Positions 1 through 64,000 of a stretch of DNA of 64,000 nt are shown here, piece by piece. The DNA comes from Moniliella sp. 'wahieum' (Eukaryota), in the NCBI GenBank assembly GCA_003971905.1, contig RSEE01000037.1, positions 1-64,000 of the forward strand. Reading direction: 5' to 3'. Made by a program: the position numbers and the translations under genes. The notes beneath the pieces are model-generated. The model saw only the letters and a list, made by a program, of their open reading frames with translations, had not been told where the DNA came from and did no database searches. The stretch's first letter is position 1; every line of letters begins with the position of its first letter.

Positions 1-20
1 AACCCTAACCCTAACCCTAA
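1..20. repeat. Telomeric repeat (CCCTAA/TTAGGG)n, chromosome left end
   Basis: The window starts AACCCTAACCCTAACCCTAA, with the C-rich strand 5', as expected at a left chromosome end. Only about 3.3 units are visible. Confidence 0.8.
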
Positions 21-480
21 GCGTAGGCCCATTGCGCGGACCAGTCGTCCGTCCCACGCATCTGTTTTGGACCCTGCCAGCGAAGATGAAGAGTTTGAAT
101 AGGAATGCTGCATCAACGGCGAAGCAAGCATATGTGAACCACACCAACAGCGACGAAGACAATCTATAGAAGGGTATATAGTCGAGCACTAAAATGTCAG
201 TGGCGTTGATATTATACTAGTAGCTAGCATGCAACCTATAATAATAGTGTTGGAGGAGATGTCTGCCTTGTTCGCCTTCTGCCTTGTTGGTATGTGCTTT
301 CGCAGCTTGTTGGGATATTTGCAAGCGGAGGCATTATAACGGGAAAGAGATGAATGCTACGGCGCCGATCACGGGAAAACAATAAGCAAAGTATATATGC
401 CCCATAGGCAAACAATGTGCTTTATCCCCAAGAGGCAGAACATGGAAATTTCACATACACAGTCCGCAGCCGTGTAACCC

Positions 481-696
481 GGGCAGCATTCCATCGGCGC
501 CATCATCATCTCGGGAAAGGCGGCCGGACAGCACTATCCCATCCCCCGCATCGCTCTAACAGGCGAGCAGGATGATGACTGCCCCATTCGCTTCACCCGC
601 AGGCAGTTTCCCGTCGCCCCTGCCTTTGCCATGACCGCCAACAAGTCCCAGGGTCAAACCTTGCGCCATGTCGGCGTCCATCTCCTCACTCCTACC
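481..696 (+). pseudogene. Helitron Pif1-like (SF1B) helicase, fragment upstream of the LTR insertion
   Basis: Manual translation (not in the ORF track): GQHSIGAIIISGKAAGQHYPIPRIALTGEQDDDCPIRFTRRQFPVAPAFAMTANKSQGQTLRHVGVHLLTPT. An in-frame TAA at 475-477 precedes it. Confidence 0.85.
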
Positions 697-1521
697 TGTT
701 ACGGGCCGCGTCGGATCCAAGATGGTCTGATCCTAGCTAAGGCCCGCCTGCTCTGCACCAACCCAGTGGAGCGCGCCCCCAAGCCCAACCAAGTTTGACG
801 ATGGTTGGTTGTACCCTGTACGGTGGTCCGAGTTGCCATGCGTACGCGCGACAGTAGTCGCCTCCCGCCCAAGTCCAAGTCGGTGGTCAAAACGAGACCA
901 CCAAGTATTCAGTATCTTTGCGACGTCCGTCGCCCGTCACCACTTATTTTCCTTTCTCGATCGCGCCTGCGGCGATCAACCCCTCTTTTGACGTGCCTTT
1001 CTTTCTACACCCCCTTTTGTGTCTGTTTCCCCTTTTTCGATTAAGCCTGTACCCCCGGTGGGTGGGGGATCTTTTCCTCCACCCTCCATTTCGTCCCTTT
1101 CCCGCCTATCCTGTCCGACTCCTGCCCGTTTCCAGCCAATTGATCCAGTACAGGCAGCTCTTCTTGTTAGCGTCCGACTTCTCCTCCGACCTCGTCCTCC
1201 AGCCCCTCGTCAACCCCATCGCGCGAGCCCTCCTTTGGCCGCGGCGATTCCCAGTCTCAGTTAAGGCAGTGTTTGTCCGCCGCTGCCTCCTCCCGTCCCT
1301 AAGTCCCGGAGGCTTCAGACACGTTACTACGGCCCAAGCCGGTGCAGACGCAGCCTTGCCACACGTGCAGCCGCCCCACCAAAGGCCTCTCCTCGTCCCT
1401 AGCTCCGCTCGGATACACCAACCAGCCCAAGCCCGAAACTACCGTGAGTCGTCCTTCCGTCTCCTAAGGGATTGTACCCCAAGAACCTGGGTGAGCCCCC
1501 TGGCGGGGCCCGCCCGTGACA
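697..1521 (+). repeat. 5' LTR of the gypsy element (825 bp)
   Basis: TGTTACGGGC...GCCCGTGACA, an imperfect 10-bp terminal inverted repeat. Direct repeat of 6735-7558. Confidence 0.96.
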
Positions 1522-1522
1522 T

Positions 1523-1532
1523 AATGGAGGGT
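1523..1532 (+). other. Primer-binding site (self-priming type)
   Basis: AATGGAGGGT lies 1 nt after the LTR and is the exact reverse complement of ACCCTCCATT at 1081-1090 inside the LTR. Confidence 0.7.
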
Positions 1533-1721
1533 CCGGGGTTCCCTCGGCAGGTCCTCAGGGTTCTTCGTTATTGGGCTGGCCCCGCTGACTCCCACGCTGG
1601 TCGTGTCTTTCGCAGTCCACCGCTTTTCTCCCCCCAAGCGTTTCCCCACAGTCTCTTCGTCCCAGGGTGTTTCTACCGCACCTTTCCCTCTCCCCGTTTG
1701 GTCCTCAGGTTTCTGAGACTC

Positions 1722-2807
1722 ATGAGTCAGCCAAGCGAACCGATTTCAGGCCTTTACCAGAGCCAGCACGCGCCGGGCAATCAGCCCGTCCCAGCACCGA
1801 CGTGGACCGCCGGTCCCAGTAGTCGTACCTTCCGCCTGAGCGATTTTCCTCTTTTCGCCCACACGGGCAACAACGTAAACGACCATGCAGCCGCGTGCCT
1901 TTTCCTGGACCGGATCCAGAGTGTGGCCAATCAAGCCGGTGTTCGAGACAACACCACCCTTATTCATCTGGCGTTGCTGCGCATGCCAGACTCAACCTCG
2001 ACGTGGACCCGTCACCAAACCAGCGAGTTTAATCGTATCCATGGCCATGAGGGAGCTGACATTGGCCCTGACGAAGCCGCCCGTTACCACCATCTCTACA
2101 GCTGGTCCGCCTTCCGTACGGTTTTCCTCCGTCGCTTCGGGGATATGCAGGCAGAGGAGCATGCCATGCAGCGACTGTTCGCGCTCAAGCAGGGGAACAT
2201 GACGGTCGGTCAGTACGCGGATAAGTTCCAAGACATTCTCAGCGAGATTGAGGCGTATCGCGGCCAACCCGCAACGGCGATCAGTCTTTTCAAACAAGGC
2301 ATGTCTCCGGAATTACGTCGGGCCTACTTCTACGTCAACGCGTCGATGCATTTTCAAGAGCTGGATGATTTAATCGAGTGGGCTACCCGCACCGAGCTGT
2401 CGAAAGATCTTCTGCCCGGCAGCGACCGTTCCAGCAACTCGCGGTGGAACAACCACAGCTTCCAGTCGCGCTCGCGCAACAGCAACAGCAACAGCAACAG
2501 CAACCATGACTACGAGCCGATGGACTTAGACGGAGCGGAGGTCCGTCCCCAGGGGCGTCGGCCTCGAATCAGCGACGAAGAGTACGCTCGCCGCCGCAAC
2601 AACGACCTCTGCATGCGTTGCGGAGAATCGGGTCATTGGCGTAACGAGTGCCCCTTGGGCCGTAATGGTCAGCGCTCCGGGCGGCGTGGCCGTCGGTTTC
2701 GGCCCCAAGGGAATTCCAATTCGAACGGCTCGAACCAAGGGGGGTCGAGCCAGACGGGCCAAGAGGGCGGCTCGTCGTCGGGCGCGCCGGGGCAGGCGCG
2801 CAACTAG
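1722..2807 (+). CDS. gag: Gag (retrotransposon capsid + CCHC zinc knuckle)
   Basis: SWSAFRTVFLRRFG...LKQGNMTVGQYADKFQ capsid-like segment, EPMDLD motif and CMRCGESGHWRNEC knuckle. The start is taken as the ATG at 1722 (MSQPSE), because ORF 918 begins inside the LTR. Confidence 0.9.
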   Translation: MSQPSEPISGLYQSQHAPGNQPVPAPTWTAGPSSRTFRLSDFPLFAHTGNNVNDHAAACLFLDRIQSVANQAGVRDNTTLIHLALLRMPDSTSTWTRHQTSEFNRIHGHEGADIGPDEAARYHHLYSWSAFRTVFLRRFGDMQAEEHAMQRLFALKQGNMTVGQYADKFQDILSEIEAYRGQPATAISLFKQGMSPELRRAYFYVNASMHFQELDDLIEWATRTELSKDLLPGSDRSSNSRWNNHSFQSRSRNSNSNSNSNHDYEPMDLDGAEVRPQGRRPRISDEEYARRRNNDLCMRCGESGHWRNECPLGRNGQRSGRRGRRFRPQGNSNSNGSNQGGSSQTGQEGGSSSGAPGQARN

Positions 2808-5800
2808 GGGCAAGGGCCCCGCCGTGGATGTGTGCCACGTCCACCTCCTCCGTCAAGATGGTCGCCTAGCGACCGCGCCTACATGTTTCCAGACGGAGTT
2901 GGGCACGCAAACCACGTTAAGCCTAGTGGACACGGGGGCCGAGAGATCGTTTATTGACCGCGCGGAAGTGCGCAAACACGGGTACGTCATGAATCCACTC
3001 TCCGCCCCCTCCAGGTGCGGCTACTGGACGGAAGAAGAAGCTGCTCAGGCCAGGTTACTCACTCTTGCCTTCTGTCTTTCAACCTGGGCGGCCGAACGTT
3101 CAGCCACGAGTTCCTCGTTACGTCGATTCCGCGCTATCCAGCGGTCTTGGGTACCGACTTCCTTTACGCCAACGATGTGTCGCTCTCTTTCGCTCGAGAT
3201 GGTTCAGCCGAGCTTAGCTTCCAGGGCGATGGCCCCTCGATCGAGTGTTGTGGTATCATGGACATACGTTTAGTCTCGGCCTCCCGGTTCAATCACGAGC
3301 TTCAACGAGACGATGATCTCCTAGTCGGCCAAGTGTGGGTTGACGATCAGGGCGAGGTGGTGGCTACGCCCGGAGAGATTCAAGTTGCTCAAGCGGAGAC
3401 CGAGGCGGACGCGGATGACGAGCCGGTGGAGGAGCGCGCCGTCAGTACGATGCCCAACGAGTTGCGTATGGTCGAGGACCCAGGCCCCGGGCAGTTGGAT
3501 GTTGATGACCCAGTGGATGGGGTTTTCCCCGAGCCTCCGAAGCCGCGCCCCCTTGAGGAGATTGCCAAGCTCGTGCCCCCAGAATTCGCGGATTGCCTAG
3601 ATGCCTTTGACGAGAATCGGCTCAATCGTCTACCCCCGTTGCGTCCCGGTTATGACCACGAGATAGAGCTCCTACCGGGTGTCAAGCCTTTCTTCGGCAA
3701 GATCTATCCTCTGTCCACTACGGAATCGGCAGTGCTGGCCGAGTGGATCCGTTCAAACCTGGCCAGAGGGTGGATTAGCCGGTCCACATCCGCGTGGCGC
3801 TCCCCGGTGCTATTCGTTCGCAAGAAGTCGGGAGAGGTCAGAGTCGTGACGGATCTACGTGGCGTGAACGCTAGGTCTGTCAAGAAAAGAGTGCCTCTTC
3901 CCCTCATCGACGAAACGCTCCAGCGCCTGTCGGGGTGGAAGTACTACACCCAGTTGGATCTCAAGAGCGCCTACAACCTGGTCCGAGTTGCCCCCAAGTC
4001 TGTTCCGTATACCGCAGTGGGTACCAAATTCGGTTCTTTCGTTTCCAATGTGATGCCGTTTGGCTTGCAAGGAGCGGGTTCCACCTTCACTACCCTCATC
4101 AACGCGGTGCTATCGGACTTTATCGACACGCACGTCTTCTGCTACCTGGATGATCTCGCGATCGTGCACAATGATCGAGGTGAGCATGTTCGAGTGGTCA
4201 AAGAGGTTCTGAAGCGTCTAGCCGACAACCATCTGGTGGTTGGCATTGACAAGTGCAAGTTCTTCCAAGATTCCATTTCGTTCTTGGGGCATCGGGTGGG
4301 CACACTAGGCTTATCCATGGAGGTCGATCGGGTCAAGGCAGTGTTGGATTGGCCCACGCCCAAGTCGCCGAAGGAGTTGCTCCGCGCTTTAGGGTTTATG
4401 AACTTCTGGAGAATCTACGTGCCGTCCTACTCGCAGTACACCGCGCCCCTGACCCAATTGCTTCACAAGGGTCAGCGTTGGGAATGGACCCCCGAGCACC
4501 AACGTTGTTTCGATCGTCTCAAGGAAGCGTTTACTCAAGCCCCAGTGCTGGCGCCCTTCGACCAGAACAAGCCTTTGAGAATCGAGTCGGACGCGAGTGG
4601 CTATGCCGTGGCAGCGGTCCTCTCTCAGCCTCACGAGGGCCGGCAGCGCCCCATAGCCTATTGGTCAAGGAAGCTTACGCCCGCCGAGCAACGCTGGGGA
4701 GTAGGAGATCAAGAGTTGTTACCCCTAATCACGGCGCTCAAGGTCTTTCGGCATCTGGTGGAGTCGGCCCCGGAGTTGGAGTTGGTGACCGACCACAAGA
4801 ATCTGGTGAGCTACAACGACGAAGGGCAGCGGAACCGCCGGCAAGCGAGCTGGCGCGTGTTTCTTTCGGCCTACCAACCAAGGATGATTTATCGTCCCGG
4901 GTCGAAGAAGATGGTGCTGCGGATGGATTATCTCGTCGTCCAGACCTAGTCGAGCAAGCCAAGAGCGAAGGCGCGGCCGATGCAGCCGAGTGGCGCAAGC
5001 AACCGATCCTGCGAGCCAAGTCAGAGGAGCATGTTGAGGACTATGAGTCGCTCCTGTTGCCGGGAGCCAAGGTGGTGCCGCAAGCCGGGGTTGAAGCGCA
5101 TGCGGGCGAAGTGGAAGCAGTTGAGGAGCAGCCGCCCGAAGGCGAGGTGATTGAAGCCATACGAGAGCTCAAGGAGCACGACAGCGGGTACGAGGCCATC
5201 GTGGAGCGAGTCGAAGAAGGTTGTGCGCCGCAGGAGTATGAGATGCGCAACGGGTTGCTCTACTTCCAAGGGAGAATCTACGTGCCCGAATCCGAAGCAC
5301 TGCGGTATACCTTGCTCCACGACCACCATGACAAGCCCGAGGCTGGCCACCAGGGAAGAGAGCGCACGTACGATCAGTTGGCGCGTTGGTACTATTGGCC
5401 AGGAATGACTTTCGATGTGCGTCGTTATGTGGGAACGTGCTCGTCATGTCAGACTGTCAAGAGCCGCCGCCATCGTCCCTATGGTCTACTGCAACCGTTG
5501 GAAGTGCCAGCCCGACCTTGGTCAAGCTTCAGTATGGATCACTTCGGTCCCCTGCCAGAGGGAGGACTTGGGAGCAAGGGCGAGACGCTGAACATGGTGC
5601 TGGTGGTGGTGGATCGGTTGTCCAAGATGGTGGTGCTCATCCCGTGCAGCTCCGGCGACACGGCGGGTCGTTTGCTTGAGCGGCTGACGGAGAAGGTGTT
5701 CAACGTGTATGGGCTGCCGACCGAGATCGTGAGCGACAGAGGGCCGTTGTTCACTTCGTCCCAGGTGCGTGGCTTTTGCGAGAAGCATGGCATTCGCCAA

Positions 5801-6646
5801 AGCATGGCCACTACCCAGCACCCTCAGTCCGATGGGCAGTCGGAGCGGTTTGTCGATCTGGTTAAGACTCATCTGCGCCATTTCGTTAACCATCTGCAGT
5901 CCGATTGGGTCGAGTACCTTCCCTCAGCCGCCTTCGCGCTCAACACCGCTCGCTCCGCTTCAACAGGGTTGTCTCCGTTCTACATCATGCATGGGTTCCA
6001 GCCGCTCAAACCAGGTGACCCAGTCGCTGCCGTGCGAGAGAATGAGCCAGGGGAGGAACATCAAGAGGCTCGGAACGAGGCGATTGAGACGGCCAAGGGA
6101 GCTTTGGAGCAGGCGCGCAAGAGAGCCAAACACTATGCCGATCGGTTGCGGAGCGAGGCGCCGGAGCTGGAAGCGGGAGATTGGGTGCTGGTTGATCAGG
6201 AGCGGGTGCCGTCAACTCGGCCGAGTGGATCGTTGGAGCGCAGGTACTTGGGGCCATTTAAGATCAAGGCCAAGGTACACGAGGGGGCGTATGTGGTTGA
6301 CCTTCCCCCGTCGATCAAGATCCATCCTGTGCTCAACATCTCTGCCCTCGAGCCGTACCGCTTCGATGCCGTGCCAGCCCGGCACGAGCCCTTACCTCCA
6401 CCGCCCGAAGTTGAGCGAGGCGAAGAACACTGGCTCGTCAAGCGCATCCTCGATTCCCGTTGCTACCGTCGCCAGTTCCAGTACCTGGTCTCCTTCGTCG
6501 GCTTCCCTGAGTCAGAGAACGATTGGGTGCCCGCCAACGACATGGGGGATGAGGCTCCAGTGGTGATCGAGTTCCACACCCAGCACCCCGAGAAATACTG
6601 CTCCCAAGCACGCAAACGGGCCTTGGCCCGCCTTCTCGAGGAGTAG
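2808..6646 (+). CDS. pol: Pol polyprotein: aspartic protease, RT, RNase H, integrase, chromodomain (two apparent 1-nt deletions near 3008 and 4908)
   Basis: Protease LVDTGAERSFI; RT LDLKSAYN, MPFGL, YLDD; RNase H ESDASGYAVAAVL; integrase HDHHDKPEAGHQG...CSSC, SMDH, SDRG, SDGQSER; GPF motif; chromodomain WLVKRILDSR...QYLVSFVGFPESENDW. Confidence 0.93.
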
Positions 6647-6720
6647 TACCCCGCCCCAGTTCCCCCAGGTTCGGTTGAGGAGGAGAAGCCCAACCTGGTA
6701 GGCGTGCGGACACGCCTTGT

Positions 6721-6734
6721 GAAGGGGAGCGTAA
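6721..6734 (+). other. Polypurine tract of the gypsy element
   Basis: GAAGGGGAGCGTAA immediately precedes the 3' LTR. Confidence 0.75.
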
Positions 6735-7558
6735 TGTTACGGGCCGCGTCGGATCCAAGATGGTCTGATCCTAGCTAAGGCCCGCCTGCTCTGCACCAAC
6801 CCAGTGGAGCGCGCCCCCAAGCCCAACCAAGTTTGACGATGGTTGGTTGTACCCTGTACGGTGGTCCGAGTTGCCATGCGTACGCGCGACAGTAGTCGCC
6901 TCCCGCCCAAGTCCAAGTCGGTGGTCAAAACGAGACCACCAAGTATTCAGTATCTTTGCGACGTCCGTCGCCCGTCACCACTTATTTTCCTTTCTCGATC
7001 GCGCCTGCGGCGATCAACCCCTCTTTTGACGTGCCTTTCTTTCTACACCCCTTTTGTGTCTGTTTCCCCTTTTTCGATTAAGCCTGTACCCCCGGTGGGT
7101 GGGGGATCTTTTCCTCCACCCTCCATTTCGTCCCTTTCCCGCCTATCCTGTCCGACTCCTGCCCGTTTCCAGCCAATTGATCCAGTACAGGCAGCTCTTC
7201 TTGTTAGCGTCCGACTTCTCCTCCGACCTCGTCCTCCAGCCCCTCGTCAACCCCATCGCGCGAGCCCTCCTTTAGCCGCGGCGATTCCCAGTCTCAGTTA
7301 AGGCAGTGTTTGTCCGCCGCTGCCTCCTCCCGTCCCTAAGTCCCGGAGGCTTCAGACACGTTACTACGGCCCAAGCCGGTGCAGACGCAGCCTTGCCACA
7401 CGTGCAGCCGCCCCACCAAAGGCCTCTCCTCGTCCCTAGCTCCGCTCGGATACACCAACCAGCCCAAGCCCGAAACTACCGTGAGTCGTCCTTCCGTCTC
7501 CTAAGGGATTGTACCCCAAGAACCTGGGTGAGCCCCCTGGCGGGGCCCGCCCGTGACA
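6735..7558 (+). repeat. 3' LTR of the gypsy element (824 bp)
   Basis: Matches 697-1521 except for one homopolymer indel and one G>A substitution that I could see. Confidence 0.96.
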
Positions 7559-7563
7559 CTACC

Positions 7564-8019
7564 TTTGCACATGGCCAGCTTTATGTCGCTCTTTCTCGCG
7601 TCTCCTCCCGCCACGGCCTCAAAGTTCTCCTCCCGCCTTCCAAGATCACGCGCAACATTGTCTACCGCCAGGTCATCGAATACGTTGAAGGTGGCGTGCC
7701 CATTGAGCCAGCCAACACTACTGACCCTCCTCCAGAAGACGATGACGACGACCAGTTTGACGGGGACAATAACGGCAACTTGGACCAGCAGGACATTGAT
7801 GAGGCTTTGCGCGAATTGCAGCAGGACATTGATGAGGCTTTGCGCGAATTGGAGAACACGGTGCTCGGCCCAGGTCCTGATCAGCCTCCTAGGGCCGGAG
7901 ACGAGGACGAGGAAATGGTCTTGCGCGAGATGGACGACGACGGCGACACGCTCTTCCGCCAGTTGGATCAGGACATGCGCCCGCGCGAGGTCGCCCAAGA
8001 CCACATGGACCTGGATTAG
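7564..8019 (+). pseudogene. Helitron helicase C-terminal fragment plus acidic tail
   Basis: FAHGQLYVALSRVSSRHGLKVLLPPSKITRNIVYRQVIE continues exactly in frame with 481-696 once the LTR element and one TSD copy are removed. Confidence 0.85.
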
Positions 8020-8155
8020 CTCTGAGAAGCCCAACCCTTTAGCCCGTTACTATGAACCTGCCTTCGAAAAACAGCCTGCCTTAGCTCCAAACCAATGCCA
8101 CAGACACAAATAATCATGCACAAAACAAGTTCCAAACACAAAAGCAAACAGGACA

Positions 8156-8199
8156 GGCTGGGGCTTCGCCCCAGCCCACCGGGCCTACGGGCCCGGTGG
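8156..8199 (+). terminator. Tandem GC-rich hairpins (Helitron 3' subterminal signal)
   Basis: GGCTGGGGC-TTC-GCCCCAGCC is directly followed by CCACCGGGCC-TACG-GGCCCGGTGG, about 140 nt after the helicase stop. Confidence 0.65.
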
Positions 8200-9026
8200 T
8201 CCCCTCGTGTCAGTCGTATAAGCAGGCTTCCGGCCTTCTTAAACTGTTCCGAGGGCCGAAACCGTCAGGATTTCGCGTGGGCCGCTGCGAGAGCTGAACC
8301 CCTTTTTTCCCAAAGAGGTTGGCCGTGTATCCGACTTATCTGTCAGTTGACGCTGGCCAACAGCCCATGTCAATGACAAGAGGACAGATATCGACCGTCG
8401 GTCGCGTTTCCAGTGCTGTGCCTCGTGCGTTCTGGCCCACGTCCCTTCAGTCTGGGCTCCGGCCGCCTACATGGGAGAGTTCCGTTGTTTCTCACACTTC
8501 TGTTTTCCTTCATGTTCCGCAGCCTATCCCCTGGTGCCGACGATTATAGTTCCTTGATGCACTTCATGTTCCTGGGTTGGCGTTGCAGGTTGGCTTGGAT
8601 CACCGCTACCACCAACTATGCCATGCATCACGCTCGAGGAGCATCAGGACTCCACAGATTTCATAATCTCAGAGGAAATGCATAGCAGCTATACACAAAT
8701 GCACAAGGAGTAGACAGTCTCAGAAGCTTTTAACATGGAAAGGGAGGATGCATAACAATAACACGGCATACTCAAAAAGGTGAGGCTAACGACAGGGACA
8801 CCACCTGACGGAGTGAACCGCACCTCATCGTATCCGCCATACGGAAGGTGTGTCTGCATTAGCACTCGTGCGCCCAGTTTGGAACGAAAGTAGAAAAAAG
8901 GGGGGAATACTGTAAGGCGAAAAAAAGAAAGACAAAAAACATGCCAATTGAAAACGGACAAGAGGGGTCTCTTCCCCGTTCTCATTTGATCAACACGCCT
9001 TCAATAGGAAGAGGGGGATTAGCTGT

Positions 9027-10940
9027 CTACAGCACCAAAGCGACGGCAGCCAAGACGAGGGTGGCGACCCACGTCGTGCCAGCCACCAAGCGAGCAGAGG
9101 GAGCCGTCTGGATCTGGGTGTGAATGTTGACAATGTACGGGGCGCACGCGTCGGAGGAGACGTTGGTGCTGGCGCCAATGTGAGCACCCAGGTTGGCCAC
9201 CACGGCCGAGCCATCCGGAACGGGGAATGGAAACGAAGCCCTTGCCGTCGGCGGTGACGTCGACGGGCCAAGAAGAAGGGAGAGCAGGCGCCTGACCCGG
9301 AACACCAGTGGCAGGGTCGTAGGCAATACCGTTCCAGGTGGTGTTGTCAACCGAGTCGGTACCGGGGGCAGTCAGGTAAGAGAGGAAGAGTTGTTGGTTG
9401 GCCAGCTGGGGGAGAGTGAACGTGTAGTTGACAAACTTGTCGCGCGGCGCCGACGCGTTGGACGGCTGCGAGTTGACAAATGCAAATCCACTGATCTGGT
9501 CGTTCGAGTAAATCGTGTACGCAGCCTGGCGGTCGTTGCCTGCGTCTTCGCCCAGCGAACCGTCTTGCACGTACCGGTCGAAGACGGTGACTTTGGCAAT
9601 GCGCACATTGCAAGCGCCGCCGATGATCTGGTCAATGGCTGCGTAGGCGTAGTACGAGCTGCGAACGTGGGCATCACCGTGGCCGTCGATAGTGATAGGC
9701 TGCCAGGGAGCCGAGGAGCCGGTTTGGGTCATGTGGAGGTTAATGTTGGCGACCGACTGCGACGCAGCGTAGAGGAAGAAGTTGAACGTCCACAGCGTGT
9801 TCGCAAACGAGTCGGAAATCCCCCAGGCACCGTCGGGCGCGACGGACATGACCTCACGCAAGTTGAACGGCTTGTCCTTTTGCGACGCAGCCTCGGCTTC
9901 CGTGGCCCAGCCAGCAAACGTGTTGTACGTGTTGTTCATGTTAAGAAGGTAGTCCTGGGTAATGTTGGGCGTCGTGATATCCACTGTGCACATCAATCAC
10001 AATTAAAGAGGATCCATACATTAGTTTCACTCTTCCATAATACGCCCCCACCGGGATGTGTCCAACAAGCAATGATAGAGGAAAAGAATACGCACAGTGC
10101 TCGTTGAAGCCCGAGGTATTGGAGACCATTGGCGCCAGTGCCTTCGGAGTCAAACGCCAGCCAGTGCACACGGAAAGGAGTGCCGGCCTTGGAATGCGGG
10201 TTGGAGATCGTACCGGGCTCGAAAGCAGTCTTGGTCAAGTTGCTGGGAATGAGCACCTTGCCATTGATCTGTTGGACACGGTAGAGCCATTCCGGACCGT
10301 ACCCAGGGTCCTCAGTCCATCCGGAAGGACGGTAGCCAAAGGTGGTGTAGCGGTCAGGCTCGTTTCCGAGCTCAAACGACACGACCGTGATGTTCTTGGG
10401 CAAGGTGAGCGCCGCACGAACGTGGTCGATGTTGCGCTGAATCGCATCTTCGCCGGCATAGGCCAAGTTAATACCGAGAGTGACGGGGGTGCCAGCAGGC
10501 AGGTGGTCGAGCGCCGTGAACAAGCCCGGGCCGACGTACCACCGGTTGGTAGCGTTGGCCACATCCGGGTTGTCTTGGATCACAGTGTCGGTGATCGAAG
10601 CATTCCAGATCATGTTGTCGCCCGAGTCACCACCAACGCGAAGGTGAGGGGATTGACCAGTGTAGCTGCGCAGGTTCTCAAACAGCTGGAACGTCAGCGG
10701 GTTGGCAGCCGTGGTGCCGGTGTAGGAAAACACGTTGGACGGCTCCACGCTAAAGCCCGCAAAGGACGGGGTAAGAACGTTGGAAATGGCCCCGGCCTTC
10801 TTGACCTTGGGGATAGGCTTAATGGGCACGGTCGAATAGGGCGAGGACTGGGCGGCGACCAGGCTTGCCGCGGCCGCGGCGCCAACCAGCACGCGTCGGG
10901 CAGTCGAGCTTCGTTTGGACGGACGGTTGTGCAGCATCAT
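9027..10940 (-). CDS. Secreted, probably GPI-anchored glycoside hydrolase family 79 (beta-glucuronidase-like)
   Basis: Signal-like N-terminus, GFSVE, LRVGG, acid/base FELGNEPD and GISDSFANTLW...INLH motifs, and a hydrophobic C-terminus VATLVLAAVALVL. Probable intron near 10000-10100 plus frameshifts. Confidence 0.82.
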
Positions 10941-13900
10941 GACGGTGGTGGTCTGCAGGTATGGAACGCAAAGGAAAGGTATGGGTGGGAGAGGGTGGTG
11001 GTAGTGGTATGTGGCCAAGGAGACACAGAAGGAAAGTCTGTGCAGGGGGGATGCAGCCGGGTGAAGGACAGGGGAGGGAGCGAATCCAGACGAGGGAAGA
11101 ACTTGCGGTCAGATCACTCTGCACGGCCCCTTTTTGAGAGGGGTGAGAAGGGAGAGGGAGAGGGGGAGAAGACAAACGGAGAATGTACACACAGAACCGA
11201 TGACCCAGGGTTCCGAGCAAACCACCACACTCAGCCACAGTAGCCTAGGCGCCTCTGTTGGAAGTCACTGCCGGCCCGTACACGGGGAGTGTTGCGGGGT
11301 GTATCGGTAGATCTGTTGCGAATCCTTGCAACTGGAACCACAGCAGAAGTGCGCGGCTGAGCACTGAGGAGCTGAGCCTCGTGCCTCAGCCTGAAGCTCA
11401 ACGCTGGGGCGGGTTGCGGGTGCGCACGGCTGTGCGCAGGCGTTAGAGGATCGGTTCGATGAGCACACTGCCGGCGAGGAACACGCCCGTCAGCGCGTCA
11501 GCCCTCCCTCAGGGCCACAGGCCTTGGGGACTGAACTTCACGCTTGAAGCTGGGAAGTGTCGGGGTCCGTGGGAGACTTACGGAGGCGCTGAAGTGCTGG
11601 GGTGCGATGCGTACCGCGTAAAAGCTGATGAGAATCTGTTGCGAAGCGGACAAGCCTCTGTCGGGCACGGTGACATGTGGGCGCATGTGATGCATATGTG
11701 AGCGGCTGAGCGCTGGCTCAGCAGCGTTCATCAATCTCATCCATGTTCATGATGCATGAACGTTGAACTCAACATTGAACTCCAGGTTGAGACGTTGAGC
11801 GAGCGCTGGGCGCTGAGCCTCAGCTGAGTCGCTGAGGCGATTATAGGCTGAGTGTCTGCTGAGCCGGTGTGTCGTTCGTTGGATGTCATTCATTCATCTG
11901 CACGAGAGAGGACGATGGATGATCGATGATGGATGATTATATTGATTTACGAGTAACGAGTAACGATAGCAATGATTGACACACCCAACTGTATTCTAGC
12001 TGCTCAGCGCACTCAGCTCAGTCGCTGATTTCAGGCCCGACATGGACAGGCCTCAAGCTGCTCAGCCGCTTGAGACGGATGACGAAGAGGACAGATGATC
12101 GATGACATGCATTGACATGAGACATGCATGATGGTGTTGATCCTCAAGATGCCACGAGTCTCCAAACTCCAGCTTCAAGCGGCGATGCAACCCGGAAGTG
12201 CACCAGCATAAGAGCCCAAGTCTGGGTCCCTTCAGTGCATTCTTCCGTCGGGTCTTCCTGGAGGTAGGAATACTCCCTGGCTCTGTAGCTCTCGTGCGCA
12301 ACTGTGTGGTCTTTTCCCACACAAGCTTCATGCTCGAATGGAACATTGAATTTGAATCTTCATCGATCATCTTCGCTAATAGCAGCAGAGACCCACGGCC
12401 CAGGAGCTTCGGCAGCTTGAGCGCGAGTGGATTGCCAAGAACAACGACTGCGCCCAGCCAGAGACGCGCCGAGCAAGGCCGAGCACCGAAGCTTGAAAAC
12501 GAGGCTATCCCACACACGCATTGGAGTCCACTGCCCCTACGCCCGAGGCCAAATTGATGCAATTCATTATGCGCAGAGGCCGGCCTGTGACATGTGACGA
12601 TTGTTTCAAGACGACCGGTGATGCTGAGGGCTAAGCCTCAGCGCCTCAGCGCCTAGCTTCAAGCTTCACCTCAGCGACCTGTAGCCAGTGTACTCAGAGT
12701 ACACTGAGTACCCTCGCACGGCGCCACACTGTACTTGACCAATCCCTGGTTCGAGACACGGGGTACCCTGGTGTGCCGCATGGGCCTCAGGATGGGATGC
12801 GAATGGATGATGCAATGATGCATGATGCATGATGCTCTGATAATTCGCCAGAGGCCCGTGCACGATTGCTCGGGACACATGGCACATGTCACGTGTCAGG
12901 ATGATTTACTTCTGATTTTCTCTGGCTCAGCGCGCCCTATTCCCTCTCTCGCTCAAACCAGTCACGGGACCAGCAATGGTGCTCATAACCTCCCCCCATC
13001 ACGCTCACGCCTCTGAACTGCTTTTCATTTCCCCCCTCCGCCCGTCAAGCTTCAAGTTCATCATGGATGCCTAGCCCATTAGGCCTGCATGAGGTCCAAG
13101 GCCTCCCACCTGCACGGCTCTTCATGCAGCTCATGCATGAGCCCTCATGTTCTTGTCAAATGGTTAGGTCAATGTTGTTGAACTGAGCACAAACGCGAAC
13201 GCTGAACGTCAAGTGCATTCTCTCTGTCACGTCATGGGTCTCATGATCGCCACCAACTCTCTCCAACATGCTCAGCGCGCTTTAATCAGCGCCAGCTGAG
13301 CTGCTCTGGTATGGAATGTAAGTTGTGACAGTGAGAGCTGGGCGTCCAGGCTGGACGCTGGACGTTAACGATTCAGACTGAGCTCCCACTATCCACTATC
13401 GACTATCGATCTTAAACGGTTTTATCCCATTATTTGCATCATTGCACGCAGATACCTATAGGGTACGGAACGCACGGGGTGTGGTCGATGTCAGATATGA
13501 CACGCGGGCGATGACTCGATGACGTCGATGACGGCGCCACGGCATTTTTGAGATGCGGCAGAGTGTGGCTATAGTAGGTTGGCTAATGATGACTTATCCG
13601 CACAGTCATCCAAGTGCTAAGCTGTGGCAGCTCGAGAACCACAATGAGGAGCGTGAGCATTCAAGGCGTTCAAGTTGAAACACAAATTATCCCTGCATAG
13701 AATCTTGTTTCCTTATATTCCTGCAGATTGAGAAGCGATGATCGATGGACGTTTTCAGTGCTCAAGTTGAGCGCTGAGCGCGTTGAGACGTTGAGACGTT
13801 GAGACGGTGAGGACGAGGCGCAGGACTTGCATTTGCGCAGGGCCAAGAACGCCACAAGGAGCAGCAGGGGTGTTTGTGGCGTGCGAATGGCTGCCTTTCG

Positions 13901-14416
13901 CGCTGCCAAGCCCGGCTAAGCCAGTCCAAACCTGTGCCAAGTCGCGCGCATCATCGATCATCAGTACCAGGCAGTGCACTTGGAAGCAACGGAACAGGAA
14001 CAGGTTTCATACCTGCATGGTGGCAGTAAGTAGTAGGGTCCCAACCTATTATCTCGATCAATGATCGGCCATTATCAGGATGCATCAGCATCAGCACATG
14101 ATGTACCAGCGCCGTCAGTACGACATTTGACAGAGACGGCAACGACGACGCCAACGACACTCGCACTCCTGTTACTTCTCCGCCTCCGGCTCTGCTTCAA
14201 CGGCGTCATCGGCTGCATAGTCCTTCCTACTCCTCTCATCCGTCGGGATCTTCACCGTCAGGACTGGCACAGGCCCCAAAAACGCCAGTCCCAACTCCCT
14301 TTTCCCACACCAACATTGTTTGGGCTACCGTGTTTCCATCCCCTGATGCTCAGTCTACTACCACAAAGAAAAAGGTACCGTACGCTCGACGCTAGCACGC
14401 GGTAAAGAGAATCAAA

Positions 14417-14457
14417 CTTCAAGCTTCAAGCTTCAAGCTTCAAGCTTCAAGCTTCAA
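14417..14457. repeat. (CTTCAAG)~6 tandem repeat
   Basis: Directly visible 7-mer array; each unit junction carries the palindrome AAGCTT. Confidence 0.9.
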
Positions 14458-15454
14458 TCTTCAATCAAACACAACAACCAAGCCGCTCGACCTGGCTACT
14501 GAGATGCAGGCGGCCAGATATCACGGCGGACAAGGGGATGGAAGTGTGGTAGAACTCTATACCCTCTGACCTGAGCAAACCCACTGCAGCGGACCGTGAA
14601 GCCGGGGCAAACAAGGAGTGAGTTGGTATACGCCCTCAGATCTCAGACCTGGTGCGCTCCCCACCTCATCTCCAGTTTTCGTGCTGGTATTGTGGTCTAA
14701 CGGATAAAGGTTATCGAGAACGATGTTGTTTTCCCATACGACAGTACCTTTTTGACCTGACCATTCCCCCACATCCACCAAATAGCCCTCAATGCCTGAC
14801 GCAAGGTACCGACACCAAGTAGTACGATCGGCAACGGCCGCACGAAATGGGTAGCCAACATACTTGGTTCGTGGGCCCTAAGGAGCACTAACCCCCAAAG
14901 CCTCTGTTCGGTTAACTCATATCATGTCCGACCAGCCAAAGCCCCCCTACGAATGACTGTGGGGCACCGGTCCCCATGTCGATCAAATAAGAGCAGCCCG
15001 CTTTGGTATCCGCGTAAGCATACCATACATGTGCATATGACAAAAGTGCCGTGCAAATGCTGCGATAGCATGCGGCACTTTGGCCCAAATTCAGCTTTCG
15101 GTTGGGCCCCATTCAAGGGGATGAATATGAATAGTGAATGGACTTGTAATGCAACAACAAGCCCCATACCTTTGGCAACAACGTTTGGCAACGACCCACT
15201 CTCCATAGAAAAAGGGCGAGGGGGCGCAGCCCAAGGGAGGCTCATGTATGATTCAACCGTTCGTTGAGCGCAGCAGCATGTTTGCCGCGAGGTACTGTTG
15301 CCGCTTGAGAAACAATACCATACACACCACCCCAACCAGGACGTTGAGCAAGCCAAAGCGGACAAAGGCCGATTGCTGGCGCTGGGGGCGTGACCACACT
15401 GCTGCCACCCCCTTGAAGGTTCGGCAGGACGAGCCGCGCCGCGCTGAACACACT

Positions 15455-15925
15455 CTACTCCAATCGGTTCCCCCATGGCTGGCAGTAAGGCAAGTGTGCC
15501 TTGGCATGCGCAAGAGAGGGGCATACGTCTTAGCTTAGTCCGCAGCACAGAGAAGGGGGGGAGGAGGAGAGAGGAGAAGGAATGCGCACCACATCTGCTG
15601 GACATGGGCTGCACGCGCCCAGGGGGGGGGAACAGTCCCACTGCCCCGCCTCGCTAGCAGGGACAAAAGGTGGCATCGGGGTTGGACACAGCGTGGCACC
15701 TGTCTTGCCCTGCCACACGTCCCAGTCGTGCTGCCGCAAGGCCGGGTCCCACGTCGCCGTCTCAATGGGCATCGCCGAATACGAGTGGCCATCGACGCCC
15801 ACATAGTCGACCGGCATCACACCCTTGCCGGCCGGAACGCCTCCTCCAATGGCCAGAGCGGTGCCGGTGACTTCTTCGGGCGGGCGCCAGCCATCGCGGG
15901 GGCGGGGGCGAGGCGCGTGGCTCAT
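15455..15925 (-). CDS. Small hypothetical protein (two exons)
   Basis: ATG at 15925 (MSHAPRPRPRDGW...) and a canonical intron at 15500-15589 (GTGCGC...CTAA...AAG) that joins in frame to AHLPYCQPWGNRLE*. No family recognised. Confidence 0.4.
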
Positions 15926-16448
15926 GGTGGCGGTGGAGGGGGCAGGGCAGGTGTGCCGGCAGACACCGACGCGGCTGGCGGCGTACGTAACGCGTAACAC
16001 TTGCTGGTCGTGGCTTGAAACTTGCACTTGGTGGTGGATTGAAATTGAATCCCGAAGGGCAGCCCAGATGCCGAGGTTGGGCCTTCGTAGCAAGCGCAGG
16101 TAACATTCTTCGTACTATCGATCGCACCGCCATCCGTCATGACCCGCAGCAACTGGTACGGGAAACGGGCGATTGCCGTGTCAGTCCATCGGGGAGAAAG
16201 ATCGCGCTGCGGCAGCATCCTTGGGCGGCTAGAGGAAGACAATGATGCTCTGCAAAAAGATCTTGGGCCGCAGCATCGTACCAGCAGCGAACTATGTGCC
16301 AGCCAGACTGGGAGAGGCGGTTGAAGAGGCAGGTTACCATTGCCAAGTGGGTAGGAGAGGTCCGATGGCCAAGAAAAGAAAGAAAGTACATGCTGTGGTT
16401 GGGGAGGGGGCAAGGGGAAGGAGAACGGTAAGGCAAATCCACCGGAGC

Positions 16449-18069
16449 TTACAACCACTCGATCGTCGCAGGCGGTTTGGAGGAGATATCGAGCACAACG
16501 CGGTTGATGCCGCTGACCTCGTTGGTGATGCGGTTGGAAACAGGGACAGGAAGTCATACGGGAATGGGTACCAGGTAGCCGTCATGAAGTCCGTGGTCTG
16601 CGCCGCACGAAGCGCAATCACTTGGTCGTATGTCCGCTTGTCCCCTGCACACCCACCGCGCGCACAGGCAGCAGGACAGCAAACGCCTGGCTGATCTTGT
16701 CGTAGATGCCCGCCTTGCGAATCTCCTCAATGTAGATCTGGTCGGCATGTTGGAGGATCTTGACTTGGTCCCGGTGATGGGGCCGAGGATGCGGATGGCC
16801 AGACCGGGGCCGGGGAAGGGGTGACGACCAACGAGGTGCTCGGGGATGCCCATAATCCGACCCAGAGCACGGACTTCGTCCTTGAACAGCTCACGCAGCG
16901 GCTCAATCAGCTTGAGCTTCATGTCCCACAGCCGCCCACATTGTGGTGCGTCTTGATCGTTGCAGAGGGCCCCTTGAACGAGATGGACTCGATCACATCG
17001 GGGTAGAGCGTACCTTGGAGAAGCCACTCAAACTTACCCTTCGCTCGGACGCCTTTCCCGCGGCCAGAGCGGCGGCTTCCTCCTTGTCTGCCTCTGCCTC
17101 GATCTTAGCAGCTTCCTCCTCAAACACGTTAATAAACGTGTTGCCGATGATCTTGCGCTTCTTCTCCGGGTCCTCCACCCCTGCAAGGCGAGAGAGGAAG
17201 AGGTCCGAGGCATCGACAACGGTGAGCTTGACACCCAAGTCCTTACTCAACATCTGTTCCACCTGTGCTGCTTCGTTGGCACGCAACACGCCATTGTCCA
17301 CCATGACCGCGTGGAAGCGGTCGCCAATCGCCTCATGCATCAACTTAGCCGCGACCGACGAGTCCACCCCGCCCGAGATGGCGCCCAGTACACGGCCCTT
17401 GGGACCAACCAGCTCGCGAATCCGGGCAATCTCCTTGTCAATAAACGTCGACATGGTCCAGTCGCGACGGCACTGGCAAATGTTGACAAACGAATCGAAA
17501 TCTTCTCGCCCTGCTGGGAGTGGGTGACCTCGGCGTGGAACTGGATGCCGTAGATGGGCTTGGTCTTGTGGGCGATGGCGGCGTAGGGCGCCGTCGGTGT
17601 CTTGGCAATAACCGCAAAATCGTCGGGGAGCTTGCTGAGCTGGTCGCCGTGCGACATCCACACCGTCATCTGCTTCCCGAGGTTCTGAAAGAGAGCATCG
17701 AGGTGTGCGTTGCCCGTGGTGACAATCTCGAGATCGGCGCTGCCGTACTCACGGTGGTCGCACGGGTCCACCCGCCCGCCATGGTTCCAGGCAATCTCCT
17801 GGAGGCCGTAGCAGATGCCAAGAACAGGCACGCCGAGGGTGAAGACGTCGGGGTCGACGCGGGGGGCGCCGTCGTCGTAGACGGAGTAAGGCGAGCGGAG
17901 AGGATGATGCCCTTGGGGGACCAGTCGAGGTCCTTGATGCGCTGGGTGCAGGGCAGCATCTCGCAGTACACGTTCAGCTCGCGACAGCGGCGGGTGTGAG
18001 GTGGCTGTACTGCGAGCCAAAGTCGAGGATGAGGAGGGTGTCATACTGGCTGTGGATCGAGTCGGACAT
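16449..18069 (-). CDS. GUA1: GMP synthase (glutamine-hydrolysing)
   Basis: [56 protein letters not shown] and [13 protein letters not shown]. Several frameshifts. Confidence 0.96.
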
Positions 18070-18439
18070 GGCCGCGATGGAGGTGGGGGTGGGTGGCGGC
18101 AGCCGGGGGGCGAGCGCAATCGGGGGTGTTAATCGGACGTGGGGGCGAGTACTGACTAGTTCGGAGGGGCAGGACGGCTGAGGGAAAAAAAGATGCCGAC
18201 GGAAAAAAAGACCGCAAAAAGACATGCGTTTGCAATGTTTCAGTCGCCACGCGGGCGACAGCAGACGGCAGCGTGGGCCGATTTGAAAGTTGAAGGAAGG
18301 CACTCGCGTGTGGAGCAGGCACGGCGGCGGTCTCTGGGTGGCCTCTGGGCCGCATGTATTGGCAAGGGTCCCACTTTGGAATTTAGAAGCTGGCTCAACG
18401 CTCAACGTTCGTCTCCATCCAAAGCCTCCTTCTGCAGAC

Positions 18440-21400
18440 CCCGCCTCCGCCCCCACCATCGCCTCCCTCGCCATCGCCACCTCCCTCTCCCTCTCATCGC
18501 CATCTCCAGCTGCCTCTCCAGCTCCACCTAACCCTCGCCCTCGCCATCCCCCCCGGCCCGCCATTCCAGGCGATGCCCCCCCTCCCGCCGCTCCTGGCCA
18601 GCGCACCCCGCTCGAAACACCATCCCAATCTCCCCCCTGGCTCTCCTACAGCGCTTGGACCACCACCCCCGCACCACCACACATCACCACACCCGGCCCA
18701 GCACACCCTCACCCACACCCGAACCTTCGCCCAGCCGGCGTACAGCCTTGTATACAAGCCTCTCACCTACTCGGGACCCACCCCTCCCCCGCCCCTCGGC
18801 TCTCTCTACACCACCCTCGACCCCTCCTCCACCTCTGCCCACCTCTCACCCTCCCATTCCCATCCCCATTCCCATCCCCATTCTCACTCCCATTCTCACT
18901 CCTATTCACATACCCGGCACACCAGCAGTGGCATCGTCCCTTCTCCCACATCCACTGCCCTCCCACCCCCCTCGTCTGCACCTTTTCCTCCATTGAGAGC
19001 CATACGCTTTCTTCCTCACTCGCCGCACCACCTTCATCCTCCTTGCCCACCCATCGTCCTCCCCATCAAGCCAGCACCCACCTTCACTGGCAGCACGACA
19101 ACCCCTGCCCCTTCGACTCCTAGCACCTTTGTCTCATCTACCCACGCTGCCTCCCCCTCCGGTCGTCCAAGTGCAGCAAGCGGTTTCCTGCCACCCACAC
19201 CGGTCACCCCGCCCCAGCCGCAGCGACACAACGCCCTGTCGTCAGGGAAGATTGTGGGCATTGCGATTGGATCCTTTTTTGGTGCCCTGCTTCTTCTGGC
19301 TCTCCTTACATTATTGCTTTCTTCTCCTGCGTCGGCGGCGACGTGCCCGGGATCCGTATGGCGACCAAGACCGGTACACGCAAGCAGGACTGCTTGCGCC
19401 GGAAAAATTGGAAGATGGCACGGCCGGCGAGGTAGATCATCAACCTCGAGGCCTGGCCTCCCGATTCTTCTTACGGTCCGGGGGAAGAGGTGCGTATACG
19501 GCTGTGGCCGCTGGCGCCGCAGGGGTCGCGGGGACTGTAGCGGGAGGCGCGTTGGCCAGCAAGGGAAAACAAAGAGCCTCTTCCCCGTCTGTCCCCATGC
19601 ATTCCGACGCCGTGGGAGCCACTAGTGGTACCCAGTCCGGGGCCCACCCGGGCGCAGAGGCATCGCACGGGCAGTCGCAGTTCAGCGGAGGAGCTCGATA
19701 CCCACATGCGTCGCACAGTACGGGCATCTCGGACCGACTTGCCTCTGTCGGAGTGGGCGGGCATTGGTGGAGCAGTGGCGGGGTTGAGGCGGACCAGCAA
19801 TCGCAATCCAGAGCGGGCCGAAGAGGAAGGGGTGCCAACTTCTGAGCCAGTCGGGAACCCGAAGCCCAGCTCCAGCTCACCATGTTCATTATACTGCTCC
19901 ATCTACCGGATCTGCACCCATACCACCTCCAAGTGATGAGGGTACTGCCCTTCCTCGGTCCGAACAGCGTGACGCAGTGCCTTTGTTCGCCCCCCCGCCT
20001 CGGAATCCCAACCGCCCTGCGTGGGTGCCCGAAACTGTTGGCGTGACTGCTGGCGTGACCGCTGCCGTACGGGTCGCAACGGCCGTTGCGGACCAACTAG
20101 TACGCCACGTCCCCCCTTCTCCGCCTCATGCGGAGGAACAACCGGAGGAACCGGTGCCAACAGCCCACTGGACCGGACAGTGGTAACCGATGTTAGAAGT
20201 TCAATCGCGTCTCCTTTAACACCGTCCTTGACCGTAACGTCGCCCTCGCTCGGCACCATCCGGGATCCTTCGGTCATTCACCATCCATCGCAGCAGCTGC
20301 TCTATGGACGCGCAGTCGGATCGGCAGGATCTGCGTGGGTCCAATGATACATTTGGTCGGTTTAGGGATTCCAGGGACTACATGACGCCCACCCCCGATC
20401 CCTATGTCGATGCCACGTCCGAACCGTGGGACGAGACACTCCTCGCTCTTCCGGCACTCGTTTTCAGGACTCCGTTTCCCCTGTTCCCCCACAGGACTCT
20501 ACAGGAGCCAATGCGGAAACAGAAGCAAGCGGGCGAACTGACGAACTGGCTCGCTGCTCTGGCTGTGGGTCAACGTCCCGGCGCGATCAACAAGGGAGTA
20601 GCGAGGGGGAAAGACTCGTCTGGCGAAGAGCGTGAGCAAATCCTTTGGGATGGAACCAGACAAGGGTCTCTTCAGCCCGACATGGACCGCACTGCTCTAC
20701 TTGGTGTTCCCGAGGAACAGGAAGAAACCGGGCGTGGGACACCTTATTCTGACGGACCGGCCGGTACGGCGGGCACGGAACTCCCCACAAGGACTTTCCA
20801 GCTCGGAACTGGATCCCACCTCTCAATCTCCATCCACAGTCCAGAGACCCTCCAGCTCCAGCTGTCCCAGCCATCTCCCCTGCACCAGTCCGGCAGCGCG
20901 CCTCTCTTACAGCCAGGCCCCAAAACGGACATCAGTCCCATGGTCAAGCCAGGAACGTTGCCTGGTCAAGAGCTTCGGCCAGCGGTCCCAGGGTCGGGGG
21001 TGCAGGAGCAGTCGAACTATTTGGGTGTCGTCCTGGGGTCTCCGGTCGTTCTGATGGCAGAGAACAGTCGGTGGTACAAGACCAAAAGTTGGATCAGCCC
21101 GTGATGGACGGCCAACTAGCACCCGGGGTATGGGAAGGCGCGACCAGTCCATTCACTGTTCCTCTGTTCCCTCTCCTCCCAGCCGACACTGGCTGCGACA
21201 GAAGGGACCGAATCAGGTGCTTTGCTGCGTGGCAGCGGGGATTGGAATCCGGGCATCTTGGAAGTGTCTTCGCGGTTCCCTTCTCCCCCGGAGGAATGGG
21301 GACAGGGAGAGAGAAGGAAGAACGGGCGACGAGAGAAGGAAAGGCAGAAGGGCAAGGAGAAGCATCTTCTGCTCTGGTGGCCTCATCGCCTAGATCAACC

Positions 21401-21756
21401 CCTCGCCTAACCCGGAAGCCGGGATGGGCATGGAGGACTACTTGCATCGAGAAGATACGTGGAACTATGGTGCGCCGCTGTCCGACATTGAGGAGCGCTC
21501 GGAAGGCATGTCCTTACGCCACACTGCCTTGTCCGATGCCACCCTTCGTCCCCGCCCGTTCGCGTGCATTTCCACTGCCCGCCCATCGAGCCAAGCTTCT
21601 TCGCTCCTTGCTCCGACACCGGAGATGGAGTCTCCCCATCCACCCGCCTGGCGGCCCTCGCCGCGCGTCCGGACCGCGACGGAAAAGGCGTACGACCGCC
21701 TGGTCGGTTTGTCGGCCGATGAGCATGCTTCCTACGCCTCCGGCTCGGCAGTTTAA
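18440..21756 (+). CDS. Hypothetical single-pass membrane protein with Ser/Thr/Pro-rich ectodomain and long low-complexity cytoplasmic tail
   Basis: S/T/P-rich stretch, then TM segment LSSGKIVGIAIGSFFGALLLLALLTLLL followed by basic residues, then chained ORFs 19129, 20021, 20304 and 21424. Boundaries are approximate. Confidence 0.55.
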
Positions 21757-23023
21757 CAGCCGTATGGAAGTACGTTTGCGAGGGCTAAAATGGGCTATGG
21801 GCCCTTTGGAGATGCGCTTTGCACCCCACACCCTTCCCCCGCGCATCGTCCTGACCATTTATCGCGTCATTCTGGCTCGTAAGGCATGACTGCTGTAACG
21901 ACGGATCATCGACGTTATCTCTGCATCTACTTTATCTACGTTACGGGGTACTAAGCCGTCACTAGCAGCCAACTCGAGTGACTGCCATTGCAGCGACCTG
22001 CCCCCCCTTCGCATATTTCTGGGTCTCGCCCTTCTTGGTGGACGCATTTACAACCTTATGTCGGCGTTTCTGTTCCTTTATATATCCCCTAATCCCCCTT
22101 TTCGGTGCTTCCAATGAAGCTTCACGCCTCACTGCCCCGATTTGCCTACTGCTCTACTAAGTACATATTTCCATGGCATGCATGCATTCCATATACGCTC
22201 CGCATCGTATGGCCAGGTGCACACTGGGACTTGTGATGGCCCATAGTGAATGCGGTCGCCATTTGCATTTTATACTTCGAGGAAAACGAGAAATAGATTC
22301 ACTGCTAAACCCAAGAGAGTGGTGCACGACTGCTGCGTAGGTGTGCAGTCTGTGTCTCGCCTGCCAAACGGGGCCGAGGTCGATTGACTACTTGTGTTGA
22401 GGCCCCACGGTGGGAGGCAATTCATACCCAGCGCCTTAGTTGTTGCATCATAGACTGTCAGGCTGTCTTCACCCCCCCCCCTCTCCCCACAATCAAAGCT
22501 TGGCCTCTGGTCAGATCCAGATATCAGAACTCCCATGAAACCCGTATCCTAACACCAACGAGAGATGGGCTGAGAGGGAACCTGAGCGCATCGTCCACAA
22601 CTACCAAACTAATAAATAGAGTGGTATCACCAGGAAAGAGAGCATATGAAAATACCGGCTTGAAGACTTTGGATCTTTTGGTGCTTGAAGGCTTACCACA
22701 GTGAAGCTTGAAGCTTGATCAGCTTCGAGTGCTATATAACCGTGCGAGGCAGCCCTGTTCGGCTCTGCCTCTTGACTAAAATTCCGACGTAAGATCGGAC
22801 AGCACAGAGTGTGGAGGTACCAATTGAACAGTCCTCTGGCAGGCGAGCAAGGCGGAGAAACAAGAGCTTGCAACAGGAGCCCCCTTTTCCCCTTGTGGCG
22901 TTTGGATATTGGGTCGGCGCAGATCTGGTGCGCTGATATGCGTTGGTGCATGATGCATGATGAAGCTTGAAGAGTGCACATTGGATCTTAGATCGATTAG
23001 TCGATTAGAAGACGTCAAATCGG

Positions 23024-23067
23024 TAGATCGCATTAGATCGCATTAGATCGCATTAGATCGCATTAGA
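23024..23067. repeat. (TAGATCGCAT)4 tandem repeat
   Basis: Four exact 10-mers plus a partial unit. Confidence 0.9.
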
Positions 23068-24927
23068 CGCTGGATCGATTAGACAGGCCACGGCGGGCGG
23101 AGTTGTCTGTGACGCGACGGAGATGGACCGGGGTGGCAAAGTAAAGATCGTCCAGACTTTCCGTTTGTTGAGCTGTTGTCTCCTGCTGTGTCAGAAGGTG
23201 TCAGATGCAGATGGCGATTGCTGATTAATGATTGAATTAATGTTGATACATAGCGTGATCGATGATCGATGGTCGATGGTGGCCATGTAGCAGATGATGC
23301 CGCCGATGGAGATAATCGATAACGCCCAAGGATGATGCCATTGGCGATGATGCCGATGGTGTGTGTTGCCGAATGTCCCGCTCACTAAACGCCTGTGAGG
23401 CTGAGGCCTCAGCTGAGGGGTGTGACCGCCTGAACCGAGACCGGGGGCCGGCCTGGGCGCCTCAACATTCAATACTGAAGCGCTTCAAAAGTCCACACCT
23501 TTTCGTATCTCTTCCAATCGCAATGACTGAGACCAGACATGAGTAATTAAATATTGCGAGTGATTAATAATTTGGCCACATAAGCCACATGCAGGTGCCA
23601 TCATTCATCAGTGCATCTGGCCTCAGGGCCTCAGGGCCCTCAGGCCTCCTGATGATCGATGAGGTGGGTACGGGGTAGCCCCCCTCTCTGCGCTGGTGCT
23701 GATCGTTGCACTGCGCATCGTTCAGCCATTTTTCGACACAAAGAACCCCATCAGAGCTGCTTGAAGCTTTGTGAGCTTTTGTCTGTACCCTTCTGCTCGG
23801 GACGCCCTGGCGATTGATTGCAAATCGTTTTGTGCTCTCCAGCGGCGAGCGAAGATTGAGAAGTTGATCGAAAGGGACGATCAGCAGGGCCCGTCTTGCG
23901 ATTTGGCACACCTTTTTTTTACCTTTTGAGAGAGTCCCAGTGGCTTAACCCTTTCCGCCTCTAGTGTCGCCAGGTGCGTTGGAGCCAGGAGAGTGTAATA
24001 TACTAAAGTCCTTGGGGAGAGTAGCGCGGCGGAGTAATCCTGTGAGACGAATATTTCCTGCCTCTGTATAGCTGTCAACATGTAACTGGGTGACCGGTGA
24101 TGTATGATGCATGATGCATGGTGGCTGTAATAGACTTGCCGAGACGCTAGGCGTTGGGAAAGCCAGTAACCGGTAACCGGTAATGGTTACCGGTTACTGT
24201 CCTGGGTGCCGGTTCCAGCGTATCGAGCCTGCCAGAGCCCCCAGTCTGCCCCAAATGAAAATGGCAGGAGATCGTGTGCGGCCGAAGAGAGTGTTCCGTG
24301 GAGGGACTCTCGGATTGCATCGGGAGAGAGCCACGTACGGTATTGATCGAAGTGATCGATGATCGAGATCGCAGATATCTGATACAAGTGGCGCTGGTAT
24401 GTACGTAAGGTCCATCGGTCGGCGCACAGAACACGGGCACCTGGCCACAGTGCCACTGGCCTCGCCCAATTGGAACTTTGGGCTCCGCCAGGCTCCGCTC
24501 TTGCCCACAAACGCCACGATTATGTTGACAACCGATCGACACGAATGGAACCAAACGCGTCCTTGTGGCTTACACGTTGCATGTCCGCCATCCCGAGGGA
24601 GTCCCTTTGTTACGCCTGTGGTTGCTTGCGCCCCACATACTGTTTTAGTGCTCCAATTGCCCTTGTGGCTCAATCCGGGGGGTGGGGTACGAGGGCTCAG
24701 GCTGCTGGAGCGCTGACATGCATGACACAAGCGCTTCGATGGACTAGTAGTATACACTGTGGTGCGAGCCCGAAACCCCATCTCCTTCATATCTATACCC
24801 TCTTTTGCGTCTTCCCCCACTTCCCTTCTCCCTTGTCCCTGTCTCCTCTCCCACCTTTTTGCTTGGGACCAACCATCACTGCCTCGGCCTGTGCCATCAC
24901 CACGCTTATCCTTTTCCAACATACGCC

Positions 24928-26196
24928 ATGCCCAGTCCATCTGTGCCTGCCATCCACCCTGTGCCCAAGAGTCTGTCACGTCCCGTGGCCCGAACCATCG
25001 ACTCCGAGCTGGAGCGAGCCCCATTCGCCCAAGTTCCTCCCGTGACCCAGCTAGGGTATCCCCGTGCTCACCCACGAGATGCTGGATGGACTGCTGAAGC
25101 AGCTCACTCAAATGGAGCGCCCGCATGTCCAACTCACCCCCGTCAATGGCTGGCCTGCCAACGCTCTGGCCGATCTGGTCCCTAGCTCGCCAGTCGGCTC
25201 CGCTAGCGACTCGGTGCCGACTCCCACGCTGTCGAAAAAGACCGGCTCGCAAAGCTCGTTGTACTCCGCAGCAACTTCGAGTCCGGCTTATTACTCCAGG
25301 GTGCCATCATCGCTTCCACCTCCGGAGCAAGCTCTGCCGCCCACCCCGCTGCGCCTTCGGTCTGCAGAAGGGTTGCTCGGCAGGGCCAATTCATCCGGAG
25401 CGTTTACTGCAAAAGGGAGGAAACCACGTCCGCGCAGCCCTTCTCCGTCCCGCTCGCCCTCCCCTTCCCCAGGAAGGTTACAAGTGCTTCTCTCTTCAGG
25501 GCGTGGACGAAGCCTGTCGCACTCAACCTCCGCACCATTCATGTCGTCGCACACGTCCATGTCCCTTCTCACTCGACTCGTCCGACCTCTACCTGGCATC
25601 ACGCAGAGAGCATCAAATCCCTCCCTGCGTCTCCGCCTCTGCCCAGCCCTTTATTCCTCTGTCCGACTGGCCTAGTTGGCCAGCCCGCCACCTCTATCTC
25701 CTCCGCCCCCTCACCCCACCGACGTTTCCTCCCCAACCAAACTATCCCCCGTCCCAAGGCCCCTCCACCCTCTCAGTTGGTGGCAAAGGGAAGACAAAGA
25801 AAAAGAAGCTATTTCTCACACCGCCAGCCCTCCACCTCTCCCTTCTCCCACTCTATCTCTGTCCACCAATGGACGAGGCTCAACGCAGGTTAGCCTGAAC
25901 GAGCACCGCACCCGGTCCATCGCTGTGCTTGCACTAGCACATCATCCACCCCATCCCAACTGATGCATCACGGCCTGGTCCAGGCCGCTCCCACTTCGCC
26001 CACCTGCTCGGACTTTAGCTCTTCCAGCACAAGCCACAAAACCGGGGTGCAGGCGAGGGGAGGGCAATCCAAGCCGAAATTTGCCAAGCTGCGCGTCTTG
26101 TCGAGCAAACTGTTGCGACACCCCAAACCCAATACCAACCTGGTCTCGTTGACTGGGCCCGTTCGCCCATCCCTTCAAGAGGGGGGGAGGGGGTAA
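24928..26196 (+). CDS. Hypothetical Ser/Pro-rich protein (frameshifted)
   Basis: Overlapping protein-like ORFs (MPSPSVPAIHP..., LTHEMLDGLLKQLTQME..., KPKFAKLRVLSSKLLRHP). No domain recognised. Confidence 0.45.
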
Positions 26197-27021
26197 GGAG
26201 TAGGCCTTGGGTCTTTGTGCACATACCTGCAAACGCAACGGCCCGAGACATATGCTAGAGCTGGAGCTCTGGGTTAGGAGCAGAGGCGAGGGGTGTCAAA
26301 GTTACTCAGCTCCTGTTATCACCAGTTGAATGGTCTGCTCTTCTTCAATTCTTTTTTTGTCTGCCCTTTCCGTCGTCGTCTGTGCGGGATGGAACGAATG
26401 AACTGGCGCGCCCCCTTTGTTCCCCCGCGCTTACTTTGCTCCAATCGTTTTGTCTGCCATTGTTGTTCCCTCACCCTGTGGGGCCGGACCCACAGCTGCT
26501 TTTCTGGCACGGGCTCAGCTCGTTGACCGAGTATGGTTCCCAAGGCACTTGTGCTGGCTGCTGTATTGACGCCCGCCTGAATGGAACCCCCCAATCATTG
26601 AATTAAACTGTATCATCATCGACATCCTCTGTGGACGGAGCAACCTGGGTTTGAATGCAAGAATTGGTGCCTCTAGCCATCTCATCGTTTGCATCGTTCC
26701 TTTGCGGACCTCTGTGCTGGGGAGATACAGACGGGGAGCAGGTCAGAACAGCAACAGGGGGTGAGTGCGGGTGGCCGTGGGGCAAGAGGAGGTACAGTGG
26801 AGATTCCTTGCGATGGCATCCAGCTCGGGTGGCGGAGCGAGAGGCTGAGAGAGAGGGTACAGAAGAGAGTGCTGGAAGAAGAGAGTACTAGAGGCGGGAA
26901 CCAGTTATTAGGTCACCGGGCGTAACGCTCCAACACAATTGAAACAATGCATTTGGGCGGATGTATTGGTGGTGGGGCCAGGACGCGCATTCATCGATCT
27001 TTTGGCTTGCTTGTCGCTGGA

Positions 27022-27028
27022 TATAAAA
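27022..27028 (+). promoter_or_regulatory. TATA box upstream of DMC1
   Basis: TATAAAA lies about 85 nt before the DMC1 ATG and is followed by a pyrimidine-rich leader. Confidence 0.5.
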
Positions 27029-27109
27029 GCCTAATCCCCCATCGCATCCCATTCCCATTCCCATCTCCATCCCCATCCCCATCCTACTACCCATCCACAT
27101 CCCCACACC

Positions 27110-29057
27110 ATGGCCCCCAGACCACCCCGCCGTCAGCAGAGGAGGAGGATGTGATCGAGTGCAGTTACACAGAGTACGCCCCCCCCTCCTCGTCCCTTCC
27201 ATCTGCATACAACCCCCACCACCGCAGATGCATCTCATCCCCATGCGCTCTCTAGCCCAACCCTCCTCCCTCTCCCTCTGACGTATACCTTCAACCTGCT
27301 GTGTTTGCCTTTCCCTCTGACGTATACTTCAACCTACTTCGTGTGCGTGCAGAGTCTCGGCACTGCAAGACCACGTCCCCGCCTCTAAGTTTACGGTCGC
27401 TGCGCCCCAGGCGCAGCTGTGCTGCGGAGCTAACCTCGTCTCTGTTTGCGTTCCTGCAGGGCATCGCCGTTGCCGACATTACCAAACTCAAGACCGCCGG
27501 CATCTCTACCATCGAGGCGGTCCAAGCTACGACCAGAATGAATCTCCAAGATCAAGGGCTTCTCCGACGCCAAGGTGGACAAGATCAAAGTACTGTATTT
27601 TACCCCCGTCCCCCTCCAGAACACATTGATACTCTTAGGGCATCTCGCTCCTAATCTCACTTTTTTCACCTGCCTTTTGTACGTGCCACAGGATGCCGCC
27701 GGGAAGCTAATCCAAGCAGGCTTTTTGAGCGCGACCGAGATCAGTCGCAGCGGCAAAAGTACGTGGTGGTCGGGAGCTGCTTTGTACCACTGTGAGGATG
27801 ATGTACTAATCGCAATGCGGTGACTGGGTGCGACACTAGAATCTTGCCCATCTCGACGGGATGCAAGGCGTTTGATGCGATCCTCGGAGGCGGGTTTATG
27901 ACCAGCTCCGTCAGTGAAATATATGGAGGTACATTCCCCTGCTCTTTTTTTTTTACCCTACAAAGCCTGCCCGACAGCGCTTTGGGGTTGGTTTTACGGT
28001 CCAGTACTGACGACTGACGTTGGCTCCTTCTTCAGAGTTCCGGTCCGTCTCTGGTCTAGTTTCGGTTTGCTGGGGATCGCGGTTGGGCAGGGGGGGGGGG
28101 GGGGACTGACGAAGAGACTGGTTTTGCAGGTGCGGTAAGACGCAGATCTGCCATACGCTGTCGGTCGTATGCCAGCTGCCACGGCAATGGGGGCGCAGGG
28201 GGTAAGGTGGCATACATTGACACTGAGGGAACTTTTCGTCCGGCCCGGGTGGCCGACATTGCGCGCCGGTTTGGCGTGGACGAGGAGAGTGTGTGAGCAA
28301 CATTGTGTACGTGCCCGTTGTGTTTGTCTTGCATTCATTGGGTTGGGTTGGGTTGAGTTGGGTTTGGGGACGCGGTGTGATGGAATGCAAGAGGAGAGCG
28401 AATGGATCGCTCACACGTACCCTTGGCCCTCGTCCTCTTTTGTGGCAGTGTCGGCCGTGCACTCAATAGTGAGCATCAGCAAGAACTCGTGCTCAACCTC
28501 AGCACCAAGTACGTACTCGCACTTCATGCGCCTCTTAGTCTCCATCCATCAGACGCTAACCCGGCCCTCTTTCGTGATCCTTGATCACCCCCCCCCTTCT
28601 CTAACTCCGCTCTGCCCTCTCTCCCTTTTTCCTCTGACCCAGGATGGCCGAAGAAGGCTGCTTCCGCCTGCTGATCATCGACTCGATCATCTCTCTTCCG
28701 GGTGGACTATACTGGGGGGGAGTTATCGGCGCGGCAGGCGGCGCTGAATGCGCATCTGTCCAAGCTGACCCGCCTGGCGGAGGACTACAATGTAGCGGTG
28801 GTGCTGGTGAACCAAGTCTCGGCCGACCCGGGGGCGATGGCGTTCCAAGCGGATAAGAAACCGTTGGGCGGGCATGTGCTGAGCCACGCGTCAGCCACCC
28901 GCGTGGCGCTACGCAAAGGACGCGGGGACGAACGGATTGCCAAACTCGTCGATTCGCCCGAGATGCCCGAGGCCGAGGCCACTACCGCATTACCAATGGC
29001 GGCATCGACGATGTTGCTAGCTACAACTACCCAACTCGGTCGCTGTTGACACTGTGA
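27110..29057 (+). CDS. DMC1: Meiotic recombinase Dmc1 (multi-intron)
   Basis: [30 protein letters not shown], spliced Walker [18 protein letters not shown] and [35 protein letters not shown], which is Dmc1-type rather than Rad51-type (GGNIMAHASTTRL). Confidence 0.9.
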
Positions 29058-29193
29058 CAGCAACCCCGAGTCTTAAGTTTTTTGTTAGAACAAAGAATTT
29101 GCGCGGGCCAAAATCGCCTCGTGCCTACAGGACATATGCCCACGAGCTTCGCGGTTCAATTCACGCTAACAAATAGAGAGCCTACACAACGAG

Positions 29194-29878
29194 TTAGAGC
29201 TGCGCCTGGACCTTGACCGCCTCGCCAAAGCGCGCTCGGCCTCCTTCCAGTTAATGACGCTCCAGATCGCCTCGAGGTACTTGGGGGCGAGGTTCTTGTA
29301 GGAGGTAGTACGGCTCCCACAATCGACACCCAGAATGGGAATGTGCGAGATGAGCGGGTCCTGGTCCTTGGTGGTCACGACTGTTGCACACATACAGAGG
29401 TTAGCCGCATGCGCTGTGCGCTGCCGAGGTAGGTGGCAAGGGGAAACGTACCTTCCAACTTGCCCGCCAGAGGCTTCCAGCCGAGCCAGCCCCATCCGGA
29501 TCCCTGGACGGCAGCGGTGAGCTTGTTGAAGTGGGCCTTGAAAGCGTCGACCGAGCCAAAGTCCTTTTCAATCTGCTGCTTGAGCGGGCCGGCGGGGAGC
29601 GAGCCGCCGCCGACCTTTTGCGGGGCGAGGTTCTTCCAGAAGAGCGAGTGGTTGATGTGGCCACCGCCGTTGAACTTGATGGCCGATTGGATCTCAATCT
29701 GCTTCTTGACATCGTTGGCCGACACGGCCGCGGCCAGGGCTTGCTCGGCGGCATTGAGGTTGACGACATAGGTGTTGTGGTGCTTGGAGTGGTGGATCTC
29801 CATGATCTCGCCGCTGATCGCGGGCTCGAGGTCGCCGTAGCCGTAGTCGAGGGGAGGCAGGGTGTGGGCAGCCGACAT
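29194..29878 (-). CDS. Manganese superoxide dismutase lacking a mitochondrial presequence
   Basis: [68 protein letters not shown] and [11 protein letters not shown]. One intron near 29385-29450. Confidence 0.95.
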
Positions 29879-30358
29879 GGTGGATGGGTGGGTGGGGAGG
29901 AGCGGGCGAGGTGGCGAAGCAGCGCGTCCTTTTAACGCCCGCCAGAAGGCTGGTCCGGGCGGCGGGCGCACGGAACACCCCGCCGGGGGGGCGCACGGGG
30001 GCAGTGTCGGACTAGGGCGGACATAAGCGGGTGGACGTCATTTCATTGTCATCTATCATCGCCATCATGCGTCAGCGCGCTCATGCACCGGAGACGGGGG
30101 CTAGGGTTGGGGCACACTGGCGCTGGGCGGGGATGGTGACATGGGTGCGCCATCGCGCCGGGGCTGCACGGGCCAGCGCGCAGCGCAGAGTGCCAGCGTG
30201 GCCGGGCGGCGGCGGGTGCGCTGCTGAGGTCAGCGGCGGAAGGATGGGCGGGAAGCACGTGGCAGGTGAAAGTTGCAAGGCGGGTGCGGGGACGCTGGGC
30301 CAGGCCGCTGCCCAGCACCGCCGCCGGCAAAACCCAACCAGCCGCCGCCGCCGCCGCG

Positions 30359-33300
30359 ATGGAGATGCTGCCCACCGCGCCCCAGCCGCAGCACCTCCGC
30401 CAGCAGGCCCAGGCCCAGGCCCAGGCACAGGCACAGGCACAGGCCCAGGCACACGCCCACGCCACGCCCAGCAGCAGCGCCTCGCCCCCTCCACGCCATG
30501 AACGGCAGCATGTCCCCCGCCGCCGCCCCCCCCCCGCCCCACCTCGCCATGCGCCCCATCAGCCAGCCCGGCCCGTCCCCCGCCGCCGCCAGCCCCCCGC
30601 CCAGCCTGAATGCGCCCCCCATGGCCACCATGCCCGCCGCCGCGCCCGCCGTGTCGCGCGCGTCCTTCTCGCTCGCGCCCGACGCCGCCCGCCCCGTCAC
30701 GCCGCAGCTGCTCGGCCCCGCCAGCGCCCACTCGCTCCACTCCAGCCCGGCCCACACCACCCCGCCACGCCCCTCGTCCGCTCCTCCCCGCACCTCCAGG
30801 GCCCCGCCGGCCAGGCCACCCAGCACGCCCAGCTCCAGCACCGCCTCCAGGCGCACAGCAGGAACAGCAGTTCTTCCCCTCCCACCTGCACGACCCTGCC
30901 TCTGCCTCTGCCTCTGGCCTTGGCCCTGCCTCTGGCCCGGCTCGGCCCCCGCCGCCCCGCCACCACGGCGGGCAGCCCCTTGGTCGCTGGCTCTCCCATG
31001 CCCGGCGCCACGCCCCAGATGCACGCTTCGTATTTGCCCCAGCGCACCCTCTCCCTGTCGGGCCCCTCGGGCCCCCTGGCCAGTGCCCCAGCACCCCTTT
31101 GCCCAGCCCGCCGGCACGGTCGCGTCGGCCCAGGCCATGCAGGCACGGCAAAACCAGGCGCAGGCGCAGGCTCAGGCCCAGGCCGCTCAAGCACAGTCGC
31201 AAGCTCAGGCTCAAGCTCAGGCTCAAGCTCAGGCTCAAGCTCAAGCGCAGGCTCAAGCGCAAGCGCAGGCGCAGGCTCAAGCCCAAGCTCAAGCCCATGC
31301 GCAAGCCCAAGCCCAAGCCCAGGCTCAAGCTCAGATGCAAGCCCAATCACCGCATCCACCACAGCCGCAACCCCAGGCCCGTGCCCGTGCACAGCATGAG
31401 CAGGCGCAAGCGCAAGTGCACGCGCAGAGCCAAGAACGAAAAGCTTCCCTCTCAAGCCAGGCGGCCCAGGCCAACGGCCCTTCCGTCTCCATCCATCCAC
31501 CCGGCAGCCTCGCTGCCGAGGTGGAGCGTGCGCGGAACGACAATGTGGCAGCGCAGCAATATGCCACCGCGGTCGGGGTCCGCGCGGCGCAGACTGCGTT
31601 GCACGATGGCGCAGCGCTCTTCCTCCTGGTGCGGCCCTGTTGCGGCTGCTGCAGTTCTTTGAGGCGGTGGGGACTGGGCCGCCCGAAGGGAGCAGTGCGC
31701 AGGACGAGCATGAGTTCTGGACCGAGCTGGTGGACGAGTTTTTCTTGCCAGACGGGCTGTTGCGCTTGATTTTGTGGGACTCGATCAATGCGGACCAAAA
31801 GCCATTTGAGATGCCCCATCCGCTCCTCTCGCGTTGGTTCCAGACCATCTCCTCTTCTCTGGCCGGGGTCAAGTCGGTGTCGCACACGCTCGAGACGCCA
31901 CGCGAGTATGCGCGCGACTCGGTTTCGGAGCCGGCATCGGTAGGCACTTGGTACCCCCCGCCGCCGGCGGCGCCGCAGACCAAATACTACACTTCCATCC
32001 CTTCGAACCCAAGCTACGCACATGGTCGAGTCGGCGCGTACCATTCTCAGCCAGACCTACCACAATGGGTGGCGCGTCCAGACCCATGGCATCCTACGCG
32101 CTACCTTTGCACCCTCGACGCGGCTCGTGGTGCGCTCGACGCCCAAGACGGGGTACCCCCTCGGGCCGCGCTTGGAGGCCCACACGGCACTCCGGCTGGA
32201 ATCGTTGGACTTTGTAGCATTGTCCCACGAAGCGTGTGTGTCGCCATCGCTGTTGCACAAGCAAAGTGTCACTCGACCAGTGCCCCAGCTACCATCGATG
32301 CGATTGTCCGGATGGTCAAGGGCGCCGAACCTTCCCCGCCCACCGTGCTCGCCTCGGCCATCGCACCCATCCCGTACGAGACGACCTTGGTGCCCGAATG
32401 TCCGGTGAACGAATTTGGACTGACGCTCCTGTCGATGCGCTGTCTCGAGGTACGTCCGGCTCTCTCTCTCTCTGGCTTGGTCCGAACCACACGACTGTAA
32501 CTGACCCGTGGCGAATGGTAGTTGTCAGAATCGCTGTACAAGCTCAGGGACATTATGGACTACAGCTTGCGAGAGCGAATTGGACCGGTGGAAGCCATGC
32601 ACCGCTTCCACGACCGCTTGTGGCATGGCAAGGATCCTTCTGCTCCTACTCCTACTCCTGCTCCTGCCCCTGCCCCTGCTCCCGCTCCTGCTGCTGCTGC
32701 CGCCTCTGCTGCCGCTCCTGCTCCTGCTCCTGCTCCTGATGCTGACGCTGGTCCTGGAGCTACTCCTGCTGCTGCTGCTGCTCCTACTCCTGTTCCCGCT
32801 CCTACGCCTGCACCCGCGGCTGCACCTGCTTCTGAACCTGCTTCTGCCCTGCCCCTGGCCTGCTTCTGCACCTGTACCTGCACCTGCACCTGCACCTGCA
32901 CCTAGCGCTGCCACTGGCGCTGACACTGGTGCCGGTGTTGGCGCTAGCGCTGGTGGTGACACTGGTGGTGACTCTGGGGCTGGGACCAGTACCAGTGCTG
33001 ATGCTGGGACCGGTGCTGGAGCTGGTACCCGTGCCGACGTTAGTGCTGACGCTAATGCTGCCGGTGGTGATGCGGGAGCTGATACGGGAGCTGATACCGG
33101 TGCTAATGCTGACGCAAGTGCTGGTACTGGCACTGGTACTGGCACTGGCACTGGTCGGGCGCTGGCGGTGCGCCTGCCCGTGCACCTACACCTACACCTA
33201 CTTCGGTCCCTGGGGGTAATGGTGGCACTGGGTCGAGTCCAGCGTCTCTCTCCGATCCCAAGGAGCCCAAGGAAGATTCTGGGCGGAGCAAACGGAAAGC

Positions 33301-33472
33301 GCACGCGCTCTCCTCCGACCCGGACGGTAGCCAAAGCAACAGTCCCCAACTCGTCGCCTCCCTCCCGCCTGCATCCGGATCGGGCTCAGGCGGAACACCC
33401 TCCACCCCGCTCGGCTCGGCCGGCGCCAGCCCGCGCTCCAATCCGAACCCCAAACGTGCCAAGGCACGGTAA
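30359..33472 (+). CDS. LIM-domain-binding family transcriptional co-regulator (Adn1/Mfg1/PtaB/SEUSS-like) with QA repeats
   Basis: Long (QA)n tract, then LRLLQFFE...[10 protein letters not shown]...[14 protein letters not shown] and [34 protein letters not shown]...GPVEAM, characteristic of the LIM_bind domain. Ala/Pro/Gly-repeat tail. Confidence 0.8.
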
Positions 33473-34010
33473 CCAAGGTTCACCGTGGCGCGCTAAGGGA
33501 GAGAGAGTCGATGGGTTATGGGTTATGGGGGTTTGCGTTCCGAGTGTCTGTCTCTGTATCTCGCAGCCCCAGGTTGGTGATGGGTGTACCCACCAGGCAG
33601 TCTCTCTCTGTCTCTCTCTGTCTCTCTTCCTCCTCTTCTTCGCGCCCGCTGTTTATTTGTCGGTCAAACATGTGCTGTCTAAGATAGGAGCGCTGGGGGT
33701 GTGGATAGCCACGTGAGTTTCGGCGTCGCAAGCTCCGCGACCGTCCAATCTTCCACCTTGGTAGAGAATCGTATTCAACACTTAGCTGCAGACAGCATAC
33801 AGGGAGAGAGACGCGTGGGCCCCGGGATGGGAGGATGGACGTGAGCCTGACCGCTGAGCCGAACCGAACCGAGCCAAACCGAAACGCCCATGCCAATCAG
33901 CGTGGTGAACATGAACTAACCAACGTGGTGGTTGGGTTCGTTGTCGTGGCTGCTGAGCTGGTTTGCCCGTCCCAGAGTGCGTTGCTCTCATTTTTTTTGG
34001 TTGGGGGGAG

Positions 34011-37000
34011 TTAGTGGGTGGTGTCGGGGACAAAGCTGCGCCAGCTGCGGACCTCGGGAGGGATGTGTCCCTCGACATAGCCCTGCAGTCCGTCCTGGTT
34101 CATCTTCTTGGCCAGAGCATCGACAAACAGTTCTGCTGTGCGCGCCTCGTTGAGCAGGGGCAAGCCAAAGTCGACAGCGTTGCGACGGGCGACGTAATCT
34201 TCATCGACCGTGTCCTTGCCGCGGGCGGCGGCGAGGTTGATGACGAACTGGATCTCGTACTCGTCAAACACTTCGCGCAACTTACGCTTGTCCTTGAGGG
34301 GAAAAAGATGCGCTGGACAGTGACGTGCGGCAGGCCGTTGAGGAACTCCTCCACCTCCGCATTGGAGCAGTACAGCTTGAAGCCCAACTGGGCCAACTTG
34401 CGCGCCGAAGCGGCCAGCTGAGGTTTGCTAATGTCCCCGCCCAACAGGACGCCCTTGTTGGGCTCGGGCACACGGAAGCCCGTGGTGCTGGCGATCGAAG
34501 CCCAGTAGGCCTCGGCCACATCCACCCCGAACGACGCCACTTCGCCCGTGCTGGCCATCTCGACCCCGAGGTAAGGGTCGGCGCCGGCGAGACGGGTCCA
34601 GCTGAATTGAGGCACCTTGATCGCAACATAGTCGCGCTGCTGCTCCATCAGGTCCACCGGTTCCGGCACATCTTCCCTACGATCGCCGCGGTGGCAATGT
34701 CGATAAAGTTGACGCCGAGCACTTTGCTGACAAAGGGGAAGGAGCGACTGGCACGCAAGTTGCACTCGAACCTTGAGTGCCGCCTCGCCTTCGCCGTCGG
34801 TCGGAGGCTTGCGGATGATCTGCATGTTGAACGGCCCGCTGATCTTGAAGGCCTGGGCCACCTTTTGGGCAATCACCTTGATCCGCTGCACATCGTTCTT
34901 TTCCAACGAAAACGGCGGTAGGACCAGTGTCGCATCGCCCGAGTGCACCCCGGCTTCTTCCACGTGCTCCGACACGGCATGGACCAGCAACTTGCCCTGG
35001 TACGCCACCGCGTCCACATCGATTTCCTGAGCATTGTTGATGAACTTGGTGAGTACGACGGGGTGGTCCTTGTTGACCTCGGCAGCGGCGGTGAGGTTGT
35101 GCTCCAGAGTGCTCTCGTCCCAAATCACATTCATCGCTGCGCCCGACAAGACGTAGGAAGGACGAACGAGGACCGGGTAGCCGACCCGCTCGGCAAACTC
35201 CTTGGCCTTGCCCACGCTCGACACTTCCACCCATTCGGGCTGGTCGACACCGACTTGGTCCAGGATCTGACTAAACTTGTGCCGGTCCTCAGCGCTGTCG
35301 ATCATGACGGGGTCTGTGCCGAGCACATTGACCTCGTTCTGCTTGAGGCGCAGCGCAATGTTTTGCGGTAACTGCCCGCCGACCGAAAACCACCACCCCA
35401 GACGCCTTTTCCAACTCGTAAATGTCCATCACGCGCTCAAAGCCCAGCTCCTCAAAGTACAGCCGGTCCGCCTCGTCAAAGTCGGTCGAGACGGTTTCGG
35501 GATGTAGTTGATCATGATGGTCTTGTGGTGCATACTCCGGATCTTGCGCGCACACGTCACGGCGCACCAGTCAAATTCGACACTGCTTCCGATCCGGTAC
35601 ACGCCGCTGCCAAGGACCATGGTGCCCTGGTCGTCAAACTCCACGTCGTGGCTGGTGGCATTGTAGGAGGTGTAGAGGTAGTTGGTGAACGCCGGGTACT
35701 CGGCTGCGACCGTATCGATGCGCTTGACAAAGGGGGTGACACCGAGTGCTTTGCGGTGCTTGCGCACCGCATCCTCGCTCGACTTGGTCGCAGCGGCAAT
35801 TTGGCGATCACTAAATCACGCTGCTTGGCCAGCAAAATGGTCTCGCGGTCGACCGCAGCAATGTCGCCAATGGTCTGGAGCGTGCGCTGGATATCGACAA
35901 TGTTTTGCAACTTGTACAGGAACCAACGGTCAATCTTGGTGAGCGAGGCAGCTTCTCCACATCGTAGCCGCGGTTGAGCATCGCGTGCGCAATGGCAAAG
36001 AGACGCGTGTCGGTGGGCACGCTCAGTGCATGGTCCAACGCCTCGTCCGTAGGCGGCTGCACGTACGCGGCAAACCCATCGTACGCCGGCGCAATTTGTC
36101 GAATCGCCTTTTGCAACGACTCTTCAAACGTCCGTCCTACTGCCATCACCTCGCCACCGACTTCATCGACGACCCACCTCGCGGTTCACGTACTGGAACT
36201 TGGACAGATCCCACTTGGGAATCTTGGTCACAATGTAATCCAGCGCCGGTTCAAAGCAGGCTGTGGTCGTCTTGGTCACCGCATTGGGCAGCTCGGGGAG
36301 CGTATGGCCCAGAGCGAGCTTGGCGGCCGTGTAGGCGAGCGGGTAGCCCGTCGCTTTGCTCGCCAAGGCACTGGAGCGGGACAGACGCGGGTTGACCTCA
36401 ATCACGCGGTAGTCGCGTCCATCGGGGCTGAGCGCGTACTGGATGTTGCACTCGCCCACAATGCCAAGGTGGCGGATGACCTTGAGCGCGGCCGTGCGCA
36501 GCATGTGGTAGTTGTCGTCCGACAAGGTTTGGCTCGGCGCAACGACGATCGAATCGCCAGTGTGAATGCCAAGCGGGTCAAAGTTCTCCATGTTGCAGCA
36601 AATGATCGCATTGTCCTCTTGGTCCCGCAGCACTTCGTACTCCGACTCCTTCCATCCTTTCAGCGACTTTTCCACCAAAATCTGCGGCGACAGCGACAGC
36701 GAACGCGCACTCAGGTCGCGCAGCGAGTCCTCGTCCTCGGCAAACCCAGACCCCAGGCCGCCCAGGGCGTACGCCGCACGCACAATCACCGGGTACCCAA
36801 TGTTCTCCGCTGCCTTGAGCGCGGCAGGCACCGACGACACTGCCTCTGACTTGGCGACGGGGATGTTGATTTCTGCCAGGAAGCCAACAGAGCGTCAGTG
36901 CAACTGCGCGGGAAAGGGAACGGGAGGGGAGGCAAAAAAAAGAGGGAAGGCGGACATACGGTCAAGGGCTTGCACGAACAGGCGGTCCTCGCACATCTTC

Positions 37001-37594
37001 AGCACTCTACCTGGGACCCGAGCACCTCGACGCCCAGGCGCTCAAAACACACCATCTCGTCCAGCTTGACGCCGACGTTGAGGGCGCTCTGGCCGCCAAA
37101 GGTGAGCAGGACGCCGTCGGGCGCTCCTTCTCGAGGACGTAGGCGACATACTCGGGGCTGATGGGGAGGAAGTAGATCTGGGAGGCGAGGTGGTGGCTGG
37201 TTTGGATGGTGGCGATGTTGGGGTTGTGAGGACGGTGTCGATGCCGCTCTCGCGGAGGGCCTTGATGGCCTGGGAGCCGCTGTAGTCAAACTCGCCGGCT
37301 GGCCGATGGACAGGCCGCCGCGACGAGGAGGACCTTCTTGACGGCGCTGCGCTGGACCTTGGGGAGCCACTTGGCCCACTGCTGGGGCCGGCGGCCGAGG
37401 GCTCGTACTCGACGGCTGGGGGGCGGGGGGGGAGGGGGTGGGCGCGGGCGCGGCGGCGCGAGCGGAAGAAGAAGCGGGGGGCGGCGAGCTGGGGCGGTGC
37501 GGGCGCGGAGGGTGGCGGTGGGGGGGGCGCGGGGGAGGGCGCGCGCGACGGCTGCCAGGCTGCGGCGGGGCAGCGGGGGCGGGCGGAGGAGCAT
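34011..37594 (-). CDS. CPA2: Arginine-specific carbamoyl-phosphate synthase large subunit (mitochondrial presequence)
   Basis: [81 protein letters not shown] and a C-terminal MGS domain. No GATase, DHO or ATCase domain, so this is not URA2. Confidence 0.95.
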
Positions 37595-37941
37595 GGGTGG
37601 TGGGGGGGGGGGGGGTTAACGCACACGGAGAAGAGACACGCGAGTTAAACGTCGACCACAGACGGCGATTGCTGTGACTGGGGGCTATCTCCCACTCGCT
37701 GCCATGCGAATGGCGAGCACTTCCTTCGTCCTCCCATTCGCCCGACGGACTTTTCTTTTTTTTTCTTCGCATGCCTGATCTGAGCGCCGGCCAGCCCCCC
37801 GCGCACGTGACTCGGGTCCGCCCGGAGATCGCCGGCGGTAATGCTAAGCACAACCCCGCCAATTAATCAGAAGCACCACTTTTTTTTTTCAGGCCGCCAC
37901 TCCGCCGCCCCTCCGCCGCCCCTCCGCCGCCCCTCCCCCCC

Positions 37942-39977
37942 ATGGCCTTCTCCGGCGCACTCACCCTCACCGACCTCAACGACTACCTCGGCCCGTCCAG
38001 GCGTGCATCAAGCCGTCGACGCCGCCCCGCAGCGCTCGCCCCGGCGCCGCCGCCACCGAGATCGCAGTCGATGCCGACGGCGCGTACTACGAGCGCACCC
38101 CGCCGGCGCCCCGCCGACGCCCCCCGCGCCCCGCACAAAGCTCGAGGCGCGCGCAGATCAGCCTCAACGACTGCCTCGCCTGCAGCGCTGCGTCACTCGG
38201 CCGAGAGCGTGCTGGTCGCCATGCAGACCGACGACCAGCTGCGCCAGCACATCGCCGCCCAGCGCGCCGCCGAGCAGCAGCACCCCGCCGCCGCCCCCAC
38301 CCTCCGCGTGGCCAGCATTGCGCCCCAGGTGCTCGCCTCGCTCGTCGCGCGCTACGCCAGCACCAGCACCAGCACCAGCACCAGCACCATCCCGCCCCGC
38401 GCCGCGCTGCCGACCCAGCTGCTGCTGCTCCGCACGCGCTACTTTCTGCCACCGCCTTCGACTTTCACCACGTGTACGACACCACGTTTGCCCCCGCGTG
38501 GCGCTGCGCCAGTCCTACGCCGAGAGTACCGCGCCCGCCGCCACGCCGCCCCTGGCCAGCTCCCGCCGCACAACGCGGCGCAGCCATGTTGGCCAGCGCG
38601 TGTCCCGGGTGGATCTTGTTTGCCGAGAAGACGCATGCCGAGCTGCTGCCGTTTGTCAGTCGTACCAAGTCGCCCGCAGCAAATCGCCGGCAGTTTGGCA
38701 CGCCATTACCTCCTTCCCGCTCCAACGCCTTCTGCCCGCAGGCGGCCCTTTGGCACGGTGTACCATACTACCATCATGCCGTGTACGACAAGAAGCTCGA
38801 GGCGAGTCGGAATGACTTGAGGACGAGGTGCGGGGGTGGAAGGAGGTGGATGTGGTGCTGACGACGGGCGAGCTGGAAAAGCTCATGAAGGAAGAAACAG
38901 TTTGATTTGACTGTGCCCGTACCGGGCGAAGCAGAGTTGATTGCCTCGATGCGTCGGACTTGACCCTGTGGCGACCGCCCGTCCCTTCATCCAGCTCGTC
39001 TCGCCGCCCTCGCACGGATCCGAGACCCAAACCCCGCCCCGACTCCCGTTGCTCTTACCCTCGGGCCTGTCCGAGCCGGGAGCAGCAGCGGGGGTACCTC
39101 TTCCATCTCCTCTTGCCGTCGCTCACGACTATGCGTGCACCACCACACGCCCCGCGGCCCGAACTGAGCGTCAATGTGTTGCGCAACGCCGACTATGTCG
39201 AGTACACCCTCCGCGCTCCGTCCCCTCCCGAATCCGAACCCAACCCCGAGCCCGAAACCGAGTCCAAGTCCCAGTCCAAGTCCAAACCAGGGTCCGACCG
39301 GGGCACACTCTTGTCCGTGCGGCTGTGTGCTACGGGTTCCGCAACCTGACCAACCTCGTGAAGAAAGTGCAAGCGCAAACGGGAGCTGTGCGCAGCAAGG
39401 GTGTGCACGGGCTTATGGTGCTCGACAGTCCTAGCAGTTCAGGTGCCTCTACGCCCACTCTACGCCCACGTCCACGCCTACGCCCACGCGGAGGGGGCGG
39501 GGCGGTGGGGTGCGGACGCGGGGTGCGTGGCACGGTGTGCGGGCGCGTAGGGTCGGGACAGCCGAGAGCGAGTACGACTATGTGGAAGTCATGGCCTGTC
39601 CGAGCGGATGATTAATGGGGGAGGTAACTGCGTCCGATGGGGGGCGACGAAGCGGCGGCGGCCGCTCTACCTGCTCGAGACGAAGGAATGGACTTGGACG
39701 CGGGCGATCGCAAGATGTTAGCCGGGTGGCAAGGTACGAGCAAGAGTGGGTGCTGCGTGGGAGGCAGCGCGTATTGGGCCCACCCTTGCCCGGCGACACC
39801 AATCCCGTTTCCCAGCCAAGGCGGCGGCGCGGCGAGGCGGTGTACAGGTCAGCGGCGCCCCAGGACGGCGCACTGGTCGACGCGGTCCTAGCGGCTACGG
39901 ACGAACCGTTGGCCTTGTCTACCGACTACCATGCCCTGGCCCAGGAAGAAACCAACGGGCTGGCGGTGCAGTGGTGA
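37942..39977 (+). CDS. NAR1: Cytosolic Fe-S cluster assembly factor Nar1 (iron-hydrogenase-like)
   Basis: MAFSGALTLTDLNDYLGPS, ISLNDCLAC, MLASACPGW, YDKKLEASR, VLTTGEL, YGFRNL, YVEVMACP and C-terminal GLAVQW*. Confidence 0.93.
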
Positions 39978-40356
39978 ATGGTGATGGTGTGTGGTGGTGA
40001 ATGGTCGTGCCAGCATGGGGGTTTGGATCCCTCCCCCTCCCACGGCCCCTCTGACATGGCCCACTAGCAGCTTGCCTTGCAACTTGGCGAAGCACGCGAC
40101 GACCAACCGACCGACCAGCAACCATGCAGTAGATATATTTACCTGGGACGTTCTCCCAAAGCGGGCCCGCTCGGGCCTCAGGCTCAGGAGGCCGGCCTCG
40201 ACCAACCGCCGAGGATGCGTGACATTGGAATAGAGAGCAGAGGGGGAATGAGCTACAGCCAGCGCGACGGCGCCACCTCGTTTCACCGTTCACTGGAAAG
40301 CACGTTCCCCTCGTGAAGGAGGAGGGGGATGGGGGTTTAGCGTGTTACCCGTGTTA

Positions 40357-42950
40357 TTACCGTGCGGTTGATTGTTCGGGCGCGACGACGAAGGCGATCG
40401 AGAACGTTTGCCGCCATTGGGTACCGTAGGAGGCGACGACCATAAACGCCTGGGTAAAGATGAGAACGAACCCCCACCCGGATACCATCCATCCTGTGCC
40501 ATACGATGTTGGAGCGGCCGGAGATTGCGAGCCGACAGCCACAGCGCCACGGAAGAGCGAGTTGGCCGAGACGGCAGCGGAGCTACGGCCTTGTTGGCGT
40601 CGACCAAGTAGGCAAGAAAGACGGAATAGCAAGAGAATTGCAGCAACCCAATGCAAACAACATCACCACTGGACCCGCTACGTGCACGCCCTTTGTCGGT
40701 CATCCACGCGTACCGAAAAAGGGCAATGGGACCACAGGCCATACCAAAACAGGGCTTGAGCCGCTCCTCCGACGGCACGCCACCAAATGTCGTGCCATCC
40801 TTGTCGGCGCCGCGCTTCACCTTCGAGACGCAACCGTTTGAGCGCTTGTCAGATAACCTGCCAACCCACCAACGACCCCACCCCCCGCCGGCACCCAAGC
40901 CAAAAAGGATCAGTCCCACCACAACGGGCTGTAGCTGTAGGGCCGTGGAGAAGAGTGGGTAGCCGTATAGCTCAGGGAATATTGCGACGCAAAGGTAAAC
41001 CCCGAGTACAAGACCGAGAGGACATTGTGAGGCTGCTTGAGCGTTTCGATCATGGGCGTGAGCGGGTTGACATCGGACAACGTACTTGCACCTTGACCAC
41101 CTGTTCTGTCCACCGAGCGTGACGATGCGGTCAATTTCCTGGCCCAAGCCAATCGGCACACTCTGCACCGACCGCGTGCGCTCCAACTCTTCTTCCGCCA
41201 ACGCCTCAACGTCCGGTTGAAGCCCCGCCTTGCCATGTGCCAACTTCTCTTCGCTCTCCCCCATCCCCATCCCATTCCTTTGCCCTTGCCATCCACATCC
41301 ACATCCACATCCGCATCCGCATCCGCATCCGCATCCACATCCACATCCACATCCGTCTTACCCTTCTCCTCGCTCGCCGTCGGGACCAAACCGAGGCCTC
41401 GCCCGTCCCGCGGGGCAGAACTTGGTCCAGCGCGGGGAGAAAGGTAAGGTACCTCGTACTCCTCGAGTTCATGGCTTTCTTCCAGGGCTGACGTGAGCAC
41501 TGCCGATTCCATCCGCTGGACAAGACGCGATGGATGGAAGGAAGTGGGGATCGCGTTCGATGCGACGGTGCCGGGAGGGAGCGAAGTGTGCAACGCCGCC
41601 TCCACCTCGGCCGCGTTCTCCCTCCCGCCCTGCAGAGCAGCTACAGCAGGCCGGGTCCGAGCCGAAGAGCGGGTGGAAGGCGCAGTGCGCCGAACCCGCA
41701 GCCACAGTCGTGCCCACAAGGACCGGGAGGGGTGAGGGGTGGGTGGGGAGTTGGTCTGGGTTGCCCTGGGCGTGGGCGCGGGCCAGGGCTTGTTCCAACG
41801 AGCGTTTGCGCGCCTTGTGCCAGACCAAGGACCGTTCCTTGCGAAACGTTTCGCGGTAAAAAATGACAAACGTGGCAAAGATGGCCGCGCCGGCCGAACC
41901 AAGAAAGTAAAATGGGTAGCGCCACGACCCGGGCTGGTCAAGCCGCCACCCAAGAGCGAACCGACACTAGGCCCCAACATGGGCGCACAGTAGTAGTATC
42001 GATATCTTGGTCGCCCGTTCTTCCACCTGCAAAAAACGAGGAATACAGTACCGATCCGCGCGCCCCAGCACCCGCATCCGGAACCCGGAACCCGCACCGC
42101 CAAGCCGTCAGCATCTGCCTTTTTCTCGCACCGTTTCTATACTCGGTCCGGACCAGCCCACACGTACCGCATACAAGTCCGCGATGGTTGCCCCGCCATG
42201 GGGCAGCGGGGAGGAGATGTAGCCGCCGAGGATGCGCATGGCCAGGAAGAGTCCAATCGACTTGGCTGTCCCAGCAATCCACTGCACCACCGCAAACACC
42301 ACGAGACAAATGAGGTAGATCCACCGTCGGCCATAGAGCTCCGAAATGGGGACAAACGTGATGCTGCCGCCACCTTGGACGAGGATGAAGAGGGAGACGC
42401 TCATGGCAAGGATGTTGGCAGTCTAGAGCGCGCCATGCCCATCCCACGCGCGGCCGGGGGCCAGAGTCAATATGCGGTAACGCAAACATAAGGTGGATGG
42501 GAGTGACCAGTGAGGGGGAGAGGGAGGAGGGGAGAACCCAAGAAGAAAACAATAACATACCGTGTGCAAGCTGGCTTCAATCTGGGGGAGAGCAGGAAAG
42601 AGGATGTTGGCCGAGGTGGGGGATCCAGAGCCACAACTGAGCACTGCCAATGGTCCATTTGCGTGCGTTGCTCCAGAGCCGCGGATCGTCAGCGACGGGA
42701 TAGTGCTCAATGTCGAAGGTGGCGGAGCGGCCGAGGCGGCCGGGCGTCCGGGGCGGGGGGAGGAGCAGCGCGGGCGGGGGTGGGAGAGGCGGGGACGGAG
42801 GCGGAAGTAGCATTATGGTGAGAGTGGGACGCAATGACGGTGCGGGCCGACAGGCTGCTGGGTGAGGCGGGCAAGGTGTCGGTCATGAGGGCGTCTGCGG
42901 ACGGGGCAGAGGGAGGGGAGGATGCAGATGGTGTGAGTGGCAGGGGCCAT
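40357..42950 (-). CDS. MFS transporter, DHA1 (drug:H+ antiporter)-like
   Basis: DDPRLWSNARKW, NILFPALPQI, PISELYGRRWIYL, GGATIADLY, GPMLGPSVGSLLGG, EERLKP and AYLVDAN. Introns and frameshifts present; ends approximate. Confidence 0.85.
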
Positions 42951-43455
42951 CCAGGGGGGGGGGGGGGGGGGGGGGGGGAGGGCAAGGCGCTCAGTCCACA
43001 CGGGCGAGGGAGCAGGACAGGAGAAGAGGGTGGCGGGTGGCAGCGAGAAGGGAAGGAACGAGAAGGGTGGGGATCGTAGCAGCTGAAGATAGTAGTAGAT
43101 TTCCGACGTGGTGTCAGTCGTCGGTGTTTTTACCCAAAAGCCAGTCCCACCAGCCCTGCCCCACGCCGGCCTTGTCGGGGGTAAGATCTAAGAGACAGGT
43201 CAGCAAAGTATCGATGGCGGCGTGGCTGGCTCGAGTCACTAGTCAGACTGAGCACTGTCTAGTTTATCCAGGTGGTACTTGCACGGTGCCCATCCAGTGG
43301 TACTCGCTGCTGTCGGTGCCACTCTTTTCCCGGCCACTTGTTTCTACTTGGGCGGCTTGAAGATACTCCCCCCAAACGTGGTTCCGCCGGCAACTCCGGT
43401 CACACTTGGTCACACGCTCACCTCCACGTGATCCGCGGATATACTCGGCCGAGGC

Positions 43456-43829
43456 TGTTTGGCCTAGGGAGCCGGACGGGCAGAAGGATGAGGAGAAGGT
43501 GATGGATTGGAGCCAGAGTTGGGTCTGGGTACAGAGGCATCTATATAGGAGGCTGGACTAGGCACAGGGACAGTGAGTCACACAGGAGAGAGTGCAGGGC
43601 ACAGGGACAGTGACACGCAGGGACGTCAGCGTGGAAGCCGATGGAACCGAGGCGAACCTGGTCTACCGACTGGGAGCCAGAGGATCACAGTCAACACCCC
43701 GCTGGCCAGGAACCCGGAGACATCGGTTGTGGGATGAGCTCCTGCCAGTGGATGTAGAGAGGGGAGGACTTGAGTGGCAACCGGGACGAATGGCCTGGAG
43801 TTGTGCATGGCCACCACGACTGGCCTACA
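43456..43829 (-). repeat. 3' LTR of the copia element (374 bp)
   Basis: Direct repeat of 49502-49874; I see only single-base indels. It is preceded on the minus strand by PPT GGACAGCGGGGG (43830-43841). Confidence 0.95.
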
Positions 43830-44415
43830 CCCCCGCTGTCCAGGATGACACCTGAACGAGCCGAGCGCTTGTGGTTGGTGTATTGTGCGACCGCCAGATG
43901 CTTGTAGAAGTCTTAGAAGTAAAAGTAGTAGGGGTTGCGCCCCGAAGCGATTTGGTGGGCAAAAGTAAAAAGCACCAGTTATAGGTGTAGTGAAAGAAAA
44001 TTGGAAACTTGGAGTAAATGCGGTCAAGGTCGTTTGGCATCAAAATTGGATGCGTTTGGTAGTTGTTTGGTTCCGCATGCCTGGTGCCAGTGGGGTCCAT
44101 TGGGCATGGGAAATGAACGGGCGCTATGCGTCAACCGTCTTGATCTGTTTGGGTTCTCTTTGGTTGTTGAAAAAGAGGAGTGGAAGAAGTTGGGTGACCA
44201 CCCCCCCCATCCTTTCCCCAGGTGCCCCGGATGAATTGGCAATCCGGGGCGTGTAGCCGTGGGTGGGGCACTTGATGAGCAGCCACCCCCTTTCTGCGAT
44301 TCGCCTGCGCCGTTTTGTCGTTGGAGGAATTTCGTCTCGTTGACGATACCCGACACGTTTTGTTCCGTCGTGTGTTGTCCCTAAAAATCATTGCCCCATC
44401 TGTGGGGGACGAGTG

Positions 44416-44491
44416 TGCCGATTGTGGCGGTAGTATGCCGATTGTGGCGGTAGTATGCCGATTGTGGCGGTAAGGTGCCGATTGTGGCGGT
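44416..44491. repeat. 20-bp tandem repeat (TGCCGATTGTGGCGGTAGTA) x~4 in the copia 3' internal region
   Basis: Units start at 44416, 44436, 44456 and 44476. Confidence 0.92.
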
Positions 44492-44734
44492 GGTGTTGTT
44501 GGGCGGGAGACGGGTGTGTCTTGTGGGCTTGGCGGCTTAGCTTGGGCTTGTAGGCTTGGGGGTGGGCTTGCTTGAAGAGCGCTCCCCTTCCGGGGGATCA
44601 GATTGTAGCTCTGTTGGCCTCGCTACTACCACAGAATGTGAGCACTGAACGTCGTATTGGACTAAGAAGCTTCTGCGACTGACTCGTCCAGAAACTGGTG
44701 CGAGCTCGGAAGAATGAAAGCTGACTCACGTGAC

Positions 44735-47700
44735 TCAGGGTCCCGCGCGGGTCCTAGGACGGATGTCAACACCCCCGCTGACCGGAGGCCCAGTCATGTG
44801 GACTGGATCCATCTCCTCGACGCGGAGTTGAGCAAATGGCTTGTCAGGGCGGGACGGCCGAGAGGCTTGGTGAGGACGTCCGCTGGGTTCCTTTCGCCGG
44901 GGATGTGTACAATGGCCTCGCCCGAGTCCACGTGTTGCCGTACATTGTGGTACCGGATCTTCAGCTCTCGGAGCTTGCCGGTGCTGCCAAATTTGTGGGC
45001 GAGATCGCGACAGACTTATTGTCGCATACCAATGAATGGGTGTACCCCTCGCGATGGCCCCAAGCTCGATCATGATGTTCTTGACATAGTTGGCGTCAAC
45101 CAGTCCATCATATCCTGCCGTATATTCGGCGGCTGCGGTACTGGTAACGCTCTTCGGCTGAAGAATGGATCGCCACGACACCGGCACACCGTACACCATC
45201 AGTTACATCCAGATGTGGAGCGTGCCTGGATGGGATCTCCCGCCAAGTCGGAATCTGTATACAGCGCAATGGCCGGTGCATCTGATGTTGGGGTCAACCT
45301 CAGGCCCTTTCCTCGAGTATGGTACAGGTAGCGAAGGAAGTCATCGACTGCTTGATGATGCTGCTGCGATGGGTCGGCAGCGGCTCTGCTGAGGGCCGTG
45401 ATAGCGAAGAGGGAGTCAGGCCGGCCCATTCGTGCAGCCCACAGTCCCGATCCGATCTTCCCCTGATATGCCTTGCGCAAGGCTGGGAGGGATGGGGGTT
45501 CAGGGTCGGCACGGGGCGGTATCATCCGTACGGGATGTGGGAGAGTCCGGATCCACGGGGCTTTGATGTGGTGCTTTGCCACCACTTCCTCGATGAACTT
45601 TGGTTGGCTCAGGTACAGCTCCCCACCGATCCGATCGTATTGGCATCCCAGGTGGTAGTGAAGGGGACCGTTACCACGAACATCAATGTGTGTGTTTATC
45701 TCGGCCATAAACTCCTCGTACTTTTGGTGTGACTTGCATGCGAGGAGCAGATCGTCGGTGTGGACCGCCAGGAGGATCTGCTCACCCGGTGGTGCAGCGC
45801 GCACGAACAAGCAGGGCTCGGTCAAGCTTTGCGTGAAGCCGAGCTTGTCACGCAGCAGGTTCCGGATGTATCGTGCCCAGTTTGCTCCGCTCTGATGTAG
45901 CCCGTATAGACTCTTCTTGAGACGCCACACGCGACCACCCGCTTCGGGGAAGTAGGGGGGTGGGCGGATGTAGACTGCTTCTTCGAGGGGGGCGTTCAGG
46001 TACGCTGCATTGACGTCCGCCGAGAAGAGGCCAAACTTATACTTCTCGGCCAGCACGACGAGGGTCAGGATGGCAGGTGTGCGCACCGATGGTGCGAACG
46101 TCTGGCCCCAAGTCTCGGCCGATTGTTGGTGTCCGCCCGCGACAAAGCGCGCGCGGTGGCGCAGGAACCGGCCCTCGGCGTCCGTCTTTGTGGTGATGCG
46201 CCATAGTCCTATGAGGATTTGTGCACCCGGTGGTGGGTACGTAGCCTCGTAGGTGCCGTATCGCGCGAGTGTGGCCACCTCGTCGGCCATAGCCTGCTTG
46301 ACCATGGCAAAGGAGGGGTGAGTCTCGAGACCCTTGAGCGTCTTGGGAGCGAGGGGTACGCCATCCTTGGTGAGCTGAACCGTGTCCGGGTGGATGGGTG
46401 CGCTGAGAGCAGTCATGGCGGCGTATTCGGGAGGTTGAACTGTGTCGGCAAACGGGGGGGCGGATGTGTCAGGTAGGGGGCGGGCGATGCCGATCTCTGG
46501 TGCGGCGCAGTGGGGCGTGGCGGCTGCAGCACGAGCATGGTAGGTCGTGTCGGTGGGGTCGTCAGCGATTGGGAGTGTGTGCAGGTCGAGGGAGGTGCGG
46601 GTGGTGCGCTGGCGGAGGGGGTAGCGGCGCGGAGGGGGGGTGGTGGTGGGAGCGGGTGTCTGGGGTGTGGCGGCGGTTCGGGGCATGGGTGCTGCCGCGG
46701 CTGGCGGAGTAGGGTTAGCGTCTTTTTCACTGTCGATTTTAATTTGAGGTGATTTGGAGATGTCGGGTGGGAAGTGGTCGGGGTGGAGATGGGGGTAGAT
46801 GGCGTTGCCCCATTTGTACGGTTTCGACCAGCGGTAGGTGAAGGTACCCAGGGATGGTTGGTATGTGGCGAAGAGCCATCCCTTTGATCCGCGCTGATGG
46901 TGGTATCCTACCAGCATACCTTCCTCTGCCCGCGCGCTGAGCTTGTGCTCGCGGCGTGACTCGGGCAGATGGAGGTATGCAACGCGGCCAAAGGGTTGCA
47001 TCGGTAACGAGTATGCGTGGCCTTTGTATCGCTCAAATCGCGATTTGTTGTCTTCCCCGGATGTTTTGAGTGGCATTTGGTTTTGGGTGAAGCACGCAGC
47101 GTGGAGGCTGTGTTCCCACCAGTCCGACGTCGGAAGACCTGTACCCAAGAGCAACTGCCTTGCACGAGTCGTTATGGTTCGGATGGCACGCTCAGCCACA
47201 CCGTTGCTAGCACTCTGCCCCGGGATTGTCCGTTCTGACGTGATGCCTTGCTCGTCCAGAAAAGGTTGCAGTGCGCTTGTCAATTCGGGGGCGTTGTCCG
47301 TGCGCAAAGTCCGCAGCAGTCTGTCCGGGCCGTAGCGTTGCTCCCGCAATATGAGGTTCCGCAGTTCCTTCGTTGCAGCGCCCTTTGTCGGGATCGCTGT
47401 GGTGAAGACGTACCGCGTGAAGTCATCAACGGCGACGAGGGCGTATCCGTGCCCCATGCCGGTTACCCGGGGGAGGTCTACTACGTCGACGTGGAGGACC
47501 TCGAAAGGTCTTTTGGATCGGAGGCGGTCCCGGCTCGGATGGGGCGATGCTGTCGCTAGTGCCACCGCGCATGTTGGGCAATCCCACTCTGAACGACAGA
47601 GGGAGATATGCTTGGCTGTGACGCGGAGGCCTGCGGTTTCCGATCGTGTAAGCCAGGGGAGGAGGTCGATGGCTGCGTGGTTCCAGCGTTTGTGGGCTTT

Positions 47701-48201
47701 AGAGACGTGGTCCAGGGCCAGGGATGCTGCGAGGGAGTTTGGGGTTGAGGGTGGGTCGGCCGGTTTGATCGGTTTGGTCGCCATGGCCCGCAGGGGTGTG
47801 GGTGGCGTTCGCGGGTTGTGTAAGATCGTGAATTGATAGTCACTGCCGGTTACTTTTCGTAGGGTGGATCCTGGGTTACCAAGCCAGATACCCTTCTGGT
47901 GTGGGGCGAAGTATGATGCGATTCCGGTGTTCGACAGGTGTGCTACACTGACGAGATTTCGGCTGAAACGGGGCATGTATAGGCTGTTGGGGAGTTTTAT
48001 CTCCATTTGGTGTCCTCCTAAGCATCGGATACGGATTGTGGCCGTGCCTCGTCCTTCCGCCTTTACATGTGTCCCGTTAGCAACCTCTATCTCGTCGTCG
48101 CAAGGGGTCATGGATGTGAAGACGGATTTGTCTTTCCAAATGGATGGGAATGCCCCACTGTCATATAATGCCCGGATGATTCGCATTTCGCCCCCGAGTT
48201 C
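44735..48201 (-). CDS. pol: Copia Pol: protease, integrase, RT, RNase H (frameshifts in the RNase H part)
   Basis: YDSGA; HKRWNH...CPTC; HVD...VDDFTRY...RTDNAPE...NGVAERAIRT; DVNAAYLNAPLEE, LKKSLYGLHQSG, HTDD; YTDSDLAGD, RSTSG, VSWRS...AAEY and NPADVLTK. Confidence 0.93.
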
Positions 48202-49447
48202 CTAGTAGTCAGCTGTGCCCGCATCAACGTCAATCACTTCAGACTCGGGAGAGCTCGCTCTCTGAGCGACGTGAGCGTTGGCTCGGCCTGGGTTGCGCGG
48301 AGGGACAACAGGTTTATTAGACGTCGCGCTGCGCCAGGGTTGGTTGGTGCGGTCTTGCCCCTTGGTCTTTGTGTCCGCGAGGTTGTCGTCGCCGGCTTTG
48401 CCCCCGCTGGAGTTTTTTCCCCCGCTGGTGGGTCGTCCCCCGCTGTCGGGTCGAGTCCAAGGCGTTCCTCCGTTGACCGGCTTGCCTCCGTTTCTCTTCC
48501 TTTCTCCACCGGGATACGTGGCGGCTGGTATGTCCATCACGGCCTGCCGTAACTTGTCTAGACTCGAGCGCTCTTCACGCTGGCGAATGCTCATGTCGCG
48601 TAAGCCGAGTAGGATCCCAGTGCGTTCCTGCTCTTCCGTAAGTGGGATGCCCGCTCGCGTCAGGCTTGCACTGATCTCTTCCATGTAGTCGAGGTAGTCT
48701 CGACCCGATCGGTTTCCTTGGTCGGCCGAAAAGTAGCGAATGAGTAGAGGCCCTCTGTTTGCGGTAGGCGTATATCCATACCGCTGACGCAGCATGTTCA
48801 GCGTGTCCTGGGTGCATGATATTTCGTGGTGGGTGCGGATCGTCCGGAAGAGGGTTGACGGCATGGCTTCCCTAAGAAGGTTGTGCAAGCGTCTGTCGAG
48901 GTCCTCGGTGAAGTAGCGGGAGCTGCGACCATTCTGGACGACGTCGCTTGCGTGGGGGGGCATCTGTTATCGCGAAGAGAAATTCGTCTTCCCAAGCGCT
49001 GTAGGCGGACGGGTCTTTGTTCAGATCAGGCCACTTGATATTCTTGGTGGGAGACTCGCGTAGTGATCTGTAAAGGTCGTACTCGGGTCGCGAGGCTGCG
49101 CCTGTAGGTGCCCCCAAAGTTGCGTTGGGTTGAGTTTCCATTTGGTGGATGTTTTGCACCACAAAATTCGTAGCCCGTCGAACCCAGTTTGTCGTGATAG
49201 ACGTAGGTTCGTCCTTCCATCCAAGCCACTCGGCTCTGTCGTGTATAGCTCTGTTGATCTTCTCTTTAACGACATCGATGTCGTTCGTCTTCTTGAACCA
49301 CAGGTGCGCTTCGGCGCAAAGCATCATGAGTTCCTCGTTGTCGGTGCCAATCGGTGGCGGATCGCGACCGGTTGGTGTCCAGTAATCGCGCTTGTTCACC
49401 ATTGTGGTGTCGCTGACCGAGAGATCGGTGTTAGCGTTGGCGCCCAT
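48202..49447 (-). CDS. gag: Copia Gag (one homopolymer frameshift near 48960)
   Basis: First ATG after the PBS (MGANANTDL). YSAWEDEF...LNMLRQRYG...DYLDYMEEISASLTRAGIPLTEE...ILLGL resembles copia gag. Ends in TAG in frame with pol. Confidence 0.8.
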
Positions 49448-49501
49448 GGTTGTGGGTGTAGTTTTGGCCAGCTCAGGGATGAGCAGATAAGGATGTAACT
49501 C

Positions 49502-49874
49502 TGTTGGCCTAGGGACCGGACGGGCAGAAGGATGAGGAGAAGGTGATGGATTGGAGCCAGAGTTGGGTCTGGGTACAGAGGCATCTATATAGGAGGCTGG
49601 ACTAGGCACAGGGACAGTGAGTCACACAGGAGAGAGTGCAGGGCACAGGGACAGTGACACGCAGGGACGTCAGCGTGGAAGCCGATGGAACCGAGGCGAA
49701 CCTGGTCTACCGACTGGGAGCCAGAGGATCACAGTCAACACCCCCGCTGGCCAGGGAACCCGGAGACATCGGTTGTGGGATGAGCTCCTGCCAGTGGATG
49801 TAGAGAGGGGAGGACTTGAGTGGCAACCGGGACGAATGGCCTGGAGTTGTGCATGGCCACACGACTGGCCTACA
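49502..49874 (-). repeat. 5' LTR of the copia element (373 bp)
   Basis: TGTAGGCC...GGCCAACA on the minus strand; contains CTATATAG (TATA-like) and TGAGTCA. Confidence 0.95.
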
Positions 49875-51072
49875 GAGGCTTGGCCTGTTCGTTCGCACGG
49901 CGTTGCCCGAGACGCTCGACAGGGCCTGCCCGCTCAACCAGGCTAATCTGCTCGGAGAACTGAGCCTCAGATCGAACCCAGGCCCCACCATCGCACTGGG
50001 CGCCCCAGCAGAGGAAAAACCCACAGTGAGAAAATCGCAGTGGGGACGGCACAGCACACAAAGATCACATGCGGCACACCGAGTCATACATACAGTTGGG
50101 AGCAAACAACGGCGCCGTAGCGCCGTAGCCGGCTTGAATTCAAGCTTCAAGTTGAAGCTTCACATGCAACAAGCGCGTAAGCCCGCTATAGCAAGTGGCG
50201 CCGTCCCTCGTCACACGACCCTTGTTTGGTCGCTGATCGATCCTGTTGCCTACCAGCAAGACCTAAAGGCCTAACTCCGACCCATTCCGCGTCATGTCCA
50301 TGACACATTTGCCACACGCTTGCCCGTCCACCCATGCGGACGGGGCGGACTTGCTTTTTTGGAACTTTAATCCTCTCAGTCAGTCGCCTCAAACGATGCA
50401 ATGATGGTGCGGTAGGGTTAATCTTAGGATACACACGACATGGGACTGCCGCTATATAGTCCACCACGTCCACATGGCACTCTGCAGTCTCTCTCTCGTC
50501 TCGAAGCTCGATCTCTTGTTGTTCCGCCATCGCCGCTGGTGCCTGCGGGGCAGATCATTGGTGGACCAGACGGTGTGGGGGAAGGGGAAGACGATGAACA
50601 AAAAGAGTATAGACGTGCAGTCTGTATCCGCATCTACCAGTGCACACGTTTTCATCATTGTTCATGGGCAATCGTCGACACCATGGACTGAAGAGAAGAC
50701 TGACCAACATCGCGCGGACCATCTACTCATCGGCGGTCAGTCAACCGTCTCGACGCAACAACTCAAGCCTTTGCAAGACGTCAAAGTGGGGTAAACCGGA
50801 ATGGCCAGCCATGAAAGGAGTGCAAACGGCGGCAAAAAAAGAGCATAAGTACACACACCCTCAGAGAAGTGGATCCGAACGACCACAAGTGATACTATAC
50901 ACGTTTTGTGGAAGATGGCTTCAAGCTTCAAACCTGGGTAAAGAATCAGTGCCCTCGTTTGCCTCGTATCCCACTCCTTGGTTGTCTCGTTGGGTCCTGG
51001 GCTGTATGCCACAGTGCGTCTTCCCCCTTCTGCATCACTCCCAGTCGGTTGCCATGGGCACCTCAAAAGAAT

Positions 51073-51132
51073 GTGTGACGAGTACTGCGCTCGTGTGACG
51101 AATACTGCGCTCGTGTGACGAGTACTGCGCTC
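51073..51132. repeat. 20-bp tandem repeat (GTGTGACGAGTACTGCGCTC) x3
   Basis: Three head-to-tail units with one mismatch and no spacers. Confidence 0.9.
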
Positions 51133-51559
51133 CTAGATACTCGACACCTACTATAATAGAAGAATACAATCCAACAAGACCCAACAGCGTCTCCCCGAGG
51201 ATAAAGTCCACTCCACACAACCTCAATGGCGCAACAATGAACCAAAACATGGGAGAGAATATGTATGTAGTACGATCAGATATGGTATGAGATTCCATGC
51301 AGTGTACCCGAAGAGAGTGCGGGTACAAGAACGGTAAGTTGTATGTTGCCAGCACGAACTGCCACAAGTGTCAAATGGGGCGAGGGAACGTTCGGGGCAA
51401 AAGAGAGTGATGAGGAAAAAGAGCCAAGAGAAACCAGAAACGAGAAATGAGAAACGAGAAAGAGAAAGAGAAAAGAAAGAGAAAAGAGAAAAGAGAAAAG
51501 AGAAAGAGAAAAGCGAACAAAACAAAAAGACACAGAGAGTACTGTATCCAGACGGTTGC

Positions 51560-53963
51560 AATGGATGAGCGAGGTCGATGAGGGGATCAGGACCACTCTG
51601 AACCTGTACCATCCCAAACACCTCCCCCAACGTGCGGGACGAGGTATGTTCAGCCTCGAGAAGGGCACGCTCGGGGGGTACAGGTCCCACTCCAATCGCG
51701 GTACCAGGGGCAGGTCTCTGCCCTGGTCCTGCTCCCCTGGCACGGGCGGGAGCGAGGGCCAAAGGAGAAGGCAGAAGGTCGGCGGAGCCACCAAGCGTGT
51801 TTCATGGGACGATAAGCTGGTAGGCAGTGAGGTGGAGAGATGAGTCTTGTCGTCGCTGTACCCACATTCTCCGTAGAGGGGGAGAGTCCTTCGGTCCAAC
51901 TGGATACGGTGGCTTGGTGAGGTCCGGACAGGGGGCTTTGTCTGGCGTCAATTGGGCCGCTTGGGAAGCTTGGCCCGCAGCGTAGAAATGGGCATCGGTT
52001 CCGATCGTTCGGGCTGAAGTGAAGCACGAGATGGGACCACGATGACGCTGCTCCGTTCAAGTCCGTAGAATTGGTGCTGGCTTGGCTCACTTGGCTCGCT
52101 TGGCCTGCTTGGCCCACCAAGGTGGGAGCAGCTTGGTGCATGATCCAGGGAGTAGGGGAAGGAGCAGGCGGGGCTGCCGGGGACACAGCAAGAGAGGGGG
52201 CTTTGTTCCGTCGATCCCGATCCGTGTTGCGAGGCGGAGGGAGCAAGAAGCTGGGCAGGCCCATCGGAGGAGCGACAAGCAAAGGGAAAGACAGTGAGGC
52301 ATCACTGGGAAGCGAAAGTACAGGCGAGAGCGATACCGATATTGAGGACAGGTCCGACGCTGTCACGTAGCTCCCACAGGGCGACGCCGACCTGGAGGCA
52401 GGGAGGGACAAGTTGGGACTGAGACTGAGGTGGGAAGCAGGCGTCGTACCTAGCTCCTGCGGCGAAACCATACAGGGCGAAGGGGAACGCAGTGGGCTCG
52501 AGGGACGTGCCACATTGGCAGGCGGCGGCAGCAGTCCTTCTGTTGGCTGTGGGTGAGGAGGGAGCGCATGCGACAGCGGTGCATCCAGCTGTAGTCGACC
52601 AAAGCCTTTGCTATCCGTGGGGGAGATGGTTTCTTCCCCCCCCCAATGCAGCTGGGATAGGGCCTGGTTCCGGGCCAAGGGCGGGACATGGTCCATAACA
52701 TGTTGGTCGCCAACGGGGGTGGCTTACAGGGAGCAAATGGAGCCGCCGTGTCGCGTGGTGACGGCAACTGGGTCCACTACTACCCTTCTTGTCCTTCGCG
52801 GGCGCATCCTGCTGAAGTGCTTTCATCTTCTCCATGTGCTCTCCTTCCAGTTGAGCCACGACCGAGTCACGCCCACTGATCTTGGCCTGACGAAGCCGAC
52901 GACTCTCCATGCGCGCCAATTTGATTTTGCCCTCGTCGACAGAGCTGCGTCCACACTTGCGCAAAACTGGTTGGCATTCTCGAGGATCAGCGGTTATGCG
53001 ATTCGCGTCTGGACTTTTTGGTCCGCTGTTTCTTGCTGCTGTCCTTGGGATTGGTATGCGAAGGCCCGGCATCAGCATTGGCAGTATCGACGGCTCTTCG
53101 GACCGTTTTTTAGGCTGAAACTTCCAATTGGGATAAAGCTGCTGGTGTTGTTGCTGCTTCTCCTTGGCCAGGGTGTGCCACTGTCGCTTCTCAGGCAAGC
53201 TGAGCTGGTGCCAAACAATGCCGGCGAAATGGGCAATGTTTTGCATCTGGTTCCCCAGCACATCCCTTTCCATCCGAATCAACCAGGAACGAAAGAGGAT
53301 AAACGCATTGGGCGGCCGCTTGATTGGCCCGGATCCATCTTGCGCCCGTGGGAGCGCTTGGGAGGGTGGTCCGACGGATCGAGAGGGACAAGGTCCATGC
53401 CTTGCGGGTCAGGCGTCAGGGAGCGCGGCCGCACTTGCTCCACGTCAAGAGAGGCACTAGCTGTATCCAGATGCCACGGAAAAAAGGGCATCGCCACAGT
53501 CCAACACAGGTCAGCTTGACCATACTTTTCTCACGGACACCGAATTGGATAGTCCCACTCACACGAAGGAGAAGTTTGTCGGCGAGACTGGTTGGGCAGC
53601 TGCAGAACTTCCGATCCAGATTTCGAGGTCTGGAAAACGCAAGAGACAGAGACGGAGGTGAGCGTTTTGTTCGCGGATGTGACAGAAAAAGGAGAGGGGA
53701 AAGCGGAAGAAGGTGATCTGGAGGAGGAAAGACAAACCTGTTGCTGGGCCAAGGGGCTGCGCCCGCTGGAGCGTCTGCGTTCCAAGGCGAGGCGCTGTGC
53801 CGCCTCGAACGCTTCGCCCTGATCGGGGGTGGGCGGGGTGCAGAAGAAGTTGGGCAGGGAGCAGCCGAGGGCATGGTGGAGGACATGAGCTGGAGCAGGT
53901 GCGGGTCCATTGCGTCCAGCGGCTGGTCCAGCAGGCGGGGTTTGCGTCGGGGGGGCTGGCCAT
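51560..53963 (-). CDS. Sequence-specific HMG-box transcription factor (MATA_HMG/Rox1/Prf1-like class)
   Basis: IKRPPNAFILFRSWLI...NIAHFAGIVWHQLSLPEKRQWHTLAKEKQQQHQQLYPNWKFQPKKR at about 53110-53325, with a long Ser/Pro-rich tail. Ends approximate. Confidence 0.85.
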
Positions 53964-54496
53964 GAGAAGGGGGTGGGGATGGGGGTGGGAGGGGAGATGG
54001 GGCGAGAAGGGGGGCAATGCGATCGGAGCGAGGGGGGAACAAAGGCTGTGGGGGGCATATATATATATATATATATCGCCGCAGCAGCAGCATCTGTGTG
54101 TGTGGGTCAGACTACAGCATACTCCGGGTCGGGCCGTCCGAAGAGGACACGCAAGCCGAGGTGGAGGGCCAGCGAAGGGATGGATGGGGAGGGGCGTGTG
54201 CGAAGGCAGCCAGCACAGGCCCAGCAGGGCCACCGCCAGCAAGAAGGGGTTCCTGAAGGGGGTTCCGTCGGCGTGTGCGCGGCGGGAGCGGGAGGCAGGC
54301 CCAGGCGCACCGGCCGAAGCGGCGCCCCAGGCGGGGCTCCCGCGAGGCAGGTGTGACGTCATATAGTGTATGCCAGATTACATAACCAGTGTTCCTACAA
54401 ACGAAGCAAAAAAAAACGGGCTATTGCGCAACTCGAACTGCGGGGTGGATGGCTGCGATGGATGAACATGTCGATGTAGTAGGGTAAATGCCCCCA

Positions 54497-56178
54497 CTAG
54501 TACCGCCGGATGGCCCCCTCGGCGCCGGCGACGACGGTGTGGCCGGTGGCGTCGATGCGCACCTTGGTGGCCCGCAGCGTGTCCCAGCCAGCCAGCTCTT
54601 CCAGCACCTCCCCCCCCCCCTTCCGCTTGGAAGCCGCGCGCGGTGGGGCAGGCCATCGGCCGACGACGCCAGGTACTCGTCCCCGTCGAGCGCTTGGATG
54701 TCCGTCACCTCGGCGGTCGAGCGTTCCCATGCCGCCACCACGTCGCATGCGTCGCCCTTCTCGCCCGTCGGGCCTTCGGACGTGCTCAGCATACGCGGGT
54801 CCAGCAGCGAAAAGATGCCCTTGGAGCTCCCTGTCAGCAACCGCCCCCCCCATCCACGCCACGCTGACCAAACTGCCCGTCGCACGTCGCTGCCCCGACC
54901 ACCGCACCGCCGCCGACGGCGCTGGGTCCCAGCTGGCAGGAGGGAACTGGCTCAGCGCAGGTACGTAGCTCTCTCCGGACAACGAGGCTGCTGCCCCTCG
55001 GATGGAGAGAAGAAGCAGAAGCGGAAGCGGAAGCAGAAGCAGAAGCAGGGGCAGAGGCGGAGGCGGGTAGGCGCACGTCGACCAACTGCACTGCTCCGGA
55101 CGCCAGGGCAACCGCTACCACGTTACCTTCTGCCGGGGATAGAGCGAGGGCATTGGCCGAGCTAAAGCGTGGCATGGCGTAGGAGCTGAGTTGCTTGCCC
55201 TGCCCCACATCCCACAGACGTACCGTCCCATCTGCCCCACCCGTCACGACGTGTCTCCCTCGCCCGATAATCTCGCTGGCCAGGACGGCGCGTTTGTGTC
55301 CCCACAATGTCCGCGGGTTGGCATTTCCCGCGCTGAGAAGATCCGGACCGACATGTCCGAGCTGGTGTAAGGATTACTGGGAACGAACAAAGGTCAGACC
55401 TGCTGTTCCTATGCACGGGGGAGAAGATCGGGGGGGAGAAAAGCGATGCCTACCTTCTCCACTAGGGAAAAACTTGGCAGATCGAAGGTCGCCCACATGG
55501 CCAGTGAGGGACAACGTTTCCTTGGCCGCGCGCTCCGCATCCAACTGAGCCATACGACGCTGAGCTCGCTGCTCCAACTCGGACGTAGCTGGCTCTTGCT
55601 GTGCGCTTCTTCTGCGCGGCGGCAGAATGCCCGGTAGCGTCCCCACTTGCAGCGCGCCATCGTCGCCCCTGCCACATACAGACCATTGGTCGGACTCACA
55701 TCAAACGCCTGGATGCCTGCGGGCGAGGCCAGCTTGCCAGAGGAAAGGTGCCGCGTATGCAGCGGGAACCGAATATGGATGCTCGGCTGGCGGATTTGGT
55801 CTTGGCGCGCATAAATCGAGTGCAGTCCCAGTCCCACCTCCGATCGCGGCGCAGGGTCTTGCCCACCACCGTCACCCTTATCCCTGTCTGTAGATAGAGA
55901 TAGTACGCACGTCAGTAGTGGTCCGCGTCGTAGGGTGGAATACGGGCGGTACGCACGCTGCTGGGCTCAGAGATGGTGAGGGCAGATGTGTCGGGGTCAA
56001 TGCGCGGCGGGCCCTGGGCGCTGTGCTGGACAGAGAGGCGGGCATGCAGCGAGGCATCGGGTGCGTTCGATGCGTAGACCGACAGCCACGTCTTCTCTCC
56101 TCCGCCCGCCAGCTGCGACGTCGCGCACGACGTCCGGGTAGTGGGCTGGTGGATGGAGATGTAAGGCACGCTGGCCAT
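54497..56178 (-). CDS. RPN14: WD40 proteasome-assembly chaperone Rpn14/PAAF1-like
   Basis: LTGHVGDLRSAKFFPSGE, LRIFSA...PRTLWGHKRAVLASEIIGRGRHVVTGGADGTVRLWD, and the C-terminus AGAEGAIRRY*. Confidence 0.78.
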
Positions 56179-56389
56179 GGCGGGGGGCGTGGTGGGTGTG
56201 GGGGGGGGGAAGGGGGGGGGTGGCAAGTCGAAGCTCGACGGAGCTGGCCAGTATAATGTGCCGGCTAAATTTCAGCTGCAGTCGTGCCGTCGAAGGCTGT
56301 CGACCGCCCGGTGGCTCAACTCGACCAGTGTGGAGACTCACCACTCTGACTCAGGAACCACCACTCTCCACTCTCCACTCCGCCTCCAC

Positions 56390-57695
56390 ATGCACGGCGT
56401 GAAGCGTGCGACGCAGAAGCAGAGCGAGGAGGCGCGGCAGGCCAAGAAGGCCGCCGAGGCTCGGCAGCTCGAGGTGCTCACTACGCTCGAAGCGCGTGTG
56501 GGCGTTGCGCGCCGAAGCCGTGGCGCACGGGACGCTGAGCCACGCCCAGGCGCAGCAGACGCTCGAAGCTACGCCCAACTTCTCGCTGTCAACCCAGAAA
56601 CGGCCACCGCATGGAACGTGCGCCGGCAAGCTGTTGTCGAGCTCTTGTTGCACACGTACACCCCAGCGGGCCCAGCACCCCGCCGCCCACGCGTTCGCCC
56701 AGATGCGCTGCTCCAGGCCACGTTGCTGGATGGGGACATTGATGCGACCGAGGTCGCGCTGCGTGCTCACCCGAAAGTGTACTGGATCTGGAACCACAGA
56801 AGATGGTGTTTGCAGATGTACCGTCTCCGCAGCAGATTCAGGCGGCGCAGGCGGTCGTTGCGGGCACAGCGCCCACGTGGCCGAGCGGCCGGACGCCGGG
56901 GCAGAGCTGGAGCGCGAGTTGCGCCAGGGAGGCAAGTGGGCAGCGAAATGAAGTTGGGGAACGCATGTTGGACATGATCCACGAACTTTCATGGGTTGGA
57001 ATTATCGTCGCTACGTGCTTGCCCATTTGGCCTTGGCCGCTGCGCCCAGTGAAGCGCCAGTGGCAATGCAGGAGGCGACCAAGACGTGCCACCGCAAGTC
57101 GTTGCTGCGCTGAACTCCTCCTCCCCCACCCCTTTCCCGACCCAGATCCCTGGTCGTTACTGGAAAAGGAGCTGGCCTACACGCAACGCAAGATCGAGCA
57201 AAACTTCTCCAACTTTAGTGCGTGGCACCAGCGCCAAATGGTCTTGCGCCACCGCTGGGCTTTGGCAGAGGAGGGGAAGCAAGCGGATTGGCTAGGGAAC
57301 TGGACTTGTTGCAACAAGCCATGTACACCGACCCTTCCGACGGCAGCATCTGGCAACACCACCGCTGGATCTCACGAGGCCAAGCAACAAGCTCTCCCCG
57401 CTGGCGATAACACCACTTTGGACGCCGAGATCCAGTCCTCACCGAGCTGTTGGAACTGGAACCGGACGCGATCTGTAGTCTCTCCTTGGTGTTGGTTGCG
57501 CGGAAGGGGGGTAGTAGTATGACAGTGGTTCAGTGTGCAAGCAGAGTATCGTCTGGCTCCTTGGGATGCGAGAGAAAGACACGGCTGTCCACGCCGGACG
57601 TGATAGTACCGATCCCGATCGTGCCCACAACAGCGGCTGCTGACCCAGGGAGGAGCAGGACCCACTGCGGAAACGACGGTACCACGATCAACTAG
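56390..57695 (+). CDS. BET4: Rab geranylgeranyltransferase (type II) alpha subunit
   Basis: MHGVKR start and PPTA repeats NPETATAWNVRR, HPKVYWIWNHRRW, IEQNFSNFSAWHQR and AMYTDPSDGSIW. The 3' end is approximate. Confidence 0.9.
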
Positions 57696-57988
57696 CCGCC
57701 CTCGGTTGAATTACGAATGGAATCGAGCCAGCCCCATCTTTTCTGTTTGGTCGGCTTGTGGCGCTACGCTATTCGGACAATGTGCGCCTGGAGAAGTCAC
57801 TAGTATGCAGGGGAGGAGTGGAATCTGGTGCGTTGACGGCGCAGCAGAACAATCTGTCCGCAGGGAGAAATCGGCGCCAGGGTTAGGGTTGGTGCCCACC
57901 GAGCGCTGAGATGTTTCAATTTCAAGCGCGACGCGGTGCAGCGGCTGCGAGCTACGCGTATTGGGTTGCCATTCAAGATCTGTGCGCG

Positions 57989-59149
57989 ATGGCCCGCGCG
58001 TCGGCGGCGCTGCTTTCTCCCCGCCACCACCACCACCAACACCGCGATGACGGCCAACCACACCATCGCCCGCGTCCGCATCCCGCGCGCGCCCGGCACC
58101 CCGACACCCCACCACCACCCACAAGCCTATCTACCTCCAGCCCTGCGATGCGTCGCGCGTCGCGCGCCCTCCCCCCAGCCCATCTCCGACGAGGAGGACG
58201 AAGAGGACGCGTGCAGCGACCGATCCGCCCTGCCCACCTTGCGCCGTCCCTTCCCCTCAGCGCCACACGTCCCCCCGCCCCCGCCGAAACGTCGTTGTGA
58301 CAGAGGACGAGATGGAGGCGCACGATGGTTCCGACCACGACAGCCTGCAGCACGGCGCCCACTCCAGCCCCCAGGCGTATGCGTATGGGCATGAGAACGA
58401 ACAGCAGACGCGCAGCAAGGCTCTGGATCGTCATGCTCCCACTTCCCCTCCCAAGCTAGGGAGGTGTCTGCCTGGGCTGACTCGCCTCCGTCCAGCTCGC
58501 CGGCGCTCAAGCGGCGTCTTGGCTCTGCACACCGCGTGTCCAAGCGGACCAAACTAGCTTCTGCGCCCTCGTCCGAATCCGACCCCGAGCCCGAGTCTGA
58601 CCCTGAGTCCGAGCCCGAGCCCGAATCAGAATCGGATACCTACACACAGGATGAACAGTTGTCGCAAGAGGAGGAGGAGGAGGACGAAGAGGAAGGGGAA
58701 AAGAAGAAGAAGAAGAAGTGCTGCAGAAGCGCATGGAGCCTCTGCGACGTTCCACACGCCACCGGATCAAGCCGTTGGAATGGTGGCGTGGCGAGCGCGC
58801 CGAGTACGGACGTCCGCCCCCCGGAGACGCAGACGCAGACGCAGATGCAGACGGAACCGTGGTCGGGCCCACCTTGACCTCCGTCCACCGTGTCGAGCGC
58901 GCCGAGGGCGAAGGTACGTTTACTGGGTTGCATCGCAAGTTGGCCTCGTACCACGCCAAACGCAATGGCACCGGCACTGGCACTGGTGCTCGTACCCGTA
59001 CCCGTCGTCTGCCCACGCCACCGAGAACCTCATCGGTAGACGCCGAGGAGCAGGCGGGCAAGCGGCCCCAGCACGAGCGCTCGGACCATGCGCGCGAGGT
59101 TGAGGATGAGGAGGAGGGTGTCACCTCTGCAGAGGAGTCAGGAATCGAC

Positions 59150-59190
<41 letters not shown>

Positions 59191-59957
59191 AGAGCAAGAG
59201 CAAGAGCAAGAAGAAGATCAAGGTATCGCGGACCAAGAGATGGAGCAAGGGTCCCACCTTGGGTACGAATCGGGTCCCGAGGAGGTGGAGCTCGACGAGG
59301 AGGAGGGCGAGTTTGTCGAGTTGGACCCTACGGCGGACAATGTGGCAGTGGAGGATGGGATGGACGAAGGGACGGAGCGGATGCAGCGTGTGTGGGATCC
59401 GGATCTGCAGCGCGAAGTTCTCCGACCAATTGCGTGTCCGTCACATCAGATTCATCTCCAAGTCGCTCCGGGAGACAACTCGGGCTTTGACAAGTTGCTC
59501 AGCATAGATGATACCTTGGCCTCGGGCGTGCTCTACATTCCTGTTGGGAAGAGCAAGGAGCCCAGATCAAGCAGGGAAACCAACTACGTACGTCACTCCC
59601 CCCCCCGCCCCTTCCCCTTGCCTCATTGCCTTCTTGCTACCGTGCATCTTTTTCTTTGGCCGTTCTTCTCGCTAACTTGGAAACGACCAGATGTTCTTTG
59701 TGATCCAAGGTGCGGTCCGTGTCCAGGTGGGCCAAAGTCAGTTCACCATGGCGCCCGGCGGACTGTTCCTGGTGCCAAGGGGCAACCTGTACTCCATTAC
59801 CAACATTTCTCAACGCGAAGCACGGCTGATGTTTACCCAGGCCCGCAACTGGGCTGGACGAGCAAGTGCCGCGTTGCGCGCGTCAGTGCCACCACGCTTG
59901 CGCAGGGGAACTGTGGGACCCCTTCGGCAGGCATCCTCCATGATCCATGAACGTTGA
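57989..59957 (+). CDS. MIF2: Inner kinetochore protein Mif2/CENP-C
   Basis: CENP-C motif LRRSTRHRIKPLEWWRGER, an acidic (EQ)n region, and a C-terminal cupin FFVIQGAV...FLVPRGNLYSITN...ARLMFTQAR after an intron at about 59588-59690. Confidence 0.92.
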
Positions 59958-60713
59958 ACGTTGACCGTTGAACGTTAACTGTTGACCGTTGACCGTCCGA
60001 ACCTTTTACCCCCGTCCCTGCGCCTCATCTCCTCGTCCGACCGCTTTTCTCCTTGTTCATCCCCTCTATCTTCCCTGTTACACCCTCTTGGTTCCACAAT
60101 CTGACTGAAGAAACACAAAAAAAAGGCTGAGTTAATTGTATCCCCGGTGGGATGCCTCTAGCCCTTAGGCTTCCCCGCGCCATGGTTAAGAGTAACCAAG
60201 GCCGCGCAGGCGTGCCTATCTGGGCACAGTGCTTCATCTTATGGTTATCAACCGTATCAACGTTTAAGGGGTACGGGTACGGGGTAATGGGTACTAATGG
60301 GTAATGGTGGTGAGTAGCTCAAGAGGTTCTGATTCCCGCCGCACATCTCCAAACCGGATGTACTAATAGTGGGTGGGGGGAGATGGAGGAACGTGAGGGC
60401 GGGATTTGGCCTTGCCCTGGCATCAGTATCCCAAGGGACTAGCCGAGCACCTGTGGACTTCCAACGGTAATGGACAATGACAAAGTGCTGTACTACCGGG
60501 CAACATGCTGCCCCTTTTCTCGTTTATGGTGTTTCCTTTTTGACCTGCCTATAATATGGAACCTATGCCAGCCCAGCTCATCGACATTGCTCATCGCTCA
60601 TCTCAGTCCGTGGGGCCGACCCATACGCGCCCCGCAAGCGACCGGGCGACGAGGCAAGAGGCAAATGAGGGCAAGGCATGCCGGCCAAAGGGACTGCTAC
60701 GCGCGGGTGCGGT

Positions 60714-61888
60714 TTAAAGCAAGTCCTCTGCGTAGGGCAAGTCATGGACGTTGCCCACGGCCGCGCTGGACGGGACCGAAGCGAGCAACTGGCCCGCAGC
60801 GGCAACCACGTCGTCCTTGCTGACCTGGCTAATGGCGTCCAGCTGGGCTTGCACTTCCACAGGGGCACCAAGCAGCAAGCGCGCCGCAGCAAGCTGCGAA
60901 GCCTCGGCACTTTCGTACGTCTGAGCCAGGGCCAACTTCGCCTGCGTGATGGCCTTGGCAACGCGTCGACCTGTCCAGCAGCGACGGCCTTGAGCGTGGC
61001 CACGGGCGCCGAGGTGCCGGCGGGAAGACGGAGACCGAAGAGAGCTGCGTCCTTGTAGGGGAGGTAGAATGCCTGACCAGCACCAGCATCTTCAATCACA
61101 GCGCGCAGCACGGCCAAGGTGCTCTCCGCCACGCCGGCCGCATCAAACGCGAGCAAAAATTCGCTGGCGTGCGCTTGGGCGATGCGCGCTTGCCCCAAAG
61201 TAGGTAGGTGCGGCCGGGGCCTGCGGCGCAAAGCCCGAAGGAAGCGAGAAGGCATCGGCCACGAGCGCAGCCAAGTCCGGCACGCCCGTGCCGGCCACAG
61301 CGACCTGGTCCGACGTCAACACGCTCTCCGCGTACCGCCGCACCGTTTCGAACGGCAACGGATGGGCTGGGTGCGCGAGCAGGCTCTGGCCAGGACCCTT
61401 GTTGTGGTACGCAGCGTGCGTCAGCGCCTCGAGGCCCGTGACGAGCGGGGCGTGGGTGGCGGCGGAGCGTCGGCGTGGAGGGCCGGGACGACATGTTCGT
61501 TGTACTCCCACGTGGGCAGGGTGGGGTGGAGAGCGTCGGCCAGCAGACGCACAACGAAGTCGGCGTCCTCGGGCTGGAACTGGGCGGTGAGGTAGACGTG
61601 TTCCTTGTCGAGCGCCGAGGCGAGCACGGCGCCGCGCAGCTCGGCCTCGCGCACGATGGACAGCGCGGAGCGGGTCGAGTTGGCCTGGAGCAGCCAGTGC
61701 TGGAGCGCAGCAGCGGCACCGGGCGCACGCTGGTAGCGGGCGCCGGCACGGAGGGCGACGGTGACGCTGGCGGCGGCGGCGGCGGGGGCGGACGCAACGG
61801 GGATGCCGCCGGCGGTGGCGGTGGCAAAGGACCGCCGGCCCAGGCCCAGGCCCAGTGCGCGTGGCGGAAGCACAGGACGAGCCAGCAT
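60714..61888 (-). CDS. QCR2: Cytochrome bc1 complex core protein 2 (M16 peptidase-like), mitochondrial
   Basis: Presequence RRSFAT, RAGARY...RSALSIVREAELRGAVLASALDKEHVYLTAQF, and the C-terminus AAVGNVHDLPYAEDL. Confidence 0.9.
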
Positions 61889-62429
61889 TGCGGAGAGACG
61901 GGACGAGGACGAAGAAGGGGGGGCGGTGGAGAAGCCCCAGCAGCGCCCCGGCCGACGCCTTCGTTCCAGTCGGCCTCTGAATTAATAACCGCCTGACGTC
62001 AGCACACGCCCCGTATTTGTAAGCGGCCGCGGGGTCTCCCCCGGTCACGTGCAGAACACGTGCCACTGCTGCGTGGCCGATCGGGGGCAGCTGGATTGGT
62101 GCGCCAGTGACGTCATCGATCCCCACTCCCGCATGCACGCGCCCTCGCCTGTGCGCGCGGACCACACGCGTGGCCAGAGGACCAGTGGCCGCGAGAGGCG
62201 CGAGCGCGTCGAGGCGTCGATGAGGCCGACGAGGGTGGGGAGGGTGCCCCCCTGCGGCGGCGGGGCAGCTGCGCTTGCTGCTCCCAGACTCCCGCGCACT
62301 GGCCGCCAGTGGCCGTCGCGGGAAGATCACATCTTCCCCCGCACCCCGCAGACGGATTATAAGCAGCCCTCTCCCGCGCCCGTGCGCTCTGCGGCCCCCC
62401 TCGCCCCGCCTCGTGTCCCCCGTCCACCC

Positions 62430-64000
62430 ATGCTGCCCACGCTCGCCGCCCCCGTGCACGCCGTCGTCCAGCAGGCGCGCCGCCGCACCGCTGCGCTCGC
62501 CCAGCACCCGCCGCTCTTCCTCTGCATCCGTCCTTTTGGATCTCGCAGGCGTACATTCTCCTCCAGTGTCTGCTCGCCTTCCTCTTTGCCCCGCCCGTGC
62601 CACGTACGTGCTGCTCCCTTGTTGTCCATGTGCCAGTCGCGCCGCGTCGCGTTCGTGGTGGCTTTTCTTGCTGACCCAACGCACGCCGCGCTCCAGCCAA
62701 GACGCGGTACGAGCACCCGCTCGGCCATGTGGCCGTGATTGGCACGGGCCTCACGGGCCTGTCCACCGCCGCGCACCTGCTCAGCCGCGGCTTCGAAGTC
62801 ACGCTCTTTACCCTGGCCGAATCCGAGCGCGAGCTGGGTGGGATCTGGTCGCGGGTCAACACAACGTCCGGGCTGCAGATCAGTAGTGTCATGTACCGCT
62901 TCTTCCCCTCGGTCTGCTGGTCCAGCGGCTACCCGCGTCGCGATGAGATTCTGGCCAACCTCGCTGTGCTGGCGGAAACGTATGGCCTGCTGGGCCGCAT
63001 TCGCTGGCGACGCCCGTAACGTCGGTCCAGCGCGCTCATTCCGCCCCTCGCACTGCGTCCTGCGACGAGCCCGTGCGCGGCCCAGCACAGTGGATTGTCA
63101 ATGGCGAAGAGGACGTGGTGTATGACGGGATGGCCGTTGCGACCGGCACATGTGGCCAGGCCAAGATGCTCGACTTGGACGGCCAAGAATCGTTTGCGGG
63201 AAAGATTGTGCACAGCATGCGCTGGATGTGCTGCACGCGTCCGATCTGGAGGGGAAGCAAGTCGTCGTCGTGGGCGGTGGGGCTTCCGGAGTGGAAGCGC
63301 TGGAACTTGTGCTCCGTCGTGGCGCGGCCAAAGCCACCATCTTAGCTCGGAGCGACAAGTGGTTTATCCCGCGCAACACGCTGGTGGATTGTTTGTTGGC
63401 ATGCCAGCCGCTGGGACGGGAGACACGCTTGACGCCCATCCTGGAATGGTTGTTGCGCAAGTTGCATTACCGCGACTTGGCCGAGAAGATGGCGCCGGTC
63501 GGCCTGCCGTTTTACAGTACGACGCCCGTAGTGAACGACGAGGCTTTGGCGCTCATCCGGACTGGCCGCGGCGAGTATTTGCGCGGAGACGTGCGCCACG
63601 TCGGGCCCGACAGCGTCCACTTTTCCCACCGCGCTCGGGGTACCCACGCCGGCGACCCCGGGTTTGAACAAGTGCACGTGCCTGCCGATGTGATTGTGGT
63701 CGCTACTGGATTTTCCAAGCCGTCCCTTGACTTTTTGCCCGACGACTTGTTCCCCGACGACTACCAGCGGCCCAACATGTACCTACAGGTGTTTCCGATT
63801 ACGGATCCGTCGTGTGGTGTCCGAATGCGACGTTTGAGGATGGAGTGGGCTCGGTGGGCAACTGGCACATTGGTATTTTTGCTCGGATCTGGAGCGTGTT
63901 TGCTATGGACCCAGCTACACGGCCTACGCCCCGGCAGATGCGCTTGTGGGTCGATCTGGTCGGCTGGGCCAAATCGTCATCGAGCGTACGCGCTCTCGCG
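62430..64000 (+). CDS. Flavin-containing monooxygenase-like FAD/NAD(P)-binding protein (runs off the window)
   Basis: VAVIGTGLTG FAD motif, LGGIWSRVN, VATGTCG, F.GKIVHS, VVGGGASG NADPH motif and VVATGF. TATAAG lies near 62358. Confidence 0.85.

Follow-up and report, generated by a model that had tools for sequence, protein, structure and literature searches.

Three-LTR complexes are known from copia and gypsy elements of plants (Sabot & Schulman 2007, PMC1950507; excerpts of Morales-Diaz et al. 2025, PMC11899658), and transposed Ty1 multimers are mentioned for budding yeast in an excerpted account (PMC4378997). In the Angela, Squiq and Opie complexes, which are copia-type, a middle LTR stands between two internal regions, the outer LTRs are near-identical and a single 5-bp target-site duplication (TSD) frames the whole; such complexes are attributed to template switching between co-packaged RNAs, and a jump between two of these predicts a chimeric middle LTR (Sabot & Schulman 2007, PMC1950507). 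In turn, the excerpts of Morales-Diaz et al. (2025, PMC11899658) describe tandem LTR retrotransposon insertions with a single TSD, in which LTRs and internal regions alternate and which are judged to be one insertion, with weak-terminator read-through of a one-LTR circle as a proposed source. According to the excerpted literature, TRIM/Cassandra arrays likewise alternate between LTRs and internal regions. The Ty1 multimers represent a fungal copia-type case of transposition as multi-unit arrays, including heterogeneous ones, as far as the excerpted account goes (PMC4378997).

A related kind of composite is formed by partner elements: a non-coding element has its PBS, PPT and LTR ends in common with a coding one, and the two recombine in the course of reverse transcription. 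Dasheng/RIRE2 is one such autonomous/non-autonomous pair. Further pairs and their chimeras include BARE1/BARE2 and Veju-L (PMC1950507). Partner-pair chimeras usually possess two LTRs. A second PPT motif upstream of the 3' one is also known, namely the central PPT of Ty1 and of lentiviruses, which is located within pol and has no effect on the LTR.

Organization of the element

In the window, i.e. the whole 64-kb stretch of DNA that was analysed, we found a Ty1/copia element with the order outer LTR - PBS - gag-pol - PPT(a) - L' - PBS' - 0.76 kb of non-coding DNA (referred to as the cargo) - PPT(b) - outer LTR, where L' stands for a relic middle LTR (Table 1). This anatomy is read from one element copy in the 64-kb window, where a search for second copies of the LTR, of L', of the internal region and of the cargo found none.

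Table 1. Positions of the element and its parts in the 64-kb window.
Feature	Position	Strand	Remarks
Ty1/copia element	43456-49874	-	
TSD GCCTC, 5' side	49875..49879	-	sequence read directly
TSD GCCTC, 3' side	43451..43455	-	
5' LTR	49502..49874	-	373 bp, TGTAGGCC...AGGCCAACA
TGACTCA in 5' LTR	49624-49618	-	
TATATAG (TATA box) in 5' LTR	49591-49585	-	
PPT(c), inside 5' LTR	49734..49749	-	CAGCGGGGG then TGTTGAC
PBS	49486..49501	-	GAGTTACATCCTTATC, by position, directly after 5' LTR
gag-pol region	44794..49446	-	domain matches and reading frames
PPT(a)	44772..44780	-	CAGCGGGGG, 13 nt after pol stop, directly before L'
L' (relic middle LTR)	44612..44771	-	160 bp, TGTTGACA...AGGCCAACA
TGAGTCA-CG-TGAGTCA in L'	44737-44722	-	
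PBS' (PBS-like stretch)	44596..44611	-	GAGCTACAATCTGATC, directly after L'
Cargo	43839..44595	-	757 bp, non-coding C/A-rich DNA
20-bp x4 repeat in cargo	44412-44491		
PPT(b)	43830..43838	-	CAGCGGGGG, directly before 3' LTR
3' LTR	43456..43829	-	374 bp; 5 one-base indels, 0 substitutions vs 5' LTR

The outer LTRs begin with TGTAGG and end with CAACA, i.e. they retain the TG..CA ends expected of LTRs. The 5-bp TSD is identical at both ends of the element and the outer LTRs are near-identical, with no substitutions; therefore, the whole composite was inserted as one unit. The locus is one young Ty1/copia insertion; its integration as a single unit had already been proposed in the preliminary description. 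The minus-strand coordinates of that description all check out as well, and one of its readings is corrected here: the 3' LTR terminates in AGGCCAAACA, with one additional A.

The element belongs to the Ty1/copia class because rve (residues 225-324) lies upstream of RVT_2 (651-875, E 6.6e-37) within one frame of 995 aa (45199-48186), which also contains Pol_BBD (8-88) and SH3_retrovirus (396-438). Pol ends with a TGA stop (44796-44794). Its RNase H end is readable only across three frame changes, and five would be needed to obtain a single continuous gag-pol frame; the three changes in RNase H coincide with one-base indels relative to a metagenome contig and may be assembly errors. The closest pol proteins, 62% and 45% identical, are encoded on unnamed contigs, and copia of Ustilago comes next (25-31%); by these nearest named relatives, the host looks fungal. 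No near-identical pol protein was found among the protein relatives and thus no copy count is given. Scans of viral_contigs and metagenome_contigs with the pol protein returned 1 and 16 pattern matches, respectively, with 0 confirmed relatives.

The middle LTR

L' occupies the place of a plain copia 3' LTR, 13 nt past the pol stop and right behind a copy of the PPT. It starts with TGTTGAC, has a 5-bp terminal inverted repeat (TGTTG/CAACA) and ends with the 9 nt that end the outer LTRs, in line with the LTR-like 160-bp segment reported previously. The pattern AGGCCAACAGAGYTACA, which covers an LTR end and the PBS, has exactly two matches in the window (chance expectation 0.00; two matches reached in 0/100 shuffles), one at the 5' LTR (49510-49494) and the other at the end of L' (44620-44604). 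These two junctions are identical in 16/17 nt. Both edges of L' are LTR edges, far beyond chance.

The interior of L' had been taken to be unlike the flanking LTRs. This applies to the 5' part (U3), whose likeness to the LTR is at chance level (score reached by 1047-1271 of 2000 shuffles), and does not hold for the R-U5 tail. The last ~60 nt show a weak likeness to the R-U5 end of the real LTR, about 56% identity, with 31 of 55 aligned columns matching when the shared last 9 nt are excluded; depending on the tail length chosen, the score was reached by 1-142 of 2000 shuffles (five lengths; best 1, others 11-142). A weakly similar R-U5 combined with a dissimilar U3 is what one sees in LTR variants that are related yet distinct, and judging from these alignments, L' is best read as a different LTR variant from the same element group as the outer LTR.

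The TG..CA ends, the 5-bp inverted repeat and an interior unlike the LTR of the host element would also suit a solo LTR of another family that had inserted by chance into the copia 3' untranslated region. Yet, the 5 nt flanking L' on either side are GGGGG and GAGCT, thus no TSD is present, and its neighbors are the exact PPT motif of the element on the left and the PBS-like 16-mer on the right, a setting that random insertion does not produce. We consider such a nested origin extremely improbable.

The PBS-like stretch and the cargo

PBS' matches the PBS in 12 of 16 bases (score reached by 0/1000 shuffles), and the likeness stops after 16 nt. The PBS-like stretch previously placed behind L' is present. 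The PBS itself is named by position alone, next to the 5' LTR, where Ty1/copia elements carry a stretch complementary to a tRNA, often initiator tRNA-Met or part of it. The stretch does not begin with TGG, and no tRNA gene was found in the 64-kb window. A Tf1-like self-priming, suggested by a 7-nt complement (AACTCTG/CAGAGTT, seen by eye) ~27 nt after the TATA box, was rejected because with this pairing U5 would end two bases short of where the LTR is seen to end.

The cargo, about 760 bp in length, corresponds to the unique DNA with a four-fold repeat formerly recognized before the true PPT. No Pfam family was matched by any of 10 ORFs taken from the two strands, 7 of which lie in the cargo or overlap it, and no Rfam match for the cargo was obtained at E<=1, the three chance-level rows lying elsewhere, in the LTRs. 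Neither a tRNA, a 5S nor a ribozyme-like part was found in the cargo, and its translation gave only low-complexity matches with gag-pol and the rest of the window. Apart from 16 nt of the PBS and the 9-nt PPT, the second unit shows no detectable likeness to the first. Of the features of a non-autonomous TRIM/LARD-like element, it possesses PBS' and PPT(b), but it is flanked by two different LTR variants, L' on one side and the outer LTR on the other. The best reading of the cargo is that of an internal domain of a second, non-autonomous unit.

L' contains the paired AP-1/Gcn4-type sites that had been noticed earlier, now read as TGAGTCA-CG-TGAGTCA, and both TGAGTCA sites overlap CACGTG. No TATA box was found in L', in contrast to the real LTR with its TATATAG. 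These motifs raise the question of whether L' could act as a TATA-less internal promoter that responds to factors of the Gcn4/AP-1 type and to those binding CACGTG, and/or whether extra priming sites could be provided by PPT(a) and PBS', as by the central PPT of Ty1 or lentiviruses. The sub-genomic RNA would then itself be a small non-autonomous retroelement, which is compatible with an origin by fusion. The (almost) perfectly kept edges of L' around a diverged interior suggest constraint, one TGACTCA also lies upstream of the TATA box of the real LTR, and in a complex, any of the LTRs could drive the unit that follows it (PMC1950507). Conservation of the edges is, however, equally expected for an L' that comes from a sister family using the same enzymes. 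Moreover, L' is devoid of a TATA box, PBS' deviates from the PBS at 4/16 positions and, with R-U5 only ~56% like that of the outer LTR, RNAs initiated in L' would undergo first-strand transfer poorly. That the module is kept for such a function therefore seems doubtful to us.

PPT copies and the length of the outer LTR

The PPT core CAGCGGGGG recurs after pol and before the 3' LTR, as stated in the preliminary description, and PPT(b) is, by its position, the site at which plus-strand priming sets the border of the present LTR. A further copy, which that description missed, is located inside the outer LTR: the 16-mer CAGCGGGGGTGTTGAC of the 5' LTR (49749-49734) is identical in 16/16 nt to the junction between PPT(a) and L' (44780-44765). 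The same CAGCGGGGG-TGTTGAC junction recurs within each outer LTR at LTR positions 126-141, its counterpart in the 3' LTR (43690-43704) lacking one G. BLAST aligned LTR positions 123-141 with 44783-44765 as a 19-nt match with one mismatch. The 12-mer CAGCGGGGGTGT has three exact matches in the 64-kb window; when one mismatch is allowed, there are five against 0.86 expected, a number reached in 0/100 shuffles. The 5' LTR can be thus divided into a part X (LTR positions 1-134), which ends in CAGCGGGGG, and a part L (positions 135-373), which begins with TGTTGAC. The U3 of the outer LTR additionally carries a tandem 18-bp x3.5 repeat.

From the junction inside the outer LTRs we infer that the present outer LTR would be an older 239-bp LTR (TGTTGAC..CAACA, with PPT(c) before it) lengthened by 134 bp. 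Plus-strand priming would have later shifted to an upstream PPT copy, PPT(b), and the stretch between the two PPTs would have joined U3; this lengthening would represent a second event, its place in the order of events being part of the same reconstruction. The sequences upstream of the three PPT copies resemble each other at or near chance level (score reached by 20-907 of 1000 shuffles) and, therefore, we do not claim that X derives from the 3' end of pol. As in the case of central PPTs, a second PPT motif is found upstream of the 3' one; in contrast to those, one copy is found here where pol ends and another within the LTR, and switching between copies would alter the length of the LTR. A limited literature search yielded nothing on LTR lengthening via an additional PPT, from which we do not claim its absence from print.

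The same PPT copies would permit an account without a second element, in which the ancestral 3' LTR began at PPT(a) and was ~1.3 kb long (44771 to 43456), until a PPT copy inside its U3, PPT(b), primed progeny with 373-bp LTRs and left the remainder of the old U3 as 'internal' DNA. The pol stop 13 nt before PPT(a) is the canonical place of an LTR border, PPT(c) demonstrates that PPT copies do occur within LTR sequence in this lineage, and the cargo is U3-like, i.e. non-coding with tandem repeats, as in the real U3. What is left unexplained is the junction of an LTR end with a PBS-like stretch (16/17 and 12/16 identical) situated 160 bp into the supposed U3, as is the R-U5 likeness of the 60 nt before that junction, thus an earlier fusion would still be required. 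In run X1 of a metagenome (see below), PBS' and the cargo also stand behind a different LTR-like end. An ancestral long LTR is hence an unlikely explanation.

The boldest view would join the promoter and PPT arguments. As judged from its motifs, L' might be a live, stress-factor-driven TATA-less promoter from which an autonomous helper, a kind of 'mother ship', launches a miniature retroelement R'-U5'-PBS'-cargo-PPT-U3-R. PPT copies a, b and c might serve as alternative plus-strand starts that switch the LTR length (~239, 373 and 1,316 bp) between generations, which would make LTR borders a heritable and reversible choice. We offer this as a speculation that is quite unlikely to be correct.

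Relatives in metagenome contigs

Sequencing data were available from one food metagenome study with three runs (X1-X3, share 0.12). The contigs of run X1 are of low depth (about 2.4-2.8), show no more than 30 letters of each unlike part and leave most of the element uncovered, including 43300-44195, 44616-44676 and the cargo/PPT(b)/LTR junction; runs X2 and X3 contain one 33-nt match each. One X1 contig extends from pol over PPT(a) into L', of which it includes the first 95 nt (44677-45132), with 4 mismatches and 13 one-base gaps in 456 nt, and a second contig covers the cargo part 44302-44570 with 6 mismatches. Another possesses the cargo and PBS' up to 44615, followed by 159 nt unlike L' and ending in an ..AGGCC..AACA-type LTR end. 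The contig with X-PPT(c)-TGTTGAC diverges right after TGTTGAC (49734), for 71 nt. These breakpoints imply that modules of relatives, too, are bounded at these junctions and that the cargo is also located behind a different LTR. The sample may hold the same species, thus the X1 evidence says little about spread.

Such a composite might be mimicked if a long-read assembler had joined, inside the repeat, reads stemming either from two different members of the family or from an element plus a solo LTR. Indel noise is indeed visible in the assembly, as the LTR pair differs by one-base indels only, and gaps outnumber substitutions in the 456 nt aligned with the X1 contig. Nevertheless, an independent contig bridges pol-PPT(a)-L' and the cargo is found in run X1 as well, an ordered 0.94-kb module with PPT, LTR ends and PBS could not be created by indel noise, and the outer LTRs and the TSD frame one coherent insertion. 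An artefact is accordingly very improbable.

Other searches for relatives were negative. The junction pattern GGYCAGCGGGGGTGTTGAC matched 29 stretches in metagenome_contigs, 0/29 of which were related to the element (blastn, tblastn), the PBS-junction pattern matched three chance stretches in viral_contigs, 0 of them related, and the cargo-repeat pattern had 0 matches in viral_contigs. Neither a stand-alone element with paired L' LTRs nor a copia copy lacking the module was seen in the window and the fragmentary X1 contigs.

Origin of the composite element

Taking the features that the locus displays directly, i.e. the anatomy, the TSD, the identity of the outer LTRs and the junction repeats beyond chance, we favor with modest confidence the view that the element is a heterologous three-LTR 'complex', in which a copia element and a short non-coding relative were fused via a shared middle LTR, plus-strand priming being shifted later. 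The three-LTR-like architecture proposed before is supported by the location of L' in the place of the 3' LTR and by LTR-start and LTR-end/PBS junctions beyond chance. Of the two origins then put forward as alternatives, the fused non-autonomous satellite is the one favored by our evidence, the other being the promoter and priming role discussed above.

Under the fusion model, the RNA of an autonomous copia and that of a related short non-autonomous element would have been joined via their LTR. This might have occurred by template switching, with minus-strand DNA at the 5' end of one co-packaged RNA jumping to the 3' R of the other, or by transcription of a genomic tandem or a one-LTR circle through its middle LTR. 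Either product would have identical outer LTRs and would be inserted as a single unit with one TSD. L' would have kept the signals read by reverse transcriptase and integrase, namely the PPT, TGTTG.., ..AGGCCAACA and 16 nt of PBS, and its TATA-less state would fit a middle LTR, across which transcription has to continue. We infer this joining of parts and the order of the events, with L' now being mostly a passenger. With R-U5 at ~56% identity, it is not obvious that such RNAs could easily be bridged by an R-mediated jump, which counts against fusion, as do the lack of detectable likeness between the two units and the failure of the window and the X1 contigs to yield either putative partner on its own.

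The comparison with described systems provides precedents for the arrangement, which had earlier not been recognized from described fungal copia elements, at least as far as the full account of plant copia complexes (PMC1950507) and the excerpts on plant tandems and yeast multimers (PMC11899658, PMC4378997) reach. Like the complexes of Sabot & Schulman (2007, PMC1950507), the element has an internal LTR, a TSD and similar outer LTRs. Those complexes, however, consist of two complete cores and three clearly similar LTRs, whereas the second unit here is 0.76 kb of non-coding DNA and the 160-bp middle LTR has an unrelated U3. In the tandem insertions of plants, the excerpts of Morales-Diaz et al. 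(2025, PMC11899658) describe the same unit repeated with 85-99% identity (LTRs and internal regions, two loci), while the units here are unlike. The excerpted Ty1 multimers were found in mutant strains and consist of full Ty1 units (PMC4378997). In contrast to the usual two-LTR chimeras of partner pairs, the non-coding partner here sits within the coding element and is still delimited by a relic LTR of its own.

Significance

The element is a tidy example of an arrangement already described in plants and yeast rather than a new type of element. What we add to the preliminary description are the weak R-U5 likeness of the L' tail and the PPT-TGTTGAC junction inside the outer LTRs. Where such relic LTR, PBS and PPT signals persist within elements, automatic LTR annotation and dating from LTRs can go wrong. 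Our reading predicts LTR length variants and stand-alone mini-elements in a complete genome of the species. If it is true, the locus would preserve two steps of LTR-retrotransposon evolution that are usually erased: in one, an autonomous element and a non-coding relative became fused at a common LTR, and in the other, an LTR border moved with a change of the plus-strand priming site. The range of three-LTR complexes, so far described mainly in plants and yeast mutants, would then come to include a natural copia of fungal type whose partners are unlike each other.

Element Frame and Coding Region

We found a single LTR retrotransposon on the minus strand between positions 43456 and 49874, the two LTRs of which are told apart by five one-base indels, without a single substitution. 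The presence of the GCCTC duplication on both of its sides agrees with the preliminary description, in which the whole composite had moved as one unit. The longest frame (45199-48186) carries the domains Pol_BBD, rve, SH3_retrovirus and RVT_2, and this order assigns the element to Ty1/copia. The RNase H end can be traced to a TGA at 44796-44794 via three frame changes, and two further ones, within gag and where gag adjoins pol, bring the total needed to five. The closest entries in a large protein collection, both from contigs, show 62% and 45% identity, followed by Ustilago copia proteins with 25-31%. Taken with the GC content given below, this makes a GC-rich fungus the probable host; the copia family is rare in public data. 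The nearest of these relatives, protein P0001, belongs to a metagenome copia (record 3 of X1, a food-metagenome run; 5089-nt contig), the pol of which is 62% identical to that of our element and which is more abundant (depth about 30). The U3 of both LTRs contains an imperfect 18-bp x3.5 tandem repeat (72% matches; 43563-43624 and 49607-49668) that adjoins a TGACTCA site and lies upstream of the TATA box.

The GC fraction of the window is mostly 0.55-0.65 and is highest (0.71) at 30001-32000, where both strands hold overlapping ORFs, four in all and 350-423 aa long, as is usual for low-complexity or very GC-rich sequence. A Ty3/gypsy element of the chromovirus type occupies 1524-6646 (+); its ORFs encode Retrotrans_gag, RVT_1, RT_RNaseH, Integrase_H2C2, rve, SH3_Tf2-1 and Chromo domains, in frames that are overlapping or split (3258-4949, 4484-6646). 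The ORF at 34100-35305 (-), with an ATP-grasp/carbamoyl-phosphate synthase L-chain ATP-binding domain (CPSase_L_D2, E 2.6e-17), probably represents one exon of a carboxylase-type gene of the host. Just past the 5' side of the copia element lie a 20-bp repeat (51072-51131; in family D2, two overlapping 40-nt copies) and, at 51422-51523, a purine-rich run of the GAAA/GAGA type.

Features of the copia element (L', LTR-like segment between pol and cargo; PBS', PBS-like stretch after L'; PPT(b), motif before the 3' LTR)
Feature	Position	Strand	Length	Remarks
Target-site duplication	49879-49875, 43455-43451		5 bp	GCCTC; flanks both LTRs
5' LTR	49874-49502	-	373 bp
Inner copy of CAGCGGGGGTGTTGAC	49749-49734, 43704-43690			In 5' LTR; in 3' LTR, one G fewer
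PPT motif CAGCGGGGG	44780-44772	-		13 nt past pol stop
L'	44771-44612	-	160 bp	Begins TGTTGACA, ends AGGCCAACA
Paired TGAGTCA sites around CACGTG	44737-44722			Within L'
Cargo	44595-43839	-	757 bp	Follows PBS' and reaches PPT(b); C/A-rich
20-bp x4 repeat	44412-44491			Within cargo
PPT motif CAGCGGGGG	43838-43830	-		Immediately before 3' LTR
3' LTR	43829-43456	-	374 bp

The Middle LTR-Like Segment and Its Borders

All the features noticed in the preliminary description were recovered in place: the same PPT core at the end of pol and before the 3' LTR, the terminal 9 nt of the real LTRs at the end of L', the two AP-1/Gcn4-type sites overlapping CACGTG, the PBS-like stretch after L' and the fourfold repeat in otherwise unique DNA. 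The PPT motif with its next three bases, CAGCGGGGGTGT, has three exact matches in the 64 kb and five when one mismatch is allowed (0.86 expected), a number reached in none of 100 shuffles. Upstream of the three PPT copies, no convincing likeness was found. The 17-mer AGGCCAACAGAGYTACA is present in the window at exactly two sites, the 5' LTR/PBS junction and the L' end, where chance predicts 0.00. Behind these sites PBS and PBS' (44596-44611) are alike over 16 nt (GAGTTACATCCTTATC vs. GAGCTACAATCTGATC, 12 identical; score attained in 0 of 1000 shuffles), beyond which sequence likeness ends. A nested solo LTR was excluded as the source of L', as no target-site duplication surrounds the segment and its neighbors are a PPT and a PBS-like stretch.

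The interior of L' had been described as unlike the flanking LTRs. This holds for the U3 part, since the portion after TGTTGAC resembles the LTR at chance level (1047-1271 of 2000 shuffles reach the score), but not wholly for the R-U5 tail, in which 31 of 55 columns match over the last ~60 nt, the shared final 9 nt excluded. The tail score was reached in 142, 17, 23, 1, and 11 of 2000 shuffles for tails of 40, 50, 60, 70, and 80 nt, respectively, and the whole-length global alignment is mildly above shuffles (22/500). We found no TATATAG-type box in L', whereas the real LTR has TATATAG at 49591-49585. L' could still be part of a working module that supplies an internal promoter and additional priming sites, which would be compatible with an origin by fusion. 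Such a role is made less likely by the lack of a TATA box, by the weak likeness in R and by the four positions at which PBS' does not match PBS.

Neither gag-pol nor the remaining 57 kb of the window resembles the cargo, which has no Rfam match. No Pfam family was detected in the 10 ORFs tested on both strands, seven of which lie within or overlap it. The cargo may stem from the interior of an old retroelement or have been captured from the host.

The 16-mer CAGCGGGGGTGTTGAC, which opens L', recurs within both outer LTRs at LTR positions 126-141. Judged from this position, the outer LTR reads as X (134 bp, with the PPT copy at its end) followed by L (239 bp, TGTTGAC...AGGCCAACA), and L, like L', carries TGTTG/CAACA as its 5-bp inverted ends. 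One ancestral LTR of ~1.3 kb, shortened through use of an inner PPT, would account for the position of the PPT at the pol end; it leaves an LTR-end/PBS junction 160 bp inside unexplained, and we regard it as improbable.

Relatives in Metagenomes

No second copy of any element part was found within the 64-kb window, and no relative in the viral and metagenome contig collections scanned. Food metagenomes of one study share few sequence words with the element, and their runs were compared over 43300-50000. Run X1, which may contain the same species, yielded low-depth contigs (about 2.4-2.8) covering parts of the region, none of them crossing 44616-44676 or the cargo/PPT(b)/LTR junction; their unlike parts are visible for 30 letters each. 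One contig (44677-45132; 4 mismatches, 13 one-base gaps) runs from the pol end across the PPT into L', of which it contains the initial 95 nt, so this junction exists outside the assembly. Misassembly is therefore unlikely, given this independent contig and the coherent LTR/TSD frame, and could formally still affect the L'/cargo and cargo/LTR junctions.

Another match covers cargo 44302-44570 with 6 mismatches. A contig tracking the cargo and PBS' to 44615 continues with 159 nt unlike L', of which the 30 visible letters end in a ..AGGCC..AACA-type LTR end; the cargo thus occurs behind a different LTR-like sequence. A further contig fits from 49734 upward (TGTTGAC, the PPT copy and X), with 71 unlike nt on the L side. 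Likeness to X1 hence stops exactly at two of the defined junctions, as would be expected if these were borders where LTR variants were exchanged.

In the stretch 44677-45205, the contig that reaches into L' shows 13 one-base gaps against 4 substitutions in 456 nt, and the gaps coincide with the places at which the RNase H frame is broken. The two LTRs, too, differ by one-base indels and nothing else. This pattern suggests that the assembly contains indel noise, or else that the copy decayed by indels alone. Such noise cannot generate the L'-cargo module.

Origin of the Composite

The order LTR-PBS-gag-pol-PPT-L'-PBS'-short interior-PPT-LTR, framed by one target-site duplication and by outer LTRs that match each other, is characteristic of three-LTR complexes, and the three-LTR-like architecture first proposed stands. 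The arrangement had been thought unfamiliar; however, Sabot and Schulman described three-LTR complexes for copia and other elements (PMC1950507). In their proposal, minus-strand DNA reaches the 5' end of a packaged RNA and then switches to the 3' R of another, different RNA; the outer LTRs of the product are identical, its middle LTR is chimeric and its target-site duplication is normal (PMC1950507). Morales-Diaz et al. report many single-TSD tandem insertions in plants and suggest that such tandems could also arise when one-LTR circles are transcribed by read-through (PMC11899658), and transposed Ty1 multimers are mentioned for yeast (PMC4378997).

Based on this signature and the published complexes, we infer that an autonomous copia fused with a short non-coding relative, L' being the middle LTR of the fusion. 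The option of a fused non-autonomous satellite is upheld by the LTR/PBS borders and weak R-U5 likeness of L'. If L' derives from a different LTR variant within this group, it would be clear why the signals recognized by reverse transcriptase and integrase (PPT, LTR ends, PBS) are preserved, why R-U5 shows a weak likeness and why U3 shows none. The lack of a TATA box in L' would fit a middle LTR through which transcription must pass.

That a PPT copy lies within the outer LTR suggests that the LTR border shifted in a second event. An older LTR would have started at TGTTGAC, after this copy; the plus-strand start would then have moved to the upstream PPT(b), so that the intervening 134 bp would have been added to U3 in both LTRs. 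With 7 of 8 positions in common with TGTTGGCC, the inverted LTR end, the new start TGTAGGCC can still be predicted to serve as an integrase end.

This reading is based on one copy and fragments from one metagenome. The structure type is already known, and our element, a copia of fungal type, is a variant of it that shows unlike partners, a decayed middle LTR and a visible shift of the LTR border.
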